A stretch of DNA of 64,000 nucleotides, taken from IMG/VR virus record IMGVR_UViG_3300050120_000230, positions 1-64,000 of that record; one strand, given 5' to 3'. The position numbers were made by a program, and so were the translations under genes. Every line of letters begins with the position of its first letter. Position 1 is the first letter of the stretch. The notes below the pieces were generated by a model that was given only the letters and a program-made list of their open reading frames with translations, had not been told where the DNA came from and searched no databases. Shown one piece after another: positions 1 to 64,000 of this stretch.

Positions 1-2
1 GT

Positions 3-2093
3 GCTGGCGATAGCTCCATCAAGTCGCTCTATGCGACACTCGATCAAATTCCGACCGTGACGATTGCTGAGAGCGGTGTCACGGCTGGCTTCAACATCAA
101 CAGCGTCGAGATCGACCAGTCGTGTGGACCGGGTTGGCGGAATGCCAGTTCGTATATGACTGGGATCAACATGACGATCACCGAACCGTTGGGTTCGAGC
201 CTCGTCGAAGCGATGATGAACGCCGCTATCGCGCTGAATGTCCAAGACTTCGGGAAGATGTGGTATTTCCTCGAACTCGTTTTCCAAGGCTACGACGAAG
301 ACGGAGACATCGAAACGACGCCGTTGTCTTCCTTGAACTTGGAGAACGGTGGCCGGTGGGTCTATCAGATCGCCATCACCAACATGGAAGTCAACATGAA
401 TGAGAGCGGGGCGAGCTACAAGCTCACCTGTATGCCTTATTCCATGCACGCTTTCGACGATCAGACCTGTGGCCGTGTGCCTGAAGTTCTCAGCGTCAAC
501 GGTGGAACCATCCAAGATTTCTGCAACGACTTCGCGACCAAATTGACCAAGTCTTGGACGGATCGCTATCTCGGCGAAATCTACACGTTCAAAATCAACA
601 TTCGCCCGCTGGTCGATGACAATCGGATTGCCGGTGGGTTCAAGCTCGCGCAAGGCGATTACGACCCGATCCGCAACCTGTCTCTAGACGCTGGTGACGG
701 CAAGACTCCGCACGCCCAAATTCCCGCCGGAACGACGATCAGCGATCTGATTATGTTCCTCTACTGCCACTGCGAAGACGCGCAGAAAATGATGCTGGAC
801 ACCACATCGCCACAGAACCTCGAAGACGGCGATGGCGAGACGGTCACCTACAACAAGAAGCAATATCGCGTGCCCATCGTTCCGCACGTCGAAGCGGACG
901 TGAAAGTCACCGGCTACGACCCGATCACCGGGCTCTACATGAAGGAAATTACCTACCACGTCTGGGGGTATCGTTCCTACACGACCAATCTCTCGAACAA
1001 ACAATACACGACGATGAAGGCCGATCCTTCGATCTCGGTGAAGATCGCGGATGAGCTTCGCACCCGAGGTTATCTCCGCAAGCGTTACGAGCACCGGTTC
1101 ACCGGTCTCAACACCGAAGTGCTGCGTTTCGACCTCGACTACAACTTCGCCTTCTCCACAGTCCTTCCGAAAATCACCGGCTGGCGCGAAGGGATCAACC
1201 AGACTTCAGATCATGCCAAACGTAACCCGGCGCTGACCGCGAACGCCGCGATGAATACGGCCGCTTTCCCGAACGAGACCACTGCCGGGACACCCGATGG
1301 CGATCCGCTCACGCAAGCACAATCAACGTTGGTCGCGGCGAACGATGGCATTTCGGAAGCCGAAGGCGTTGTGAACGATGAAACGGCCACTCCGGCTCAG
1401 AAGAATGCTGCGAACTCCGTGATCGCGGCGGCTAATCGTTCGAAGCAGGCAATTCAAGAACAGGTCGGTCGCATCCGTGCGAACGATCTTGCTGCACAGA
1501 AAGCATCTCGCGAACAGATCGAAGCTCAGGGTCCGGTCAACATCTATGCCGAAGACGCCGTCGTCGGCGACTCTCCGTTCAAACTGACCTACGTCCAAGG
1601 CCACGGCGAAGCATCGTCTGCTGCCGGAACGGGCTTCTTGGGTCAATGGCACCGTGGCGCCAGTCTGGCGGGGGCTGTGCTCAACCAGTTGCACGAGCCG
1701 CTCACCGAATCTCTCGCGAACATCACTCTCGAAATTCGCGGCGATCCCTACTGGATCGGATATTCGCACCTCGAACGCCGGTCCATCCTAAACGACGGTC
1801 TGAAGCACAACGCAGACTCACCGATGCCCAACTACACGGAAGGTGACTCGACGCTCGCTTTGATCCTGCGTTTCCCAAGCGGCATTGACCCAACGAGTGG
1901 CGCTCCGATCATCCGCGAAGACGATGTCTTCAACGGTCTCTATCGCGTGACTTCGATCAAGAGCGCGTTCAGCGGCGGTGAGTTCAAGCAGACGCTCGAA
2001 GCTTTCAAGCTCGAACTCATCACGATGATCCAGTCGAACAACAAGACAGGCGCCCAGCCTGCTCCCGGCGATGGGAGCACAGGCCAGCAATGA
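3..2093 (+). CDS. Virion tail/baseplate hub-like protein, 5' end outside window
   Basis: Frame is open from position 3 to TGA at 2093. C-terminal IRGDPYW and FNGLYRVTSIKSAFSGGEFKQTL resemble hub proteins; it overlaps the gp5-like gene (ATGA). Confidence 0.6.
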   Translation, partial: AGDSSIKSLYATLDQIPTVTIAESGVTAGFNINSVEIDQSCGPGWRNASSYMTGINMTITEPLGSSLVEAMMNAAIALNVQDFGKMWYFLELVFQGYDEDGDIETTPLSSLNLENGGRWVYQIAITNMEVNMNESGASYKLTCMPYSMHAFDDQTCGRVPEVLSVNGGTIQDFCNDFATKLTKSWTDRYLGEIYTFKINIRPLVDDNRIAGGFKLAQGDYDPIRNLSLDAGDGKTPHAQIPAGTTISDLIMFLYCHCEDAQKMMLDTTSPQNLEDGDGETVTYNKKQYRVPIVPHVEADVKVTGYDPITGLYMKEITYHVWGYRSYTTNLSNKQYTTMKADPSISVKIADELRTRGYLRKRYEHRFTGLNTEVLRFDLDYNFAFSTVLPKITGWREGINQTSDHAKRNPALTANAAMNTAAFPNETTAGTPDGDPLTQAQSTLVAANDGISEAEGVVNDETATPAQKNAANSVIAAANRSKQAIQEQVGRIRANDLAAQKASREQIEAQGPVNIYAEDAVVGDSPFKLTYVQGHGEASSAAGTGFLGQWHRGASLAGAVLNQLHEPLTESLANITLEIRGDPYWIGYSHLERRSILNDGLKHNADSPMPNYTEGDSTLALILRFPSGIDPTSGAPIIREDDVFNGLYRVTSIKSAFSGGEFKQTLEAFKLELITMIQSNNKTGAQPAPGDGSTGQQ

Positions 2094-4036
2094 AGCCGTC
2101 GTTCAACCCCAAAGTCTTGCCGCGTGGCTATCGCCGCGACTCGCACATGGGTCGCGTGCGGGACAGCAACATCTATGTCGGCGTAGTCAAGCGCAACGAC
2201 GACGGACAACGCATGGGCCGTCTGGCCGTGTGGATTCCAGAAATCGGCGGCGATCCGAACAATCCGCAGAACTGGTTCATCGTCAGTTACGCGAGCCCGT
2301 TCGCCGGTGTGACGAACCCCAACGCTCTCGTCGAAGATGCCACGAACCTCGACGGCACCCAGCAGTCGTATGGCTTCTGGATGAATCCGCCGGACCTTGA
2401 GAACCAAGTTCTGGTGTGCTTCGCCAATGGCGACACCGCCTTGGGATTCTGGTTCGCCTGCCTCTATCAGCAGAACATGAACCACATGGTGCCCGGCATC
2501 GCGACCGGCACTCCGACCGAAGATGGCAACTACTGTTCCAGTCAGCCGCCGGTGGCGGAATACAACAAGTGGAGCAAAGAGAACCCAGACAAGCCGAAGA
2601 GGGCTGCCTACACACCTCTGGCCAATGGTCTATCCGAACAAGGTCTTTTCTCTGATCCTGAACGTGGCCCGGCCGATTCGTCTGCTCGCCGCGAAGCACC
2701 GTCGAAGGTCTACGGCTGGCTGACGCCGCGTGGCAATCAAGTCTACGTCGATGACAACCCGGCCAACGAGTTCATCCGTATGCGAACTCGTTCCGGCGCC
2801 CAAGTGCTGGTCAACGAAACGACGGGCTTCGTCTACATCAACTCGAAGAACGGCAACTCGTGGGTCGAGATTTCCGACAAGGGTGTGGACATCTATTCCA
2901 AGGGTGCAGTCAGCCTGCGCTCTGAAGGTTCGCTGAACCTGCACGCCGATGGCTCCCTGAACATCGAAGCCGATGGTAACCTGAACCTGCGCGCCGGAGG
3001 CAACCTGACCCTTCAGAGCGCCCACCATTCGCACTTCGCGGGCAACGGCGATCTCGTTCTCGATTTCGGTGGAACTGCCAGCACCAAGGCTGGCGGAAAC
3101 ATTTTGCTGGCGGCTACTGGCGCTGTGCGCTCTGGCGCCGGTGGCGACATCACGGCTTCGTCCGGTGGTTCGAACATCCGCTCCGCTTCGGTCATCTTCG
3201 ACAATGCTTCGACAGCGGCCCCGCCTGCGAACGCTCCGTCTGCCAAGGTTGAGCAGCCGCGCGATCTACCGGAAGTGAACGGTTCGGCTCCCTGCTACCA
3301 ACAGAGCACGCGTAAAACGATCACGCGCCGGATGCCGACGCATGAACCGTTCGTCAACCACCCGAAGGCTGGGGGCTCTGGCGATCAATCGAACAACCCG
3401 GACCTTAAGAAATCCGACGAATACGCTTCAGCGGCGGACGCCAATTCGGTCGCCAATTCGAGCACCGTTCCGAACGACGACAACACGAGCTTCACGGATG
3501 ACGACGTGTCGTGGCTGACGGTCTGCCTGCTCACCGAAGCCGGTGGTCTTGGCGATGACATGCTGGCCGCTGTTGGACAGGTAGTGATGAACCGTTCTTC
3601 AGTCGGCTTCGCAGGCAATGTGCGAAACGATGCGTGGTCGGGCATCAAGAAATACGTGCTGGCCTATGCCGCATTCTCGTTTTTCTGGTCATCCAATGGC
3701 CGTAGCCTCGACGTGGGCGGTGGCAAGCCTGCTCGCTCTGGTTCGCCGCCCCGCCTGACGATCCCGCCCGCATTGTTCGCGGCCGGTGAGAAGAAGGGCA
3801 TCGATAAGATCAAGTCGTCGCAGGGCTCAACCGAATGGAACCACTGCAAGCAGATCGCGACGCAGCTTCTCGCAGGCACCTACAACGCCAGCACGGCTGT
3901 GGCGCCGATCAAAGCCAACAAACGGTGCACGATGTATGTGAACGCTAGCACGGCTTCGCCGGTGTGGGCTGTGCCGAGCAAGTTCGTCACTCAGGTCGGC
4001 CATCCGCGTCTGTCACACAGTTTCTACCTGCAATAA
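2090..4036 (+). CDS. Baseplate central spike (gp5-like) with C-terminal SleB/Hydrolase_2-type cell wall hydrolase
   Basis: N-terminal OB-fold motif (GVVKRNDD..RMGRLAVWIP, SYGFW..PP), beta-helix repeats (GSLNLHADGSLNIEADGNLNLRAGG), PTHEPF, then LTVCLLTEAGG..AVGQVVMNR. Confidence 0.85.
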   Translation: MKPSFNPKVLPRGYRRDSHMGRVRDSNIYVGVVKRNDDGQRMGRLAVWIPEIGGDPNNPQNWFIVSYASPFAGVTNPNALVEDATNLDGTQQSYGFWMNPPDLENQVLVCFANGDTALGFWFACLYQQNMNHMVPGIATGTPTEDGNYCSSQPPVAEYNKWSKENPDKPKRAAYTPLANGLSEQGLFSDPERGPADSSARREAPSKVYGWLTPRGNQVYVDDNPANEFIRMRTRSGAQVLVNETTGFVYINSKNGNSWVEISDKGVDIYSKGAVSLRSEGSLNLHADGSLNIEADGNLNLRAGGNLTLQSAHHSHFAGNGDLVLDFGGTASTKAGGNILLAATGAVRSGAGGDITASSGGSNIRSASVIFDNASTAAPPANAPSAKVEQPRDLPEVNGSAPCYQQSTRKTITRRMPTHEPFVNHPKAGGSGDQSNNPDLKKSDEYASAADANSVANSSTVPNDDNTSFTDDDVSWLTVCLLTEAGGLGDDMLAAVGQVVMNRSSVGFAGNVRNDAWSGIKKYVLAYAAFSFFWSSNGRSLDVGGGKPARSGSPPRLTIPPALFAAGEKKGIDKIKSSQGSTEWNHCKQIATQLLAGTYNASTAVAPIKANKRCTMYVNASTASPVWAVPSKFVTQVGHPRLSHSFYLQ

Positions 4037-4048
4037 TCGACTCGGTAA

Positions 4049-4396
4049 TTGCGGTGCGGTATAAGCACTGTAGTGAAAATCTTCACCAATCATTCGGGGA
4101 CGACGCAGGATACGTTCAGTATCGGCAAGCGTGGGGTCGAGCTTATTCGTGGCTATGGTTCGCCACATCAGCACCATGCTCACGCTACGGTCGGCAGTCT
4201 CTACTTCCAGACCGAACTAGGTATCTTGTTGGTGAAACGCCCATCCGGTGAATGGGACGCCATGGCCACCCAAGCGTCAGTTCAGCTTTCGATGGTCATG
4301 GTCTCGCAGACCATCGAGCGATGCGTTCGCATGGCACTCTGGACCATGGCAGGACTGGTGGTCTTCGTGACGCTGATGCTCGTGTTTACTCGGTGA
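4049..4396 (+). CDS. Hypothetical protein with C-terminal transmembrane helix
   Basis: ORF follows gp5 and has a hydrophobic C-terminus; the start may be the GTG near 4073. Confidence 0.5.
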   Translation: MRCGISTVVKIFTNHSGTTQDTFSIGKRGVELIRGYGSPHQHHAHATVGSLYFQTELGILLVKRPSGEWDAMATQASVQLSMVMVSQTIERCVRMALWTMAGLVVFVTLMLVFTR

Positions 4397-4790
4397 ACTC
4401 GTGCTGGAACAGAAGTAGCAGCACCCAGTCTTTTTGGAACTGGCCGAGATCGCCGCTCACTTTCTTGATCTGGAAGATGCCCGCACGCACATGGTCCTTG
4501 AAATCGACGGCTCCCCACCCACCGGCATGAACTTGCGGGTGATAGTCGCAGATCAGCGTGTCGGTCGAGAGTTGGATGTGCTGCGGGGCAAGCCAACGAC
4601 TGTGGACAAGATGAAACTCCAAACTCCACATGACGCCCTCGGAGAGATGCTCTCCGAGTAGGCGTTCGAGTTTGAAATTGTTCGCGTGATGGGCCGTGAG
4701 CCTCAGACCGGCGATCATACCGGTCTGACGAGGTTGCTTCCAGACGTGGTTGTAGATAGCCGCTACGTCTTTCGAAGTGGCGGCGACCAT
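4386..4790 (-). CDS. Hypothetical protein
   Basis: ATG overlaps the stop of the upstream minus-strand gene. Confidence 0.5.
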   Translation of the reverse strand: MVAATSKDVAAIYNHVWKQPRQTGMIAGLRLTAHHANNFKLERLLGEHLSEGVMWSLEFHLVHSRWLAPQHIQLSTDTLICDYHPQVHAGGWGAVDFKDHVRAGIFQIKKVSGDLGQFQKDWVLLLLFQHEFTE

Positions 4791-5002
4791 CAGACCAGAT
4801 CGTGCTTCCGCAGCGCCGGGCGAATGACGAGGAAGTAGATCGGCATCAGCGAGAAACCGACGAACTGGTAGGTCCCGGCCATGTCGCCAGCCATGTATTT
4901 GTGGTCGGCGCCGATGACGAAGAACGCGAACACGGCGACTTGAATCAGCGGGAACGCCCAGAAATCGCACGCCTTGTTGAAGAGTCGTTGGAAGGTGCTC
5001 AT
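4790..5002 (-). CDS. Small membrane protein
   Basis: Two hydrophobic segments; AGGAG upstream of the ATG at 5002. Confidence 0.6.
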   Translation of the reverse strand: MSTFQRLFNKACDFWAFPLIQVAVFAFFVIGADHKYMAGDMAGTYQFVGFSLMPIYFLVIRPALRKHDLV

Positions 5003-5013
5003 GGTTTGTGCTC

Positions 5014-5355
5014 CTAGTTTTCGGATTGCCAAATCAGGTCTTCGTATTTCTCGATGAGATCGGGATTTCCCAGACGCATCATCTGCACGAGCTTGCGGAG
5101 GCGAACGATGTCGTCGTCGGTGTCGATCATTTCGAACTCGGCCCACCCCACGGTATTGCCCGCTTCGTCGGTGAGGCGCTTCATCGGCCACTTGCCCTTG
5201 ACCAGTAGATTGGTCGGGCTCAGCGGAAGTTGATCGTCCCCCAGACGACGGAGGATGCGGCCGACTTCCATGCCCGCGATATCAACGCCGTTGGCGTTCT
5301 TGAAGGCCGGGCTCTCGCATTCGATGCTGAGCGTGAAGGTAAGGCGCTTGCCCAT
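5014..5355 (-). CDS. Hypothetical protein
   Basis: Starts MGKRLTFTLSIECESPAF; coupled to the upstream stop. Confidence 0.65.
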   Translation of the reverse strand: MGKRLTFTLSIECESPAFKNANGVDIAGMEVGRILRRLGDDQLPLSPTNLLVKGKWPMKRLTDEAGNTVGWAEFEMIDTDDDIVRLRKLVQMMRLGNPDLIEKYEDLIWQSEN

Positions 5356-5564
5356 CAGTTCACCTTGGGGAGGATTTGCGAGCCGTCTTCCGGCACGGGG
5401 ACGATTTGCAGGAGACCTTTGGCGTGCAGGCGGCCGAACATGCCGCCCGTGCCACCGCTCTCGGCCCACGTATCGGCGTCGATCTGCTGGACAGCGAAGG
5501 TCTGACCACGGCCAGCGGCGCCGAGGGCTACAGCGGCGATGAAGCCTTTGCGTTGACGAGCCAT
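5355..5564 (-). CDS. Hypothetical protein
   Basis: AGGAG SD and a TTGACG promoter-like sequence upstream. Confidence 0.6.
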   Translation of the reverse strand: MARQRKGFIAAVALGAAGRGQTFAVQQIDADTWAESGGTGGMFGRLHAKGLLQIVPVPEDGSQILPKVN

Positions 5565-5666
5565 GCGTGATCTCCTGTGCAGTTCAGAATGTCATTCTCT
5601 CATCAAAGTCGAATCCGTCAACAATACTTTAGTGCATGGGTCCATGCATTAGGCTACGGTGCGGAA

Positions 5667-5792
5667 ATGAGAACCAATTACCCCATCCCGCCCGCACCGA
5701 AGCCCGGCATGTCCGACCCCCGTTCGACTGGGCGGCCTACGCCGACTCGGATTCGCCGACCGCAAATGTCTGACCCTCGGAGCACGCGTTAA
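5667..5792 (+). CDS. Small Pro/Arg-rich peptide with duplicated MSDPRST
   Basis: The heptapeptide occurs twice with different synonymous codons. Confidence 0.45.
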   Translation: MRTNYPIPPAPKPGMSDPRSTGRPTPTRIRRPQMSDPRSTR

Positions 5793-6090
5793 GCTCGTCG
5801 AGGATGTCCTGAAAGTCGTTGTTCGTCCAATCGAGTGGTTGGTAGTAGCGAAGGTAATTGTTCGTCACGTCGAACCCACCACGGCGGGGCCAAGGGCGAA
5901 GGCTACACCCTTGAGCACTTCAAGGAGCTAAAGAGCCGCCCGCCGGGCCTGATGGCCGAGTTGGATCGCCTTCACAGAGTGTTTTCCACTCTGCGTCGGT
6001 TAGTCGCCAGAAATATCCGAACTGCCCAACGTATACGTATCTGCTCTGAGTCTGCTTGGGCTCGGTGTATCGCCTGCGTCTGCGTGTCAT
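5737..6090 (-). pseudogene. Gene disrupted by an internal 80-bp inversion (5887-5966)
   Basis: AGGAGG SD and ATG at 6090, in-frame TGA at 5920-5922 inside the segment. Flipping the segment gives a stop-free 117-aa ORF. Confidence 0.7.
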
Positions 6091-6187
6091 GAGAAAGTGC
6101 CTCCTACCTATAATGGGGTCGCGAGAAGGCCATTATGTGCAGGCCATTTTTCAACTTTCTCGGAGTGTGGATTTTTCGTCACAGTAT

Positions 6188-6203
6188 TTTTGGTTGACCA
6201 AAA
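6188..6203. promoter_or_regulatory. Palindromic TTGG-N4-CCAA site overlapping a TTGACC -35-like box
   Basis: TTTTGGTTGACCAAAA; related sites at 14666, 51204, 54666 and 60804. Confidence 0.5.
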
Positions 6204-6225
6204 TCTCGAAATCACTACAAAGGCG

Positions 6226-7260
6226 ATGATGAACAGTGTTGTCAAACCCGCGAAGTTTCTGATCGCTATAGTGACGCTTTGCTTCGCGACGATGGCGGCT
6301 GCTCAGAACACTCCGAGGGCTACAGCGTCACAAGGACAGTGGGCTCACTATTCGTCGGCTCAACCATTGATCGCCGTGGCGCCCACGCCAGAGGTCCCCA
6401 AGCCCGTTCCGGTGGTAGTTCCCGCACCTCACATCCAAAATCCCATCGAGCACGCGTTGCAAGTGGCCTTGGACGATTATCGCGCTGGCAAAACCAGTGA
6501 CGACGTGATCGCACGATATGGCGGAACACCATCCGCTTATGGCCACATGCTGGAATTGAACGTCGCCCGCGCACGGGCGCTGCCTTCGGTGTTCCCAGAA
6601 CGCTACGTCGTGGTGAACATCCCCTCGCAAACACTTGATCTTTACGTCGATGGCAAACGTGCCTTGACCATGCGGGTCATCACTGGTCGGCCGGATGCTC
6701 CTACGCCCACGATGGTGACCAACATCACCACGGCCATCTACAATCCCTACTGGAACGTCCCGTGGGAAATGGTGCGTGACACCTATTCGAAACGGGCCAT
6801 GGCCAACTCGCATTACCTGAAGTTGATGCACATGGAAGCACTCGACGGTTGGGGCGCGGACGCCAAGGTCATCCCAGAATCACAGGTTCCGTGGAAGGAC
6901 GTGGCGGCGGGGACGATCTACCAACGCGTTCGGCAGCGTCCGGGTGACGATAACATGATGGGCATCGTCAAGTTCGAGTTGGCGGACAACAGCAAGGGCA
7001 TCTATCTTCACGACACCCCGTTGCGGAAAAACTTCAACGGCACATGGGTTGTGCTTCACGCGATGAGTTCCGGTTGCATCCGTCTCTTCGACGCCAAGAC
7101 ACTCGCCAATGCCTTGATGGGAACGCAGCCCGCGTTTGCCGACACGGAACATCGCGTTCTGCTGACGAAGCCGGTGCCGATTTTCATCACCTATTTCACA
7201 GCGATGCCCAGTGAAACAGGATTGGTCTTCTACCATGACGGCTACGACGCCGATAAATAA
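6226..7260 (+). CDS. L,D-transpeptidase (YkuD domain, YcbB-like), secreted
   Basis: Signal peptide; VVVNIPSQTL, VITGRP..PTP, NPYWNVP, RQRPG..NMMGIVKF, catalytic IYLHDTP...SSGCIRL. Confidence 0.9.
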   Translation: MMNSVVKPAKFLIAIVTLCFATMAAAQNTPRATASQGQWAHYSSAQPLIAVAPTPEVPKPVPVVVPAPHIQNPIEHALQVALDDYRAGKTSDDVIARYGGTPSAYGHMLELNVARARALPSVFPERYVVVNIPSQTLDLYVDGKRALTMRVITGRPDAPTPTMVTNITTAIYNPYWNVPWEMVRDTYSKRAMANSHYLKLMHMEALDGWGADAKVIPESQVPWKDVAAGTIYQRVRQRPGDDNMMGIVKFELADNSKGIYLHDTPLRKNFNGTWVVLHAMSSGCIRLFDAKTLANALMGTQPAFADTEHRVLLTKPVPIFITYFTAMPSETGLVFYHDGYDADK

Positions 7261-7263
7261 TCA

Positions 7264-7737
7264 GTGCGCGAATACATCGACATTCTGGCCGAAGCTCAGA
7301 GCCAAATCCCACCCGAGCTTGCTGCCCAAATCCTTTCAGACCGGCTTTGCAAGCACGGGGTGAAACTGGCGCCGAGCGCACGTCTGTGGCGTGGCGAGGG
7401 TTCTGAAGGCGGAAGCGGGTTCGCCACCTATGGCCGAGGGCTCTACTTCACCGCTGATCGCAAAGTCGCGGCCGAATATGCCGGAGACGATGGCGAGATC
7501 GTCGAAATCGCTCGGGCCTATCTTCCCGACAATGCGCTGCGTTTCGACACCACAAATGATTTCCAGATTTGGAAGCAGAGGGCTTACACGCTGCTGGGCT
7601 TCAGAGGCCCGCAGGAGTTCGCAGCCGCATACGATGATCTTGGCGTTTTCATCCGCACCCTTGATCCGACCATCGACGGCATCCAGATGTTCACGGGCAA
7701 AGACTCCGTCTTCGTCCTCTACGGAATGGACGAGTAA
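7264..7737 (+). CDS. ADP-ribosyltransferase-like late protein with N-terminal tag
   Basis: LWRGE...YGRGLYFTADRKVAAEYA resembles the ART core; TAAATA 4 nt upstream. Confidence 0.55.
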   Translation: MREYIDILAEAQSQIPPELAAQILSDRLCKHGVKLAPSARLWRGEGSEGGSGFATYGRGLYFTADRKVAAEYAGDDGEIVEIARAYLPDNALRFDTTNDFQIWKQRAYTLLGFRGPQEFAAAYDDLGVFIRTLDPTIDGIQMFTGKDSVFVLYGMDE

Positions 7738-7782
7738 TATCCTTGACCGGATAGCGTTCCGTGGGATCATGCCTCAACAGTT

Positions 7783-8052
7783 ATGGAGGCTCCTATGTGG
7801 TTCATGAAGCCGAAGGTCGTGCCGGTTCCTCCGCGTCGAGTTGAACTGCGTCCCGAAGAGAAGACCGTCATCGCGAAGTTCGCCGAAGGCGATGAAGACA
7901 TGAAGCCCCACGCCATTGCGTGCTATCGTCGCAACATCGGCCGGGTGCCGAAGACGACTGCCGAGATGGGCTTCATGGCTGAAATCGATACGCGTTCGCC
8001 CGATCTGGCGATGCGTTCGTATTTCCGCCGCCGGGTGCTCGGCCAAGCATGA
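7783..8052 (+). CDS. Hypothetical protein
   Basis: TTGACC promoter-like sequence upstream; GGAGG suggests a start at ATG 7795. Confidence 0.6.
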   Translation: MEAPMWFMKPKVVPVPPRRVELRPEEKTVIAKFAEGDEDMKPHAIACYRRNIGRVPKTTAEMGFMAEIDTRSPDLAMRSYFRRRVLGQA

Positions 8053-8285
8053 AATCATCTCGTCCCAAGATCGCCCGAATGACCGGAGACGAATTTCGCG
8101 ATTTCAACGCGGAGTTTCCTTATCGTGCTCGCATCCCTATGGGCGAACACGGGACCGACCCGGAACGGGGGCTGATCGAACGCTTTTTTCGAAGCATCAA
8201 TTCGCCCGTGGCGACCAGCACTAATCTCGTCTATCTGACAACGGTCTCCGATCTCACGCTCCTGAAACTGGGAATGTATCGGTGA
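8049..8285 (+). CDS. Hypothetical protein
   Basis: ATGA-coupled to its neighbours. Confidence 0.6.
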   Translation: MKSSRPKIARMTGDEFRDFNAEFPYRARIPMGEHGTDPERGLIERFFRSINSPVATSTNLVYLTTVSDLTLLKLGMYR

Positions 8286-8548
8286 TCCTTCGTGATGTCC
8301 CATGGTCTGATCTGAAGATCGGCCAAGGGGTTTCCGTCACGAGCACCACCGATGTGATGCTCGGCACCATCGTCCGACTCGAACGCGAACCCATGATCTG
8401 GATCGCGTGGAAAGACGGCAACCACCAAGAATATCACCAATCAGTTCTTCCGCATGTGGAATTGCTGGATGAAGTTGAACACGCCGGATCGCACGATTTT
8501 GATAAAATCTTGACCGACCGCGAATTTATTGACGCCGAAGGGGAATAA
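8282..8548 (+). CDS. Hypothetical protein
   Basis: GTGA-coupled ORF. Confidence 0.6.
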   Translation: MILRDVPWSDLKIGQGVSVTSTTDVMLGTIVRLEREPMIWIAWKDGNHQEYHQSVLPHVELLDEVEHAGSHDFDKILTDREFIDAEGE

Positions 8549-8602
8549 ATCTCGGGCGAGGCGGGTCATATAAATATGAAGTCTGTTCGGAGCCCCCGCC
8601 CC

Positions 8603-9160
8603 ATGGAAATGCGTCGCCTCATTGACCTGTCCACCCCGAGAAAACTCACCGAGAGTGAGCAACGAACCATTTTGAAACCCAAGCGCGGTAAAAATGGTCT
8701 TTTCATCGAAGTGAAAGATGCCAGCGCGGAGCGCGAGACGATTGAAAATCACAATCGCGAACGGTTCGCCAATCACTTCCACTACGCAGACAAATTCGCA
8801 GGGAATACGAACACCTTCGATGCCGAGGGCGACTACAACTGCGGGCGCTGCAACCAAGCGGACGACAAATATTGCCTGCTGCTGGATATCAAGTCCATCG
8901 ACCCGGCGGCTGGTAGCTGCGGAGATTGGGAGAACATCGACGCGGGCGATCCCGAGATGATGCTCAATGAGAAATCCCCGGAAGAAGCCGCCTATGGTGT
9001 TGCCGCGAACGGCAAGGGATTCGGATGCCATCGGTGCCCGTTCGCCAGTCGCGCGTTCGAACCCGACAGCCGAGGCCGGGACAAATATTGCGGCAAGGGC
9101 GATTTCCGGGTGTTCGACAATGCGTGCTGCTCTCTGAATGGCGCCGAACTCAAGAAATAA
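8603..9160 (+). CDS. Cys-rich protein with two HiPIP-like CxxC...C...C modules
   Basis: CGRC..C..IDPAAGSCGDW and CHRC..C..CC; TATAAATA at 8569-8576. Start uncertain (8576, 8603 or 8609). Confidence 0.6.
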   Translation: MEMRRLIDLSTPRKLTESEQRTILKPKRGKNGLFIEVKDASAERETIENHNRERFANHFHYADKFAGNTNTFDAEGDYNCGRCNQADDKYCLLLDIKSIDPAAGSCGDWENIDAGDPEMMLNEKSPEEAAYGVAANGKGFGCHRCPFASRAFEPDSRGRDKYCGKGDFRVFDNACCSLNGAELKK

Positions 9161-9215
9161 GTCGTTGACCAAATCCTTGACTTTCTAGCGATCACCGATA
9201 GGTTGCCCCTACACT

Positions 9216-9596
9216 ATGTCGCGGGGTATCATGTCCAAAATCGGTTTCGCCACTGTCGCTCTCGCCGCCTTGCTGCTCACAAGCTGTGAGGCCCCGGACA
9301 ACGGCCCGGAGAATGCCATGGGGCGAGCCAAAGGCTTCGTTGAAGGCATGGGTTGGAAGCCCACTCAAGTCGAGGTGCTCGCCGAGGGCAAGCCCTGCGC
9401 GAAAGCCGAATATGGCGTTCTGGTTCGCGAAGAGAAAGCCCCCATCGACCGGGTCGCGCTGGTGTGCGTGCCGCAAGCGTCCTACACGGTGACCACGGAC
9501 GGTGGTGTGCCGGTGCCCCGCGCGGTGCAATTCTCCGTCCCGGCGAACGTGGCTCCCGCGCCGCCGGAACCGGCTCCGGCCGAAGTCAGCAAGTAA
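9216..9596 (+). CDS. Putative lipoprotein
   Basis: Hydrophobic stretch ending in LLTSC lipobox. Confidence 0.65.
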   Translation: MSRGIMSKIGFATVALAALLLTSCEAPDNGPENAMGRAKGFVEGMGWKPTQVEVLAEGKPCAKAEYGVLVREEKAPIDRVALVCVPQASYTVTTDGGVPVPRAVQFSVPANVAPAPPEPAPAEVSK

Positions 9597-9597
9597 G

Positions 9598-10671
9598 ATG
9601 GCCACATCCACCCAATACAACCCGCAAGTCGAACTCAACAAGGTGCTGCTGAGCGCCGGGGTGAGCAAGACCGTCTACGCTCTCGTCACGCCGGAAACGG
9701 AAGCGACGAAGGCCGTGGCGTTCGGGGATGCGGGTAGCGCCGAGCGCGAGGAATATCTCGACCAGTTTCGGGATGCGTGGACCGGCAAGCAGGATCGTTT
9801 CCACGAAGAGTTCTTCGAAACTTGGGCCGAATGGTCGAAGCCGATGGTCGATCTCGACCGCAAGCTGTTCCCGTTCTTCTATCCGACCGCTGGGGCCAGC
9901 GAGCCGCTTCGTCATCTGATCTACGAGTTCGCCGCCCGGCGATACAAGCAGGGTGCTCTCGAACCGTTCATTCACGTCTTCGAGGGTGAATACGAAGGCT
10001 ACAAGGCTATGGCCGAAGCCGCCGGGCTCGAAGTGATCGAACATGATCGCGCCGACTGGGAAAATGTCGCCGATATTATGGGGCGGGCTGACGACAACCA
10101 CCTCTTCTTCCTGAGCCAGCCGTCCGCCATCGACGGCAACATCTGGGAAGACGCCCCGAAGTTTCTGGCGAAGATTTCCGAGCACATGGCGTGGAGCCAA
10201 TGGCCGGTCGATCCGAGGGTCGTGATGGACCTGACCTATGTCGGCGCCGTCGCCGATGTGAAGATGAAGTTCAACATGAACGAACCCTGCGTCCGCAACG
10301 TGGTGTTCAGTCTCTCCAAGCCGTTCGGCACCTATTACGACCGCATCGGCGGCGTGTTCTGCCGGTGGGAAGACGCGGGTCTGTTCGGCAACAAGTGGTT
10401 CAAAGGTCTCACCGGCCTTCGGATCGGCACGCTGATGATGCAGCGCCATCATGTGTTCGAACTGCCGCGCAAATATCTGCACTATCAGCACCTCGCCGCC
10501 GCGCACGCGAGCAAGGCTCTGGGATTTGAGTTCACCCCGGCCGATGTGTATCTTCTGGCCACGGCGCCTGCCGGAGGCGACTTGCCAATGGCCAACTACC
10601 TTCGACGGGCGGGAAAACTTCGAGTGTGTGTCACGCCCGCGATGGCCAAGATGATCGCGGAGAACGCGTAA
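9598..10671 (+). CDS. PLP-dependent aminotransferase-like enzyme (fold type I)
   Basis: TAGASE, SQPSAIDG, MDLTY, FSLSKPFG..RIG (PLP lysine) and LRVC motifs. Confidence 0.75.
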   Translation: MATSTQYNPQVELNKVLLSAGVSKTVYALVTPETEATKAVAFGDAGSAEREEYLDQFRDAWTGKQDRFHEEFFETWAEWSKPMVDLDRKLFPFFYPTAGASEPLRHLIYEFAARRYKQGALEPFIHVFEGEYEGYKAMAEAAGLEVIEHDRADWENVADIMGRADDNHLFFLSQPSAIDGNIWEDAPKFLAKISEHMAWSQWPVDPRVVMDLTYVGAVADVKMKFNMNEPCVRNVVFSLSKPFGTYYDRIGGVFCRWEDAGLFGNKWFKGLTGLRIGTLMMQRHHVFELPRKYLHYQHLAAAHASKALGFEFTPADVYLLATAPAGGDLPMANYLRRAGKLRVCVTPAMAKMIAENA

Positions 10672-11012
10672 TGGCTTGGCTCCTGACCGCCGACATGGAC
10701 ACCGAAGGCCACGGACGAGAAGGCTTCTTGGACGGATGGCATGTCGTTGCCTTCAGCCGGAAACCGGCCGCGCTCAAAGCCAAGGCGAAAATCGAGGCGC
10801 TGATTTCTGAGATCAATGCAGCGGTTCACGATCTACAACCCTATGAGCGCGGAGAGGCAGTCGTCGAAACTCCGCAGTGGCGTGAACTCGTCGCCTCGTT
10901 CCCGAAAGCGTTCGGAGAATATCCCACCGCCTATTTCAATGAACACGATTTTTCGACGGACAGGGACTTCAACGTCCTGCTCGATGTCGTCCCCTTGGAG
11001 GTTCGTCGATGA
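10671..11012 (+). CDS. Hypothetical protein
   Basis: TAATG-coupled to the PLP enzyme gene. Confidence 0.6.
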   Translation: MAWLLTADMDTEGHGREGFLDGWHVVAFSRKPAALKAKAKIEALISEINAAVHDLQPYERGEAVVETPQWRELVASFPKAFGEYPTAYFNEHDFSTDRDFNVLLDVVPLEVRR

Positions 11013-11845
11013 AGAACATTCAGTGCATCGCCGACAAGGCGGAAATCCACACGTTCGTCATGCGCTTGTGGAAAACGGATATGTTCCGTGAGTCTCATAG
11101 GGCTGGCGGGTTCATCTTCCGAGCCGTCGAGCGGTTCGCATGGCTTCCGCGCGTGTTCGCGGAGATGTCGAACGATCATCTGGAACGGGCTCACTTCTCG
11201 TCATGGTGGGGCGTGACGATGCTGCGCGAGGATTACACCAACCCGGTCATCCACGATCTCTATCTTCTGCACGAATTCTACCACGCCGCCCACATGCCCT
11301 ACATCCCGAACATCGGGAAGGCGGCCTTCGACGACAAGATGCAACGCAACGAACTCGAAGCGAGCGTCCTGTCCGAAATCGCGGTCTACTTCGAGATGCC
11401 CGGCCTACGCGAAGTGTCCTTCGATCACGACATCTACGCGGATCGGTTCCTCAACGACCCGGTCATGAACGTGCTCTGGAAGACCAACAAGGACGTGGCC
11501 GTCGAGACCATTCGCTCGATGCGTCGGGACGTGATGGTCAGCAAGCCCGAACACCTCATGGACCTGACGGAAAGCTGGATTCGTCGGTTTGCCGAGCAGA
11601 ACGCCATCTACTCGATTACGTGGTCGGATCGCTATCTGGAAGTCGAACGCCGGATGGCGGACTTGCAGACGCAGGCCGCCGCCGACCGGAACGATGCCCT
11701 GAAGTACCACGTCGATTGGATCATTCGCGAAGCCGAACGTGATCCACTGGACAACGTGCCTTTCCGTCAAGAGGCCGAACTGTTCGCTACGTTCTATTGG
11801 GCGAACAAGGAAAAATATTCGGTGGCAATGGCGAAGAACAAATGA
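11009..11845 (+). CDS. HExxH-motif protein (putative metalloenzyme)
   Basis: LLHEFYHAAH with downstream NELEAS; clean 278-aa ORF. Confidence 0.65.
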   Translation: MKNIQCIADKAEIHTFVMRLWKTDMFRESHRAGGFIFRAVERFAWLPRVFAEMSNDHLERAHFSSWWGVTMLREDYTNPVIHDLYLLHEFYHAAHMPYIPNIGKAAFDDKMQRNELEASVLSEIAVYFEMPGLREVSFDHDIYADRFLNDPVMNVLWKTNKDVAVETIRSMRRDVMVSKPEHLMDLTESWIRRFAEQNAIYSITWSDRYLEVERRMADLQTQAAADRNDALKYHVDWIIREAERDPLDNVPFRQEAELFATFYWANKEKYSVAMAKNK

Positions 11846-12033
11846 CCCGTTCCGAGGAATACCGCGCCAAGGCGGCCGAGATGCGCGACGAGGCGGCGAA
11901 GACGAACCTGCCGCTGGTGCGTCAACAGCATCTCATTGCCGCCAAGGTGTGGGACAGCATGGCCGACCGCGAAGATCATGCGATCCGCCAAGCCGACGAC
12001 CGTCGCGCGAGCATTCAAAAGGAACCGGGATGA
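11842..12033 (+). CDS. Small helical hypothetical protein
   Basis: Starts MTRSEEYRAKAAE; coupled ORF. Confidence 0.6.
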   Translation: MTRSEEYRAKAAEMRDEAAKTNLPLVRQQHLIAAKVWDSMADREDHAIRQADDRRASIQKEPG

Positions 12034-12052
12034 CGTTTATGGTCACCGTCTG

Positions 12053-12514
12053 ATGGGAATGCCCTACGCCCTTCTGAAGCAAGACAAGCCCGAGGTTTTC
12101 GACCTTGGGAAGGGCGTTCGCATGGTCGGTTGGACCGAAGTGTTCGAACGCCGCTACGGGCCTCCCTTCAGCAATACCCCGGCGGACATTTTCAACATCT
12201 TCGGGTCGGACGACAAGGGCAATTTCTTGGAGCCGTTGCAGTCGCTCGATTTGGCGCTCCTGACCAAACGTCTCGAAAAATTCGATCACGGATATTCGGG
12301 CGAGGCGGCGGTTGTCGCCAAGCGGATCATCGACTGGATGGGTGACGATGTCTGCTATCTTTGCAACTACTGGGAAGAGCTTTCCGGCTGCATCGAGAGC
12401 CGCATGAGCGCGAAGAAAATCGCTGCCGAGTTCAACGATCTCGCCGTGAAACTTTCGGTCCCCATGGCCAAATACAAGGAAACCGGCGACGTGTGGGGCT
12501 CGGACCATGACTGA
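12053..12514 (+). CDS. Hypothetical protein
   Basis: ORF in a co-oriented cluster. Confidence 0.55.
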   Translation: MGMPYALLKQDKPEVFDLGKGVRMVGWTEVFERRYGPPFSNTPADIFNIFGSDDKGNFLEPLQSLDLALLTKRLEKFDHGYSGEAAVVAKRIIDWMGDDVCYLCNYWEELSGCIESRMSAKKIAAEFNDLAVKLSVPMAKYKETGDVWGSDHD

Positions 12515-12902
12515 AAAACTTCAGCGCACAAAATTCGCGATCTATGATCCCACGACGAAGCTCTTCGTTTCGAAGAAACGTGGCTATCTCCAAAACATTT
12601 GGACTGACCAGTTCGAAAACATTCAGAGCTATGCCATTCCGAGCAACGCACTCGAAATACAGCAGTGGGCGAAGTCCATGGCGCCTGCGGCCGAGATCAT
12701 CGAATTGACGATCACACTGGAATGGACCACTGCAAAGTCCGACTTCTCAATCGAAGACACGTCACAGTTCAAGAAGCACAAGGCGTTCTACGACAAGTTC
12801 CTTCCGGCGGTTGAGAAGGACGTGGACTCGCTGAGTGACGCCGACTGGAAGCGTTTCAAAAACGCTCGATATTTCCTTCAACGGGCAAAGGTCATCCCAT
12901 GA
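12507..12902 (+). CDS. Hypothetical protein
   Basis: Overlap-coupled ORF. Confidence 0.65.
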   Translation: MTEKLQRTKFAIYDPTTKLFVSKKRGYLQNIWTDQFENIQSYAIPSNALEIQQWAKSMAPAAEIIELTITLEWTTAKSDFSIEDTSQFKKHKAFYDKFLPAVEKDVDSLSDADWKRFKNARYFLQRAKVIP

Positions 12903-13276
12903 GTTTCGCATCCGTGGCCTGTCCCGAGACCGATAAACCGTGTTCGGCTATCTCATGCGTAAATGCGGGAATTCCACTCTCGACGTGCATTCACCGTGGT
13001 GTCGAGCAGTTCGTCGGCCGCTCGCACGGTGATCCCCGGACGGAGATCATCTGGAAGAGCCTGCCCTACTATCCGCACGGCTTCATCGTGCCCGCGCTGA
13101 ACACACAGAATACGCCAACAGCGATCCTGAACTGGCTGGACGAAAACTGCGAGTTCGGCGACTGGGTGCGCTATTTCGGGACGTTCCGTTTCAAGTCGAA
13201 ACAAACGTCCGACTCGTTTCGTCTCTGGCTTCTCGAACAAGCTCGCCCTGACTTGAAGAAAGTTCTCGCAGCCTGA
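12899..13276 (+). CDS. Hypothetical protein (WL...F.F.....F.L family)
   Basis: NWLDENC...FRFKSKQTSDSFRLW. Confidence 0.6.
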   Translation: MSFASVACPETDKPCSAISCVNAGIPLSTCIHRGVEQFVGRSHGDPRTEIIWKSLPYYPHGFIVPALNTQNTPTAILNWLDENCEFGDWVRYFGTFRFKSKQTSDSFRLWLLEQARPDLKKVLAA

Positions 13277-13420
13277 TGTTCATGCGCTGGCGCCTTCCCA
13301 AGCGGTTCTGGGGTCATCCTGACAACTGGAACGATGCGGCGTGGGACGAATACATGGATCGCGGCATGAGCGGTCACTGGTATGATCGGCTCGTATGCTG
13401 GTGGAGAGGGTGGGAAAAGA

Positions 13421-13630
13421 GTGTCTAGGCCAGAACTGCATCTGCAAGTCGTTCGCGAAGCGGTTGTCGAGAAACTGTCGCTGGGCGGCGAAGTAGTATC
13501 CGACGCGGGCGTTGATCGGATCGTCGATCAAGTGATGACAATGCTGGAAAGCAAAGCTATCGGGACCATTGCCGAGTTGCACGCCGGTATTGACGCAGCC
13601 ATCGCGAAAGAACTCGGGCGCGGCAACTGA
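13421..13630 (+). CDS. Hypothetical protein
   Basis: GTG start in a co-oriented cluster. Confidence 0.5.
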   Translation: MSRPELHLQVVREAVVEKLSLGGEVVSDAGVDRIVDQVMTMLESKAIGTIAELHAGIDAAIAKELGRGN

Positions 13631-13686
13631 TATTGTTGACAGCATGGAAACCTGTGAGATCATCTGATCTCACATAGGAGCCCTGC

Positions 13687-13956
13687 ATGACCAAATCCGT
13701 TTCTTACATGCCGAGCGTTTTCTGGGTCGCCACGGTTCACCGCGACTCCGAGACGATTCCGATGAGCCTCTGTTCGATGATTTCTGATCTTTGGGGCCGA
13801 GACATCGAAACGGTGAAAACGGACGTGGCCGAGCGGATCGTCATTCTCCGTAAGCGCCACCGCGCGGTGGAAATCGCCCATCATGAAGAAATCTCGTTCG
13901 GTGTTGCCGAACGGCGTGCGGAGCAGGAAGCCAACACGAAGGTCGAATTCGCATGA
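13687..13956 (+). CDS. Hypothetical protein
   Basis: TTGACA promoter-like sequence and AGGAG SD upstream. Confidence 0.65.
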   Translation: MTKSVSYMPSVFWVATVHRDSETIPMSLCSMISDLWGRDIETVKTDVAERIVILRKRHRAVEIAHHEEISFGVAERRAEQEANTKVEFA

Positions 13957-14243
13957 ATACCTGCAACATTGAGCAAGGCGCCGAAGGTCCGGTGTTCGCC
14001 TGTGCCTATGAGAACATGGGCAAGGCGCTCTATGAGACTTCGAGCCGACTGACGCCGCGCATCGTGGTCGCCGACAAGATCGGCGACGGTAGTGCTGGTG
14101 TCGAGATCGCCATCGAGTATTCGGAAAGGTCCGATCACACCAACAAGCACATCGTCTTGGCACCGGTTTTCACCCCCGCCATGGCCCGGCAATTCGCAGC
14201 GCGCCTGATGGAAGCTGCCAATGAAGCTGAACAGGTGGTCTGA
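13953..14243 (+). CDS. Hypothetical protein
   Basis: ATGA-coupled ORF. Confidence 0.6.
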   Translation: MNTCNIEQGAEGPVFACAYENMGKALYETSSRLTPRIVVADKIGDGSAGVEIAIEYSERSDHTNKHIVLAPVFTPAMARQFAARLMEAANEAEQVV

Positions 14244-14656
14244 TGATCGTATGCGTAGAAGAATGCACCGAAACTAAGATCGGCCAAACCCCCGGCACGC
14301 CCGAGGGCTGGCGTGACTCGCGCGACTATGCGCGAGACTCTTCCACTAGTTTCATCCGCGTTGATCGGCTTGCCGCCAACAACCCGCTGCGTGTGGCTAT
14401 CGAACACGCCATTGCATGGCAACGGGAGATGGGTGACGAGCGGATGAACTACGACTATGACGGCGAACTGCCGTATCCCTATTCGTCTTCAATTTACGCG
14501 AACACCAACGGCGCGAGCGACTCCGAGGTGTTCGTGGAAGACCACGAGTTTCCCCTGATGGTGGAAGCCAGCATTCGTCTCTGCATCGAGGAAGATGGGG
14601 CAGTCGTTCGCCAGTTGCGCGAAGCTGACGTTCGCAAGTGCATCGAGAACGGTTGA
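14243..14656 (+). CDS. Hypothetical protein
   Basis: TGATG-coupled ORF. Confidence 0.6.
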   Translation: MIVCVEECTETKIGQTPGTPEGWRDSRDYARDSSTSFIRVDRLAANNPLRVAIEHAIAWQREMGDERMNYDYDGELPYPYSSSIYANTNGASDSEVFVEDHEFPLMVEASIRLCIEEDGAVVRQLREADVRKCIENG

Positions 14657-14706
14657 CTTAATCTCTTTGGTCAACCATTCTCCCATAGCTTAGCTTGGGG
14701 GTTCAA

Positions 14707-14979
14707 ATGGCTAAATGGCGGGATATTTTCAAAGGCATCGGAACATGTATTCTACTGCTTTTCGCTTTCCTGATACTTCGGTCGTGTGATCCAGACGTAG
14801 AGATCAAGCGGGCACAGGCACGAGCCGATGATGCATATGCCCTAGCGGACGAAGCACGAGTAAAGCAAGAAGACGCTGAAAATCGGTTGGCTGATACTGA
14901 GACAAAGCTAAAGGATGCAGATGACCGATTAACGGCTATCGAGCAAAAAATCTGCGGAGGGAGCACCTGTGATGAGTAA
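14707..14979 (+). CDS. Membrane-anchored coiled-coil protein
   Basis: N-terminal TM segment followed by a heptad-rich region. Confidence 0.6.
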   Translation: MAKWRDIFKGIGTCILLLFAFLILRSCDPDVEIKRAQARADDAYALADEARVKQEDAENRLADTETKLKDADDRLTAIEQKICGGSTCDE

Positions 14980-15502
14980 TCGGATGTTCAAGACAATTCT
15001 CATCGCCGGTGCGGTTCTGATGCTCGCGGCCCCAGTCCATGCGTTAGAACGCGATGGCTTCCGTGTCGGAATGACGTTTGACGAGGCCCAAAAAACTGTG
15101 CCGCTTGGCTACTCTCTCAAGCTTCTTCCGAATGCCACTTCTATTTTCCAAGCCTACATTCCCATAAATGATAGGCAAGACGTGTTTGGTAGCCTCGCGT
15201 TTTGTCGTGGCCATTTGATTTCCTATGCCAGCCCAAATATTAACGTGGACGGCGAATACATCAACGAAGTTGAGAGGGCGATTTCTATCTATGGCTCCCA
15301 GCCCAGAACAAAAGTAATTAGTTCTTCGTGGTCTGGTAGAGGCGGCGGCACGATCCAAACTATGTCGTTGACTTGGACTCTGGTTTCCGGCGAGCAATAT
15401 GAAATTGATCTACTTCCCCAAGGCCACGATTCATATGGTAACGTTAGTCACATAGCGTCGGCCTTCGTCCGCATCGCTGCACAAAATACCCGTTGTAGCT
15501 GA
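14972..15502 (+). CDS. Secreted/periplasmic hypothetical protein
   Basis: Signal peptide ending PVHA; GFRVGMTFDEA; lower GC than neighbours. Confidence 0.65.
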   Translation: MSNRMFKTILIAGAVLMLAAPVHALERDGFRVGMTFDEAQKTVPLGYSLKLLPNATSIFQAYIPINDRQDVFGSLAFCRGHLISYASPNINVDGEYINEVERAISIYGSQPRTKVISSSWSGRGGGTIQTMSLTWTLVSGEQYEIDLLPQGHDSYGNVSHIASAFVRIAAQNTRCS

Positions 15503-15566
15503 AAATATTGACCACGGTTGGGCGAACAGGTAACTTGAGAGCATAGCTCATCAAGGATATATTCAA

Positions 15567-15698
15567 ATGACTACCTCTAAAAAAGATGCCAGCAAAGCTG
15601 GCAAAATCCTGCGCGAAAGCAAGGATAAAGACATGAAGAGCGTCGCGGCTTCTGATTTGGCCCAGACGAAACGAAATACCACGAAGAAAAAGAAATGA
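15567..15698 (+). CDS. Small basic protein, not in ORF track
   Basis: AAGGA SD; MTTSKKDASKAGKILRESKDKDMKSVAASDLAQTKRNTTKKKK. Confidence 0.6.
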   Translation: MTTSKKDASKAGKILRESKDKDMKSVAASDLAQTKRNTTKKKK

Positions 15699-15952
15699 TC
15701 GGTTCGCGCATCACAACTCTCTTGGGTGTGGGTTCCATCCAAAAGATTAACGGAAGCATCGCAACCGTGAAATTGGACGAAGCCATGAAAGTCATGGCGA
15801 CCCAAGAAATCTTTGACACGGTTGATGTGAATACCGCCGAAGAACCTCGTGTGGGAATTTATATGGCCGTGCTACCGGTCTTAAATAATCCGCCGCCCGG
15901 TGACCTTGGCGATCAACTCTATCATAAGGCCAGTCTCCGGCGTCTCGCGTAA
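15695..15952 (+). CDS. Hypothetical protein
   Basis: ATGA-coupled ORF. Confidence 0.5.
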   Translation: MIGSRITTLLGVGSIQKINGSIATVKLDEAMKVMATQEIFDTVDVNTAEEPRVGIYMAVLPVLNNPPPGDLGDQLYHKASLRRLA

Positions 15953-15978
15953 GGAAACCCCTTTTCATAAATACTCGT

Positions 15979-16473
15979 ATGCGCGAGTTCATGAATATCG
16001 TCAACGAAGGTCTGGCCGGAGAGGACGAGATGCTCAGTGAGGCAACACCGCGAAACTTCGGAAAATGGGCGGCGAGCATGGCCGGAGCAGCCGCGCTGGC
16101 GGCGGGGCTCAGTGGCTGCTCTGACACAACGTCTGGCAGTCCTACACCGGTTGTGAGCAAGGCAGATTGCGAGAGTGATGGCGGTGCCGGGTGCGAAACG
16201 GAAGCCGACAGTCCAGAAGGCGCCGAGGCTATCGACTATAAGAACGAGTGGAACAGGCGCCTTTGCCTTGCACAAGGTGGTGACTGGGACTCAAGTTCCA
16301 TGATACCCACCAAAATTGCCGATCACCCGCTCCGTGGGATGTGTAGCAATATAAGACAAAGAGATGCTTGTGCCGATGTTGGGGCCTGTCCCGAACTGGA
16401 TGATAAGGGCATGAAACAATGGGACAGGGATTGGTGGAAAGCGCACCCGAATCTCATCCAACCGAAACCGTGA
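15979..16473 (+). CDS. Late protein with N-terminal tag, internal lipobox and Cys-rich body
   Basis: TAAATA 5 nt upstream; MREFMNIVNE...LSEA...AAALAAGLSGC. Confidence 0.65.
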   Translation: MREFMNIVNEGLAGEDEMLSEATPRNFGKWAASMAGAAALAAGLSGCSDTTSGSPTPVVSKADCESDGGAGCETEADSPEGAEAIDYKNEWNRRLCLAQGGDWDSSSMIPTKIADHPLRGMCSNIRQRDACADVGACPELDDKGMKQWDRDWWKAHPNLIQPKP

Positions 16474-16514
16474 CCAATTTCCGATAATGCATCATGTGCG
16501 CGTAAGGGATCGCG

Positions 16515-16718
16515 ATGGAACCTAAACTGACCGTGAAATTCTACGTTTCGGCATATGACGAAAGCGGCTACGGGGACAATCGATCAAAAGATTTCGACAG
16601 TGGTGACGCCGCCGTAGCGTATGCCGAATCTTTGGAGGCCCGGTTCCACGCGTCGGTCTATAAGCGGATCACGATGGAGCCCATGAGCATCCAAATTTGG
16701 CCGATCCGCGAACCTTGA
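16515..16718 (+). CDS. Hypothetical protein
   Basis: AAGGGA SD; short ORF. Confidence 0.55.
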   Translation: MEPKLTVKFYVSAYDESGYGDNRSKDFDSGDAAVAYAESLEARFHASVYKRITMEPMSIQIWPIREP

Positions 16719-17025
16719 TGTCCACTGCGCGAGCTTCTCGCGCATCGTATGCATTCCATCGCATCCGGGCGATCACGATGTTCGCGTCGGTGACTGATCC
16801 AAGTTCGAAATGCTGGGTCACTGGTTGGTTCGGCCAATGCACAGCGTGGCCCAATCTCTGCAACTTATAAACCTCGTTGCGTTCCGGCATAGGCTTGGCA
16901 TCGAACTCCTGCCAATCGGATTGGTAGAACTGCGAGCCGAGATAGTGCCAACCGGGATGATGCTCGTCCAACCAGTCGTGAACCTCTGCCGTTTGACGGT
17001 AGAGGATCGGAAACGTCATAATCAT
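16669..17025 (-). CDS. Hypothetical protein
   Basis: Coupled to the upstream minus-strand ORF. Confidence 0.5.
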   Translation of the reverse strand: MIMTFPILYRQTAEVHDWLDEHHPGWHYLGSQFYQSDWQEFDAKPMPERNEVYKLQRLGHAVHWPNQPVTQHFELGSVTDANIVIARMRWNAYDAREARAVDIKVRGSAKFGCSWAPS

Positions 17026-17183
17026 TTGGCGCGCAGACGTTCGATCTCGTCGGCCGCTTCGTCCAGTAGATCGGCGATACGATCCCGCTGGCCTTCCTGA
17101 ACGGATTTTCGACTCGGTATTTGGCGCCTGATTTCCGCACGTTTGCGGAGCCGGTAGACCAGATCGGTTTCATCCTCAATCAT
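17022..17183 (-). CDS. Small hypothetical phage protein, not in ORF track
   Basis: MIEDETDLVYRLRKRAEIRRQIPSRKSVQEGQRDRIADLLDEAADEIERLRAK; ATGA overlaps at both ends. Confidence 0.7.
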   Translation of the reverse strand: MIEDETDLVYRLRKRAEIRRQIPSRKSVQEGQRDRIADLLDEAADEIERLRAK

Positions 17184-17707
17184 TTCGTTCCACGATTTGG
17201 CTCAAGGCCAACCCACGTCAAAATTGTTTCCAGCCCGGCCCAGAAGCCGATCCCGTCGAGGATCGGGTTCAGGATGTTCGTCAACGGGCAGTAGCGACGA
17301 TCCTCATGCCTGTGATGACCATTGTGGTGGTTCGGAGACTGGATGATCCCGATCTCCTGCAACATCAAAAATCTGCCCGGCCGGTGCGTGAGAACATGCA
17401 CTTCGTTCAACAGCAGGCCACCCAAAGTGGCGAAGAACCATACGAACGACGGACCCGCGAGACCAAACCAAACGGCGCTCACGATGCTGACGGCAACCCA
17501 CGTTTCGATATTGCGATAGATCAGAGAGTTCCCGAGGAAAGACTGTGGATCAGAATGATGTAGGCGATTGGCCTTGATGACCATCGGCCCGATCAGCGGC
17601 ATGTCTTCTCGTCCCACACGGTCTTCCCACCAGTGAAAAACGCCACCCGCAAAATCTGCGATGAGCCAACCGAGCAATGATTGGCCAAAAATTCGGAAAT
17701 CGTCCAT
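17180..17707 (-). CDS. CarF/TMEM189 (Kua-B) family lipid desaturase
   Basis: ADFAGGVFHWWED, RLHH, NEVHVLTH, LQEIGIIQSPNHHNGHH..YC histidine pattern; TM helices. Confidence 0.85.
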   Translation of the reverse strand: MDDFRIFGQSLLGWLIADFAGGVFHWWEDRVGREDMPLIGPMVIKANRLHHSDPQSFLGNSLIYRNIETWVAVSIVSAVWFGLAGPSFVWFFATLGGLLLNEVHVLTHRPGRFLMLQEIGIIQSPNHHNGHHRHEDRRYCPLTNILNPILDGIGFWAGLETILTWVGLEPNRGTK

Positions 17708-17723
17708 GTCTCCTATTTATGGG

Positions 17724-18062
17724 TCAGACCATCTTTAACATCAGAGCGAACTTCTCGCGGGCTGCGACAAGCTCAGCCGAGAGTCCTTTGATCTGTTCGA
17801 CCAATTCTTCGGCTTCTTCCAGAGTTTCGACCCGTTTCACGACATGCTTCATCTCGACTTCGTATTGGCCGGGGTTTCGAGATTGAAGGACCGCCGGATG
17901 AATAGCGCGCGTCCAAGTGTATTGCGGAACAGTGACCAGCCCTCGTCCCAAGGACGCCAGACTTCGGCCGATATAATTGCCGTTGTTCGATTCCCGCCAA
18001 AAGCTCCGAACCTCGAAGACATTCCACACGCCGTTTTCGTCGGAGACGAGGACGTAGCTCAC
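17724..18062 (-). CDS. Hypothetical protein
   Basis: GTGA-coupled ORF. Confidence 0.55.
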   Translation of the reverse strand: MSYVLVSDENGVWNVFEVRSFWRESNNGNYIGRSLASLGRGLVTVPQYTWTRAIHPAVLQSRNPGQYEVEMKHVVKRVETLEEAEELVEQIKGLSAELVAAREKFALMLKMV

Positions 18063-18247
18063 TGGTAGTCTTCCGGGTAGAGATGCATCACCGCGCCGTT
18101 GTAGCGCGACAGCCACGTCATGAGCGCCTTATCCATGGCTACGGCACGAACAGAGTTGCCATGATGCAAGGCAACTCGCTTGGCGCGGCCGTAACGGCGC
18201 CATTTGCGTTCGCACTTTCGCATAAACTTGTAGAGCTTGTGATCCAT
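18059..18247 (-). CDS. Hypothetical protein
   Basis: Short ORF in a minus-strand cluster. Confidence 0.5.
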   Translation of the reverse strand: MDHKLYKFMRKCERKWRRYGRAKRVALHHGNSVRAVAMDKALMTWLSRYNGAVMHLYPEDYQ

Positions 18248-18265
18248 TGGACCACCGTATCGTAA

Positions 18266-18529
18266 TCAGATGCCGAAGAACATTTTGAAAAGCGTCGCTG
18301 CTTCCTGATCCTTGAAGAACGCGCACTTCATGCTCGGGTGCGGGGCCTCGTTCGGAGCACAGATCGTATACCATCCATCGCCTCGCCCGTTTTCACAGAC
18401 GCCGACGTTCTCTCGCAACCATTTGAAGCCTTCTCTACTCAGCCAATGGCCTTCGAGATGATCCGGTGATATTGCAACCCGGTAGGGATGATACCCGGAA
18501 CTGTCTTTCTTTGTCGAAGTAGGATGCAT
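18266..18529 (-). CDS. Hypothetical protein (WL...F.D..A..FK family)
   Basis: KWLRENVG...AFFKDQEAATLFKMFF. Confidence 0.6.
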   Translation of the reverse strand: MHPTSTKKDSSGYHPYRVAISPDHLEGHWLSREGFKWLRENVGVCENGRGDGWYTICAPNEAPHPSMKCAFFKDQEAATLFKMFFGI

Positions 18530-18566
18530 CCCACATTATGCCCTCTAATGCTGCATGGGTCCAACA

Positions 18567-18950
18567 ATGACGTTCTATCACGCCACCTATCGACATCGTC
18601 TGGATTCCATCCGCCGACATGGGCTGACGCCCACGGTGGCTGATCCCAATTTCCCCGGCGCGGAGCCCGGCGTCTATTTGGCGTCCGATCCGATGATTCC
18701 GGTGGCGTTTTTGCTCGAACACAGCATCGAAAACGCAAATGAGAAGGATAATCCGAGCCAAATCGTCGAAAACTTCGTGGTTATCGTCATCGACGACTCG
18801 CGGCTGGACAAACGGAAGCTAGGTCCCGACCCACAACTGTCAGAGCAAGAAGGCTTGTGGTGCTATCGCGGTGTGATCGATGTGACGAACATGCCAATAT
18901 TGGATATCGCGACCTTGCAACTATCCCACTTGCCTGCCGACCACAGTTGA
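18567..18950 (+). CDS. ART-fold protein (Tpt1/KptA- or DUF952-like)
   Basis: FYHAT...LDSIRRHGL.P...GVYLA motif. Confidence 0.6.
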   Translation: MTFYHATYRHRLDSIRRHGLTPTVADPNFPGAEPGVYLASDPMIPVAFLLEHSIENANEKDNPSQIVENFVVIVIDDSRLDKRKLGPDPQLSEQEGLWCYRGVIDVTNMPILDIATLQLSHLPADHS

Positions 18951-18980
18951 GCTACGGATTGGGTGAGCAGGAGAACCCTC

Positions 18981-19382
18981 ATGAAGACTTTCTACACCTC
19001 GAACTATGAACGCAGCAGCACGAGCCCCCTCGCCGTGTCCATCAGCAACCCCGCCGATGTGCCCGCGACCTACGAAGGCGCCCGCGATGCCGACCTGTCG
19101 CCGACCGACGACCTTCTGGAACGCTACCACGCCCGCGACGTGAGCCATGAAGGCTACGCCGCCGCCTACATCGCGCTGCTCGGCGAGCGCGGCATCACGC
19201 CGCAAAGCATCGCCGACAAGTTCGAGGAAGGCACGATCTTCGTGTGCTACGACTACGAGGACGGCGCCAGCGGTTCGGAAGATGCCGACACCGGCACGGC
19301 CGACGACCTGAGCATCTGCCACCGGGTGTTCCTGTCCAAGTGGCTGAACGATTCCGGCGTGGTCACGATCTCCGAAATCTAA
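18981..19382 (+). CDS. DUF488-like protein
   Basis: LSPTDDLL..Y, FVCY and CHRVFLSKWL motifs; AGGAG SD. Confidence 0.65.
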   Translation: MKTFYTSNYERSSTSPLAVSISNPADVPATYEGARDADLSPTDDLLERYHARDVSHEGYAAAYIALLGERGITPQSIADKFEEGTIFVCYDYEDGASGSEDADTGTADDLSICHRVFLSKWLNDSGVVTISEI

Positions 19383-19486
19383 CGCTCCGAGAGGGCTCTG
19401 TGAGGCTGTCAGGACGTTTGTTCTGAGAATAGCACCACGGAGCCCCCGGTAGTGCTAAGAGCCGCCCACGGCCCGGAAAATGGCCT

Positions 19487-20131
19487 CTACGCGGCCATTG
19501 ACGCGCGCTTGGCGCCTGTCATCAGATCGGCGATCTGTTTCGTGAGAACCGGATCGAGCACGACTATGCTGCCGTCTGCCTTTTGCATGAAGTTCGACAG
19601 GCCGAGATCGAAGTGGAAATCTTCGGGATCGGGGTCCTTCTTCTTCACGAACTGCATCAAGTCGTAGAGGATGTGGCCCTCGAAGTCGCCGAACGAGCGC
19701 ACGAACGCTTGCAGCGACATTTTCTCCATGAAGAAACCGCGTTTCTCGGAGTGGGTCAGGAACTTGTGGTAAATTTGGTTGAAGGTCGTGATGATCTTCT
19801 TGACCATGCGCTCGTTGTCTTGATCGAGCCGTTCGTATTTCGGCATCTCGAAGATGTAGATCGGGAGCGCCTTGAACTTTGCGATCTTGTGCGAGCCTGA
19901 CTGGTATTCTCCCAGACGCTTTGCGATACCGAGGTGATCCAGCCATTCACCCTTCATCTTGTCGCGAGTGAGCAGGATGACGTTGCCGTCACCTTTGTCC
20001 AGCGCCAGACTGCTGACGCCTTGGCCAAGCACCCGCAATCCCTTGAACTGCTCTGGTACTTCGTCCTGCTGAACGCCGACCCATTGATGTTCCGGCGCCT
20101 CGCGGAGAATGGCGAAATCGCTGATCTTCAT
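19487..20131 (-). CDS. Protein kinase-like protein
   Basis: Gly loop VLGQGVSSLA, catalytic HFDLGLSNFM, VVLDP; start MKISDFAILRE lies just after the upstream stop. Confidence 0.65.
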   Translation of the reverse strand: MKISDFAILREAPEHQWVGVQQDEVPEQFKGLRVLGQGVSSLALDKGDGNVILLTRDKMKGEWLDHLGIAKRLGEYQSGSHKIAKFKALPIYIFEMPKYERLDQDNERMVKKIITTFNQIYHKFLTHSEKRGFFMEKMSLQAFVRSFGDFEGHILYDLMQFVKKKDPDPEDFHFDLGLSNFMQKADGSIVVLDPVLTKQIADLMTGAKRASMAA

Positions 20132-20135
20132 AGAA

Positions 20136-20702
20136 TCAGGGGCGGGGAATACGGGGCGACGCGGGGGCTGCTTGCGGAGTTTGCTGCTGTTGAGCCGCAG
20201 CGCGAGCGGCTGCACGTTCTGCATCGGCCTTGCGCTGCTCGATAGCGTCCCATGCTTCTTCTTCGGCTTCGTCTTCGCTGTGCCATGCACCCGACCACGT
20301 CTCTTCACCGGTCAGACGGAAGTAGTAGCCTTCGCCAGCACGATCTTCTTCACCGTCCGGGTCATCGTAGAAGAACTCGATCTCGAAAGGATCGTCTTCC
20401 ATCTTGGAAGGCCAGCCGGTGTTGGATTCGGTCATGACGGGCTCGATGTCGTCGAGGGTGAGGCGTGCAACATATTGCTCGCGACCATCTTCCTGTTCGT
20501 CATCGAATGCAACGAACACGTCAGGAGCATAGTCACTGCCGTGGTGACTGGGTTCGGAGCCGACCATGACACCTTCGCGGCCGGTCGCAGTTTCGCGAAC
20601 ACGCGCACCGTCTTCAGGGGCATCGTATTCGGTGTGGTGCACTTCGCCGTTGGGGTAACGAAGCTCGTTCGCTTCGTTGATGATGTCGATATACTTACGC
20701 AT
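20136..20702 (-). CDS. Acidic late protein with N-terminal tag
   Basis: AAGGAG SD; starts MRKYIDIINEA. Confidence 0.65.
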   Translation of the reverse strand: MRKYIDIINEANELRYPNGEVHHTEYDAPEDGARVRETATGREGVMVGSEPSHHGSDYAPDVFVAFDDEQEDGREQYVARLTLDDIEPVMTESNTGWPSKMEDDPFEIEFFYDDPDGEEDRAGEGYYFRLTGEETWSGAWHSEDEAEEEAWDAIEQRKADAERAAARAAAQQQQTPQAAPASPRIPRP

Positions 20703-20711
20703 GGTGTCTCC

Positions 20712-21968
20712 TTAGAGCTTCATGATGTAGGCGAGGGCGTAGAACGCGGGCCGATTGTCGAACGACAATGCGTGGCTGTGCGTCGTCGCGTTCGCGGCGG
20801 TCACGACGTGAGTGTGAACCCCGTCAGCAGAAATTGGGTGGGTGTGGGCAACACTGTTGCCGATAGGATCGGTCGCCGTCAGCGCGACGCCTGTGACGCC
20901 AGCGGTGCTTCCAGAAGCATAGCCAAAACCGGTGCCGATGCGCGGCACGCCGCCAGAGGATGCGGCCAGACCGTGGGTGTGGGGCGGAAGTTCAGCGACC
21001 GACAACGAATGGCCGCCGGTGCCGCCGTGATTGTGCCCACCAGCCGTGGCGGCGGTGATGACGTGAGTGTGGCCGCCGTCTTGAGCAGTTGAAATGTTGA
21101 GCGTGTTGTTGCCGCCGCTGAGACCATCGGTCATGTCGCCGAAGCCAGACGATGCGACGACGAAACGTCCGCGCAGATTGGGGGTGCTGTTGGTGCCGTC
21201 GCAGATCGCCCAGCCGCCGGGGACAGCCGTCGAGTTACCGCTCCACATCACGATGACGCCGCGCGGGATCAGATCGAATCCACCTTCTTTGAGCTTACCG
21301 GAACCCGTGACGTTCACGTTGGCATTGGCTACCAACAGGGCGCCGGTCATCGTGCCACCAGTGTTCTGCACCGAGTTGGCGAGATTGGCCGGGACATAAC
21401 CCAACGCGGCGATCACCGCAGCTTGGTCAGCCGTCGAAGCCGGGGAAGGATTAGCAGCCGAGGAAATGCGGCCGGAACCATCCACGACGATGATCGGGGC
21501 AAAGTACGTGCCAGCCGCAACGCCGGTGTTGGATAGTGAAACGGGGATCGAGATGTTGGCGGTGCCGTCGAAGGGCGCGGTGCCAGTCGCATCGCCGGAC
21601 ACGGCGATATTCACGGCATTGGCGAGGCCAACCGCAAGTCCAGTGCCGCCGACGTTGTAGAAGCCTTGCGGATTGCTGCCGATAGTCGGCTGGAAGACCT
21701 TCATCGTGTTGGAGGTCTTGTCGTACCAGAGTTGGCCGATCAGCGCGTTCGCCGGAGCCGAATCGTCAGCGAAGTTTTCCAGAAGATGAACGAAGTTTTC
21801 GGAGGTCGCCTCGGAATACGAACGCGCACCACGACGCAGAAGTTGGAGAGAAGTCAGGGACGTATCAACAATCGAGTTGGACACTTGTCCGACATCCAGC
21901 ACCAAAGTGCCATCGCCGCCAAGAACAACGTCGTTTGTCAGCCTGATTTCATAACCGTTCTGGGCCAT
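20712..21968 (-). CDS. Tail fibre with collar and His-rich tip
   Basis: NFVHLLENFA..GQLWYD, collar PRGVIVMWSG..P.GWAICDG..TPNLRGRF, HxH tip motifs, PAFYALAYIMK. Confidence 0.85.
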   Translation of the reverse strand: MAQNGYEIRLTNDVVLGGDGTLVLDVGQVSNSIVDTSLTSLQLLRRGARSYSEATSENFVHLLENFADDSAPANALIGQLWYDKTSNTMKVFQPTIGSNPQGFYNVGGTGLAVGLANAVNIAVSGDATGTAPFDGTANISIPVSLSNTGVAAGTYFAPIIVVDGSGRISSAANPSPASTADQAAVIAALGYVPANLANSVQNTGGTMTGALLVANANVNVTGSGKLKEGGFDLIPRGVIVMWSGNSTAVPGGWAICDGTNSTPNLRGRFVVASSGFGDMTDGLSGGNNTLNISTAQDGGHTHVITAATAGGHNHGGTGGHSLSVAELPPHTHGLAASSGGVPRIGTGFGYASGSTAGVTGVALTATDPIGNSVAHTHPISADGVHTHVVTAANATTHSHALSFDNRPAFYALAYIMKL

Positions 21969-21999
21969 CGGGGGTTACTTTCCAGCGAGTGTCCAGTAT

Positions 22000-23022
22000 T
22001 TATGCGAGGGGTCCGCGCACATCTCCGTAAACTTGCCACGTCACGAAGCTCGCGCCTTCCACGGCAGAGCCCGCAGGACCACCGTTTAGACCCGGTCCAC
22101 CAGCACTTGCGGTGCTCGCCAAGCCCGGTTGGCCTTCATCGCCACCGGCGCCACCAGCGGTGGCTTGAGCCCATTCCTTGGAGCCTTGGTTCGAAAGCGT
22201 CCCCGCCGCACCACCGTGACCGATGCTTCCCGGCTGACCGAGAAACGATCCAGAACGGAAGCTGCCGCCACCCGGACCTTGCGTGATGCCCGCGCCGCCG
22301 CCGCCACCGGTGCCGGGGTCATCGAAGCCTTGCGACGGTCCAGCGCCAGCACCGCCGCCGCCACCACCACCACCGCCGCCGATAATGCCGTTGTTGTAGA
22401 TCGTGGTCGCGACTCGCGCCTTGACAGCCACGCCACCAATGGAACCCGGCGTCGGAGCATCGACGGCCGCGTGTGAGTCGTCGTAGAGCCCGCCGTAGCC
22501 ACCGGCGCCACCTGAACCGATGATACCGGTTCCTGAGTTGACGAAGAGGTTGACCACGGAGCCCAAAGGCAACAGGCCCGTGTCGAACGATGGGAGGGCC
22601 AGATTGTAATCGAGGATGCGGCCTTCGGCTTGGCCACCATGCGAATAGTGCCACTGGGCGTAGGAGATCAAGCCCCTAGCCCAACCTGCTCCGGCCGAGA
22701 CCACGTCCGGGTAACGGTCGAGGTAGGCTTGCCAATTGATGGTAGATGCCGTCGAGGACCCGAGATTGCCGACGACGGTGATGTTGGCCACGACAGGCGT
22801 CAGCCCATCCCATTGGCCGGTAGCCGTTACCGAGTTGAAGACGTTGTAGTTGAAACCCGAAATGTTGTCGGTGAACTGGAAGCTCTTGCTGAAGACAAGA
22901 CGCCAGACGCCTTGGTCCTTGACCCACACTTCTTTCGAATCCACCCAGCTACCGCCGTTGTGGATGAAAATTTGTTTGGCCTTACGCCACTGGCCGGAGA
23001 ATGCATATGTCTCAGCGACCAT
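22000..23022 (-). CDS. Gly-rich adhesin (gp38-like) fibre tip
   Basis: Trp-rich N-terminus (QWRK..WVD..WRLVF) and polyglycine loops. Confidence 0.7.
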   Translation of the reverse strand: MVAETYAFSGQWRKAKQIFIHNGGSWVDSKEVWVKDQGVWRLVFSKSFQFTDNISGFNYNVFNSVTATGQWDGLTPVVANITVVGNLGSSTASTINWQAYLDRYPDVVSAGAGWARGLISYAQWHYSHGGQAEGRILDYNLALPSFDTGLLPLGSVVNLFVNSGTGIIGSGGAGGYGGLYDDSHAAVDAPTPGSIGGVAVKARVATTIYNNGIIGGGGGGGGGGAGAGPSQGFDDPGTGGGGGAGITQGPGGGSFRSGSFLGQPGSIGHGGAAGTLSNQGSKEWAQATAGGAGGDEGQPGLASTASAGGPGLNGGPAGSAVEGASFVTWQVYGDVRGPLA

Positions 23023-23025
23023 GGA

Positions 23026-23919
23026 TCAGTACCTATACCAGACATCCCCGTCTTGGCCGCCGGACGGTGCGAAGGACGAAACAGTCACGTTGCGCGACGC
23101 GGGCAGGACGCCTTGCAAATAGGAGAGATTGACCGGGTCACCACCAGAAATTGGCGACTGAAGACCGGTGATGCGGTTGCCGTTCATGTTGAGCGTGCCG
23201 GACATCGTGTCACCAGCCTTGTGCACGACGGCCGCATCGTTGGCCGGGGTGTAGCCCAGCGCCGAAGTGATCTGCGAAGAATTGATCCCGGTGATGCCGT
23301 TGGCCGTAGGCGTGAAGCCAAGCGCCGCAACAACATCGGCCGAGGTGAGCGTGACGGCGCCCGAGCGAGTGACCGCACCGGTGAAAGAACTGACGTACTG
23401 CGACGGACCAGCGCCATCGCCGCCCGAGTTCGTGAGGCTGGTGATCCGACCTTTGGAGTCCACGACGATTGCGGGAGAGTTGTAGACAACACCCGGAATG
23501 TTCGCGGCGCTGTTGGCCGTCGAGCCGACGCCGGTCATCAGGGTTGCGAGCGTTACAGCGATGCTGACGTTCGTCGAACCATCGAACGAAGTCGTGCCGG
23601 TGGCGTCACCGCTGATTGCAATGTTTACCGCATTGGCGAGCTTCTTCGCGCTCTGACCAATGGCGGTCCACGCGGAGTCACGCGTGTCCCAAACCTTGAT
23701 GACTTTGTTGGCCGTGTCATACCACACTTGGCCAGTGCGTCGCTTCGAAGGTTGGGTATCTGATGCGAAATTTTCGAGAAGGTGCGTGAAGTTGTTGGCG
23801 TAGGGTTCGCCCCAACCCATGAAGTTCTTACCAGCCAGCGCAAGCGCGGTATTGGCGGTGTTGATTGTCTGTGCGTCGATGGTGAAATTGCCATCGAAGG
23901 AGGTAACTGTATAGGGCAT
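23026..23919 (-). CDS. Tail fibre protein
   Basis: NFTHLLENFA..GQVWYD, KAGDTMSG repeat, APSGGQDGDVW end. Confidence 0.8.
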   Translation of the reverse strand: MPYTVTSFDGNFTIDAQTINTANTALALAGKNFMGWGEPYANNFTHLLENFASDTQPSKRRTGQVWYDTANKVIKVWDTRDSAWTAIGQSAKKLANAVNIAISGDATGTTSFDGSTNVSIAVTLATLMTGVGSTANSAANIPGVVYNSPAIVVDSKGRITSLTNSGGDGAGPSQYVSSFTGAVTRSGAVTLTSADVVAALGFTPTANGITGINSSQITSALGYTPANDAAVVHKAGDTMSGTLNMNGNRITGLQSPISGGDPVNLSYLQGVLPASRNVTVSSFAPSGGQDGDVWYRY

Positions 23920-23933
23920 ACTCTAGTCCTCCC

Positions 23934-24557
23934 TTACGACATGAAAATACGGATCGTGTAGACGATCTCGATTGTGCGGTTCAGGGACTTTTGGACCGGG
24001 TGGAAGATGACGTGCGTCAACAGCTTCCCGGTGCCTTCGATGGGCGAGAACGCCTTCAGGCCGATTTCGTCGAACACGAATGTGCCTTCGACATCGGTCG
24101 TGTTGTCGAACGACAACTGGCCGGGCGGCTCGCTCGTTTCGAGTGTGCAAGTCACGACGATGTCGGTGTAGGTGGCGTTCTGTGTGTGCTGGACGCGCAG
24201 ATTGTTGTCCACGACGTTGACGTTCAACGGGGACATGTCGTCCACCACCTTGGCGTAGGTCTGGTTGTAGAGTTGAGCGGACTGGCCGGTAGCGTTCGGC
24301 GGGAAGTAGGTCACAGCACCGGTGCCGGAAACGGTCGATGCACCGTTGCCGAAGACCATCTGGTGAATGTGGCCAGTCGGGCGGTTCGACAGGCTCAGAG
24401 CGAGAGCTTCGGACATGTTCTCGAAGTGAATCGCGTTGTTCTTGTCCACGAGCACTTCGCCGGTGTCGCGGTCGCGAACCAGAACGTGTCCAACAAATTT
24501 GGCTCCAAGCTTATCGTGCATTTTTGTTTCCCAAAGTATCCTGTTGAACAAAATCAT
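23934..24557 (-). CDS. Virion structural protein
   Basis: GHVLVRD...VFDEIGL...LLTHVIFHPVQKSLNR; two TAAATA upstream; start may be 24521. Confidence 0.7.
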   Translation of the reverse strand: MILFNRILWETKMHDKLGAKFVGHVLVRDRDTGEVLVDKNNAIHFENMSEALALSLSNRPTGHIHQMVFGNGASTVSGTGAVTYFPPNATGQSAQLYNQTYAKVVDDMSPLNVNVVDNNLRVQHTQNATYTDIVVTCTLETSEPPGQLSFDNTTDVEGTFVFDEIGLKAFSPIEGTGKLLTHVIFHPVQKSLNRTIEIVYTIRIFMS

Positions 24558-24705
24558 CGCGCTGATTAAGTAGAACCTCCTGTGTATCCTTGTCTCGGAT
24601 CAGCATATGGCCAATCATGTTGACTTGAGACTTGTCATCTACAGGTGGTTTTTCTTCGCGTTCCATAATTCTGCCCGTATTTACTGTCGTATTTATCTGC
24701 TGACA

Positions 24706-27700
24706 TTACGAGTAGAAGGTCTCGCCTCCGAACACGCGATCCGGTCGAATATCCAGTTTGCGGCGGCCGTCGTGCACATCGCTGCCGTTCGGGTGGATGA
24801 GACCCTTGGATGTGGATAGGTAGACAGTGGCGCCAGCGGGCGGCGGGACTGCGAATGTCGCGATCAGATTCCCGTTGACCACAGTCGGCGTATAGTCGTG
24901 CTGGATCGTGCCCAGAGTATTCGTCTGACCGCTGCTGAACTTCGGAACGAGCACGCTGTAGCCGGTGTAGCCGTCGCTGCGAATCGGCTGCCCATCGGCA
25001 TAGGAGAGCGGTTCAAACACACTGACCGACAAGTCGTTGACCACCGTCTCGCCGGGCAGAGCGAATGCAGTCGCAGAACCATCGGCGGTGTAAGAAACGA
25101 GGTGACGTTGTTCCGTGCAAATGCGGGTATTATGCGTTCCGCGACGAAGCTCACTCAACACGACATTGGTGTTGCCGACGATCTCATAGGCGAAGAACTC
25201 GATGCGCTCATCGTTCAACCAGATCACACCGGGCTTGGTGATGATCCTGTGGTGATCGCTGGCGTCAAACTCGCTCAGCGTGACTGCGGAATTGGTGCTC
25301 AGTTCTTCGGCCACTGGCAGGCTGAACGGCATGACACCGAGTGTGCTCGGAACCACGGTGATGGTGTTGCTGGTCGGTGTCAGATCGCCGACCAATGTCG
25401 CATCCGGCACACCCCAAGTGACGAACTCGTAGGCGTCGCTGCGGATGACGAAGATGTCGCGGGTTTCGCTTTCGGGATCGATCCCCGTGTCGCCAACGCG
25501 ACCCACGTCATAGAGCGTGGTGTCGTGCGGCCGGGCGTCGTAGTCGCCGACTTCTTTCGGCGCCATGAGATCGGTCGAGGGCCGATTCATCGAGATGAGC
25601 CACGAGGCACGCGACAACGGTTGGCCACGGAAATTGGTGATGACGACCTTCTCTTGTCCGGTAGGCAGGGTCTTCGGAGCCGGGATGGTCGGATCGTGAT
25701 AGACGCCGTTGACGGTCATCCACACGTAGCTGAGACCGAACGGGCTATCGAAGGTGTAGAGACCATTGACGGTCGCATTCACGATGCTGGTTTCGAGGCC
25801 GAGTTGGTCCTTGTCACTGAACGTGGTTGCAGCGATCCGCGAGTTCGCGTCCACCGTTTTGGTGATGTGCAAGACACCGTTCGAGATGCTGTAGTCAGTG
25901 GTCGGGAGCAGACGCAGGCCATCGACTTCGATGATCGAAGATTCGTCTTCATCGGTGAACGGCTTGGACGGATTTGTGAGCGTCCAAATCTGCGAACCAT
26001 TGTAGGTCAACGTTTCGTTGAACACCTTCGAGCCCATCGGCTGGCCCATGACCGAGGGATTGCCTTGAGCCAGTAGGACGATGCGCGACGGTTGCGACGG
26101 CGTGTTCGCCAACGTCAGCGAATTGGCTGTGAGGGTGTAGTCGCTCGACTGAAGGAACTCACCGTTCAGCGTGATCGAGATGACGTAGGGAGTGACATCC
26201 TTCAGCAACGTGAACGTCGGGGTTCCCGTGGTGTATTCTAGGACTTCCAAATCTTCGACGGAGGTATACGAAGAGATGCCGAAAGCCTTGACGATGACTT
26301 CGTTCACTTGCACGCTATTTGCGACAAGCTGCACGGTCACTTCGTTGGTTTCCAGATTGACGGTGTAGTCAGTGCCTTCTTCAGCGCGGACACCATCGCG
26401 GAACACAGCGACCCCGTCGTTGTATTGCATCAGGATGTCGCCGAAGTAGAGAACGGCTGCCGACGTAGCGGTGTTGGACGTGTCGAACTTACGGAAAGAC
26501 TCCGGCGGGGTGCCGAGGTTGAAGTTCGTCTGCACGACCATCTTCAACGATTCGCCTGTGCCGGTGACGACCAGTTCTTGCGGTCGCCCAGCATCAAGCT
26601 CCGGGTCAGCAAAGCCGAAGTAACGTTCGTTCGGATTGATCGTCTCAACGTCTTCCGCAGCGTTGCTCAGCGGAGCGTTTCCATCGATGTCGTAGTCACG
26701 ATTGGTGTTGTCGCCGAGCGACCCACCATCCATCACGTTGCCCTTGAATTGGAGGCCCATGAGGACTTCCAAGTTCTTCTCGGCCGCCTCCGCATTTTCG
26801 GGATCGTAGAACCGCTGGATGCGATCTCCCGCGAGCCCGGAGGTGAGGTTCTGCTTGACGTTGATAGTGACGATGTCGCCATCGTTCGGCATCACGTCGA
26901 TGGTTACCGAGTCGGTGTCGGAGGTGAACTGCGCGTCGGTCAGCCGTGTAGAATTGACGAACACTTCTACGATTTCTTCACGCATGTCGATGATGCTGGG
27001 ATCGATACCCGCCATCACGAAACCAAGCGGGTTCGGACGGTCGGAGATGAATGTGAATTGTTGGCTTGCCAGCAACGGCATGTGGTCAACACGGTCGAAG
27101 TTCAGACCGATGTTCATGTGGCGAACACCGTTCCAGCCAGACGCGATGTAGAGGTCAGGATCGCTGATCGGATTCTGATAGTTGGCGAACCATTCTTTCC
27201 ACGGCGACTGCGTCGTGATGATGCTCATGTCCAGCGCGCTGGTCAGATCGAGATTGCGGTAGCGGCCGGTGGTCGGGTCCAGATAGACCGGGAAATCGAA
27301 GTCAGTGGACGACGCGTTCGCGATATCGGTTTGCGGTGTGACGAGGCGTGTAAACTCGCGCGTCTTGACGCGATAAGGCTTCACCTCATCCAGATAGTTG
27401 AGCAGGTTTTGCGTGTTGTCGATGGGCTGCACGGGCGTCTGCGTGAGCGCCTCATTGTATCCACCAACGTTCAGGAACGATGTCTTGAACGCCCACGGCA
27501 CTTGGTCCTGTTGGGCGTGCACAAAGTGCATGATGCTGAAGAAGAGTTCGTTGACTTCGAGGGGCTCCAACGCCGGTGCATCTTGCAACAAGTTGAAGAG
27601 AACTTGGAACTCCCAACTGCCGTCACGATTGCCGATCTTGGCGAGATCGTTCGCGCTGATGGGATCGAGGCCGATGGTCGGGCGAGACGGATCATCGTAG

Positions 27701-28653
27701 AACGATGAGGAGAAGGCGATGGTCCCGTTCTGCCGTGCGACCACGTTCCAAGCACCATCGGTATATGCGGTCCACACCCACGAGCCGGTGCCGTCGTCAT
27801 CGACGCGCACGAAGGTTGTCGTGGGATTGGGGTTCTCGGCGAGGTCACGGGCTTTGGCCGTGGCGTAGCGAACGACGGGCGGGTTGGTCGCGATGTAGCC
27901 GGTCGCATACCAGTCGATGTAGTCCCAAAAATCTCGCGTGCGATAGGTCTGATAGCGAAGCAGTTTGAAGCCTGCTGCATCCACGTCCGCGTCGCTGGAA
28001 ATACCGACGAACTCCCAGACGGTCCAGAAGCCAGAAGTCGTGCTCACGCCGTCCACGAGCACACGGGTGCCCACGGCAATCGGCGTAGAGCCTTGGGTCA
28101 GAAGATCGCGATCATGGAAAGACGTGACGTGGTGATCGTAGCCGGATGCGATGCTGAAAACTTCTTGCGGATTGGCGGCGATATGTTCGGGGGTCGGACC
28201 ACCGGCCGGGATGCTCGCGACGTAGACGCTCCATTGAGGGCCTTCTTGGTTTCCGAGACCGTTGACGAGAACGCTGGGATGTCCGCCAGCCAAAATCTCG
28301 GCAACGAACGCCGGATCGACCAACAGGCTGTCACGCTCTTGCAGCGAAAAAACTTGATAGTCCCACATGGTATTGGGTGGGGTGGCTTCGATCTGCGTCG
28401 TGCCCGGAGCCACGCGCCAGATGAGCGATTCTTGGACGGGAGTCTGTGCATCCATCAGGGCAACTGCCGAGGCGCGTTCGAGCGCCACCGGATTACGAGC
28501 AAAGATGATGTTGAGCATTCGCACAAAGGACGACCGCGCATCGAACAAGCCGGTGCGTGTGGAGTCCGTCACGAACATATTTTGGCCCGGCATGATACCA
28601 ACCGGGCCACCCTTGTAATATTTCGCGAGGGTGCCTGAAGAAGACTGCGTCAT
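24706..28653 (-). CDS. Large virion structural protein, probable C-terminal part of a split giant protein
   Basis: WAFKTSF, YLDEVKPYRVKTREF, PGVIWLNDERIEF..LRRGT; own TAAATA. Confidence 0.75.
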   Translation of the reverse strand: MTQSSSGTLAKYYKGGPVGIMPGQNMFVTDSTRTGLFDARSSFVRMLNIIFARNPVALERASAVALMDAQTPVQESLIWRVAPGTTQIEATPPNTMWDYQVFSLQERDSLLVDPAFVAEILAGGHPSVLVNGLGNQEGPQWSVYVASIPAGGPTPEHIAANPQEVFSIASGYDHHVTSFHDRDLLTQGSTPIAVGTRVLVDGVSTTSGFWTVWEFVGISSDADVDAAGFKLLRYQTYRTRDFWDYIDWYATGYIATNPPVVRYATAKARDLAENPNPTTTFVRVDDDGTGSWVWTAYTDGAWNVVARQNGTIAFSSSFYDDPSRPTIGLDPISANDLAKIGNRDGSWEFQVLFNLLQDAPALEPLEVNELFFSIMHFVHAQQDQVPWAFKTSFLNVGGYNEALTQTPVQPIDNTQNLLNYLDEVKPYRVKTREFTRLVTPQTDIANASSTDFDFPVYLDPTTGRYRNLDLTSALDMSIITTQSPWKEWFANYQNPISDPDLYIASGWNGVRHMNIGLNFDRVDHMPLLASQQFTFISDRPNPLGFVMAGIDPSIIDMREEIVEVFVNSTRLTDAQFTSDTDSVTIDVMPNDGDIVTINVKQNLTSGLAGDRIQRFYDPENAEAAEKNLEVLMGLQFKGNVMDGGSLGDNTNRDYDIDGNAPLSNAAEDVETINPNERYFGFADPELDAGRPQELVVTGTGESLKMVVQTNFNLGTPPESFRKFDTSNTATSAAVLYFGDILMQYNDGVAVFRDGVRAEEGTDYTVNLETNEVTVQLVANSVQVNEVIVKAFGISSYTSVEDLEVLEYTTGTPTFTLLKDVTPYVISITLNGEFLQSSDYTLTANSLTLANTPSQPSRIVLLAQGNPSVMGQPMGSKVFNETLTYNGSQIWTLTNPSKPFTDEDESSIIEVDGLRLLPTTDYSISNGVLHITKTVDANSRIAATTFSDKDQLGLETSIVNATVNGLYTFDSPFGLSYVWMTVNGVYHDPTIPAPKTLPTGQEKVVITNFRGQPLSRASWLISMNRPSTDLMAPKEVGDYDARPHDTTLYDVGRVGDTGIDPESETRDIFVIRSDAYEFVTWGVPDATLVGDLTPTSNTITVVPSTLGVMPFSLPVAEELSTNSAVTLSEFDASDHHRIITKPGVIWLNDERIEFFAYEIVGNTNVVLSELRRGTHNTRICTEQRHLVSYTADGSATAFALPGETVVNDLSVSVFEPLSYADGQPIRSDGYTGYSVLVPKFSSGQTNTLGTIQHDYTPTVVNGNLIATFAVPPPAGATVYLSTSKGLIHPNGSDVHDGRRKLDIRPDRVFGGETFYS

Positions 28654-28693
28654 GATCCTATTTATGAGCCGCCATAACTGCGGGTTTTACTCA

Positions 28694-29446
28694 TCAGTAG
28701 GAGATTTGCACGAAGCCTTGAACGCCAGAGCCGCCGACGAACCAGCTTGGGCCGGATCGATCATAAGAACCGCCACCGCCCCCGCCGGAACCATAGCCTG
28801 TGCCATCTTGGCCAGTGGTGCCGGGGCCAGCGTTGCCACCAGCGCCGCCAGCCGCACCGGCCAGAGGACCAGCGCCGCCCGGTGCACCCGGTGTGCTTGC
28901 AAAGTCGCTTGTGCCTGCCGGGCCGGTCTGTCCTGCATTGCCGTTAGGAGACCCGGAGAGGCCACCGGGAGCGGTGAGGCTGCCGTGGTTCACATTGGGG
29001 CTGCCGGAGCCTCCTTGGCCCCCAGAGGCCGTATAAACGTCGCTTCCGTGGGTGATAGTCGTGTCCCCGCCCGGATTGCCGTTTCCATCGACCGGATTGT
29101 GGTCGCTATTACCCGGAAGGTTGCCCGAACCGGGAAGGCCGATGTGAATAGTCAGCACGTCGCCGGGCGCGCAGGCGATGGGCACATTCTGTTGCCAGCC
29201 GCCGGAGCCGCCGCCGCCGCCGCCACCACCGGAACCGATCTGCGTCCCAGCGCCACCACCGGCGCCAGCACCAATCAGCCAGTCGATATTGACCGAGAAA
29301 ACACCGGGAGGAACGGTGAAGGAACCATCCGCAGTGAATTGCAGAGTGCCGGATGCAGCACTCGTCGTCGTGATAGAGAAAATTCGTTCGACGGGCGGGT
29401 TGACGCCATCCGATACCGAGACCGTAAACGAGGAGACTTGATCCAT
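28694..29446 (-). CDS. Gly-rich virion tip protein beginning with a partial Ig repeat
   Basis: FTADGSFTVPPGV..GAGAGGG Gly-rich domain; TAAATA 4 nt upstream. Confidence 0.75.
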   Translation of the reverse strand: MDQVSSFTVSVSDGVNPPVERIFSITTTSAASGTLQFTADGSFTVPPGVFSVNIDWLIGAGAGGGAGTQIGSGGGGGGGGSGGWQQNVPIACAPGDVLTIHIGLPGSGNLPGNSDHNPVDGNGNPGGDTTITHGSDVYTASGGQGGSGSPNVNHGSLTAPGGLSGSPNGNAGQTGPAGTSDFASTPGAPGGAGPLAGAAGGAGGNAGPGTTGQDGTGYGSGGGGGGSYDRSGPSWFVGGSGVQGFVQISY

Positions 29447-29453
29447 CCTCTAT

Positions 29454-32267
29454 TTACGTTTTCGTCAACGACGAGTTGAACGTATCGAGGACCGCACTAC
29501 CATCCGAGGTATTGATGACCGTGAATACAACGCTGGTGGTATGGTAACCACCGAAACGGAAGAGCACGACATCGCCGTTGACCACGTCGAAGCTTACATT
29601 AGTGCCACCTTGGATGATGCTCGCCGTTGAGAGTGTGCCGTTGATGTAAACCGCCAGATTTTCCCCGGCAGCCAACGTGCGATTACACGCAATATTCAAC
29701 GTGATGTGGGTGTTGATCCCAGTGATGCCTTGGGTGTTCGTGTTGCCACCAATGGACACGCCGGGGATGAAGCTATCGTCAGTCGGGCCGGTCGCGGAAG
29801 TGTCCGTCCAGTTCACTGGATCGGGTGTGCGGTCAAACTGGTGCGTTCCGGTAATCAGGCCGCCAGAGGTCATCGAGAAACCGGCCGGAAGAGCCGTGTT
29901 CGCAAAGAAGGTCAACGGATCGCCTTCGGGGTCGTGTGCGACCAATTGGAAGCTATTCGTATCGCCGGGGAAACCGGTCAGGGCCGGAATATCACCTGCG
30001 GGAGTGTCCCACACTGGCGGTAGATTGGCGGCTGCCGCGATGACGTTCATCTGGAACGAACGGTCAGTGGTTTTCGCACCGTCGCTCGCCGTGACCGAGA
30101 ACACAGTGTTCGTTGCGATATTCGCGATGTTGCCCGTGATGAGACCGCCGCCTGTCAGAGACAAACCGACCGGAAGCGTGGTCGAGTTGGCCAACGAATA
30201 GGTGACCGGCTTACCCTCTGGATCGTGAGCCAAGAGTTGTTGGTGAGCGGCAGTGTTGCCGACAAACGTTCCGAGCGATCCGGCGGGCGTGTCCCAAACC
30301 GGAGGAGCATCGACATGCTGAATCGTCAGATTGAAGTCACGCGATACGGTGTATTGACCATCCGACGCATTGACCGTGAAATCGTAAACCGAGAGATCGT
30401 TCTGTTGAAGAAGCGTGCCACGCATCTCGTAGATGGAGTTCGAATACGGCGGGCCATCCTTACGGCGGGTGAGATCGGAATAGGGTGGGCCACCATTGTC
30501 GAAGGCGGCGCGGTTCAAACGAATGCGGCCACGGATTGCGACGTAGGGAGAAGGGTCGGGGAGCGTGAACTCTGCGCTGATCGTATACCATTGGTTCAGC
30601 GTCCACAGCGACGTGTCGAAGAGATCGTAGCCGACATTATTCGGATCAGAGACATACCCGGCGCCGGAGCGTTGGCCTTGAATGGTGATGACGCCGTTGG
30701 CGAAGAAACAGTCGAACGCCGGGCGAACGAAACCCTTCTGTGAGTTGTCGTCTTGAGTCTTGCGAATGGAATATTTGATGACGTAGCGCGCACCCGGCAT
30801 CGGGGTGGTTTCTTGGTTGTCGGAGACGAATGTCGTCTGTGCAGCTTTCGACCGGAAAACGTGCGTGCCGTCGCTATCGACAGCCAGATAAGAAGGCCCG
30901 GCAAGGGTGGAATTAAGGCCAGTCGGATCGACGATATACCAAACTGTGTTGGCGTTCGCGATCTCTTCGTCACCAACAGAGAAAGCCTGTGGAATGCCGG
31001 TGAGCACACCGGTGTTTGAGACCGACGAAATTGACATGCCGATAACGTCAATGCCCGACAATGCGATACCGTTTGCGGACACGTTGGAGATCGAATAGGT
31101 CAACGGGTCTTGGTCTACGTCCGTCGCAATGAACGTGATCGGAGACATGGACGTGTTCTCAAGGAACAGACCGACGTTGCCTGTCGCCGGAGACTGGAAG
31201 ATCGGGGGAACGTTGACGTTCTTGACGCGCAGACTGAACGTGCGCGGAACATCGAACTCACCATCGTAGGCGAACACTTGGAACGGGAAATCTCGGTGCA
31301 TGTTGCGCGCCGATCCCACAAAGGGACTTTCCGGCACGATCTGGTCGGCGACAGGCGGAAGGCTGCCGGTCAGCACGCCGTTCGCGTTCAGGGCGAGCGT
31401 CGAGTTGGCGATCTCGCCATTGAACAGCGAACCGTTGGCGCGGAACACGAGTGGTGCATTGACTTCCGGGTTGGGGTTGAAGTCGATCTCGGGGTCGTCC
31501 ACGCCGAGGACTTTGTAGCCCACAGCATTGTTTCCCACGGCCGGGTTGCCGAACGAGTCAACGGCTTCAATCGACGTGATGCCAGAGACACGCAGCGTGC
31601 GAATATCACCGGTGGTGATGCTGTGCAGTGCAGGCGTGCCAGCCGGGGACGTGATCTTGAAATACGCCCCGCCTTCGTAGGATGCCCCGTAGTCCACCGG
31701 GCTGCTGTGAAAGGTATTGACCGAGGCAATGATATCTTGCGTCGTCTGGGCGATGGAATTGTTGAACGGAATCGTCGCGGAGATCAGGATACCGTTGGCC
31801 ACCAGCGTCGCGTTGCCGGTGGTTCCGGTGAACATCCACAGGTCGGTGACCGTCGCTTGCGCGATGTCTTGACCCTCGAACATTTCAAGGATCAGGCCAC
31901 CACTGGAAACAGACCAGACCGGCGGCAAGTTGATGTGTTTGACAGTGATCGAGAACGGCTGGTCCTTGATGTTCACACCGTCGAAGGCGCCGACGTTGAA
32001 ATACCAAGTGTGGTCGCCTTTGAGCGTTTCGCCGGTGTCGTAATGCTTGAGGTCCAGAGTTCCCGTGATCGTGCCTTCGGACGGATCAAGGAAAGCGCCA
32101 TCAGGCAGGCTGCCACTCGTCAACAGATAGGTGACATCCTGCATTTCAGGGTCACGAGCGGACAGCCGGGCGAGGAACGAATCACCTTCGTAGCAGACAC
32201 CATTGGTCATATCCGGCCGGTGCTTGCTCTGGATTTCGTTCAGTAGAGGGAAAGCATTGTCGATCAT
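29454..32267 (-). CDS. Virion protein with tandem putative Ig (He_PIG-like) repeats
   Basis: Repeated PPVW...A.DPEG.P.TY...LP.GLSL...G.ITG...F.V.ASDG..R.F units. Confidence 0.8.
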   Translation of the reverse strand: MIDNAFPLLNEIQSKHRPDMTNGVCYEGDSFLARLSARDPEMQDVTYLLTSGSLPDGAFLDPSEGTITGTLDLKHYDTGETLKGDHTWYFNVGAFDGVNIKDQPFSITVKHINLPPVWSVSSGGLILEMFEGQDIAQATVTDLWMFTGTTGNATLVANGILISATIPFNNSIAQTTQDIIASVNTFHSSPVDYGASYEGGAYFKITSPAGTPALHSITTGDIRTLRVSGITSIEAVDSFGNPAVGNNAVGYKVLGVDDPEIDFNPNPEVNAPLVFRANGSLFNGEIANSTLALNANGVLTGSLPPVADQIVPESPFVGSARNMHRDFPFQVFAYDGEFDVPRTFSLRVKNVNVPPIFQSPATGNVGLFLENTSMSPITFIATDVDQDPLTYSISNVSANGIALSGIDVIGMSISSVSNTGVLTGIPQAFSVGDEEIANANTVWYIVDPTGLNSTLAGPSYLAVDSDGTHVFRSKAAQTTFVSDNQETTPMPGARYVIKYSIRKTQDDNSQKGFVRPAFDCFFANGVITIQGQRSGAGYVSDPNNVGYDLFDTSLWTLNQWYTISAEFTLPDPSPYVAIRGRIRLNRAAFDNGGPPYSDLTRRKDGPPYSNSIYEMRGTLLQQNDLSVYDFTVNASDGQYTVSRDFNLTIQHVDAPPVWDTPAGSLGTFVGNTAAHQQLLAHDPEGKPVTYSLANSTTLPVGLSLTGGGLITGNIANIATNTVFSVTASDGAKTTDRSFQMNVIAAAANLPPVWDTPAGDIPALTGFPGDTNSFQLVAHDPEGDPLTFFANTALPAGFSMTSGGLITGTHQFDRTPDPVNWTDTSATGPTDDSFIPGVSIGGNTNTQGITGINTHITLNIACNRTLAAGENLAVYINGTLSTASIIQGGTNVSFDVVNGDVVLFRFGGYHTTSVVFTVINTSDGSAVLDTFNSSLTKT

Positions 32268-35200
32268 CGAAGACTCGGGTCAATAGGAACATCATCAGCA
32301 TCGGGGCCAGTATACCAAACCGGTGGCTTATTTACCGAGGTAACAGCCGAAGGCAGAACAAGCACAGGCGGGAGCAACATCTTCGTTTGGTCGAAACCAA
32401 CCAAACTGTCGCGCAGCTTCTCCCACAGCCATTCCGGCGGCAGGGAGCGTTCGTCTTGCGGACGAAGCAGGAGCCATTGATCGTGCACGACGCCTTCGTC
32501 ATCATCGCTGACTTCGATTTGCAGCACGGTGCCGGACGATGCAGACTCCGTGGACTCGTCAAACGTGTCGTCCAAGAACGGATTGACACCGCCGACCAGC
32601 ACACCGTTCGGCATGACCGGAGCGATCCACGGCTGATCTTCGATCATCGGATTGGTGATGAAGTTCGAAACCGTGGCGACCGACATCTGACGGCCAACGT
32701 TGGCCGGGATGTTCAGGCGGTTTTTGACCCAGAAATAGAAGTAGGTGGCGATCACACCGCCCACGGACTCTTCTGCCTCAACCCAGCTAGGATTTTCGGA
32801 GTTGTAGACAACACCGTCGATGGTGCCGGTGGTGTCCGTCAGAACAGCGGCTTCATACTCAAGCGGATGCAGAGTGGAACGCGTCCATTCGTAAACATCG
32901 ACTGACGTGCTTGGGGCGATCTGACCCCAGTGCCCGATACGGTATTGGACTTCTTGGTTGTAGCGGCTGCTGCTGGTCAGACCAAAGCTGACGTTGTCGG
33001 TTTCGGTCTCAAGGAAGCGAACCGTCTTGAGGTCCCACCACACGCGGCCGACTTGTGCCGGACCCCAAGGTCCAACAGCTTGACCGGTGGACGAGAACGA
33101 CGGCGTGCCATCTTCGTCGAAGGAACTCGGTACGACGTTATAGTTCGCCGGATCGTAGTCCACGATGTAGTCAATCTCGGCCTTTGCGCGGCCGGGAATG
33201 ATGCCGGTCAACGGCGTCACGACGGTCAGGTGGTCGAGCGACAGAGGCTCGGGTTCCAACGACGTGGTGGTGACTTTGGTCTTCAGGTTGTAGATCAGCG
33301 ACGACGCAATTCGAGCGCCATCCATGCGGGTCGGTTGTGACCGCACGACGTTCCAGAACTTGAAGGTATCCGTCCGGCGATTGTTGTCGTCGGCGATGGT
33401 GATTTGGTTGTCCGGCTGCACTTCGCCGTCTGCATAGTCGTCAAGAATTTCGGTGATCGAACCACGCTGATAGACACGCCACGGCGAGCCATCGACGTAG
33501 GCGATGTCCCCATCCAAAACGCCGACACGATTCTTGAAGGAATTGAACTCGTCGAGATTGGTGAAGTGGATCGTGCGGAGCACACGCAGCGCCGGGCCGA
33601 TCTGACCTTTGGAGACGAACTCGTAGCCCTTCTTGCCGGTGGTCAGGATGTCGATCCAGTTATCGCCGAGGTCCCAAACACGCTGCACACCTTGCAACAG
33701 AGGATCAGAGAAAGTGTCGCCGTCGATGACGATGAACAGGCCGCGATCCGTGCTGACCAACCCGTGAGGATTGACCGTGTAGATGCGAGTCGTCGTGTTC
33801 GACAACGTAATGTCTTCGGCGTTGGTCACCACGTTGGCGACGGTGTTCGTGTTGCCGTCTGCGCTGAGATTGTAGACTTTCAACGCATCCCAAACCGGAC
33901 GCTTGGAAACGACCATTTCCTGAGACATGACTTCGAAGATCGCATCGGAATACGGGGTCGTGACCAAGTCATCGGGATAGGAGCGATTGACGCGCAGACG
34001 CGAGCGAGCTTCGGTGAACGGTGGGGAGATCGGAACCGTCCATTCGCACTCGACATCATACCAACGGTCGAGCACCCAATTCGAAGTGTCGATCATATCC
34101 GTCTGCTTCGTGAAGCCGAAGCCAGACTTCGTTCCAAGCGCCGGAGCATCGGAGCCATCGGCCTTGAAGGCGTCGAACGCCGGGCGAACGAATGCCTTGA
34201 TGCCGTTAGTCTCGCGCAGAGTTTTACGCACGCTGAACGACACATTGTAGGTCTCGCCGGGAACCGGCACGAAACTATCGTCGCTGCTGATGTAGGGCGC
34301 TTCGCCAGCCGTAGATTGGAAGACCCGCGTACCATCGTCGAGGACCGTTGTTTGGTCGTTGGCGAGCGTCCGGGCGTTAGACGTTCCGTCCCAGTGGCCG
34401 GAGCCTAGAGCGATACCGAGTTCATACCAGTCGGTCGCACTGACCTGAGAGATTTCACGGCTCTCAAGATTGTTGTGAACCCACACGACTTCGCCGAGCG
34501 GCAAGGTCACGCCAGCGTTTGCATCGTAGACCGTGAGCACGTCATCGACCGAAAAGACAGTATGATCGACTTCGGTCAGACGCACATAGCCGGAGACCGG
34601 AAGATCGCCCGGCAACGGCTTTGCGTTCGGCCGCTGCGGGAAAGTGCTGAGCGGATTGTTCGGACGTTCGACCCATTTCGAATCGACGCCAGTGATCGTG
34701 CTGTCCGCCAGTTCGATCCAGTCCGGCTGTTGAGAAACGACCGGAGAGTTTGCGTCAGTGACGCGGAATTCGATGTATTGCGGATCGCGTTTGACGGTCG
34801 ATTGACCGAACAGGAATGCGACACGGTTGCGGTTTTGAATCGCACCATATTCATCGATCTTGATCGCCCACTCTTCGAAGAATTGTAGGTCGCGGCTTTG
34901 CTCGATGAAGTCGGAGCGCAGCAGCTTGTTGAAGGCGCCGGGCGCCCCCTTCTGGTGGATCAAGCCTTGGTAGAACTCGAACTGTTCCACTTCCGAAAGC
35001 ACGAGGCTGGCCAGATAGTCTCGGCTATCGTAACCGATGCTATGACGAGCGTGATCGCGTAGTGTTGCGTTGTCCGCCTTTTCGATGTCCCACATCGTCA
35101 GAAGATCAGTCGCAGCCTTGTCGAAGTTCGACTTGATGACGTTGTCGATGAGCACGTAGCCCGGAATGTCGAGGCGGCCGTTCCAGTCCATGGCGCGGTT

Positions 35201-38200
35201 GCCAATCAGACGAAGACGAGGCTGACGCAGATTGAACAGCGGCGCGTAAATGATGTCGTTGAAAATCGTCGTATTGTTGAAGATCAAGACGTGCTCGATC
35301 TCACCGATGTTCACGCGCGAACCGAACACATCGGAGTTCTTCGACAACAGCATGGCTTCACCGTCGATACGGTTAACCACGACGTTCTCACGCTTGATCG
35401 GCATACCCGCGCGATCTAGCATTCCGTAGACGCCGTTGATCGGGCTGAGAACGTCCAGAACCATACCGTGATCGGTGTTGAATTTCAGGCCACTAGCGCC
35501 GGGCGACAGGGCGATGAAGTTGCCGGGCTGCCAGTTGACCTGAGACCACGCGAGGAACTCGCGTACAGCCAAGGACCAGTCGAGCGGCTCTTGGGTGTCG
35601 GGATTGACCTGATCGAACACCCAGCCGTGGGCCACGAGGTAACGCTCGTAGCTGAGCAGGAAATCGGCAACTTGTTGGAAGGTCGCGAAGACCGTTCCGT
35701 AGGCAACTTGCTGCGTGTCGGGGCCGCCACGTCCGTAGGTGACAACGCGCGGCGCCTGTTGCGGAATGGCAGAGACCACCGACCAGAAAGTCTGATCGAA
35801 AACCGCACTGCTGGTGTGCCCCTTGATCGCCGAATAGACTGTGCTCTGGTAGGCAACGTTCGTGCCGCTCGGATAATAGGTATTCGGTCGCCATGTGTTG
35901 ATGACGGGCTCCGGCGTTGAGGCCAGACTGATGAGACCCTTCGGGCCATTTTCGAGGCCGGGGATCGTCGTGAAGAACGGTGTGCGAGTGTCGTAACCGA
36001 TCACGCGCCAGCCTTGGCCCGTCCATTCGATGACAACGCCGCTATAGACTTCTTCGCGTGTCGAAGGCGAATGATAGAGTTGCACGTCAACGTCTTCGGC
36101 CGGGAGCAGACCGAAGTTGTCGGCGAGCACGCGCAGGTTGTCAGACGTGGTGAAACCCGCCACCTTGTGGGCGAGCTTGACAGTGAGGCCACGGATAGCC
36201 GAACCGAAGTTCGACGGTGCTTGACCACGCGAAACCATGTAGTCGCTGATCCACTGCTGAACGCCTTCGGCGACGACCTTCGTGCCGGTCAGATCGAGTT
36301 CGCCATGCACGTAGATCGTGCTGTCCAAAGGACGGTTGCCGGTGGGTCCGTAAATCCATTGGCCGGTGTCGTCTTGAATCAGATTAGTGGTGTCCCAACC
36401 TTGCTCAACGAAACGAGCGGGCTTGATGAGGAAACCGATCTGAGCTTGCGCGAAGCAGAACGATTGCGACAGACGCCACAGGGCTTCCACGGGACCGATG
36501 TCTCCGGCCTGCCAAGGTGCAGTCGCCTGCTGATAGGTCGGTGCGTCGGGGATGATGCCACACTGGATGGGATCAAGCAGATTGCCTTCTTCATCGACCG
36601 GAAGAACGAGGTCGAGATCGGCGCGTGCATAACGCACATCGGTGCCAGCACGAGGTCCGCCACGGATCAAACCGTCGCGCAAATCTTCCCACAGTTTGGT
36701 GTTGCCGCTCGTGTAAGGAGCCGGGCCATATTCACCCTGCCACCACGTCGGCTTATCCACAAAGCCGAGCATCTCCCACGGCGCCACATGCGGTCGGAAG
36801 GTATCGTAGTAGAGGATGTAGATGCCGCGCCAATTACCCGGAACCGGGTTAGATTCCCGATCCACGCTGGACGAGAAATTCCATGTGAACGGGTTGGATG
36901 GATCGTAGCTATTATTCGCTCGATAATCGAGACGATTGATCTGAGCCCAGCGTTGGAAATAGGGCGAATACATCGCGTCGATTTCGGCGCTGGTATAGTT
37001 CAGATCGGTAGCCGTTACGAACTTCGTGGCCACGTAATGTTGGAGATCGAACAACGGGCGAGCTTCGGTCTTGAAGCGGGCGTTGATGTTGTCGAAAATG
37101 CGCTGTTCGAGCGCCAGCATGATCGGATCACGCATGTCGCCAAACGCGGGGACTGCACTGCCATCGTGGCCGCGAACCAACGTCACCGGTGAACTGAAAC
37201 TATTGTCCACATAGATGACCGGCTGGCTTACCGAGGCCAGACCCATTGATGCCGGGGTGGGCGGAATGAAGAACTGGCCACCAGCCATCGTGCTCCCCGA
37301 GAACGGGAAGTCACTGGTCTTGTTGAGACGCAGTTGATTGAGGATTGCGGTGACCCACAGTTCAGGAGCGTCGGTGTCCACCAACGTGCCAGCCGCACGG
37401 AAATCGAGGATCGTTTGAACGAATTTGTTGCGGAAACGTGAGTATTCTTGCTCGGCGTAGCGCAGAGAAGACGGTAGATCGTAGTTCGCATTCGCAGAGA
37501 TCAACATCGTCTTCAGGAGCGGAGAACGGTGTTGGAGAATCTTGTTGCCGTTACCCAGAACCTTGGCGGTGTCGCGCCAGTTGTTCACACTGTAGGGGTG
37601 GCCGGTGAACCCAACCTGTTGGGTCATGATCTCGCTAAAATGGTCGAACCATTCGTTGCGGCTGATCGTATCGACTTGCAGATTGCCGGGGTTGGCTTGC
37701 AGGTTCAACGGGATTTCGTAGACACCATTGACCAACGCCTGTGTGCTCGGTGTCGCCACCGGGAACCAGTTGTTGGAGAACGAGCCATTGTCGGTCTCCG
37801 ACAGGAAGTGGTGATAGTAGAAACCACTGACGGTCCCACCAACGTAAGTGACCCGATTGACGACGGGGTCGATCTCGAAGAGCGGCTGTGCAAACGAATT
37901 GACGATGATCGGGAAACCGAGCACTGCGTCCGGTGTGCCCGTGCCAATCTTGTAACCGAACAGACGGCTGCCAGCGAAGTCAGTACCTTGGTAGACGTTG
38001 TCGTCGTTGAGCGCATTCTCCGACGAATCGTAGAGCATGAACAACGGATTTGAAGCGCCAGTCTGAGCGATCTGCCATTCGATACCGTCGAACCAATATT
38101 CCACGGGATCGGTGAACACGCTGTCGGTCGGGTGACCCACGCGAATGATGTCGCCACGTACCGGCTGACCTTCGAGCACGAGTTCGATCACGTCGGCTGT

Positions 38201-39751
38201 GGCGCCGGACGGAAGCGGGGTGTCGGGGTTCGACACGACGCGATAGATGAGGTTGTTCAGCGCGGGTTCGGTCGAGTTGGATTGATGCACGAACAGGCGG
38301 TCGTTTGGTTGCAGAACATAACCATCGTCAACGACCACAGAGCCCACGATGGTGCCGTCCGGCATGTGTGCGAAGAACTGCCCGTTGACCCGCGATAGCG
38401 CGATCTTACCGGTGTCCCAGACGTTGTCGTCGTTGGGGTTCAGGTCCCAATTGTCGATGACATCGACGGTCGAGTTCGAGAGCACGCCTTGCACGTCCGC
38501 AAGACGGCGGGTGCCATAGTTGAACAGTTCGATGTTCGGAAGGAACTCGATGATCGGCCGGGTGGCGCGACGAGAGGCGAAATCTTGACCGGTCCAATCG
38601 AGAGAAGCTTCGTGGACCCAGAGGTTGCGGCGTGTCCACGGGCTATCGTCGCGCGAACGGCGGTCGATCACCACGTATTGGGGCGTAGAACCGCCTGTGT
38701 CGCCCGAGTAGTCGGGTGTTAGATTGATTGCTTGCCCAACGCCGTCGAGGATGAAAGGCCGCCCAGTGGCCACGGTAGTGCCGATTCCGTCGATCAGACG
38801 CACGCGCGAACCCGATGTCGCCATCTGGGCATTGATCGCAGGTTCCCACTTCAGGATGTCGAGCAGGAACCGCACCGATGCGGTGTGTGCGGTGACACAG
38901 GTCCAGACCATCGGGCTGCCGTGCTCATCTTCCGCGAAGGTGAGTTCGCCCACTTCGTAGGTGCGCGGCAGGTTCACATAATCGTTGCTGTCGTTGAGAC
39001 CCGGAAACACCGATTGCCATGCCAAGAACGGCGAGTAATCCAGCGTGACCAGACCGTCGAGAACGGCGGTCATATCGCCATAGCGAATGGTTTCGATGTA
39101 GTCGCCCACCGACAGGCCAGAGGTCGAGATGACCGCATCGCCGTGCGTGGTGACGTTGTTCGCGACTGGCACACCATTGACGAGGACGACCGGCACTTCA
39201 CCTTCGCCGACGAACACGGGATCGGCGGGCGGCAGAGCGTAGGCCGTGGTGGCGGCGTTGCCGTCGTAAACGTAGACCGCGCGTTCAGCGCGCAGGTTGA
39301 TGATCGAGTTCGCAGTCTCGTCGTCGGTGAGCGAACCCATCCAGACGTATTGCAGATAGTTGTTCAGCTTATCGAGATCGACCGGCGGCGCCCACGAGTA
39401 GTAGTCGCCTTCGAACATACGGCTGTGGTTGTTCACGGCCGCGCCCTGCGAACGCAGGTAGTTGATGAGATCGTCGTAGCACAGGCTGTCCGTCAGAACG
39501 CCACCTGTGTTCGACGAGATCATCGCGGGTTCAAGCTGATAGGCAGTGCGCGACGGAGACGGTTCGGCAAGGTAAAAATCCTTGTCCGGGTTGTAGTAAA
39601 CGGGCTTTTGGCCGACGTAACCACTAATCGCTTCCGACTCACCCGGCTGGAACAGTTGATCGACTGTCGCAGCAAAGAAGTTCTTCAGCGTATCCGTTTG
39701 CAGGACAGCCGGAAGCTGGGTGATTAGACGACGCTTGGGAGTCTTGGCCAT
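32264..39751 (-). CDS. Giant virion structural protein (2495 aa)
   Basis: Long clean ORF in the baseplate cluster with TAAATA 4 nt upstream; internal W.P..Y..G..V.Y CBM-like motif. Confidence 0.85.
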   Translation of the reverse strand: MAKTPKRRLITQLPAVLQTDTLKNFFAATVDQLFQPGESEAISGYVGQKPVYYNPDKDFYLAEPSPSRTAYQLEPAMISSNTGGVLTDSLCYDDLINYLRSQGAAVNNHSRMFEGDYYSWAPPVDLDKLNNYLQYVWMGSLTDDETANSIINLRAERAVYVYDGNAATTAYALPPADPVFVGEGEVPVVLVNGVPVANNVTTHGDAVISTSGLSVGDYIETIRYGDMTAVLDGLVTLDYSPFLAWQSVFPGLNDSNDYVNLPRTYEVGELTFAEDEHGSPMVWTCVTAHTASVRFLLDILKWEPAINAQMATSGSRVRLIDGIGTTVATGRPFILDGVGQAINLTPDYSGDTGGSTPQYVVIDRRSRDDSPWTRRNLWVHEASLDWTGQDFASRRATRPIIEFLPNIELFNYGTRRLADVQGVLSNSTVDVIDNWDLNPNDDNVWDTGKIALSRVNGQFFAHMPDGTIVGSVVVDDGYVLQPNDRLFVHQSNSTEPALNNLIYRVVSNPDTPLPSGATADVIELVLEGQPVRGDIIRVGHPTDSVFTDPVEYWFDGIEWQIAQTGASNPLFMLYDSSENALNDDNVYQGTDFAGSRLFGYKIGTGTPDAVLGFPIIVNSFAQPLFEIDPVVNRVTYVGGTVSGFYYHHFLSETDNGSFSNNWFPVATPSTQALVNGVYEIPLNLQANPGNLQVDTISRNEWFDHFSEIMTQQVGFTGHPYSVNNWRDTAKVLGNGNKILQHRSPLLKTMLISANANYDLPSSLRYAEQEYSRFRNKFVQTILDFRAAGTLVDTDAPELWVTAILNQLRLNKTSDFPFSGSTMAGGQFFIPPTPASMGLASVSQPVIYVDNSFSSPVTLVRGHDGSAVPAFGDMRDPIMLALEQRIFDNINARFKTEARPLFDLQHYVATKFVTATDLNYTSAEIDAMYSPYFQRWAQINRLDYRANNSYDPSNPFTWNFSSSVDRESNPVPGNWRGIYILYYDTFRPHVAPWEMLGFVDKPTWWQGEYGPAPYTSGNTKLWEDLRDGLIRGGPRAGTDVRYARADLDLVLPVDEEGNLLDPIQCGIIPDAPTYQQATAPWQAGDIGPVEALWRLSQSFCFAQAQIGFLIKPARFVEQGWDTTNLIQDDTGQWIYGPTGNRPLDSTIYVHGELDLTGTKVVAEGVQQWISDYMVSRGQAPSNFGSAIRGLTVKLAHKVAGFTTSDNLRVLADNFGLLPAEDVDVQLYHSPSTREEVYSGVVIEWTGQGWRVIGYDTRTPFFTTIPGLENGPKGLISLASTPEPVINTWRPNTYYPSGTNVAYQSTVYSAIKGHTSSAVFDQTFWSVVSAIPQQAPRVVTYGRGGPDTQQVAYGTVFATFQQVADFLLSYERYLVAHGWVFDQVNPDTQEPLDWSLAVREFLAWSQVNWQPGNFIALSPGASGLKFNTDHGMVLDVLSPINGVYGMLDRAGMPIKRENVVVNRIDGEAMLLSKNSDVFGSRVNIGEIEHVLIFNNTTIFNDIIYAPLFNLRQPRLRLIGNRAMDWNGRLDIPGYVLIDNVIKSNFDKAATDLLTMWDIEKADNATLRDHARHSIGYDSRDYLASLVLSEVEQFEFYQGLIHQKGAPGAFNKLLRSDFIEQSRDLQFFEEWAIKIDEYGAIQNRNRVAFLFGQSTVKRDPQYIEFRVTDANSPVVSQQPDWIELADSTITGVDSKWVERPNNPLSTFPQRPNAKPLPGDLPVSGYVRLTEVDHTVFSVDDVLTVYDANAGVTLPLGEVVWVHNNLESREISQVSATDWYELGIALGSGHWDGTSNARTLANDQTTVLDDGTRVFQSTAGEAPYISSDDSFVPVPGETYNVSFSVRKTLRETNGIKAFVRPAFDAFKADGSDAPALGTKSGFGFTKQTDMIDTSNWVLDRWYDVECEWTVPISPPFTEARSRLRVNRSYPDDLVTTPYSDAIFEVMSQEMVVSKRPVWDALKVYNLSADGNTNTVANVVTNAEDITLSNTTTRIYTVNPHGLVSTDRGLFIVIDGDTFSDPLLQGVQRVWDLGDNWIDILTTGKKGYEFVSKGQIGPALRVLRTIHFTNLDEFNSFKNRVGVLDGDIAYVDGSPWRVYQRGSITEILDDYADGEVQPDNQITIADDNNRRTDTFKFWNVVRSQPTRMDGARIASSLIYNLKTKVTTTSLEPEPLSLDHLTVVTPLTGIIPGRAKAEIDYIVDYDPANYNVVPSSFDEDGTPSFSSTGQAVGPWGPAQVGRVWWDLKTVRFLETETDNVSFGLTSSSRYNQEVQYRIGHWGQIAPSTSVDVYEWTRSTLHPLEYEAAVLTDTTGTIDGVVYNSENPSWVEAEESVGGVIATYFYFWVKNRLNIPANVGRQMSVATVSNFITNPMIEDQPWIAPVMPNGVLVGGVNPFLDDTFDESTESASSGTVLQIEVSDDDEGVVHDQWLLLRPQDERSLPPEWLWEKLRDSLVGFDQTKMLLPPVLVLPSAVTSVNKPPVWYTGPDADDVPIDPSLR

Positions 39752-39755
39752 ACTG

Positions 39756-39761
39756 TATTTA
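39756..39761 (-). promoter_or_regulatory. Late promoter TAAATA (representative copy)
   Basis: Same hexamer at +7254, +8571, +15968, -17714, -21997, -24678, -24690, -28659, -29451, -46018, -47886, -49993, +52401, +54764 and +56657, each before a gene; resembles T4 TATAAATA. Confidence 0.85.
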
Positions 39762-39843
39762 CTAGCTCGATAAAGGTCGTATATTTAGCTTGACGAAAAA
39801 CACGTTCATGAGAAACTTCAGCTAACAACGCAGGAGGTTTTCG

Positions 39844-40302
39844 ATGAATGCTCTCGTTCTTACCGCCGTGCTCATCACGCAGACCTTCGGTGGTCAGATG
39901 CACGTTCAGGAAAACCTCAGCGAGGGCGCCTGCATTCAAGCTTCCTGCCTCGCCACCGAGCAAATGACGTGTGAAGCGGCCGACAAGCGCGATGCCGAAC
40001 TCGTTCGACAGAACGTCATTCGCATCCAGCAGCACAATCTCGCCGTCGCCCAATGGCGGGTGATCCATCCCAAGGAAGCCGCCAACTGCGACGCCCTCTG
40101 GGATCGTGAAGTCGCCGAATTCCGCGCCGCACAGACGAAAGATCATTCTGGTCCGACCGTGAACGTGGTCGAACTGCCGGAAGTCTGCTCCAACAACCGG
40201 GAAGAATCCCCCAACTCGAACTCGAATACCAGCCGCCAAGTCTCCAACAACGACATCCGCGAAGCGTTCTGCGTCAGCGGCGGCATCATTCATCGTCGGT
40301 AA
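39844..40302 (+). CDS. Putative secreted Cys-containing protein
   Basis: AGGAGG SD, TTGACG upstream, hydrophobic N-terminus. Confidence 0.65.
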   Translation: MNALVLTAVLITQTFGGQMHVQENLSEGACIQASCLATEQMTCEAADKRDAELVRQNVIRIQQHNLAVAQWRVIHPKEAANCDALWDREVAEFRAAQTKDHSGPTVNVVELPEVCSNNREESPNSNSNTSRQVSNNDIREAFCVSGGIIHRR

Positions 40303-40305
40303 ACG

Positions 40306-40572
40306 ATGAACGCCGTTGTCATCGCCACGGTCTTGCTCATTCAAACGCTGGATGGGCAGACCCACACGGTTTCCATGCTCGACAACAAGTCATGCGTGGC
40401 CGTCGTGTGCGACGGCGCCGACAGTTGCGGGATCATCGCCAAAGGTCTGGATTTTTTCCCGATGGGCGCGCAGTCAGCGAAGTGCGTCGCGGTCGCTGAC
40501 AACGATCAGAACGACGTTCCGAAGTTCTTCACGTTCAATCGGCCGCACGGTCGCACCAAGCACCGGCGTTAG
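40306..40572 (+). CDS. Paralog of the upstream gene
   Basis: MNAVVIATVLLIQTLDGQ versus MNALVLTAVLITQTFGGQ. Confidence 0.65.
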   Translation: MNAVVIATVLLIQTLDGQTHTVSMLDNKSCVAVVCDGADSCGIIAKGLDFFPMGAQSAKCVAVADNDQNDVPKFFTFNRPHGRTKHRR

Positions 40573-40904
40573 CCGAAGCGGAGCTTGAAGACCAAGGCTT
40601 CACCGGGCGTCTTGAAGAAAAACTCCCAGACGAAATTATCCGTCTTCTGTCCAAGCTGATAGGTCACATGGCGAACGGTGCCGGTGCAATCGCTCGCGAT
40701 CCATTCGCGGATTTCTTTCTTCAGCGGAGCATCGAGCACGCGGTGGACTGGCTTATCCCAACCGGTGATCCCGAATCGGCGGAAAAACAACCATTGGTCG
40801 TGGCTGAATTTCAGCGCAACTCGGCGATCACCGAAAACGCCGTTGGGTATTCCATGTCGTAGAGTGGCCATCAGAGTAACAACACAATCCAAAAAATGAT
40901 GCAC
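40569..40904 (-). CDS. Hypothetical protein (W...F.F...A..FKL family)
   Basis: REWIASDCTG...FFFKTPGEALVFKLRF. Confidence 0.6.
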   Translation of the reverse strand: MHHFLDCVVTLMATLRHGIPNGVFGDRRVALKFSHDQWLFFRRFGITGWDKPVHRVLDAPLKKEIREWIASDCTGTVRHVTYQLGQKTDNFVWEFFFKTPGEALVFKLRFG

Positions 40905-41077
40905 ATGAACAGCATCGCGATGGCCAAGACCACAATGATGACGCTCAACACCATCATTAATACCAGTGGATCGACGAAACGTTCTAATTGTTTCGCGCGC
41001 GCATCTGCACGGGCATGACGCCTTACTGTCTGAATGAGTGGCGATTCACGGTATGTATACTCATCGAACCTACGCAT
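40871..41077 (-). CDS. Small membrane protein
   Basis: Long hydrophobic C-terminus. Confidence 0.4.
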   Translation of the reverse strand: MRRFDEYTYRESPLIQTVRRHARADARAKQLERFVDPLVLMMVLSVIIVVLAIAMLFMCIIFWIVLLL

Positions 41078-41084
41078 AACCGCA

Positions 41085-41843
41085 TCAGCGGATACGGAGG
41101 TTTGTCGCCGTGTTCGAGAGGATGATGTTCACGTCCGTGACTTGTGCCGTGGAAATGAAAATCTCATCCGAGCGTGACCGGACTTCGAATCCGTCACCGA
41201 AATTGGAATCGCCGAACGTCGGCACTACAACGACTGAGGCCACGATGTTCGCAAGCTGCTGGTGAATGTAGGCGGCCAGTTCTGTGTAATAAAAAGTCTC
41301 GCCAAAATCCCAGTTTTTCACGTCGAAATAGTTGTTCACGGCACGAATGACTTGGCTGCTGATTTCACCATCGCTGAGCGTCGAGTTCGCGACCTTGACG
41401 ACCTTGAACTTGGCCTTCAGTTGGTCGTCCGCTCCGTTGCCGAACAGGAACTTGTATTTCGCAGGGCGCCAGACGATCTGATCGCTGAACATGCGGAACT
41501 CTTCGAACTGTTCGAAAGCTAGACGAAGGTCCAGTTCGGTCGGGGGAGTCGGCAGGTTGGCAGGATCAGCGCCGCTCTTGATCCACAGGCGGGTGAGATA
41601 GTCGTATTCGGACGTGAGGACGAAGAGATCATGCACGTTGGTCCGCGCCGGGTCGATGCGTTCATCGTTTGAAGCGTAGTGCTTCCACTGGAACTTGAGC
41701 GGAGGCACAGAGGTAGGAGACGTGGTTTCAACGCCGTCAGCCGGGGACGTTCCGGTGACTTTCAGACGATAATACCGGCCGTTGCTGGTCACGATGGTGC
41801 CAACCGGAGAGTATTGCGATGCGGGAGTCCAAGCAGCGACCAT
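41085..41843 (-). CDS. Baseplate wedge (gp6-like) C-terminal fragment
   Basis: LKFQWKHY..RIDP, WDFGETFYYTELAAYIH, DEIFISTA. Confidence 0.7.
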   Translation of the reverse strand: MVAAWTPASQYSPVGTIVTSNGRYYRLKVTGTSPADGVETTSPTSVPPLKFQWKHYASNDERIDPARTNVHDLFVLTSEYDYLTRLWIKSGADPANLPTPPTELDLRLAFEQFEEFRMFSDQIVWRPAKYKFLFGNGADDQLKAKFKVVKVANSTLSDGEISSQVIRAVNNYFDVKNWDFGETFYYTELAAYIHQQLANIVASVVVVPTFGDSNFGDGFEVRSRSDEIFISTAQVTDVNIILSNTATNLRIR

Positions 41844-41850
41844 GAATGCC

Positions 41851-44800
41851 TTAAGTTACTATAGTGATTGAGAAATCTTGATCGGTGTGATTGTCGGAAG
41901 TAGGCGATCCATACGACGCCCGAAGGGTGTAATGGATGACTGTGCCGTTCGACACACCGGTAACGACCGGCGAGAACAGCACACCTTCGGTAACCAATGT
42001 CGGAGGCGAAGACGGCAGCGTCACGGTGTTTCCGCTATTGAACATGCCGTTCGCGAAATAGATGTTCGCGGCAGCCAAAGCAGATTGCCCAGCAACAATA
42101 GTCTGGTAGATGCCGTTGAATGAACCATCCGAACTGGCCAATGTGACCGCCGGACCAAGCGACGTTCCCAGTCGCGGATTGTATCCGATACCGGCCACGC
42201 CGTTGGCTGTCACGACTTGCCAGACCGGCGGGGAGTGCGCGGTCAGCACGAGTGTGAATGCACGATCTTCGAAGGACAGGCCATTAGATGCACGCAGAGT
42301 GAACGCGTAGTTTTGCGGGTCCTGTGCCGGATCGACCGGCGGGAAGGTGCCGGAAAGCACGCCATCCGGGGTGAGGAAAATACCAGACGGGAAGCTCCCA
42401 GACGATTTCGTATAGGTGATCGGGAAACTGCTGGGGTCGATAGCCGTGAACTGCTTCGAGATGACCGTACCGGGGACATACGCGCCCAAGGAGCCCGGAT
42501 TGGTAGTCCACTCCGGCGCCGGGGTTGCGTCTGTGCCGCGCATCGTAAAGTTGCGAGGAGAGGACAACACGCCGTTTGTAGCCACAACGTCGAACGACCA
42601 AATCTGTTCGCCGAGCACTTCGGGCATCCGGCCGGAGAACACACCCGTGTTCGCGTCGAGGATGATGCCGTTGCCGACATCGCCACCCGGAAGGAGAGCC
42701 GCGTTCGTTTGATAAGTGAGCGGGAGCCCTTGGGGATCGGTTGCGAACAACGTCCCATAGATGAGAGTGCCTTCGTTGACGTTGGCCAACGAGCCGCCGG
42801 GCGTAATCCACACCGGCGGGAGAATTTCTTCCCACGTCTGTTCCCAATCGGGGCTGTTACCCAGCGGGTTACCCGGTTGTTGGGTGTTCGGGGCTCCGGT
42901 CCAAGTAGCCGCAACGTTGGGGCCTCGACCGATGCCATAGGTATAGGCGCCCTGACGTTGGATGACCCAGCCGTTTTCTTCGTCTGTGGCGTCTTCTGTC
43001 GTCTTCACCCAGAAAGTATTTTCGCGGGTGGCGATGGCGTTTGCCGAAATCTGGAACGCGACGGCGCCGAGATCGTAGCTATCGCCACCGAGTTCACGAC
43101 GCAGAGCTTCGGTTTCGAAGACGTTCACCGCGCCGACCAGCGGCACGTAACCAACGTCGCTGTTCTGCCAGAACAAATATCGGCCTTGGTCACGCGGATC
43201 GGTCACGGACTCAAAAGTCGTCGGATCGTCGGGGAAACCATTCAGATTGTAGTCTGCGAAACTAACGGTGACGCGGGTCGGGTCGGCCGAACCGTCGCGG
43301 TTGATGTAGATGCGATTGACCGCGAGGTCGTAGTCCTTCGGCAGGGCTTGGCCTTCTTCGCCCGCCGCCAAGTTTTCGTTGATCTTCAAGACGCGGACGT
43401 AATCCATCGTCTCGACACCGGTTTCGGAATCGACAGTCTTGCGGCCGTCGTTATACCACTGAACTTTCTTCAGGCTCTCGAAGACATAGCGCAATCCATT
43501 GGCGATGATCGACCACACGCCACCGGCGCCATAGGTCACGGTCATGACTTCGAAACTGGTCGCAGTCGGTGTCTCCGGGCTCAACACCCAAGACGGAACG
43601 TTGGTGGACGGATCGATGGCGTAGTCGAACCACAGCGTGAACGATTGATTGTTGCGGATGAAAGTCTGCATCGCCGTCGAGGTCGCGGCATCCAAGCCGG
43701 AATTGAACCTCGGGATGACGCGAGAGATGGTCGCACCGTCCGGCACGCTCAACGACAAGGTCACAGGACCAGCCGTTCCGGCCGGGGGCGGATCGGTTTC
43801 AGTGCCGGTGATGTTGGAGATTGTGGCCCACAGAAGGGTGCCGTTCGAGTCGAACTCGACGATGGCGCCTTCCACGAGATACAGGTTGGCATCCGAGAAA
43901 TAGCCGGTGCTGCTGAAGCTTACGTCAGAGTCCGCCCGGTTCCAGATGATCCCGAACGGTGCATTCACGTCGGCCATGATGGCGTCGGACTGGTGCAACA
44001 AATAGTCCTGCGCGTAATTCAGCACCTCTTGACGAGTGAGCACGGGCTGAATGTAGAGCGAGACGATATCTCCCGCCGAGGGCGCGAGCGACATGGGAAC
44101 TTCAGTGTAGATGTCGTAGGGTTCACGGAAGAAAAGGCCGTCATCAGCGAAGACATCCACGTCCTGATAGGTGCCGGTCGGGTCGTTGAGATCGATGAAG
44201 CGAGAATGGCCGGAATAGATGCGGTTGATCGCCTTCAGCTTCACAGCCAAATTGCTTTGCAGCGGGAACGTGTTGTAGTCCTCGCCGGAGACCATGCGGT
44301 TCTGCGTCGCGTAGACGGACGGGGCGCGAGCCTTGATCTGATCGTCGGTTTCGCGCGGAGTCGAGTTCGAGACGGCTGATTGCAGCGAGAACGTGAGGGT
44401 GAGGGTCTTCTTGACGCCTGCACGATTGTAGTAGGGCAACGACAGTTTCACCCGGTTCATGTCGGTCGGGCGAATCTGATATTGCTGCCCGTTGGACACA
44501 CGATAGAAGACGCGGATGTTGCCGGTCGGAACGGTGCCGAAGCGGCCATCCGAGAAGCGCACGCTGATTGCATCGTCGGTGCGGGTGATGACCGAGAAAA
44601 TGTCTCGGATCGTCGGGTCAAAGTTGTTGTAGGTGATGTTCTCGTTGAACAGCGCCGGGACCTTACTCCACGATTGCAGGACATTGCCGCTATCGGTGAC
44701 GGTCTGCACCCACACGTCGGTGTCGTTGACGTTCAGTGCGTCGATGTCGAGGACGTTGTTTTCGACGGGCGTGGGCAGGCTGAACACGTTCCGCTGAAGC

Positions 44801-45582
44801 GTGCCCTGCTTGAACATCATGAAGAAACCGGTCTGGCCGCTCGAATTGCCGTTGCCGTCATTCCGGTAGAACATGTGGAAAGCGTTTTGATAGTCGGGTT
44901 CGCGCTCCGAGAAACCACCGCCATCGTCGAAATCACCGTTGACGACTTCGAAGTCCATCGACGAACCATTGACCTTGGCCGCGAAGCCTAGGTTGGCTTC
45001 GGACATCAGGTTGTTCACGCGATAGAGTTGGGTATCGATGCCACTCACGTCGCCGTCTTTGAGCGGCACACCGAATGGATTGGTCGAGATGTAGGCGCTG
45101 TTGAGCACGAGCACGAAGCGTTCGAACCAATCCGGGTCATCCGGGTTGTCCCACTGAATCGTGCTGCCGTTGAGGTTCGTGCCAAAACCGTCGAGCACAT
45201 CATCGTCGGTCATCACTTCGACCAGCTTGACGAGGCCCTGTGCGGTTTGGTTGCGGCGCGGGTTGTAGGAGATGAAACGAGCAAGACGAAGGATGCTCAG
45301 GCGGCTTTCGGCCGTCTCAAGGAAGCTCTCACGAGCATTGAGGTCAGTCTTGAACGCCAGCGTACCCGCGAGCCACGACAACAGGTCAATGAGCGCCACG
45401 AACTCAGACGACTCGATCCAGTCGTTGAAGTTTTCCGGGTAGTTCTGTTGGATATAGTCGCGCAGAGCACGGTTGATCGACGGCGGATCACTCGCGTTGA
45501 AGTTCACATCGGTGAATGCACGGTAGAGAACCTGCCAGTCTTGACCGGCAAACAACTCACTCTGGCGGATACTCTGCGACAA
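41851..45582 (-). CDS. Baseplate wedge (gp6-like) N-terminal part fused to Ig repeats
   Basis: YPENFNDWIESSEFVALID, NARESFLETAE, FSDGRFGTVP, ETDDQIKARAP..QNRMVSGEDY; follows gp25. Confidence 0.85.
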   Translation of the reverse strand: MSQSIRQSELFAGQDWQVLYRAFTDVNFNASDPPSINRALRDYIQQNYPENFNDWIESSEFVALIDLLSWLAGTLAFKTDLNARESFLETAESRLSILRLARFISYNPRRNQTAQGLVKLVEVMTDDDVLDGFGTNLNGSTIQWDNPDDPDWFERFVLVLNSAYISTNPFGVPLKDGDVSGIDTQLYRVNNLMSEANLGFAAKVNGSSMDFEVVNGDFDDGGGFSEREPDYQNAFHMFYRNDGNGNSSGQTGFFMMFKQGTLQRNVFSLPTPVENNVLDIDALNVNDTDVWVQTVTDSGNVLQSWSKVPALFNENITYNNFDPTIRDIFSVITRTDDAISVRFSDGRFGTVPTGNIRVFYRVSNGQQYQIRPTDMNRVKLSLPYYNRAGVKKTLTLTFSLQSAVSNSTPRETDDQIKARAPSVYATQNRMVSGEDYNTFPLQSNLAVKLKAINRIYSGHSRFIDLNDPTGTYQDVDVFADDGLFFREPYDIYTEVPMSLAPSAGDIVSLYIQPVLTRQEVLNYAQDYLLHQSDAIMADVNAPFGIIWNRADSDVSFSSTGYFSDANLYLVEGAIVEFDSNGTLLWATISNITGTETDPPPAGTAGPVTLSLSVPDGATISRVIPRFNSGLDAATSTAMQTFIRNNQSFTLWFDYAIDPSTNVPSWVLSPETPTATSFEVMTVTYGAGGVWSIIANGLRYVFESLKKVQWYNDGRKTVDSETGVETMDYVRVLKINENLAAGEEGQALPKDYDLAVNRIYINRDGSADPTRVTVSFADYNLNGFPDDPTTFESVTDPRDQGRYLFWQNSDVGYVPLVGAVNVFETEALRRELGGDSYDLGAVAFQISANAIATRENTFWVKTTEDATDEENGWVIQRQGAYTYGIGRGPNVAATWTGAPNTQQPGNPLGNSPDWEQTWEEILPPVWITPGGSLANVNEGTLIYGTLFATDPQGLPLTYQTNAALLPGGDVGNGIILDANTGVFSGRMPEVLGEQIWSFDVVATNGVLSSPRNFTMRGTDATPAPEWTTNPGSLGAYVPGTVISKQFTAIDPSSFPITYTKSSGSFPSGIFLTPDGVLSGTFPPVDPAQDPQNYAFTLRASNGLSFEDRAFTLVLTAHSPPVWQVVTANGVAGIGYNPRLGTSLGPAVTLASSDGSFNGIYQTIVAGQSALAAANIYFANGMFNSGNTVTLPSSPPTLVTEGVLFSPVVTGVSNGTVIHYTLRASYGSPTSDNHTDQDFSITIVT

Positions 45583-45595
45583 TTTCTATATCCTC

Positions 45596-45997
45596 TTACT
45601 GGAAGCCGAGTTCGGCATCTTGGCGAGCATCAAAGTCAACGTAGAAAGTCTCCGACACGGAGAATGGATCGTAATTCAGAGTCATTTCGACCCGAATACC
45701 AGACCCCATCTGGAAGACTTGAACATCGTTGACGCTAACTCGACTATCCATTTCACAAATTCTCATGGTTTCCGCGACGATGAGGTCACGAATTCCAGTC
45801 GTAAGGGGCTCCATCATGTAATCCCAGATTTTGCACCCAAAATCAGGACGCATTACCCGTTCACCCACCCGAGTATTGAAGTGGTTCATCAAGTCCCGCT
45901 TGATGAGTTCAATATCGTAGTAGGTCCAGTCTTTCGTCAGGGACTCACCAGCGGTGCTGAACCCTTTGAAAATATTTTGACTATCACCGGTGGCCAT
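45596..45997 (-). CDS. Baseplate wedge subunit gp25-like
   Basis: DIELIKRDLMNHFNTRVGERVMRPDFGC..EP, DSRV. Confidence 0.9.
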   Translation of the reverse strand: MATGDSQNIFKGFSTAGESLTKDWTYYDIELIKRDLMNHFNTRVGERVMRPDFGCKIWDYMMEPLTTGIRDLIVAETMRICEMDSRVSVNDVQVFQMGSGIRVEMTLNYDPFSVSETFYVDFDARQDAELGFQ

Positions 45998-46060
45998 GAG
46001 AAACCTTACTTTAGATGTATTTATTTGAGCAATAACTCCCGCCTTTATTGAGACGAACCT

Positions 46061-46444
46061 ATGAAGTTACAGTCCTATGTCGTATCTATTCTGAAGAGGG
46101 ACGGTTCTATGTCTTTCTTGCGGTGGATGGCGACTTCCACGAAGCGCACAACCAGCAACAGTGGTCTCACGCACGACCCGTCCATGGCCCGGCGGTTCGA
46201 ATTGGATATCGACAAGGCAGAGGTTCTCGAATGGATCGAGTCGGAGCGTGGCAAGATCGCCCGCTATGCTGATCCCGACACCATGAAGATCATGATCTTC
46301 GAGCAAACGCTCATTCCCGTGCCCGACAACGACATCGAATGGAAAACGAGCCTTCAACGCAGTGGCGTTGCGAAGCTTTCTAAGCTAGAGATCGAAGCTC
46401 TTGGCTTGGAGAAATATGAAATTGAGCGCCGCCTCAGTAAATGA
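46061..46444 (+). CDS. Hypothetical protein
   Basis: 127-aa ORF inserted opposite the structural genes. Confidence 0.55.
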   Translation: MKLQSYVVSILKRDGSMSFLRWMATSTKRTTSNSGLTHDPSMARRFELDIDKAEVLEWIESERGKIARYADPDTMKIMIFEQTLIPVPDNDIEWKTSLQRSGVAKLSKLEIEALGLEKYEIERRLSK

Positions 46445-46575
46445 ACTCGATGCTCTGATCTATTTTGAAGATCGCAACGGCTACCCTTACTACATAGTGA
46501 CGGGGCCGGATGGGCAGAGTCATGGCTTCTGGCATCGCGAACTTGCGAGGGCGGTGGCTCAGACGGTAATAGACC

Positions 46576-47880
46576 TTAAGACTTCGGCGGAAGACGATCT
46601 TTGATGTCTTCGATTTCAGCGCGCAGTTCTTTGACGGCTTCGATCAACAATGCCGCGAGGTTGCCGTAGGCGACCGACAGCAAGCCGTTCGTTTGTTCGT
46701 GAACGACTTGCGGCATGATTTCCTGCATTTCTTGCGCGATAACACCGATTTGCTCGGGGTTGCCAGCAATATCAGCGCGCTTGAAGTAAGTGCCGCGCAG
46801 CATATCGACCTTGTCGAGAGCATTCTCGATAGTGCGGATGTCATACTTGATGGTCACGTCGGACAAGCTGGTGATTTCACCCACGGCCGTGATCTGGCCG
46901 CCGACGAACAGATCACCGCCAATGTTGGCATTGTCTGCGACGATCAAATTGTTGTTGATCGTCAGTTGGCCCGACATCGTGTCGCCGGTCTTCTGAACAG
47001 CGTTGGCGTCAGAGCCGGTGGCATTGGCCAACAGGGCGGACAGGCCGACGACGTTGTTTGCGACGGTGTAGACATTGGAGACACCACCGTGGTCGGTGAT
47101 GCTCGTGTTCGAGATAGCGTATGCGAAATCGGAGCGGATCATGGCATCGTTGGCGATGCGATCCGTGATTTCCTGATTGAGTGCATTGGCCGTGAACGTT
47201 GCGGTCGTCAGCGCATTCGCGGCATCGGCGGAAGCATTTGCTGAATCGGCCACGGCGTTGTCGATCAAGCTGCCGAACATACCCACGGTGTTCGCGAGGT
47301 CGTTCAAGGCGTCTTGGTTGACGAAAATGTTGTCGATCTCAGCTTGCAGCGCGGTATCTGCGTTCGCACGCAGGGTTTCTTCGGTGCTCAGTGCACCCGC
47401 AAGTGACGACAGAGCCGAGTTGGCGATGGCAAACTGTCCAGTGACGTAGCTCAACGGCACGGCATCGGTAGGCAGAGTCGGAGAATAGCCCAGTGTCAGC
47501 TTCGTGGTGATCGTCATGGTTGAGAGCGTGACGAGACCGGCCGCATCCTTAAAAATGCCCGAACGCCAGCCAGAACCATTGTAGAATTGAATGCCGGTAG
47601 ACGGATCGTAGCGGATCATGCCGGTGAGCGGCGTGCCGGGATCACCGATGGGCAAAACCAGTCCGTTGTCCTTGTAGGACCCGGTCAGGATGACATCGGC
47701 GCCGGACATCGTGGCCGCCAGTGCAACGATGCTGTTCGCATCGCTGTGCATGATTTGCAGACGTTCGACAGCGGTTTTGATGATCGCGAAGTTGTCGCGG
47801 AACTGCTGTGACGACTGATCCACGTTCGGCAGGGGGAAACCTGCGCTGAAAACAATATTTTGGCCGCTGTCGATACCCAT
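46576..47880 (-). CDS. Tail fibre with C-terminal intramolecular chaperone (peptidase S74) domain
   Basis: SDVTIKYDI..IENALDKV..LRG, IGVIAQE, LSVAYGNLAALLIEAVKEL; KTGDTMSG. Confidence 0.85.
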   Translation of the reverse strand: MGIDSGQNIVFSAGFPLPNVDQSSQQFRDNFAIIKTAVERLQIMHSDANSIVALAATMSGADVILTGSYKDNGLVLPIGDPGTPLTGMIRYDPSTGIQFYNGSGWRSGIFKDAAGLVTLSTMTITTKLTLGYSPTLPTDAVPLSYVTGQFAIANSALSSLAGALSTEETLRANADTALQAEIDNIFVNQDALNDLANTVGMFGSLIDNAVADSANASADAANALTTATFTANALNQEITDRIANDAMIRSDFAYAISNTSITDHGGVSNVYTVANNVVGLSALLANATGSDANAVQKTGDTMSGQLTINNNLIVADNANIGGDLFVGGQITAVGEITSLSDVTIKYDIRTIENALDKVDMLRGTYFKRADIAGNPEQIGVIAQEMQEIMPQVVHEQTNGLLSVAYGNLAALLIEAVKELRAEIEDIKDRLPPKS

Positions 47881-47902
47881 GAGGATATTTATCCGCGACG
47901 GG

Positions 47903-49987
47903 TCAGGTGCTCGTGGTGTTGAACTTCGCTCTATTCATGCGGAAGAACTTGCCTTCGGTGAACACCAGCGTGTCGAGACGAACCGTGTTCTGATCGAACG
48001 TGGTAGTTGCACCATCAAACGTCGTCTGGATGCCCATGGTCTGGAAAATCATGAAATATTGGTCGAACTCAACTTCGTGACCATCGCGAACTGGATCGCT
48101 GCTGTCAGTTGCCCGTGCGGCCGGAACTGAACGCAGGGAGATACGGTCGAGCACGCCTTGCCCGGTTCCCGGTTGCAGATAAGCCAGCACCACAGCCGGA
48201 ATGTAGCCTAGAGCCGTGGACGCATCGGTTCCGGTCTGCGGGCACGTCATCCACAGCGGGAGGTTCTCAGGGCCTTTGAGGCTCATGTCGTGAGTTTCAG
48301 TCGGATCGAGCGCCGGGAAGCCCAATGCATTCACGAACTCGGCGCGGATGTTGTTGATGCTGGACGGATGAATGAACGTCGTATTCGACGGCGTAGATTG
48401 CGGGTAGCGAACAGGAGACTCGACGGGCACACCGTCTGTCACGGTCCAACCGCCAGCGTGTTCCAGAGGATCAACCACTTCGCGATAGAGCACCTCGTAA
48501 ATCACCACGCCGTCGATCTTGGCAAATGCGATCTTGTGATCTCCCAGTCGAAGTTTGACCGGACCATCGAGATTTGACGCACGAACTGTCTGCTCAAGCA
48601 CGGAAGCATTTCCTTGCAGGCCACCGGCCAAGAAAATGCTCATGCTCGAAGTCACACCGGCCGGGCCGTAGTTCGGGTCCTGCTGGCGGAAATATTCTTC
48701 TGCGTTGATGACCGACGAATAGTAGGTCGTCAGCGGTGTGGTCGTCTTCACACGGACCTTGAACGTCATGTTGAAGAAGGTCTCAACGCTGTAGCGGCTC
48801 AGAACCTTGATCGAGAATTGGCGATCTTGGAACGTGTCGCTCACCTGTGCGCGGATCGTGAACGTAAACGTCTGGTCAGCCGGGATATGGGCCAAAATGC
48901 CTTCGATGTCGCCGGTTGCCGTATTCAACGACAAGCCGGGCGGCAAGGGAGAATTGTTGGAGGCCAGTGAATAGACCACAGGTTCGCCGGTGGTGCAGGT
49001 TGCCCGCACACCAATCGGAAACGCTTGTGCTTCGGGCAATGTGGCCAGCAGCCCGGCAGGCGTGACCCACAGGATGAAGCGCAGCGGCTCCAAGGCGCTG
49101 AAGGGCGGCGAAATCTCGATCATGAACGTCTTCGGCGTGGCGCCGGAACCCGTCGTGATCGGGTTGCCCCGGTTGTCGAGCATTTCAATCGTGAAGAAGT
49201 ATTTCCCAAGCTGGGCATCGGCCGCGATGGTGCCGCTCACGACTCCCGTGTGCGGATCGACGCTCAAGCCCGGAGGAAGCGTGTTGAACGGCGAAACGAT
49301 GTCGGTCGCACCGATGAACGTTTCGACAACCAACGTAGGCGGCAGGCCGCCCGGTTGAGAGATTGCGATCTGATATACAAAGGGCGTTCCACGGGTCGTT
49401 GCACCAATTGGAACGAAATCAAACGCCGATGGTTGTGCTTGTTGAGTCTGCTCCGGCGGCAGGCTGCCCCATGACGGGGGCGCCGCTTGAACCGTAGCCG
49501 GGTCAGCTTCGATGGAGAAACTGCGATCTCGCGAGTAGGTTCCATCGGAAATACGCACGGCAAAGCTATAGGTCAGAGACGGACCATCTGTCGGAAGCAC
49601 ACCGACTTTACCCGAAATCTCACCCGTCGAAGACAACGACAGGCCGGGCGGCAAATTGTCGTGCAGCATGGAATACGAGATGGGCTCCGACGTGGTCAGG
49701 TCAACGACATCGGTGTTGCTCAGAGCATTATGAAACTCAATCGCATTGGCGATCAAGGTATAGGCAGTATTTGCCAAAGACTGACTGTTGAGTTGCACCT
49801 CGGTGAGGAAGGACACACTTGGGCCAATGTGAACGATGGTGTTACCAAATGCTAGGATAGCATCGGAATCATCGCCCATGAACTTAGCTTTACGGGAGGC
49901 CGCAAGCGTTTGGGACACCAAATCGTTCTCGGTAACGGGAGTCAAAGCGCCCGCAAGTGTCGTCCAAACAGGGTAAAAGGTGACCAT
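47903..49987 (-). CDS. Virion protein with putative Ig repeats
   Basis: Three LPPGLS(L/V) units; TAAATA 5 nt upstream. Confidence 0.8.
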   Translation of the reverse strand: MVTFYPVWTTLAGALTPVTENDLVSQTLAASRKAKFMGDDSDAILAFGNTIVHIGPSVSFLTEVQLNSQSLANTAYTLIANAIEFHNALSNTDVVDLTTSEPISYSMLHDNLPPGLSLSSTGEISGKVGVLPTDGPSLTYSFAVRISDGTYSRDRSFSIEADPATVQAAPPSWGSLPPEQTQQAQPSAFDFVPIGATTRGTPFVYQIAISQPGGLPPTLVVETFIGATDIVSPFNTLPPGLSVDPHTGVVSGTIAADAQLGKYFFTIEMLDNRGNPITTGSGATPKTFMIEISPPFSALEPLRFILWVTPAGLLATLPEAQAFPIGVRATCTTGEPVVYSLASNNSPLPPGLSLNTATGDIEGILAHIPADQTFTFTIRAQVSDTFQDRQFSIKVLSRYSVETFFNMTFKVRVKTTTPLTTYYSSVINAEEYFRQQDPNYGPAGVTSSMSIFLAGGLQGNASVLEQTVRASNLDGPVKLRLGDHKIAFAKIDGVVIYEVLYREVVDPLEHAGGWTVTDGVPVESPVRYPQSTPSNTTFIHPSSINNIRAEFVNALGFPALDPTETHDMSLKGPENLPLWMTCPQTGTDASTALGYIPAVVLAYLQPGTGQGVLDRISLRSVPAARATDSSDPVRDGHEVEFDQYFMIFQTMGIQTTFDGATTTFDQNTVRLDTLVFTEGKFFRMNRAKFNTTST

Positions 49988-50220
49988 GCCCTTATTTATG
50001 GAACTGGAAAAATCCTCGTATTCCTAATTTTGGTTTCCCACTTGCTCGTAAACCAAATTAGGCGTAAACAGTCCCGTTGCTCCAAGGTAACTCCATCTTG
50101 GATGGCTATAATGAATGCATTTTCACCACTCGCTTTATCCAAGATGGAAAACCCCGCTGTGGGGCTTTCTCGGCACCCCCGATGCCTAAAGGCACGGGCA
50201 AGAAAGGATGAGGTTCAGCG

Positions 50221-51123
50221 ATGAATTTCAAACTGACGTTCAATAGGCCAGCCGTCCGGCAATTCATCGAAGGTGGTGAAGGGCGAGGGCTGAAGATCAA
50301 GATCGAGAACGGCACCGTGATGTTCATGCCGTCGAATGTCGATGGCGATGACACTGCCTCTCTCAACCCTCGAACACGCGGTGGATATGAGTCCATCGTG
50401 GAAGGTTCCGGCGCTGACGAGGTGCTCAAGCATCTCAACAACCCCTCCGGTCCCTTCTTCGTCCTTCGCCGCGTCGGCAAGGACTGGGTCGCCGCCGAGC
50501 CGTATCACGGCAAGGACGCTCCCCCGAAGTTCGAACCCCACGTCCGGGTTTGGCACTCTTCTCAACCCAAGCACGTCACCAAGAAGACTTCGGCTCCCAA
50601 ACGAGCCACCCCGAAAGCTCAAGTCGTCGCTGCCGAGCCGATGGACATCGCCGACCGCGTTCGGTGGGCCTACACCAAGCTCGGCGAAGAACGCCGCCCC
50701 GGCCGCCCTTCCCGCGAGTTCATGGAAGCCCGGCAGATCAAAGACTCTTTCGAAGCTGTCGCCGTGGAGTTCATCTCCGATCTCGGCACGAAGATCGACG
50801 TGAAGGCGGCTGTCGAAGCTCACCGTCAACTCACGGCTTTCCTCGCCATCGCGGCGCCGGAAGCCTTGCTGCAAGGTGATGCTCCGATCAAGAAGCGCGC
50901 GCCTCGCAAGGCGAAAGTCGTCGAGGAAGCCAAGATCGTCGAACCGGCGGCCGAGATGGTCCGCACCAACGGCAAGACCGACGACGAAGAATCGGAAGGT
51001 CAAATCCGCGAAGCCTTGCAGAAGCTCGGCCTCGAAGAAAAGCCCGGCCCGCGTTCCAAGCGTATCCGTGGCCGCGTCCAAGTCGATGCGTTCAACGGCG
51101 TCCACGATCTGGCCACCGCTTAG
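50221..51123 (+). CDS. Basic Lys/Ala/Pro-rich hypothetical protein
   Basis: Strong codon bias, GAGG SD, terminator downstream. Confidence 0.75.
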   Translation: MNFKLTFNRPAVRQFIEGGEGRGLKIKIENGTVMFMPSNVDGDDTASLNPRTRGGYESIVEGSGADEVLKHLNNPSGPFFVLRRVGKDWVAAEPYHGKDAPPKFEPHVRVWHSSQPKHVTKKTSAPKRATPKAQVVAAEPMDIADRVRWAYTKLGEERRPGRPSREFMEARQIKDSFEAVAVEFISDLGTKIDVKAAVEAHRQLTAFLAIAAPEALLQGDAPIKKRAPRKAKVVEEAKIVEPAAEMVRTNGKTDDEESEGQIREALQKLGLEEKPGPRSKRIRGRVQVDAFNGVHDLATA

Positions 51124-51147
51124 TCTTCTCTACCCTGCGAACGGATG

Positions 51148-51174
51148 CGGCGTCCCATCACGGGGCGCCGTTTT
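51148..51174 (+). terminator. Intrinsic terminator
   Basis: CGGCGTCCC-ATCAC-GGGGCGCCG followed by TTTT. Confidence 0.75.
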
Positions 51175-51229
51175 CGTTTGACCAAGACTCGTCACTGCCT
51201 ATATTTGGTTTCCCAAATTGGAGCCTGTT

Positions 51230-51937
51230 ATGAGTCACGCCTTTTACAACGTCGGCGGCCTACGTTTTTGGACGGAGCGGGAAATCCGCGTCCGCGAGCA
51301 AGCAATCGCCACGCTGCACGGGGAACTTAGTGCTGCGCTCCTGTCGCTGAACTCGGCTTGGACCTTTCATCGCATGGAAGGCCCTTTGCTGACCCCCAGA
51401 TCGTTCATAAGCCCTGCTTACGACGATAGTGACATCTTCCTGCTCGAAGCCAAGTTGGGCGACCAGCAAGGCTCCCTGCGTGCGGAGACGACTGCATCGA
51501 GCTATCTCTACGCCGAACATCTCCTGAAGACCGGCACCCGGCCGCCGGTGTGCGTCTGGCAGGCGGGCAAGTCCTTCCGCCGGGAAACCAACGACGGTGC
51601 GCGAGCGTCCGAACTTCGGTTCAACGAGTTCTACCAGATCGAGTTTCAGTGCATCTACAAGGTGGACACTAAGGCCGACGTGCGCGGCTGTGCTGAAGAG
51701 GCGGTCAGCAAGGCGATCAAGAACATTACGCGGGCTAGCTATCTCCGAATGGTGGACAGTGACCGACTTCCTGCCTACTCGCAGAAAACCAACGACGTGG
51801 AAGTGCTCTACGGCGACAAGTGGAAAGAGATGTGTTCGATCTCCACCCGCACAGACTTCCCGGTCGAAAATATGTTGGTGCTCGAAGTCGCCGTTGGCCT
51901 TGATCGGCTGGTGGTCGTGGAGAGTGAGGCGGCCTGA
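51230..51937 (+). CDS. Minimal class II aaRS catalytic core, GlyRS (alpha2 type)-like
   Basis: LRAETT, QAGKSFRRE (motif 2), LRFNEFYQIEFQ, WKEMCSIS.RTDF, VLEVAVGLDRL (motif 3); no anticodon domain. Confidence 0.8.
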   Translation: MSHAFYNVGGLRFWTEREIRVREQAIATLHGELSAALLSLNSAWTFHRMEGPLLTPRSFISPAYDDSDIFLLEAKLGDQQGSLRAETTASSYLYAEHLLKTGTRPPVCVWQAGKSFRRETNDGARASELRFNEFYQIEFQCIYKVDTKADVRGCAEEAVSKAIKNITRASYLRMVDSDRLPAYSQKTNDVEVLYGDKWKEMCSISTRTDFPVENMLVLEVAVGLDRLVVVESEAA

Positions 51938-52230
51938 TGGCCTATGGTGAATTGAAGCAGAACCTTGCAGTCGGCCAGTTTGTTCGAATTGGCCAGACTG
52001 GGAGCCCAGAACTCGATGGGATGATCTGCCGAGTTCTCGGGATATCGAACAGCGAAGCTACCTGCGATTTCTATATCGTGCTGTTTTCGAAGAAACTCTC
52101 ATTCACGAATGACATGGCCGGTGTCATCATTGAAAGCTGTTTGGAGCCTGCGGATGTTGAATGCCGGAGAATGGGTGCGGCTGGAACAGGCCCTCTCGGA
52201 AGTGACTGTGCATCACGAGCATTTTCCTGA
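51937..52230 (+). CDS. Hypothetical protein
   Basis: TGATG-coupled ORF. Confidence 0.5.
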   Translation: MAYGELKQNLAVGQFVRIGQTGSPELDGMICRVLGISNSEATCDFYIVLFSKKLSFTNDMAGVIIESCLEPADVECRRMGAAGTGPLGSDCASRAFS

Positions 52231-52400
52231 ATGCTTGCGCTACCGGAAACAGTTCAGTGCCATGGTATGGGATCAACTTTCTCTCAATGATCGCGTGGGA
52301 CTTGCGGCAGAGCATCTCTTCCATTGCGGGGTGATGGGCGGCGCGGCCAAAATCATCCACCAAGCCTACATTAAACTTTGCACTGGCCGGTGAGTAGTGC

Positions 52401-52406
52401 TAAATA
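52401..52406 (+). promoter_or_regulatory. Late promoter TAAATA driving the leader peptide-tRNA unit
   Basis: Same motif and 5-nt spacing as at other late genes. Confidence 0.75.
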
Positions 52407-52411
52407 GAGGC

Positions 52412-52459
52412 ATGTCCCACTCGGTGCACATTTCGAGACGCAACAGGCGAAGAGCCTAA
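52412..52459 (+). CDS. Candidate leader peptide MSHSVHISRRNRRRA
   Basis: TAAATA 5 nt upstream of the ATG; Arg codons AGA CGC (AAC) AGG CGA AGA. Confidence 0.65.
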   Translation: MSHSVHISRRNRRRA

Positions 52460-52487
52460 CTTGCTTGACGCCGCAAGGCGTCCTCAT

Positions 52488-52559
52488 GTGCCCGTAGTTC
52501 AGTGGAAGAACGCCTTTTTTCTAAATTGGTCGTCGCAGGTTCGAACCCTGCCGGGCATT
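52488..52559 (+). tRNA. tRNA-Arg(UCU), imperfect anticodon stem
   Basis: Acceptor GTGCCCG/CGGGCAT, D arm GTTC/GAAC, T arm GCAGG-TTCGAAC-CCTGC, anticodon TCT at 52520-52522; two U-U mismatches; no encoded CCA. Confidence 0.8.
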
Positions 52560-52563
52560 CAAT

Positions 52564-52639
52564 GATCCTTTAGCTCAACAGGAAGAGCGCATCTTTCCTA
52601 AAGATGAGGTTGCTGGTTCGAGCCCAGCAAGGGTCGCCA
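52564..52639 (+). tRNA. tRNA-Arg(CCU)
   Basis: Full cloverleaf, anticodon arm CATCT-TTCCTAA-AGATG, A20, discriminator G, encoded CCA. Confidence 0.95.
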
Positions 52640-52849
52640 CTAACTCAGCGGATAGTAGCGCGGAGGATTGTAATCCTTGCCGCCGAATGTTTTGAGAATG
52701 GCTGCCTCATCGGCCGCAAGGCGAAAGACAAATCCCTCGCCGTTGAGACGATGGACATGTTTCTGTTGAAGCTGATCCACCATTGTCCCAAGCGCAGGCG
52801 AAGCATCATATTCTTCAAACGAAACGAAGATGTCGAACTTCTCAGTCAT
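52640..52849 (-). CDS. Hypothetical protein
   Basis: Short ORF ending a minus-strand operon. Confidence 0.5.
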   Translation of the reverse strand: MTEKFDIFVSFEEYDASPALGTMVDQLQQKHVHRLNGEGFVFRLAADEAAILKTFGGKDYNPPRYYPLS

Positions 52850-52996
52850 AGTCGAAGGGATTCCAACCACCACGAATACGGTCGCGCTCGGCGTCCTCGT
52901 GATTGTCCTGACAACCTATGCACCGGCTATCGACCAGCAAGTCTGGATCGAAAGTTTCGAAATCACAATCGACACAGTAGTAAGTCAGACCGAGCA

Positions 52997-53317
52997 TCAG
53001 ACGCTTTCGAGCTTGACCCCAAGGATCATGGCCATGGCCTGCATGATGTCGCCGCCATAGCAATGACCGCTACCGTAGCCACCATCACCGAGCTTGGGAG
53101 AGAACGTGTCGCTCGAACTAGCGAGTTCGTTCTTCTTCTCCCACTTGTCGTAGTTCTTCCAGAGCTTTTCCTGCTCACGCTCCGGCACGTCCGTATCGTC
53201 GATGTCGAAAGGATTTTCTGACGGATGCACTCGGTAGAGCCGCCAGTAGTCGTTATCGATGATGGCGACGCAACCGGGGTTGTCCTTCAGAATCTTGATG
53301 AGATTCCGCTTAGCCAT
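52997..53317 (-). CDS. Hypothetical protein
   Basis: Starts MAKRNLIKILKDNPGC; overlaps the peptidase stop. Confidence 0.65.
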   Translation of the reverse strand: MAKRNLIKILKDNPGCVAIIDNDYWRLYRVHPSENPFDIDDTDVPEREQEKLWKNYDKWEKKNELASSSDTFSPKLGDGGYGSGHCYGGDIMQAMAMILGVKLESV

Positions 53318-54620
53318 TGAGTGCAGCCGCCACCAACGAGGTATAGTCCTTGGGGGCGGCGTTCCCGGCGACGACCACGGTGGTCTTGCCGGTGACCAGT
53401 TGCTTCGCGGCGGCGATGATATCGTCCTTGGTGAGCGAGGTGTATTTCTGCACCGTTTCGCCCATCGTGATGACATTGCCGTCGTTGAAGAACATGTCGG
53501 TGGCCGCTTGGATGCCGACCGAACGAGTCGCTTCGGAGCGCATGACGATCTGGCGGACGACTTGGTTCTTGGCTCGCGTGAGATCGGTGTCGTCGAGTTC
53601 GCCGTTCGCGACCTTCTTCAGTTCGCCAACCGCGACGGTCAGGAACTCATCGACGTTCTCGGCGGCGGCCGATCCGCCGATCAGGAAAATGCTCCCATCG
53701 GCTTGCGGCGACATTCCGCAGCTAACCGAGTAGCAGAGGCCGCGCTTCTCGCGAACGTTCTGGAAGAGCGGCGAGGACATACCACTGCCGAGAACGTCGC
53801 TCAGCAGATCATAGGCAGCGAAATTGGCGTCGTAGTTGCCCGGCGCCGGGAGGCCGACGTAGAGATGGGCCTGTTCGAAACGACTGTCCTGCACGACGGT
53901 CTCGCCGCCGACGTAGTTCGAGGGCACCGAGGGGATCACGGTCTTGCCTTCGACATCGCTGAAACGCTTGGTGACTTCCGCCAAGAACTCGGCGTGGTCC
54001 ACGGCGCCGACTGCCAGCACGATCATGTTGTTCGCGTGGTAGTGCTTGTCCATGTAGGCGTCGAGGGCTGCCTTGTCGAAGCCCCGGACGTTTTCCTTCG
54101 GGCCGAGGATCGGGCGGCCCAGAGGTTGGTTCGGATAGGCCGTGCGGACCATCGCCTCGTAGGCGATGTCATGGATGTCGTCGTTGCTCTCGTTGATCTC
54201 TTCGACGACCACGCCCTGTTCGCGCTTCAGTTCTTCAGCCGGGAACGTGGAGTTCTTCAGAACGTCCGAGAGAATGTCCAGCGCCGGGACGATGTGATCC
54301 GGCAGGCCCATGACGTAGTAGGCGGTCATGTTGGAACTGGTGAAGGCATTGGGCGCCGCGCCGAGGTATTCCACCTCCAAGCTGATCTGCTTGGTGTTGC
54401 GGCTGGTCGTGCCCTTGAAGGCCATGTGTTCGAGGAAGTGAGAGATGCCGTTCTCCGCTTCGGTCTCGGAACGCGAGCCCACGCGGTTGAAAACGGACAC
54501 CATCACGGTGTGGATCGGACGCTTGACTGTGGCCACCCTCAACCCGTTGGCCAAGGTGGTGATCTCGACTGCTTCTGCGGCCGATTCGGATGCGGTGTGA
54601 TCCAGACTGAAATTGTGCAC
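53310..54620 (-). CDS. M16 (pitrilysin/MPP-like) zinc peptidase
   Basis: GSRSE...GISHFLEHMAFKGT (HxxEH), NAFTS, LGSGMSSPLFQNVREKRGLCY; AAGGAG SD. Confidence 0.95.
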   Translation of the reverse strand: MHNFSLDHTASESAAEAVEITTLANGLRVATVKRPIHTVMVSVFNRVGSRSETEAENGISHFLEHMAFKGTTSRNTKQISLEVEYLGAAPNAFTSSNMTAYYVMGLPDHIVPALDILSDVLKNSTFPAEELKREQGVVVEEINESNDDIHDIAYEAMVRTAYPNQPLGRPILGPKENVRGFDKAALDAYMDKHYHANNMIVLAVGAVDHAEFLAEVTKRFSDVEGKTVIPSVPSNYVGGETVVQDSRFEQAHLYVGLPAPGNYDANFAAYDLLSDVLGSGMSSPLFQNVREKRGLCYSVSCGMSPQADGSIFLIGGSAAAENVDEFLTVAVGELKKVANGELDDTDLTRAKNQVVRQIVMRSEATRSVGIQAATDMFFNDGNVITMGETVQKYTSLTKDDIIAAAKQLVTGKTTVVVAGNAAPKDYTSLVAAALNG

Positions 54621-54773
54621 GAAAACTCCTTTAACTGAATGCTCCCAAGGTAGGACGGTTAACCATTTTGGTCAACCAAATTATTTCCGCGCCAAATCCA
54701 TATCTGGATCAGAGATTAAGTCCTACCACCGAAGCGGTATTCGTCAACAAAAAGCGCCCCGCATAAATAAGGG

Positions 54774-55373
54774 ATGCCTCTCGATCTCGAAAAAATCCAA
54801 GACAGCCCTCACCTTCTGGACATCTTGCTTCAGATGGAAGACGTGCTCGACTCGCTCGACGTTTACGTCTTCAAGAACTGGTATCTCGGCGAGATCGCCG
54901 AGGGGCCGACTGTTCGCCGTTACTGGCTCGATTTCACGCTGAAATATCCTTACGATAAGATGCCCGACCCGAAAGCGGCCCTGCGGCTGCTCAAGCACGG
55001 CATCCGTGTGGACTTCTGGAAGGCGAAACTCGAAGACGGCGAGTTCAAAGACGCCGATCAGATGGAGAAAGAAGCCACGGCCGAAGAAGGCACTGAATCC
55101 GATCCGGCCAAAGACCCGGTGGAAGACACAGTCTGGATGGTCCGCATCAGCATCCCGCGCCGCCTTGCCGCGCAGATGTCCTCCGAAGAGATGGACTTCT
55201 ACGATGACGAAGTGGACGTGGACGACGTTGAAGACGCCAAGGACACCGGCATCGACGACGAGAGCGCCTACATGTCGGGTGAAGATGGTCAGCAGGCTCC
55301 GGGTGACCCGAATGCCCCGCCGCCGGGATCGCCTGACGATCAGCAGCAACCGCCGCCCGGAGGCCCCGCCTAA
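54774..55373 (+). CDS. Acidic late hypothetical protein
   Basis: TAAATA 4 nt upstream; YVFKNW..GE...GP...RYW, MPDP. Confidence 0.75.
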   Translation: MPLDLEKIQDSPHLLDILLQMEDVLDSLDVYVFKNWYLGEIAEGPTVRRYWLDFTLKYPYDKMPDPKAALRLLKHGIRVDFWKAKLEDGEFKDADQMEKEATAEEGTESDPAKDPVEDTVWMVRISIPRRLAAQMSSEEMDFYDDEVDVDDVEDAKDTGIDDESAYMSGEDGQQAPGDPNAPPPGSPDDQQQPPPGGPA

Positions 55374-56149
55374 TGGCTACGCTCAACGAGGGTATGCGGC
55401 CCGGTGACCTTGAGGACTTGGTCCTACCGATGCTCACCATCGACGAATATGAGAGCAAGCTCGATGACGACGCCATCGTGATGGGCTTCTACGTCAGCGA
55501 CAAGGATGCCGCTGGTGATCTGAATCGTTACATCCAAAAATCGCCTGTGCAGATGTTGGACACCGAGGTCTCCCCGGCGCCGGATCAGCACGGCTACTAT
55601 ATCGTGTTCATCGAACTCCTCAACGACATTCGTATCGTGGACAACATGGAGGCCATCCTCGAAGAGGTGAGCCCGCTCACGGCCACTGAAGAATGGCAGA
55701 TGCGTCTACGCGGGAATGAAGAAGGCGTGATGCCTTTTTCGTCCAAAGTTCTGAGCCATCGGTTCGCTGAACTCCGTTCGGAAAACGTGGATGGCGAACC
55801 GGGCGGCGGACACGCCGAACACCCTGAGACAGAAAGTCGCGTAATGGAATTCTTCCAACCCAGCGATCTGAAAAACGTGGTCATCGAAGGTCATCGTTTG
55901 GTTCTCACTGGACATGACAGTGAGTTTCGGGCAGAAATTGTTGCGTTCGGTGAAGCAGAATCCCTATTGGATTCATATAACCTCTCCGAGAGTGCATTCT
56001 CTCTGAACCTCACCGACATCGCAAAGTCTCTGAAAATGACGCGTTTGCTCGGTGATGGCTGGATGTCTAGCCGCCTCGGAGAACACTCTATTCTTCAGCA
56101 CGTTGGCTCCGATTCGGCGCTTTTGCTGCGGAACGCGCGCTTCGTTTAA
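55373..56149 (+). CDS. Late hypothetical protein
   Basis: TAATG-coupled; LTIDEYESKL, DTEVSP. Confidence 0.75.
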   Translation: MATLNEGMRPGDLEDLVLPMLTIDEYESKLDDDAIVMGFYVSDKDAAGDLNRYIQKSPVQMLDTEVSPAPDQHGYYIVFIELLNDIRIVDNMEAILEEVSPLTATEEWQMRLRGNEEGVMPFSSKVLSHRFAELRSENVDGEPGGGHAEHPETESRVMEFFQPSDLKNVVIEGHRLVLTGHDSEFRAEIVAFGEAESLLDSYNLSESAFSLNLTDIAKSLKMTRLLGDGWMSSRLGEHSILQHVGSDSALLLRNARFV

Positions 56150-56272
56150 GTCAAGTTAGGAATTATGGCCAAGCTCTAATTTTGACGTGGCTGAACTCCG
56201 TGGGCCGTGGTTAGTTCCCTCCATCGACCGGGCGATTACCACCCGGCGACGTTATAAAAGTCGGAGGGGAAA

Positions 56273-56617
56273 TTGGGCGTCGAAGTCTTGGAAATTCTCT
56301 GCAATTGGAGAGGCATCAACAACCTGAGAAGCGCCAAACAGGAGACCCTATGGCCGAGCATCGAAAGCTTGCGTCATCAAGGGGTCGTTCCCTGTGAGAA
56401 GCCTACCAGCGTTTTGCTAGCACTTCCCCAACGAGACGACATTGACATCATGGAACTGCGCGATTGGCTCGACCTGAACGCGAAGGGCCACTTCAAGATG
56501 TTCAATCGTTTCAACTATGACGAGCAACGATATCAGATCAAGCGAGCTTACGTCGGTGTGAACTTCCGTTTCACTGACCCGAAAGAGGCTTGTCTTTTCA
56601 AGTTGTTCTGGACCTGA
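56273..56617 (+). CDS. Hypothetical protein (WL...F.F.D..A..FKL family)
   Basis: GGAGG SD 5 nt before TTG; DWLDLNAKG...FRFTDPKEACLFKLFW. Confidence 0.6.
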   Translation: MGVEVLEILCNWRGINNLRSAKQETLWPSIESLRHQGVVPCEKPTSVLLALPQRDDIDIMELRDWLDLNAKGHFKMFNRFNYDEQRYQIKRAYVGVNFRFTDPKEACLFKLFWT

Positions 56618-56688
56618 TCGAGTAAAAACCACTCAAGACCCCTACTCGGCGCTCGCTAAATATAGCGAGGGTCAGAGTAGGTGTTCTT

Positions 56689-56937
56689 GTGGACGGAGTA
56701 ATTGGGTCGATTTTGCAAGTTATGACGAGCGGGAATGGAGCGCAAGCTCTCCCGATCATCATGGGCTTGATTATCTGGCATCTGCTAGAAGAGAATAAAA
56801 AACTCAAAGCAGAGAACCAGAAAAAAGATGAACGCATCGACAAAATCGTTGATGACTATCATCGTGGTAATTTGACGCTGACGGAAGCGTTGAACTCGTT
56901 GAAGCTCGTGCTCTTCGAGATCAAGGGCAAAATCTAA
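56689..56937 (+). CDS. Small membrane protein with coiled coil
   Basis: One TM segment; TAAATA at 56657-56662. Confidence 0.65.
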   Translation: MDGVIGSILQVMTSGNGAQALPIIMGLIIWHLLEENKKLKAENQKKDERIDKIVDDYHRGNLTLTEALNSLKLVLFEIKGKI

Positions 56938-58151
56938 TGCGTTGGCCGTTTAGCAATAGCAAACGGCTACAAGAAGCGCGTGCCCGAGAGGTCATGCGCG
57001 ACCTGATGGTGCTTGAGAGCCAAGAGGCTCTTCTGGAAGCCGCCGTCACCACCGCCGACGCGGCCAACTTCGTCACCAACCGCCTTCGATCCAAGCTGCA
57101 AGACAGCGTCGATCAGATCGAATCGACGGCGCGCATCCTGAACGACGCACTGGTCATTTGCGACGACAGCGGTCACATTCAAGCGTTCAACCCGGCTGCC
57201 GAGGCCATGTTCAACACCACGGCCGAAGCCGCTATCTCGACCTTTGTCGGTAGCCTGCTTCAGAGCACAAACCACGCGATCACCGAAGCCGATGATATCT
57301 GGACCATGCTCGATCATATCGACGAGGCCGAGGAAGAGCACGATTTGCACGGGCGGCGCGGGGACGTTCTATTCCCACTGGACGTGAACCACACGCGGCT
57401 CGACCGTTCAGATGGCACGACCATCTTCCTGCTCATCATGCGCGACACGTCGCGTGCCCACGACGGAGTGAAGCTGAAAGGCTATCGCTCCATTTTTGAA
57501 TCCAGCTTCGACGGCATCCTTGTCCTTAAGGACGGGGCCATTGTCGCCGCAAATCCGGCCGCTACGACGGTCTTTGGCTACAACGTCGAGGAACTGCTCT
57601 CTAAGAGCCTTGAGGCGCTGTTCATGTGCGGACGCGAACATACGCCGGTCCCGCTGACGGGTGGCGAAGTTGAGGTGATGGTCGAAGGCAAGCACCGCGA
57701 TGGCCACCTCATGGAAATGTTCTTCACCACCACGACGATCTGGTGGAACGGCGAGTCAGCCACGCTCATCACGATCAAGGACATCACGCCCGTCAAGGCG
57801 CTCGGCGCCGAAGATGCCGAAGCGATGATCTGCTGCTTTGACTCCGACTACCGCATCACGTTCGTGAACAGCGCCTACGCCACGTTCTACGGCCAGAAGC
57901 GCGAGAACCTGATCGGCGAAGACATTCGCACGCTGCTCCCGGCAAACGAGTGCAGCCCCTTCCTCATCCACATCAACAGCCTGACACCGACCGAGCCCAC
58001 TCGCCGTATGCAGCTTCGTTCGACAGATGAGAACGGCGAACATCGCCTTCAGGTTTGGACTGACCACGCATCGTTCGATGACGACGTGGTGGAGTATCAG
58101 CGGATCGGCCGCGATATCTCAAATACGATCACGACCACAACCCGGTCCTGA
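56937..58151 (+). CDS. Triple PAS-domain protein without output domain
   Basis: DALVICDDSGHIQAFNPAAEAMF, DGILV..IVAANPAATTVFGY..EELL, ICCFD..RITFVNSAY..FYG..E.LIG. Confidence 0.85.
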   Translation: MRWPFSNSKRLQEARAREVMRDLMVLESQEALLEAAVTTADAANFVTNRLRSKLQDSVDQIESTARILNDALVICDDSGHIQAFNPAAEAMFNTTAEAAISTFVGSLLQSTNHAITEADDIWTMLDHIDEAEEEHDLHGRRGDVLFPLDVNHTRLDRSDGTTIFLLIMRDTSRAHDGVKLKGYRSIFESSFDGILVLKDGAIVAANPAATTVFGYNVEELLSKSLEALFMCGREHTPVPLTGGEVEVMVEGKHRDGHLMEMFFTTTTIWWNGESATLITIKDITPVKALGAEDAEAMICCFDSDYRITFVNSAYATFYGQKRENLIGEDIRTLLPANECSPFLIHINSLTPTEPTRRMQLRSTDENGEHRLQVWTDHASFDDDVVEYQRIGRDISNTITTTTRS

Positions 58152-58875
58152 TCGTCATCAACCGTTCAAGCATGGCTTGATCCTGAGCATCGTAGAAATC
58201 GGAAGTCTTTCGTATTTTCTCGTGTGCGTCTTTCGTCCCCTGATCTCGTCGGTTCAATATTTGAAGGCCGACGCTCTTATCGACACCTTCCCAGATACGA
58301 TAGTCATGGCCGACATCGCACCGACACGGGCGGTGGTCTTTCCACCAGAGATATAGGTCGCGAGCAATCACCGCTTGCTCGGACTGTTGCGGCGACATCA
58401 TTTGAATCTCGGGATCGGTCGCTTCCCACTCTAGGTAGGCCAATCCCGCGACGCGGCCATGTTTGCGAGGCCAGCGATCAGCGACGAACTTCGGAAGACC
58501 TTTGGGCACACGTTCATCGTGCCATTGCCAGTTACGAGCCGACAGGCCGACTTCGATATGCATGACCAAAAGATCGAAGTTTGCGTAAAGCATGAGGCGG
58601 TCAATGTCATGATTGCCCGGCCCCAACGACTTCACGTTGATGATGTGCGTGCGATTGGTCGTGCGGTTTCGAATCCAATTGACGCCGTTTTTGTAAATCC
58701 TGATCCAGCGACGGATACGGCTAGGCACGGTTTGTTGCAGGAAGACACGCACTGGGAAACGATGGCGCTGGGAGGTTTTGATCCGTTCCCATACTTCCCA
58801 CGTCGCGGCCGTGGGACTGGTCAATAGGAACCAACCAAGCCCTCTCGGCTTGGAACTACGACGAAGGCGGGTCAA
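58129..58875 (-). CDS. Hypothetical protein
   Basis: 248-aa ORF in a minus-strand operon. Confidence 0.6.
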   Translation of the reverse strand: MTRLRRSSKPRGLGWFLLTSPTAATWEVWERIKTSQRHRFPVRVFLQQTVPSRIRRWIRIYKNGVNWIRNRTTNRTHIINVKSLGPGNHDIDRLMLYANFDLLVMHIEVGLSARNWQWHDERVPKGLPKFVADRWPRKHGRVAGLAYLEWEATDPEIQMMSPQQSEQAVIARDLYLWWKDHRPCRCDVGHDYRIWEGVDKSVGLQILNRRDQGTKDAHEKIRKTSDFYDAQDQAMLERLMTIRTGLWS

Positions 58876-59357
58876 AGGATTTCGAAGTCCGGGCCGACCA
58901 CGCGAAGGTTGACGGGTTTACCGCGAAAACGAAAATAATCTCGTCCACCATCGACCATTGCGGATTGGTCGCGGCTCACCCGGCTGTCGTGGCGATACCG
59001 ACTGAAGATGATCTCGCCATCTTCCGCTTCGGCGCCTTCCCAAGTTCCATCAACGACGCTGTGGGCACTGACGATCATGACCGTTCGCATACGAATGAAG
59101 AGGCCAAAATAGTTGCTGAAGTTCGGTTGTGGGGGAGTTTCTTGCCAGAAAACGGAAAAAGGTTCTTCGGAAAAGCCACCATTCGGGCTCTTCAAGCACA
59201 AATCTGCCACATATTCGGCATTATACTGCCGCTCAGCCTTGCTGATATCGATGTGGACGATCTGTTGTCCTTTATTGATCCATCGATTAGGCAAATTTCC
59301 CACCATCCACACGTAGACTTGCACCCACGAGCTTCTCCGTCTCGCGGACCTGTTCAA
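58872..59357 (-). CDS. Hypothetical phage protein
   Basis: IFSRYRHD...MVDGGRDY motif; start uncertain. Confidence 0.6.
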   Translation of the reverse strand: MNRSARRRSSWVQVYVWMVGNLPNRWINKGQQIVHIDISKAERQYNAEYVADLCLKSPNGGFSEEPFSVFWQETPPQPNFSNYFGLFIRMRTVMIVSAHSVVDGTWEGAEAEDGEIIFSRYRHDSRVSRDQSAMVDGGRDYFRFRGKPVNLRVVGPDFEIL

Positions 59358-59517
59358 CCAGTGCTAGGTTCCTAGCGATGATCTGCCCGATAGCGGCGGC
59401 CAACTCGTAGCCTTCCGGCATCGGGATACGAAGCTCTTTGGAGCCCAAGCGAGACGCCTGTCTAGCACGGGCCATGAAGCTTTCGAGAACTTCAGTGTTG
59501 ATCGTATCCTTGGCCAT
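59287..59517 (-). CDS. Small hypothetical protein
   Basis: AGGA SD; ends VDGGKF. Confidence 0.6.
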   Translation of the reverse strand: MAKDTINTEVLESFMARARQASRLGSKELRIPMPEGYELAAAIGQIIARNLALVEQVRETEKLVGASLRVDGGKFA

Positions 59518-59525
59518 GGCAAGTC

Positions 59526-60752
59526 CTAAGCGTAGGCGGCGTTGAGATAGGCTGCGTGATCCGTCGCTTCTTTAGCAAGCGCCGGAAGACCATTTCGATC
59601 ACAGAAGCGAAGAAAATGGATACCGACGTTACCCACCGGCTCTTTTTGAACCGCTTGCACGATCACGGCGTCCATCAAAGCTTTGATGTTTTCCGGTTGC
59701 TGCGTGAGGTCAATGAGGCTCTCGTTGAACTTGTATTCGTCGAGCACCCTCACCTCTTGCGTGATGGCGTTGCCATTGGAATCGGAGCCAGTCAGCTTCT
59801 CCCAACGTTGCAGCATGAAGTTGTTCCAGTTGTAGCCCTGCGTTGCGCGATCTTCCCACGCTTCACTGATGCCGACCTTGTTCTTAGAGCCCTCGTAGCG
59901 CACACCGGGATAGGCCGAGAAAATACCGTCGCCGGTATCACCCCGGACCAGTTTCACGAAGAGAGCTTTTCGCCACCACTCCGGCTCCGGCGTAAATGAA
60001 AACTCTTCCCAAACGTAGTCACAGGCGGCGAACGGGATCGGCTTGTAGCCGGGTTCATCGAGCGCCTTTTGTTTCTGGAATGTTTCGAAAGATTTTTGCC
60101 GGTCGCGCTCAGCCACGTTGTGCTTGCGCTCCTTCTCCTTCTGCTCCTTGTCGTGCTTCACCTTCGCTTCGGCGATGGTCAACCCGACTTTGATCTTGCC
60201 GCTGTCGCCCTTGACGTTGAAGACCAACGGGCGCCCCCGGTCATCGAACACGCCATCGATAGTCAGGAGCCTCATATCCACGCCGTTGTAGATCGAGACG
60301 TTCGGGGCGATCAGTTGGATGAAGTCGGAGTCGCCGGAGAGAATGAAGTGCTCATCGTTCGGGTGAACTTGAATCCAGCGGGCAATGAAATCGTCGCCTT
60401 CGATGCCGGGGCTTTGGAGCACGGTGCAGCGCGTCTTCTCCGACATGTAATCTTGAAAATCGTTCATCACCGCATTGAAGGCTTCTTCCTCTTCCCGATC
60501 AGCGGGCGTTGAAGTGGCCACCATCCGGTCGAGCTTCCGCTTGGCCTTGTATTGCGGGAACACATCGTAGCGCCAGCTTTTGCCTTCGATACAGAGCACG
60601 ACGTGATCGGCCTTGAACTCGCGATGAAGCTTCTTCAGGCTGCGAAAAACGATGGACAGAGCCATACCCGCCTTGGTGTAGGCGTCGCCGCGCACCACAT
60701 GCCGGGCGCGATAAAACAGGTTGGCGACATCAACGATTGCGTAACGGGTCAT
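59526..60752 (-). CDS. rnh: RNase H / 5'-3' flap exonuclease (T4 Rnh-like)
   Basis: IVDVANLFYR, SWR...YK..R, EGDDFIA, ILSGDSDFIQL, GDTGDGI, NESLIDL. Confidence 0.9.
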   Translation of the reverse strand: MTRYAIVDVANLFYRARHVVRGDAYTKAGMALSIVFRSLKKLHREFKADHVVLCIEGKSWRYDVFPQYKAKRKLDRMVATSTPADREEEEAFNAVMNDFQDYMSEKTRCTVLQSPGIEGDDFIARWIQVHPNDEHFILSGDSDFIQLIAPNVSIYNGVDMRLLTIDGVFDDRGRPLVFNVKGDSGKIKVGLTIAEAKVKHDKEQKEKERKHNVAERDRQKSFETFQKQKALDEPGYKPIPFAACDYVWEEFSFTPEPEWWRKALFVKLVRGDTGDGIFSAYPGVRYEGSKNKVGISEAWEDRATQGYNWNNFMLQRWEKLTGSDSNGNAITQEVRVLDEYKFNESLIDLTQQPENIKALMDAVIVQAVQKEPVGNVGIHFLRFCDRNGLPALAKEATDHAAYLNAAYA

Positions 60753-60806
60753 GCATCCTCCGAGAAACCCATCATCGCTTTTCACGGAGGCTATGTCAAA
60801 ATGTGG

Positions 60807-61031
60807 TTAACCAAATTTACTGACGAATGCACGCACCGCATTTAGAAGTTCCGGCGTGAGGCGCGGGTAGCCGTCGAGAATTTCATCGTCGGGGACATTC
60901 GCTTCGATCATCCAGACAATCGTTTCGACTGTCAGGCGCGAATCAGTGAACGTCGGCCGACCGCCGCAGCGGCCGGGAACGCATTCAACTTCTGGGATCG
61001 TCAGAACGATCTCAAGAATATTCTGTGCCAC
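60807..61031 (-). CDS. DUF433 antitoxin-like protein
   Basis: PGRCGGRPTFTDSRLTVETI...EILDGYPRLT. Confidence 0.75.
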   Translation of the reverse strand: MAQNILEIVLTIPEVECVPGRCGGRPTFTDSRLTVETIVWMIEANVPDDEILDGYPRLTPELLNAVRAFVSKFG

Positions 61032-61737
61032 CGTTGTCACGCGGGATGCGGTTGATGACGCGGCCGGAATTGAACGGGACCGGCTGATTATCGTCAACGG
61101 GCGACTCGTCGGCTTGCGAACGACAGACATCAGAGAACCACTGCTCGACGATCTGTTCGTCAGTGGTGCCATGGTAGCCGTTTTTCTTCAGAAACTCGAC
61201 CCATTTTTCGTTCCAGTCGAGTTCGAAGTAGAGGCCGTTGACCCCTTGATCGGAATCAAAACCGTTGTCCACGATGCCGACCCACGGCTCACCTTTGGCG
61301 GTCGCGGCAGTCTTCTCGTATTCGAGAGTTTCGATCTTGCCGTGCTCATGGTCAGCTTGGAGGATAGCCAACTGGCGGTCCAGACTATCGAAGTCGGGAT
61401 AAGCGATCTCGGCGAGCTTCAGATCACGTTCGTAGCCGTCGATTTTCTTGAAGCTGAAATCGATGCGGACCTTGTCCTTCGGATCGAGCACATCATCATT
61501 GAGCAAAGTGGCTTCGGCGATCTCATAGGCATAGTCGTCGATCCGGCCCATGCGTTTCGCCAGCTTCATGTGCTCGTGCTTGTTCTCGATGCCCGTGAAA
61601 TTGATGTCGATCAAACGACGCTCAAGGTCTTCGCCTTCGAGTTCATAGTTCGCCTTGGCCTCGTCAAAGGGGCGGCCCTTGAGCCCCCAGCTTGCCGGAA
61701 GCCATTCGAACGGAATCAAGTTGTTTTTCTTACCCAT
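61012..61737 (-). CDS. Hypothetical phage protein
   Basis: AGGAGG SD; GEPWV...FELDWN..V..L...GY.G..DEQIVEQWF. Confidence 0.75.
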   Translation of the reverse strand: MGKKNNLIPFEWLPASWGLKGRPFDEAKANYELEGEDLERRLIDINFTGIENKHEHMKLAKRMGRIDDYAYEIAEATLLNDDVLDPKDKVRIDFSFKKIDGYERDLKLAEIAYPDFDSLDRQLAILQADHEHGKIETLEYEKTAATAKGEPWVGIVDNGFDSDQGVNGLYFELDWNEKWVEFLKKNGYHGTTDEQIVEQWFSDVCRSQADESPVDDNQPVPFNSGRVINRIPRDNGGTEYS

Positions 61738-61738
61738 A

Positions 61739-62098
61739 TCAATCCTCCTGTGCCATTCGAAGCATCATCATGAACCGATCCCACTCACTGGTGAGCATCA
61801 CGTCTGCTTTGATGGCAGTCATTAGTGTGTCAAAATCTTTGCCCATGACCACATACTTGGCGACGAGCTTTTCGATACCGGACCCTGCGGTTGGGACGTA
61901 AGGGATGCTACCATCTCTCTTACGAAGTTCGTTCATTACAGCGCGGCCAACCTCGGCGTAGGCTCTCTCGACGTTGAGTTGCTCTTGGAAACGAACATGC
62001 TGCTGGGCGAGTTTTTCGTCTATCCGGGCTTGGAATTGCGATTCCAATTTGTCGGCGGCGGTCTTCAGCGCACGGTCCATGATGGTGTCCTGAAACAT
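61739..62098 (-). CDS. SEW(D/E)RF family paralog 3
   Basis: Ends LTSEWDRFMMMLRMA. Confidence 0.7.
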   Translation of the reverse strand: MFQDTIMDRALKTAADKLESQFQARIDEKLAQQHVRFQEQLNVERAYAEVGRAVMNELRKRDGSIPYVPTAGSGIEKLVAKYVVMGKDFDTLMTAIKADVMLTSEWDRFMMMLRMAQED

Positions 62099-62601
62099 CA
62101 GTCTGCCTGTGCGAGGCGAAGGCTGAGCATGAAACGCTCCCACTCGCTCATCAGGAGAGGATTCTCCTTGATGGCCTGTAGGATCACTTCGAAATCTCGG
62201 CCCATATGAATGTAGGTGATGGTCGCATCGACGACTTCGGTCACCGCGTTGTCGTCGATGGCGGGCATCGTGGGTATACCGGCCGCAAAGGTTGCGGTGG
62301 CGGCGCCGTAGAGCGATGGGATCACGACGTTCTTGTTGTGCAAAGCACTCTGTGCAGCCTGCCCAATTTTGGCTTGGGCGACTTGCATGGGCTCGCGCGA
62401 CTCGAACTGCAAACGCAGTCGATCTTCTTGTTGGCGGAACTCTTCGAGCCATCGATTTTCGATAGCTTGTTCCCGTTCGAAGATTTGATCTTGGGTCATC
62501 GGGGTAGCGTCAATTTCCAACGCTTCCATGATTTCCTTAGTATAAACAGTCCTGCTCATGAGTCCTTTGGGGTAATGTGCGTAGTTATTTAGGCTCTTCA
62601 C
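62098..62601 (-). CDS. SEW(D/E)RF family paralog 2
   Basis: Ends LMSEWERFMLSLRLA. Confidence 0.7.
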   Translation of the reverse strand: MKSLNNYAHYPKGLMSRTVYTKEIMEALEIDATPMTQDQIFEREQAIENRWLEEFRQQEDRLRLQFESREPMQVAQAKIGQAAQSALHNKNVVIPSLYGAATATFAAGIPTMPAIDDNAVTEVVDATITYIHMGRDFEVILQAIKENPLLMSEWERFMLSLRLAQAD

Positions 62602-62848
62602 GCATTTTTAGAGCAATCGTAAACCGTTCCCACTCACTCATGAGGAACGGATCGTCATGAATAGCATCGATAATCACCTTGAAATGCAAGCCGAGTTGAA
62701 AAATATCGGAGGCGTTTTCAATAGAGACCTTGCCTATATTCGTGGGCCGATGCCAGTCGGCCATATTGTTGTGGCCGGAGATGATCCGTTTGAACTCTTG
62801 GGCAAAGAGAAGCTCGGTAAGTTCTTTGTCTTCCATTTTCCTATCCAA
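62585..62848 (-). CDS. SEW(D/E)RF family paralog 1
   Basis: Ends LMSEWERFTIALKM. Confidence 0.7.
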   Translation of the reverse strand: MDRKMEDKELTELLFAQEFKRIISGHNNMADWHRPTNIGKVSIENASDIFQLGLHFKVIIDAIHDDPFLMSEWERFTIALKMREEPK

Positions 62849-62850
62849 CG

Positions 62851-62882
62851 AAACGAGGGGCGAAGCCTCAGCCTCGCCCCTC
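62851..62882 (-). terminator. Probable intrinsic terminator downstream of the clamp gene
   Basis: GAGGGGCGA/TCGCCCCTC stem followed on the minus strand by GTTTCGTT. Confidence 0.55.
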
Positions 62883-62981
62883 TGGTCGCGTCAGGCCGAC
62901 TGTGAGCCCTCCTGTCGCTACCGCCACCCGCGTGTGATTGCTCACCTCCCTTTTTGGATGCTGGCAGAGCGGCAGATCAGG

Positions 62982-63713
62982 TTATCGGTTGGCCCGAATG
63001 AAATAGTTGTAGATGCCGTGCGGGGTCTCGACGGCGATACCCAGCACGCCTCGGTTGGTGATCTTCAGCGTGGTAGGGTGCTGGCCGGTCAGCTTCATGA
63101 TCGAGAGGAACTGATGGGTGTTCCACGTCAGGTTGCCCTTCAGGTCGCCCTTGACGCCAGCTTCGAAGACCATGCTCACCCGGTGGTTCGCGGACTCTTC
63201 GTCGCCGATGTAGAACTGAAGGTCACCGTTCTTCGTCCGGGCGCCAAAGCACTTGTCAACTTCGGCGTAGAGGCTGGCCAGTTGCGAGAACTCGGTGACC
63301 TTGGACTTGGTCGGAACGACCGTAACGTCCCACGGGATGTTCGGAATGGTGGCCTGATCGGGAATGTGCTTCGGGTCCATCATGCGGAAATCGGCGTCGT
63401 TGCCGGTCACCTTGTTGCGGAACTCGAACTGCTCGACGGTCATGAGACCATCGCGTTCCTTCTTCTTCACGTTGAAGGTCGCGTCGTCGGTCAGATAATT
63501 CGGGAAGTTCAACAGGCCGCTGAGCAGATTGATGTTGGTCACACCAAACTCGCCCTCGAACTCGGCCAACGGTTGCTTCAGCGTGGCTTCGATGAAAAGG
63601 GTCTTGGTTTCATCGCAACCCTTGATGACCGTTTCTTCGTTGGTGCCAGTGACACGCAGCGCCTCAGTCAGGCCGCCAGTCTGCTTGACCAAGTCAAGAA
63701 GAACTTCTCTCAT
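62982..63713 (-). CDS. DNA polymerase sliding clamp (gp45-like)
   Basis: About 243 aa with clamp-like strand/helix pattern (GEFGVTNINLLSGLL, GIYNYFI) in a replication context near rnh; GGAG SD. Confidence 0.65.
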   Translation of the reverse strand: MREVLLDLVKQTGGLTEALRVTGTNEETVIKGCDETKTLFIEATLKQPLAEFEGEFGVTNINLLSGLLNFPNYLTDDATFNVKKKERDGLMTVEQFEFRNKVTGNDADFRMMDPKHIPDQATIPNIPWDVTVVPTKSKVTEFSQLASLYAEVDKCFGARTKNGDLQFYIGDEESANHRVSMVFEAGVKGDLKGNLTWNTHQFLSIMKLTGQHPTTLKITNRGVLGIAVETPHGIYNYFIRANR

Positions 63714-63758
63714 AGGTATCTCCAATCAATATAGACAGTGTAAGGGGGTCAGTAAGGG

Positions 63759-63986
63759 TTAGACAATATCTTCGTGTAGGTCGCAGGTATTAAGTCGAGT
63801 AGTTGCTTTCAGGAAAGTGTGAAGGGCACACTTGCCCAATCCTGAAATAGATTTGTCTTCAGTTTCGCTGAAATGCACGCAGTCACCACAGCTTCCGGGG
63901 ATCACGCCGAAACGAATTGGGTTCTCGTGCTTGCGAAATCCAGCAAGCTTGCCCATGACAATGGAAGTATCGACTTGGACGGTCAT
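63759..63986 (-). CDS. Small Cys-containing protein
   Basis: CGDCVHF...KCALH...TCD. Confidence 0.5.
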   Translation of the reverse strand: MTVQVDTSIVMGKLAGFRKHENPIRFGVIPGSCGDCVHFSETEDKSISGLGKCALHTFLKATTRLNTCDLHEDIV

Positions 63987-64000
63987 ATTTGGAACAGCTT

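What the first reader, a model, noticed from the sequence alone, without database searches (positions are those of the whole stretch)
56650..58151. Late membrane protein coupled to a PAS-only sensor
Seen: TAAATA lies within the inverted repeat CTCGCTA-AATA-TAGCGAG. An 82-aa TM/coiled-coil gene is TAATG-coupled to a protein with an N-terminal helical region and three PAS domains but no kinase or cyclase. Inference: a two-part sensor, possibly tuning lysis timing if the small protein is holin-like, or jamming host PAS kinases.
Basis: inference. Interest (0 to 1): 0.6.

Follow-up and report, generated by a model that had tools for sequence, protein, structure and literature searches.

The report
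Jumbo-phage membrane anchor plus PAS-only protein
A giant phage carries a conserved, phage-only gene pair (a tiny membrane protein and a sensor-type PAS protein with no enzyme part) behind a T4-style hairpin and late-promoter switch; the anatomy is solid, but what the pair senses or controls is still unknown.

Summary
The window is the first 64 kb of a 415-kb jumbo-phage record related to Sinorhizobium phage Phosso and Agrobacterium phage Atu_ph07.

An 82-aa gene (56689-56937) overlaps a 404-aa gene (56937-58151) by TAATG. The small protein has an N-terminal transmembrane helix and a near-invariant C-terminal helical hairpin. The large protein is a 60-residue helix followed by three PAS domains, with no output domain.

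In every locus where the downstream DNA is held, including all distant ones, a helix-plus-PAS gene (1 to about 4 PAS domains) follows the small gene. No fusions were found, and no copy in 185,579 prokaryote species genomes. Atu_ph07 gp48, the small homologue, was detected by mass spectrometry in phage preparations; the PAS partner gp49 was not.

The 7-bp repeat is the tip of a 40-55 nt hairpin (-34 kcal/mol, z = -5.3). Its loop carries TAAATA and its 3' arm pairs the Shine-Dalgarno sequence and start codon. The hairpin recurs with different stem sequences in about ten relatives. This matches the T4 gene e/49/soc/I-TevI design: only transcripts from the embedded late promoter would be translatable.

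A holin role, lysis timing and kinase jamming remain untested guesses. No lysis gene lies nearby, and complex prediction gave no verdict.

The parts
56634..56692 (+). Long RNA hairpin. Core stem 56640-56658 pairs with 56663-56683; loop AAUA at 56659-56662; outer pairs reach the GUG start.
   Evidence: Fold of 56630-56700: -34.1 kcal/mol, z = -5.25. Fold of 56620-56730: -40.7 kcal/mol, z = -4.18, with the start codon paired. Same architecture with other stem sequences in L010, L009, L003, L011, L006, L013, L014, L019, and weaker in L018 and L016.
56657..56662 (+). TAAATA, a late-promoter-like motif (core of T4 TATAAATA) at the hairpin tip, 26 nt before the start codon.
   Evidence: 20 in the window against 4.2 expected. 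Sits upstream of virion and tail-fibre genes. The only conserved block in the otherwise diverged upstream regions. Present 23-48 nt upstream in 21 of 23 loci.
56678..56683 (+). Shine-Dalgarno-like TAGGTG, 5 nt before the GTG start. It lies in the 3' arm of the hairpin.
   Evidence: Sequence. Paired in the long RNA and unpaired in an RNA starting at 56668 (-9.7 kcal/mol, z = 0.34).
56689..56937 (+). Gene for an 82-aa bitopic membrane protein: amphipathic N-terminus, TM helix about residues 17-34, charged helix, G60-N61 turn, last helix 64-81.
   Evidence: ORF. 65 clusters in the word search and 136 representatives in the profile search, all about 80-100 aa, with no Pfam or PHROG family. C-terminal 24 residues 84% mean pairwise identity. 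AF2 helices 2-13, 17-58, 64-81. Atu_ph07 gp48 detected by MS.
56935..56939 (+). TAATG stop/start overlap coupling the two genes.
   Evidence: Sequence. The same 1-nt overlap occurs in Phosso, L009, L010, L022, L027 and L029; Atu_ph07 has a 4-nt overlap.
56937..58151 (+). Gene for a 404-aa PAS-only protein.
   Evidence: Pfam PAS_9, PAS_4, PAS and PAS_8 above cut-off, with no output domain. 57 phage clusters of 250-425 aa, then a gap to cellular kinases at E = 1e-9. AF2 pLDDT 76. Foldseek top hit is triple-PAS PpsR, 4hh2.
56955..57140 (+). N-terminal long helix (residues 7-68). This is the most conserved part of the PAS protein and the proposed docking or dimerisation helix.
   Evidence: AF2. 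Residues 20-68 have 61% mean pairwise identity against 44-46% for the PAS domains. Present in all partners, including the 188-aa single-PAS form.
57141..57452 (+). PAS1 (residues 69-172), the PAS domain present in all family members; invariant C75.
57489..57788 (+). PAS2 (residues 185-284).
57816..58121 (+). PAS3 (residues 294-395).

Best explanation
This is a conserved, phage-only, late-expressed two-gene module of T4-superfamily jumbo phages.

Gene 1 encodes an 82-aa bitopic inner-membrane protein. From charge distribution, the short acidic N-terminus is inferred to lie outside and the C-terminus in the cytoplasm. Its cytoplasmic part is a near-invariant helical hairpin.

Gene 2 is translationally coupled to gene 1. 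It encodes a soluble protein made of a long, highly conserved N-terminal helix followed by PAS domains (three here, 1 to about 4 in relatives) and no enzymatic or DNA-binding output.

Most likely mechanism (inferred): the small protein's cytoplasmic hairpin packs against the N-terminal helix of the PAS protein. This tethers the PAS protein to the membrane and forms a split, output-less sensor. Any signal would be passed on by protein contacts, most plausibly through the membrane protein itself.

Expression appears to be gated as in T4 genes e, 49, soc and I-TevI. Transcripts reading through from the upstream virion-gene operon would fold into a hairpin of -34 to -41 kcal/mol that pairs the Shine-Dalgarno sequence and the GUG start. 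Transcripts starting about 6 nt downstream of the TAAATA at the hairpin tip would lack the 5' arm and be translatable.

Shown: the genes, domains, conservation, adjacency, motif enrichment, hairpin stability and hairpin conservation.

Inferred: membrane topology, physical binding, promoter activity and the switch. What is sensed and what is controlled is not known.
For: Pair conservation:
- The small gene is followed by a helix+PAS gene on the same strand in the window, Phosso, Atu_ph07 and all metagenomic loci with downstream DNA.
- This holds in distant members too, with 1 PAS (L027, 188 aa) or at least 2 PAS (L029).
- Only mobile or foreign genes ever separate the two (L011 GIY-YIG, L004).
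- There are no fusions among 136 representatives, and no copy in the genomes of 185,579 prokaryote species.

Matching conservation peaks:
- Small-protein residues 59-82 have 84% mean pairwise identity.
- The PAS N-helix has 61%, against 44-46% for the PAS domains (alignments).

PAS-only architecture.

Expression:
- Atu_ph07 gp48 gave 3 unique peptides and 37% coverage in PEG-purified phage (PMC6102473 Table S5).
- TAAATA is enriched 5-fold and sits before virion and tail-fibre genes.
- It is the only conserved upstream block and is present in 21 of 23 loci.

Hairpin:
- z = -5.25. The long RNA pairs SD and start; the short RNA leaves them free.
- It is conserved with at least five different stem sequences.
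- TAAATA sites in general are not hairpin-associated: 12 of 140 against 292 of 3000 random sites. The structure is therefore specific to this site.

Against: - No direct evidence of binding. The one complex prediction gave no verdict.
- No gp55-like late sigma was found in the 415-kb record, although the record is only 72% complete.
- The upstream operon is itself probably late (TAAATA at 54764). The hairpin would then separate two late units rather than early from late, as it does in T4.
- In L003, L011, L006 and L019 the hairpin is followed by a T-run and looks like a plain terminator that does not cover the SD.
- Phosso, Atu_ph07, L024, L005 and L004 have TAAATA but no hairpin.
- The PAS partner gp49 was not detected in the Atu_ph07 preparation, where gp48 was.
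- The TM helix is predicted only from hydropathy and AF2; no dedicated topology predictor was run.
Confidence: 0.55

Rival explanations
1. Lysis-timing device. The small protein is a holin- or antiholin-like membrane protein. The PAS protein reads host energy, redox or ligand state in the cytoplasm and tunes when the small protein triggers, as a cytoplasmic counterpart of T4 RI/RIII control of holin T.
For: The protein is small, has a single TM segment, has a highly charged C-terminus and is expressed late. Language-model features put it near BhlA/UviB holin-like peptides at 0.88, which is a lead only. In T4, the RBS-hiding hairpin with an embedded late promoter guards genes that are harmful if made early, such as lysozyme gene e.
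Against: No holin HMM match in Pfam for any of 54 members, and none in PHROGs for the window and Phosso proteins. No Phage_lysozyme, SLT or T-holin match in the record, and no lysis enzyme within about 8 kb. The very strong conservation of the C-terminus is atypical for holins. The neighbours are virion genes. The 0.88 score is below the tool's own 0.9 mark.
Confidence: 0.17
2. Virion or morphogenesis role. The small protein is a particle-associated or assembly-site membrane protein (for example an ejection or prohead-initiation factor). The PAS protein is its cytoplasmic chaperone or regulator and is not packaged.
For: Atu_ph07 gp48 and its neighbours gp46, gp47 and gp50 were detected in phage preparations, and gp49 was not. 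The pair sits next to genes matching PHROG 'virion structural protein' families and an M16 peptidase in many relatives. In L027 it follows SLT-domain and Collar tail genes. Translational coupling suits chaperone-client pairs.
Against: The preparation was only PEG-purified and also contained ribonucleotide reductase, RecA-like, SSB and terminase proteins, so membrane debris could account for gp48. PAS domains are not known assembly chaperones.
Confidence: 0.15
3. Host-signalling interference. The membrane-tethered PAS-only protein heterodimerises with PAS domains of host histidine kinases or other PAS proteins and blocks or redirects them.
For: PAS domains commonly dimerise. There is no output domain. 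The nearest cellular relatives are PAS histidine kinases, at E = 1e-9.
Against: Late expression is a poor fit for host take-over. The family is far from any host PAS protein (26-30% identity over one domain). The host is unknown and no target is identified. The conserved partner is a phage protein, not a host one.
Confidence: 0.07
4. The hairpin is only the terminator or 3'-end stabiliser of the upstream operon, which happens to overlap the next promoter. It plays no part in translation control.
For: Relatives L003, L011, L006 and L019 have a GC stem followed by a T-run that does not reach the SD. Compact terminator/promoter overlaps are common in phages.
Against: In the window, L010, L009, L008 and L013 there is no T-run, and the 3' arm runs into TAGGTG and, in the window, the start codon. 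The terminator scan finds nothing at this site.
Confidence: 0.3

Closest known systems
T4 genes e (lysozyme), 49, soc and I-TevI: RBS-sequestering hairpin with an embedded late promoter (PMC3014915)
   Same: A T4-type late-promoter core (TAAATA) lies in the DNA that encodes the upstream part or tip of an RNA hairpin. The 3' arm of that hairpin pairs the Shine-Dalgarno sequence and start codon. Transcripts started at the late promoter would lack the 5' arm.
   Different: The motif is TAAATA preceded by C or A, not TATAAATA; only 3 TATAAATA occur in 415 kb. The promoter sits in the loop. The upstream transcription is probably also late. No transcript ends are mapped, and no gp55 homologue was found in the incomplete record.
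Membrane-anchored PAS sensor histidine kinases (FixL, LOV-HK, DosP type) and multi-PAS regulators such as PpsR
   Same: Tandem PAS folds follow a long helix. The best structural matches are PpsR (4hh2), Brucella LOV-PAS, DosP and FixL.
   Different: There is no kinase, cyclase, phosphodiesterase or HTH output. The membrane anchor is a separate gene product. There is no LOV NCRF motif, and no conserved histidine in PAS1 or PAS2.
Small bitopic membrane proteins with a cytoplasmic coiled coil: BhlA/UviB holin-like peptides (PF10960); by recollection also PspB
   Same: About 70-80 aa, one N-terminal TM helix and a charged helical C-terminus. The ESM-Atlas feature score to BhlA clusters is 0.88.
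   Different: No HMM-level similarity: none of the 54 members matched. There is no adjacent lysin. The resemblance to PspB comes from memory of its architecture only and was not tested.
VqmA of vibriophage VP882 (phage-encoded PAS receptor, PMC8284805)
   Same: A phage-encoded PAS-domain protein used to read a signal.
   Different: VqmA has a DNA-binding output and belongs to a temperate phage. This protein has no output domain, has a membrane partner, and is found in jumbo phages related to lytic Atu_ph07. No sequence relation was seen in the searches.

Membership tests
PAS domain superfamily (Pfam PAS_9, PAS_4, PAS, PAS_8) | HMM match above the curated cut-off | tested here: met
   PAS_9 83.7 bits (cut-off 27), PAS_4 74.8 (23.1), PAS 70.9 (22.6); three stretches.
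PAS domain superfamily | Five-stranded antiparallel sheet flanked by helices | tested here: met
   The AF2 model has three such units at 71-170, 185-282 and 297-393. Foldseek probability is 1.00 to PpsR, LOV-PAS, DosP and FixL PAS domains.
Sensor histidine kinase (the annotation of Atu_ph07 gp49) | HisKA/DHp and HATPase_c domains | tested here: not met
   Only PAS families match in the window protein, Atu_ph07 gp49, Phosso and six metagenomic partners.
LOV (flavin) PAS | Conserved Cys in the GxNCRFLQ motif | tested here: not met
   0 of 22 family members carry NCRF-type motifs.
Heme PAS (FixL type) | Conserved proximal His in the F-alpha helix | tested here: not met
   The only His conserved at 80% or more is H377, in a PAS3 strand. 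None is conserved in the F-alpha helices. Other cofactors or ligands are not excluded.
Holins (general) | Small size, at least one TM domain, charged C-terminus, late expression | tested here: met
   82 aa, one hydrophobic segment, K/E/D-rich C-terminus. The late motif is present, and the homologue was seen by MS in lysate-derived phage preparations.
Holins (general) | Linkage to an endolysin or lysis cassette, or match to a holin family | tested here: not met
   No holin HMM. No Phage_lysozyme, SLT or Phage_holin_T match in the record. No lysis enzyme among the neighbours. T4 lysis genes are also unlinked, so this is weak evidence.
Holins (general) | Forms lethal membrane lesions and releases endolysin | not testable with these tools
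   Needs expression and complementation assays.
BhlA/UviB holin-like peptides (PF10960) | HMM match | tested here: not met
   None of the 54 members match at E <= 1. The only link is the feature similarity of 0.88.
T4 gene e-type translational switch | Late-promoter motif inside the DNA that encodes the hairpin | tested here: met
   TAAATA at 56657-62 lies at the tip of the hairpin at 56634-56692. The same holds in about ten relatives.
T4 gene e-type translational switch | SD and/or start codon paired in the long transcript and free in the late transcript | tested here: met
   By prediction only. Long RNA: -40.7 kcal/mol, with TAGGTG and GUG paired. RNA from 56668: -9.7 kcal/mol, z = 0.34, with the SD open.
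T4 gene e-type translational switch | Mapped late 5' ends, and gp55-type sigma present | tested here: inconclusive
   No reads could be obtained. No gp55-like match in the 72%-complete record. Relative Atu_ph07 has one (gp694 = phrog_12791).
Intrinsic terminator | GC-rich stem followed by a T-run | tested here: not met
   The window hairpin is followed by GTTCTTGTG, and the scan finds nothing at the site. The feature is met in relatives L003, L011, L006 and L019.

The most novel reading that the evidence does not exclude
Jumbo phages carry their own split, membrane-tethered PAS sensor. Late in infection it would read a host-cell state (energy, redox or a metabolite) and act through its 81-aa membrane partner to decide when the envelope is breached or particles are released. 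That would be a cytoplasmic, ligand-gated counterpart of T4 lysis inhibition. The module would be kept silent until late by a gene e-type RNA switch.
Probability: 0.15. Interest if true: 0.8.

Novelty: new variant of a known kind. Interest (0 to 1): 0.55.

Why it matters
PAS domains are the commonest sensory modules of bacteria, but an output-less PAS protein locked to a dedicated membrane partner has not been described in lytic phages. Full-text searches found nothing on it. [quoted passage not shown]

The pair is widespread in very large soil and water phages and is strictly viral. Two members, Atu_ph07 and Phosso, grow on laboratory hosts, so the function can be tested directly.

If the module senses host state, it would be a new way for a virulent phage to make a late-infection decision.

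The hairpin and promoter arrangement also extends a classic T4 translational switch to distant, GC-rich jumbo phages. It gives a conserved structural landmark for locating their late promoters.

Tried and rejected
- Complex prediction (PAS residues 1-180 with the small protein, using own alignments) returned 'no answer' with a score of 0.14 against a mark of 0.32. It counts neither for nor against binding.
- Nucleotide search of the phage collection found no match.
- PHROGs has no family for the small protein and only noise for the PAS protein.
- A profile of the small family against PDB sequences returned only chance-level hits with E >= 0.016.
- An ESM-Atlas shape search of the small-protein model returned generic helical hairpins (recombinase coiled coils, CheZ), which are uninformative.
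- The BhlA/UviB lead from language-model features (0.88) was not confirmed by Pfam scans of 54 members.
- Rfam has no family at 56000-58500.
- The sigma-70 promoter scan finds nothing upstream of the small gene, and the terminator scan finds nothing at the hairpin.
- I tested whether all TAAATA sites sit in hairpins. They do not: 12 of 140 against 9.7% of random sites. My first criterion was too lax (69 of 140 against 280 of 600 controls).
- Searches for a gp55-like sigma in the record all came back empty, and the record is incomplete: Atu_ph07 gp694 as protein, phrog_12791, phrog_234, and tblastn at E <= 10.
- Phage_holin_T, Phage_lysozyme and SLT gave no match in the record. The holin-T search rang in no control genome, so it shows little.
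- The covariance model R1 recovered the hairpin in L013, L003, L011 and L014. Its automatic alignment mixed in reverse-strand and spurious hits, so I did not use it for pair counts.
- No other genetic code was used.
Full report
**Context.** The window is bases 1-64000 of a 415,409-bp IMG/VR virus record that CheckV rates 72% complete. Its GC content is 55%. Its flap endonuclease/RNase H is closest to those of Sinorhizobium phage Phosso (469 kb, 42% identity) and Agrobacterium phage Atu_ph07 (490 kb, 39%), followed by PA5oct- and CBB-type jumbo phages. The window holds giant virion proteins, tail-fibre genes, two tRNA-Arg genes and an M16 peptidase. The finding therefore lies in a T4-superfamily jumbo phage.

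**Observation.** All features are present at the stated coordinates.
- The small gene is an 82-aa ORF at 56689-56937 with a GTG start, preceded by TAGGTG 5 nt upstream.
- The PAS gene is a 404-aa ORF at 56937-58151.
- The two overlap as TAATG.
- Pfam finds three PAS stretches well above cut-off and nothing else.
- AlphaFold2 on a 22-sequence alignment (pLDDT 76) gives one long helix at residues 7-68 and PAS folds at 71-170, 185-282 and 297-393.
- Foldseek's best match is the triple-PAS protein PpsR, followed by LOV-PAS, DosP and FixL.

Automatic gene callers had started both genes too late (M20 for the PAS gene; M12 for the small gene). Alignments show the N-termini M-x-W-x-F and M/V-D/E-x-x-I-G conserved, with homologues starting at ATG in the same place. 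The longer forms and the coupling are therefore real.

**The small protein.** It belongs to an unnamed family.
- The word search found 65 clusters, and a full profile search found 136 representatives at 50% clustering.
- Almost all members are 78-104 aa and stand alone. The one long hit (3151 aa, 28 stretches) is a repetitive coiled coil.
- There is no Pfam, PHROG or PDB relative.
- The layout is an amphipathic N-terminal helix, a G-G(P) break, a hydrophobic helix at about residues 17-34 (Kyte-Doolittle 1.82) running on into a K/E/D-rich helix to residue 58, an invariant G60-N61 turn, and a last helix at 64-81.
- Residues 59-82 show 84% mean pairwise identity across the family. The motif is DDYxKGNLTLTEALNSLKLVLxEIKGK.
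- The acidic short N-terminus and the basic residues after the hydrophobic helix suggest an N-out/C-in topology. This is an inference.
- No member was found in one genome per 185,579 prokaryote species, so the family appears to be strictly viral.

**The pair is obligate.** The small gene is followed on the same strand by a helix+PAS gene in Phosso, Atu_ph07 and every metagenomic locus that extends far enough.
- The junction is a 1-nt overlap as here, or a 4-nt overlap in Atu_ph07, in about half of the loci, and a short gap in the rest.
- Only a GIY-YIG homing endonuclease gene (L011) or an opposite-strand gene (L004) ever intervenes.
- Distant members of the small family keep the rule while the partner shrinks or grows: 188 aa with one PAS (L027), 295 aa with two (L005), and 536-545 aa with about four (Atu_ph07, L023).
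- The constant core is therefore small protein + N-helix + PAS1.
- Within the PAS protein the N-helix (residues 20-68) is the most conserved part: 61% mean pairwise identity against 44-46% for the PAS domains.
- The two most conserved segments, one in each protein, are both predicted to be cytoplasmic helices. This is the basis for proposing that they dock. It is an inference; the only complex prediction gave no verdict (see Tried and rejected).

**Cofactor.** No LOV NCRF motif occurs in 22 members, and no conserved histidine lies in an F-alpha helix. The invariant residues of PAS1 are C75, G79, N85, A88 and F92, together with the H-T-R-L-D-R-S-D-G loop. What the domains bind, if anything, is open.

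**Expression.** TAAATA is five-fold over-represented in the window (20 against 4.2 expected). Genome-wide there are 140 sites, nearly all preceded by C or A. In the window these sites precede genes matching virion and tail-fibre PHROGs.

Upstream of the small gene, the intergenic regions of relatives have diverged beyond recognition except for TAAATA. The motif lies 23-48 nt before the start in 21 of 23 distinct loci. It is absent only in L027 and L029, where the small gene abuts the preceding gene.

In Atu_ph07 the small homologue gp48 (9.11 kDa) was identified by ESI-MS/MS with 3 unique peptides and 37% coverage, along with neighbours gp46, gp47 and gp50. The PAS partner gp49 is not listed (PMC6102473, Table S5). 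I matched gp numbers to the record by gene lengths. That preparation was only PEG-purified and also contained RNR, SSB, RecA-like and terminase proteins. It shows that gp48 is made, in a phage-derived preparation, rather than that it sits in the particle.

**The hairpin.** The 7-bp repeat is the tip of a much larger structure.
- RNA from 56630-56700 folds at -34.1 kcal/mol (z = -5.25; 0 of 200 shuffles as stable), with AAUA as the loop.
- With more flank (56620-56730) the fold is -40.7 kcal/mol, and the 3' arm pairs TAGGUG and the GUG start.
- An RNA beginning at 56668, where a T4-type late promoter would start (about 6 nt after the motif; spacing taken from knowledge of T4), has no significant structure (-9.7 kcal/mol, z = 0.34) and an open SD.
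- The same design, TAAATA in the loop of a stable stem, recurs in L010, L009, L003, L011, L006, L013, L014 and L019 (z from -4.3 to -7.5), and more weakly in L018 and L016.
- The stem sequences differ between loci, so the pairing rather than the sequence is conserved. Examples are CCCTCGC/GCGAGGG, GGTCACGC/GCGTGACC, GTCATCCC/GGGATGAC and GCTCTCAA/TTGAGGGT.
- Across the genome, TAAATA sites are not hairpin-prone (12 of 140 against 292 of 3000 random sites). This site is the most stable of all 140.
- In one subgroup (window, L010, L009, L008, L013) the 3' arm runs into the SD. In another (L003, L011, L006, L019) it is followed by a T-run like a terminator.
- In either form, the hairpin would keep transcripts from the upstream operon (199-, 258- and 114-aa genes behind the TAAATA at 54764) from expressing the pair, leaving the pair dependent on its own promoter.

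This is the arrangement described for T4 genes e, soc, 49 and I-TevI (PMC3014915). Three caveats apply. No 5' ends are mapped. No gp55 homologue was found in this incomplete record, although Atu_ph07 has one. The upstream unit is probably also late.

**Function.** The evidence supports a membrane-tethered, output-less PAS module made late in infection. It does not say what the module controls.
- Lysis-timing idea: it rests on generic holin-like features, a sub-threshold resemblance to BhlA/UviB peptides and the T4 analogy for why a gene is kept silent. Against it are the absence of any holin HMM match, the absence of nearby or detectable lysis enzymes and the unusual conservation of the C-terminus.
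- Virion or assembly role: the neighbourhood and the MS data favour it, but the sample purity weakens that evidence.
- Host-kinase jamming: there is no evidence for it, and it fits late timing poorly.

**Novelty.** Full-text searches returned no description of this pair. The known phage PAS receptor VqmA differs in having a DNA-binding output. I rate the finding as a new variant of known kinds: PAS signalling modules and the T4 hairpin/late-promoter switch. It has moderate interest and a testable, more exciting possibility.

**Limits.** No alternative genetic code was needed. Proteins known only from GenBank phage records (Phosso, Atu_ph07) were kept out of the alignments handed to the fold and profile jobs.

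Noticed in passing
whole record G000; in the window e.g. 8571, 17719(-), 28664(-), 29456(-), 39761(-), 47891(-), 49998(-), 52401, 54764: 53 of the 140 TAAATA sites have ATG or GTG exactly 4-5 nt downstream. C or A is preferred at -1 and -2, and the spacer tends to be nnGG. If TAAATA is a gp55-type -10 element, these late mRNAs would be leaderless or nearly so. Otherwise the motif is part of an unusual translation-initiation region. The canonical T4 TATAAATA occurs only 3 times in 415 kb.
   Followed up: partly
G000 263694(-), 196771(+), 248504(+), 102284(+), 309647(+), 216734(-), 261553(-), 271770(-), 267411(-), 407868(+): A recurrent 'TAAATAnnGGATGCG' suggests a family of paralogous late genes that all begin Met-Arg. 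This recalls the run of about 30-kDa paralogous virion proteins (gp55-65) in Atu_ph07.
   Followed up: no
L011 2774-3559; L004 4284-4943: A GIY-YIG/NUMOD3 homing endonuclease gene is inserted exactly between the small gene and the PAS gene in one 564-kb relative. In another relative a 219-aa opposite-strand gene sits at the same junction.
   Followed up: no
window 53310-54620(-), 54774-55373, 55373-56149, 56273-56617: The upstream block is conserved across many relatives: an M16 peptidase on the opposite strand, two genes matching PHROG 'virion structural protein' families (phrog_12928, phrog_13138), and a gene of about 114 aa with no family.
   Followed up: partly
window 52488-52560 and 52564-52639: Two adjacent tRNA-Arg genes (anticodons TCT and CCT), with a TAAATA at 52401 just upstream.
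   Followed up: no
whole record G000: No homologue of the T4 gp55-type late sigma (Atu_ph07 gp694, phrog_12791 or phrog_234) was detectable in the 415-kb record, even by tblastn at E <= 10. Either it lies in the missing 28% or it has diverged strongly.
   Followed up: partly
window 56937-58151 and 56689-56937: Public gene calls start both genes too late (385 aa from M20; small protein from M12), which hides the TAATG coupling. The Atu_ph07 partner is annotated as a histidine kinase although only PAS domains are present.
   Followed up: yes
window 24706-28653(-), 32264-39751(-), 41851-45582(-): Very large ORFs of 1315, 2495 and 1243 aa. The first matches a PHROG virion structural protein, and TAAATA lies just upstream of the first two.
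   Followed up: no
L005 1-903: An IS605 OrfB/TnpB (Cas12f-like) gene lies about 3 kb upstream of the pair in a 457-kb relative.
   Followed up: no
window 58129-58875(-) against 56937-58151(+): The PAS gene's 3' end overlaps the 3' end of a convergent 248-aa ORF by 23 nt. No terminator-like site was detected between them.
   Followed up: no
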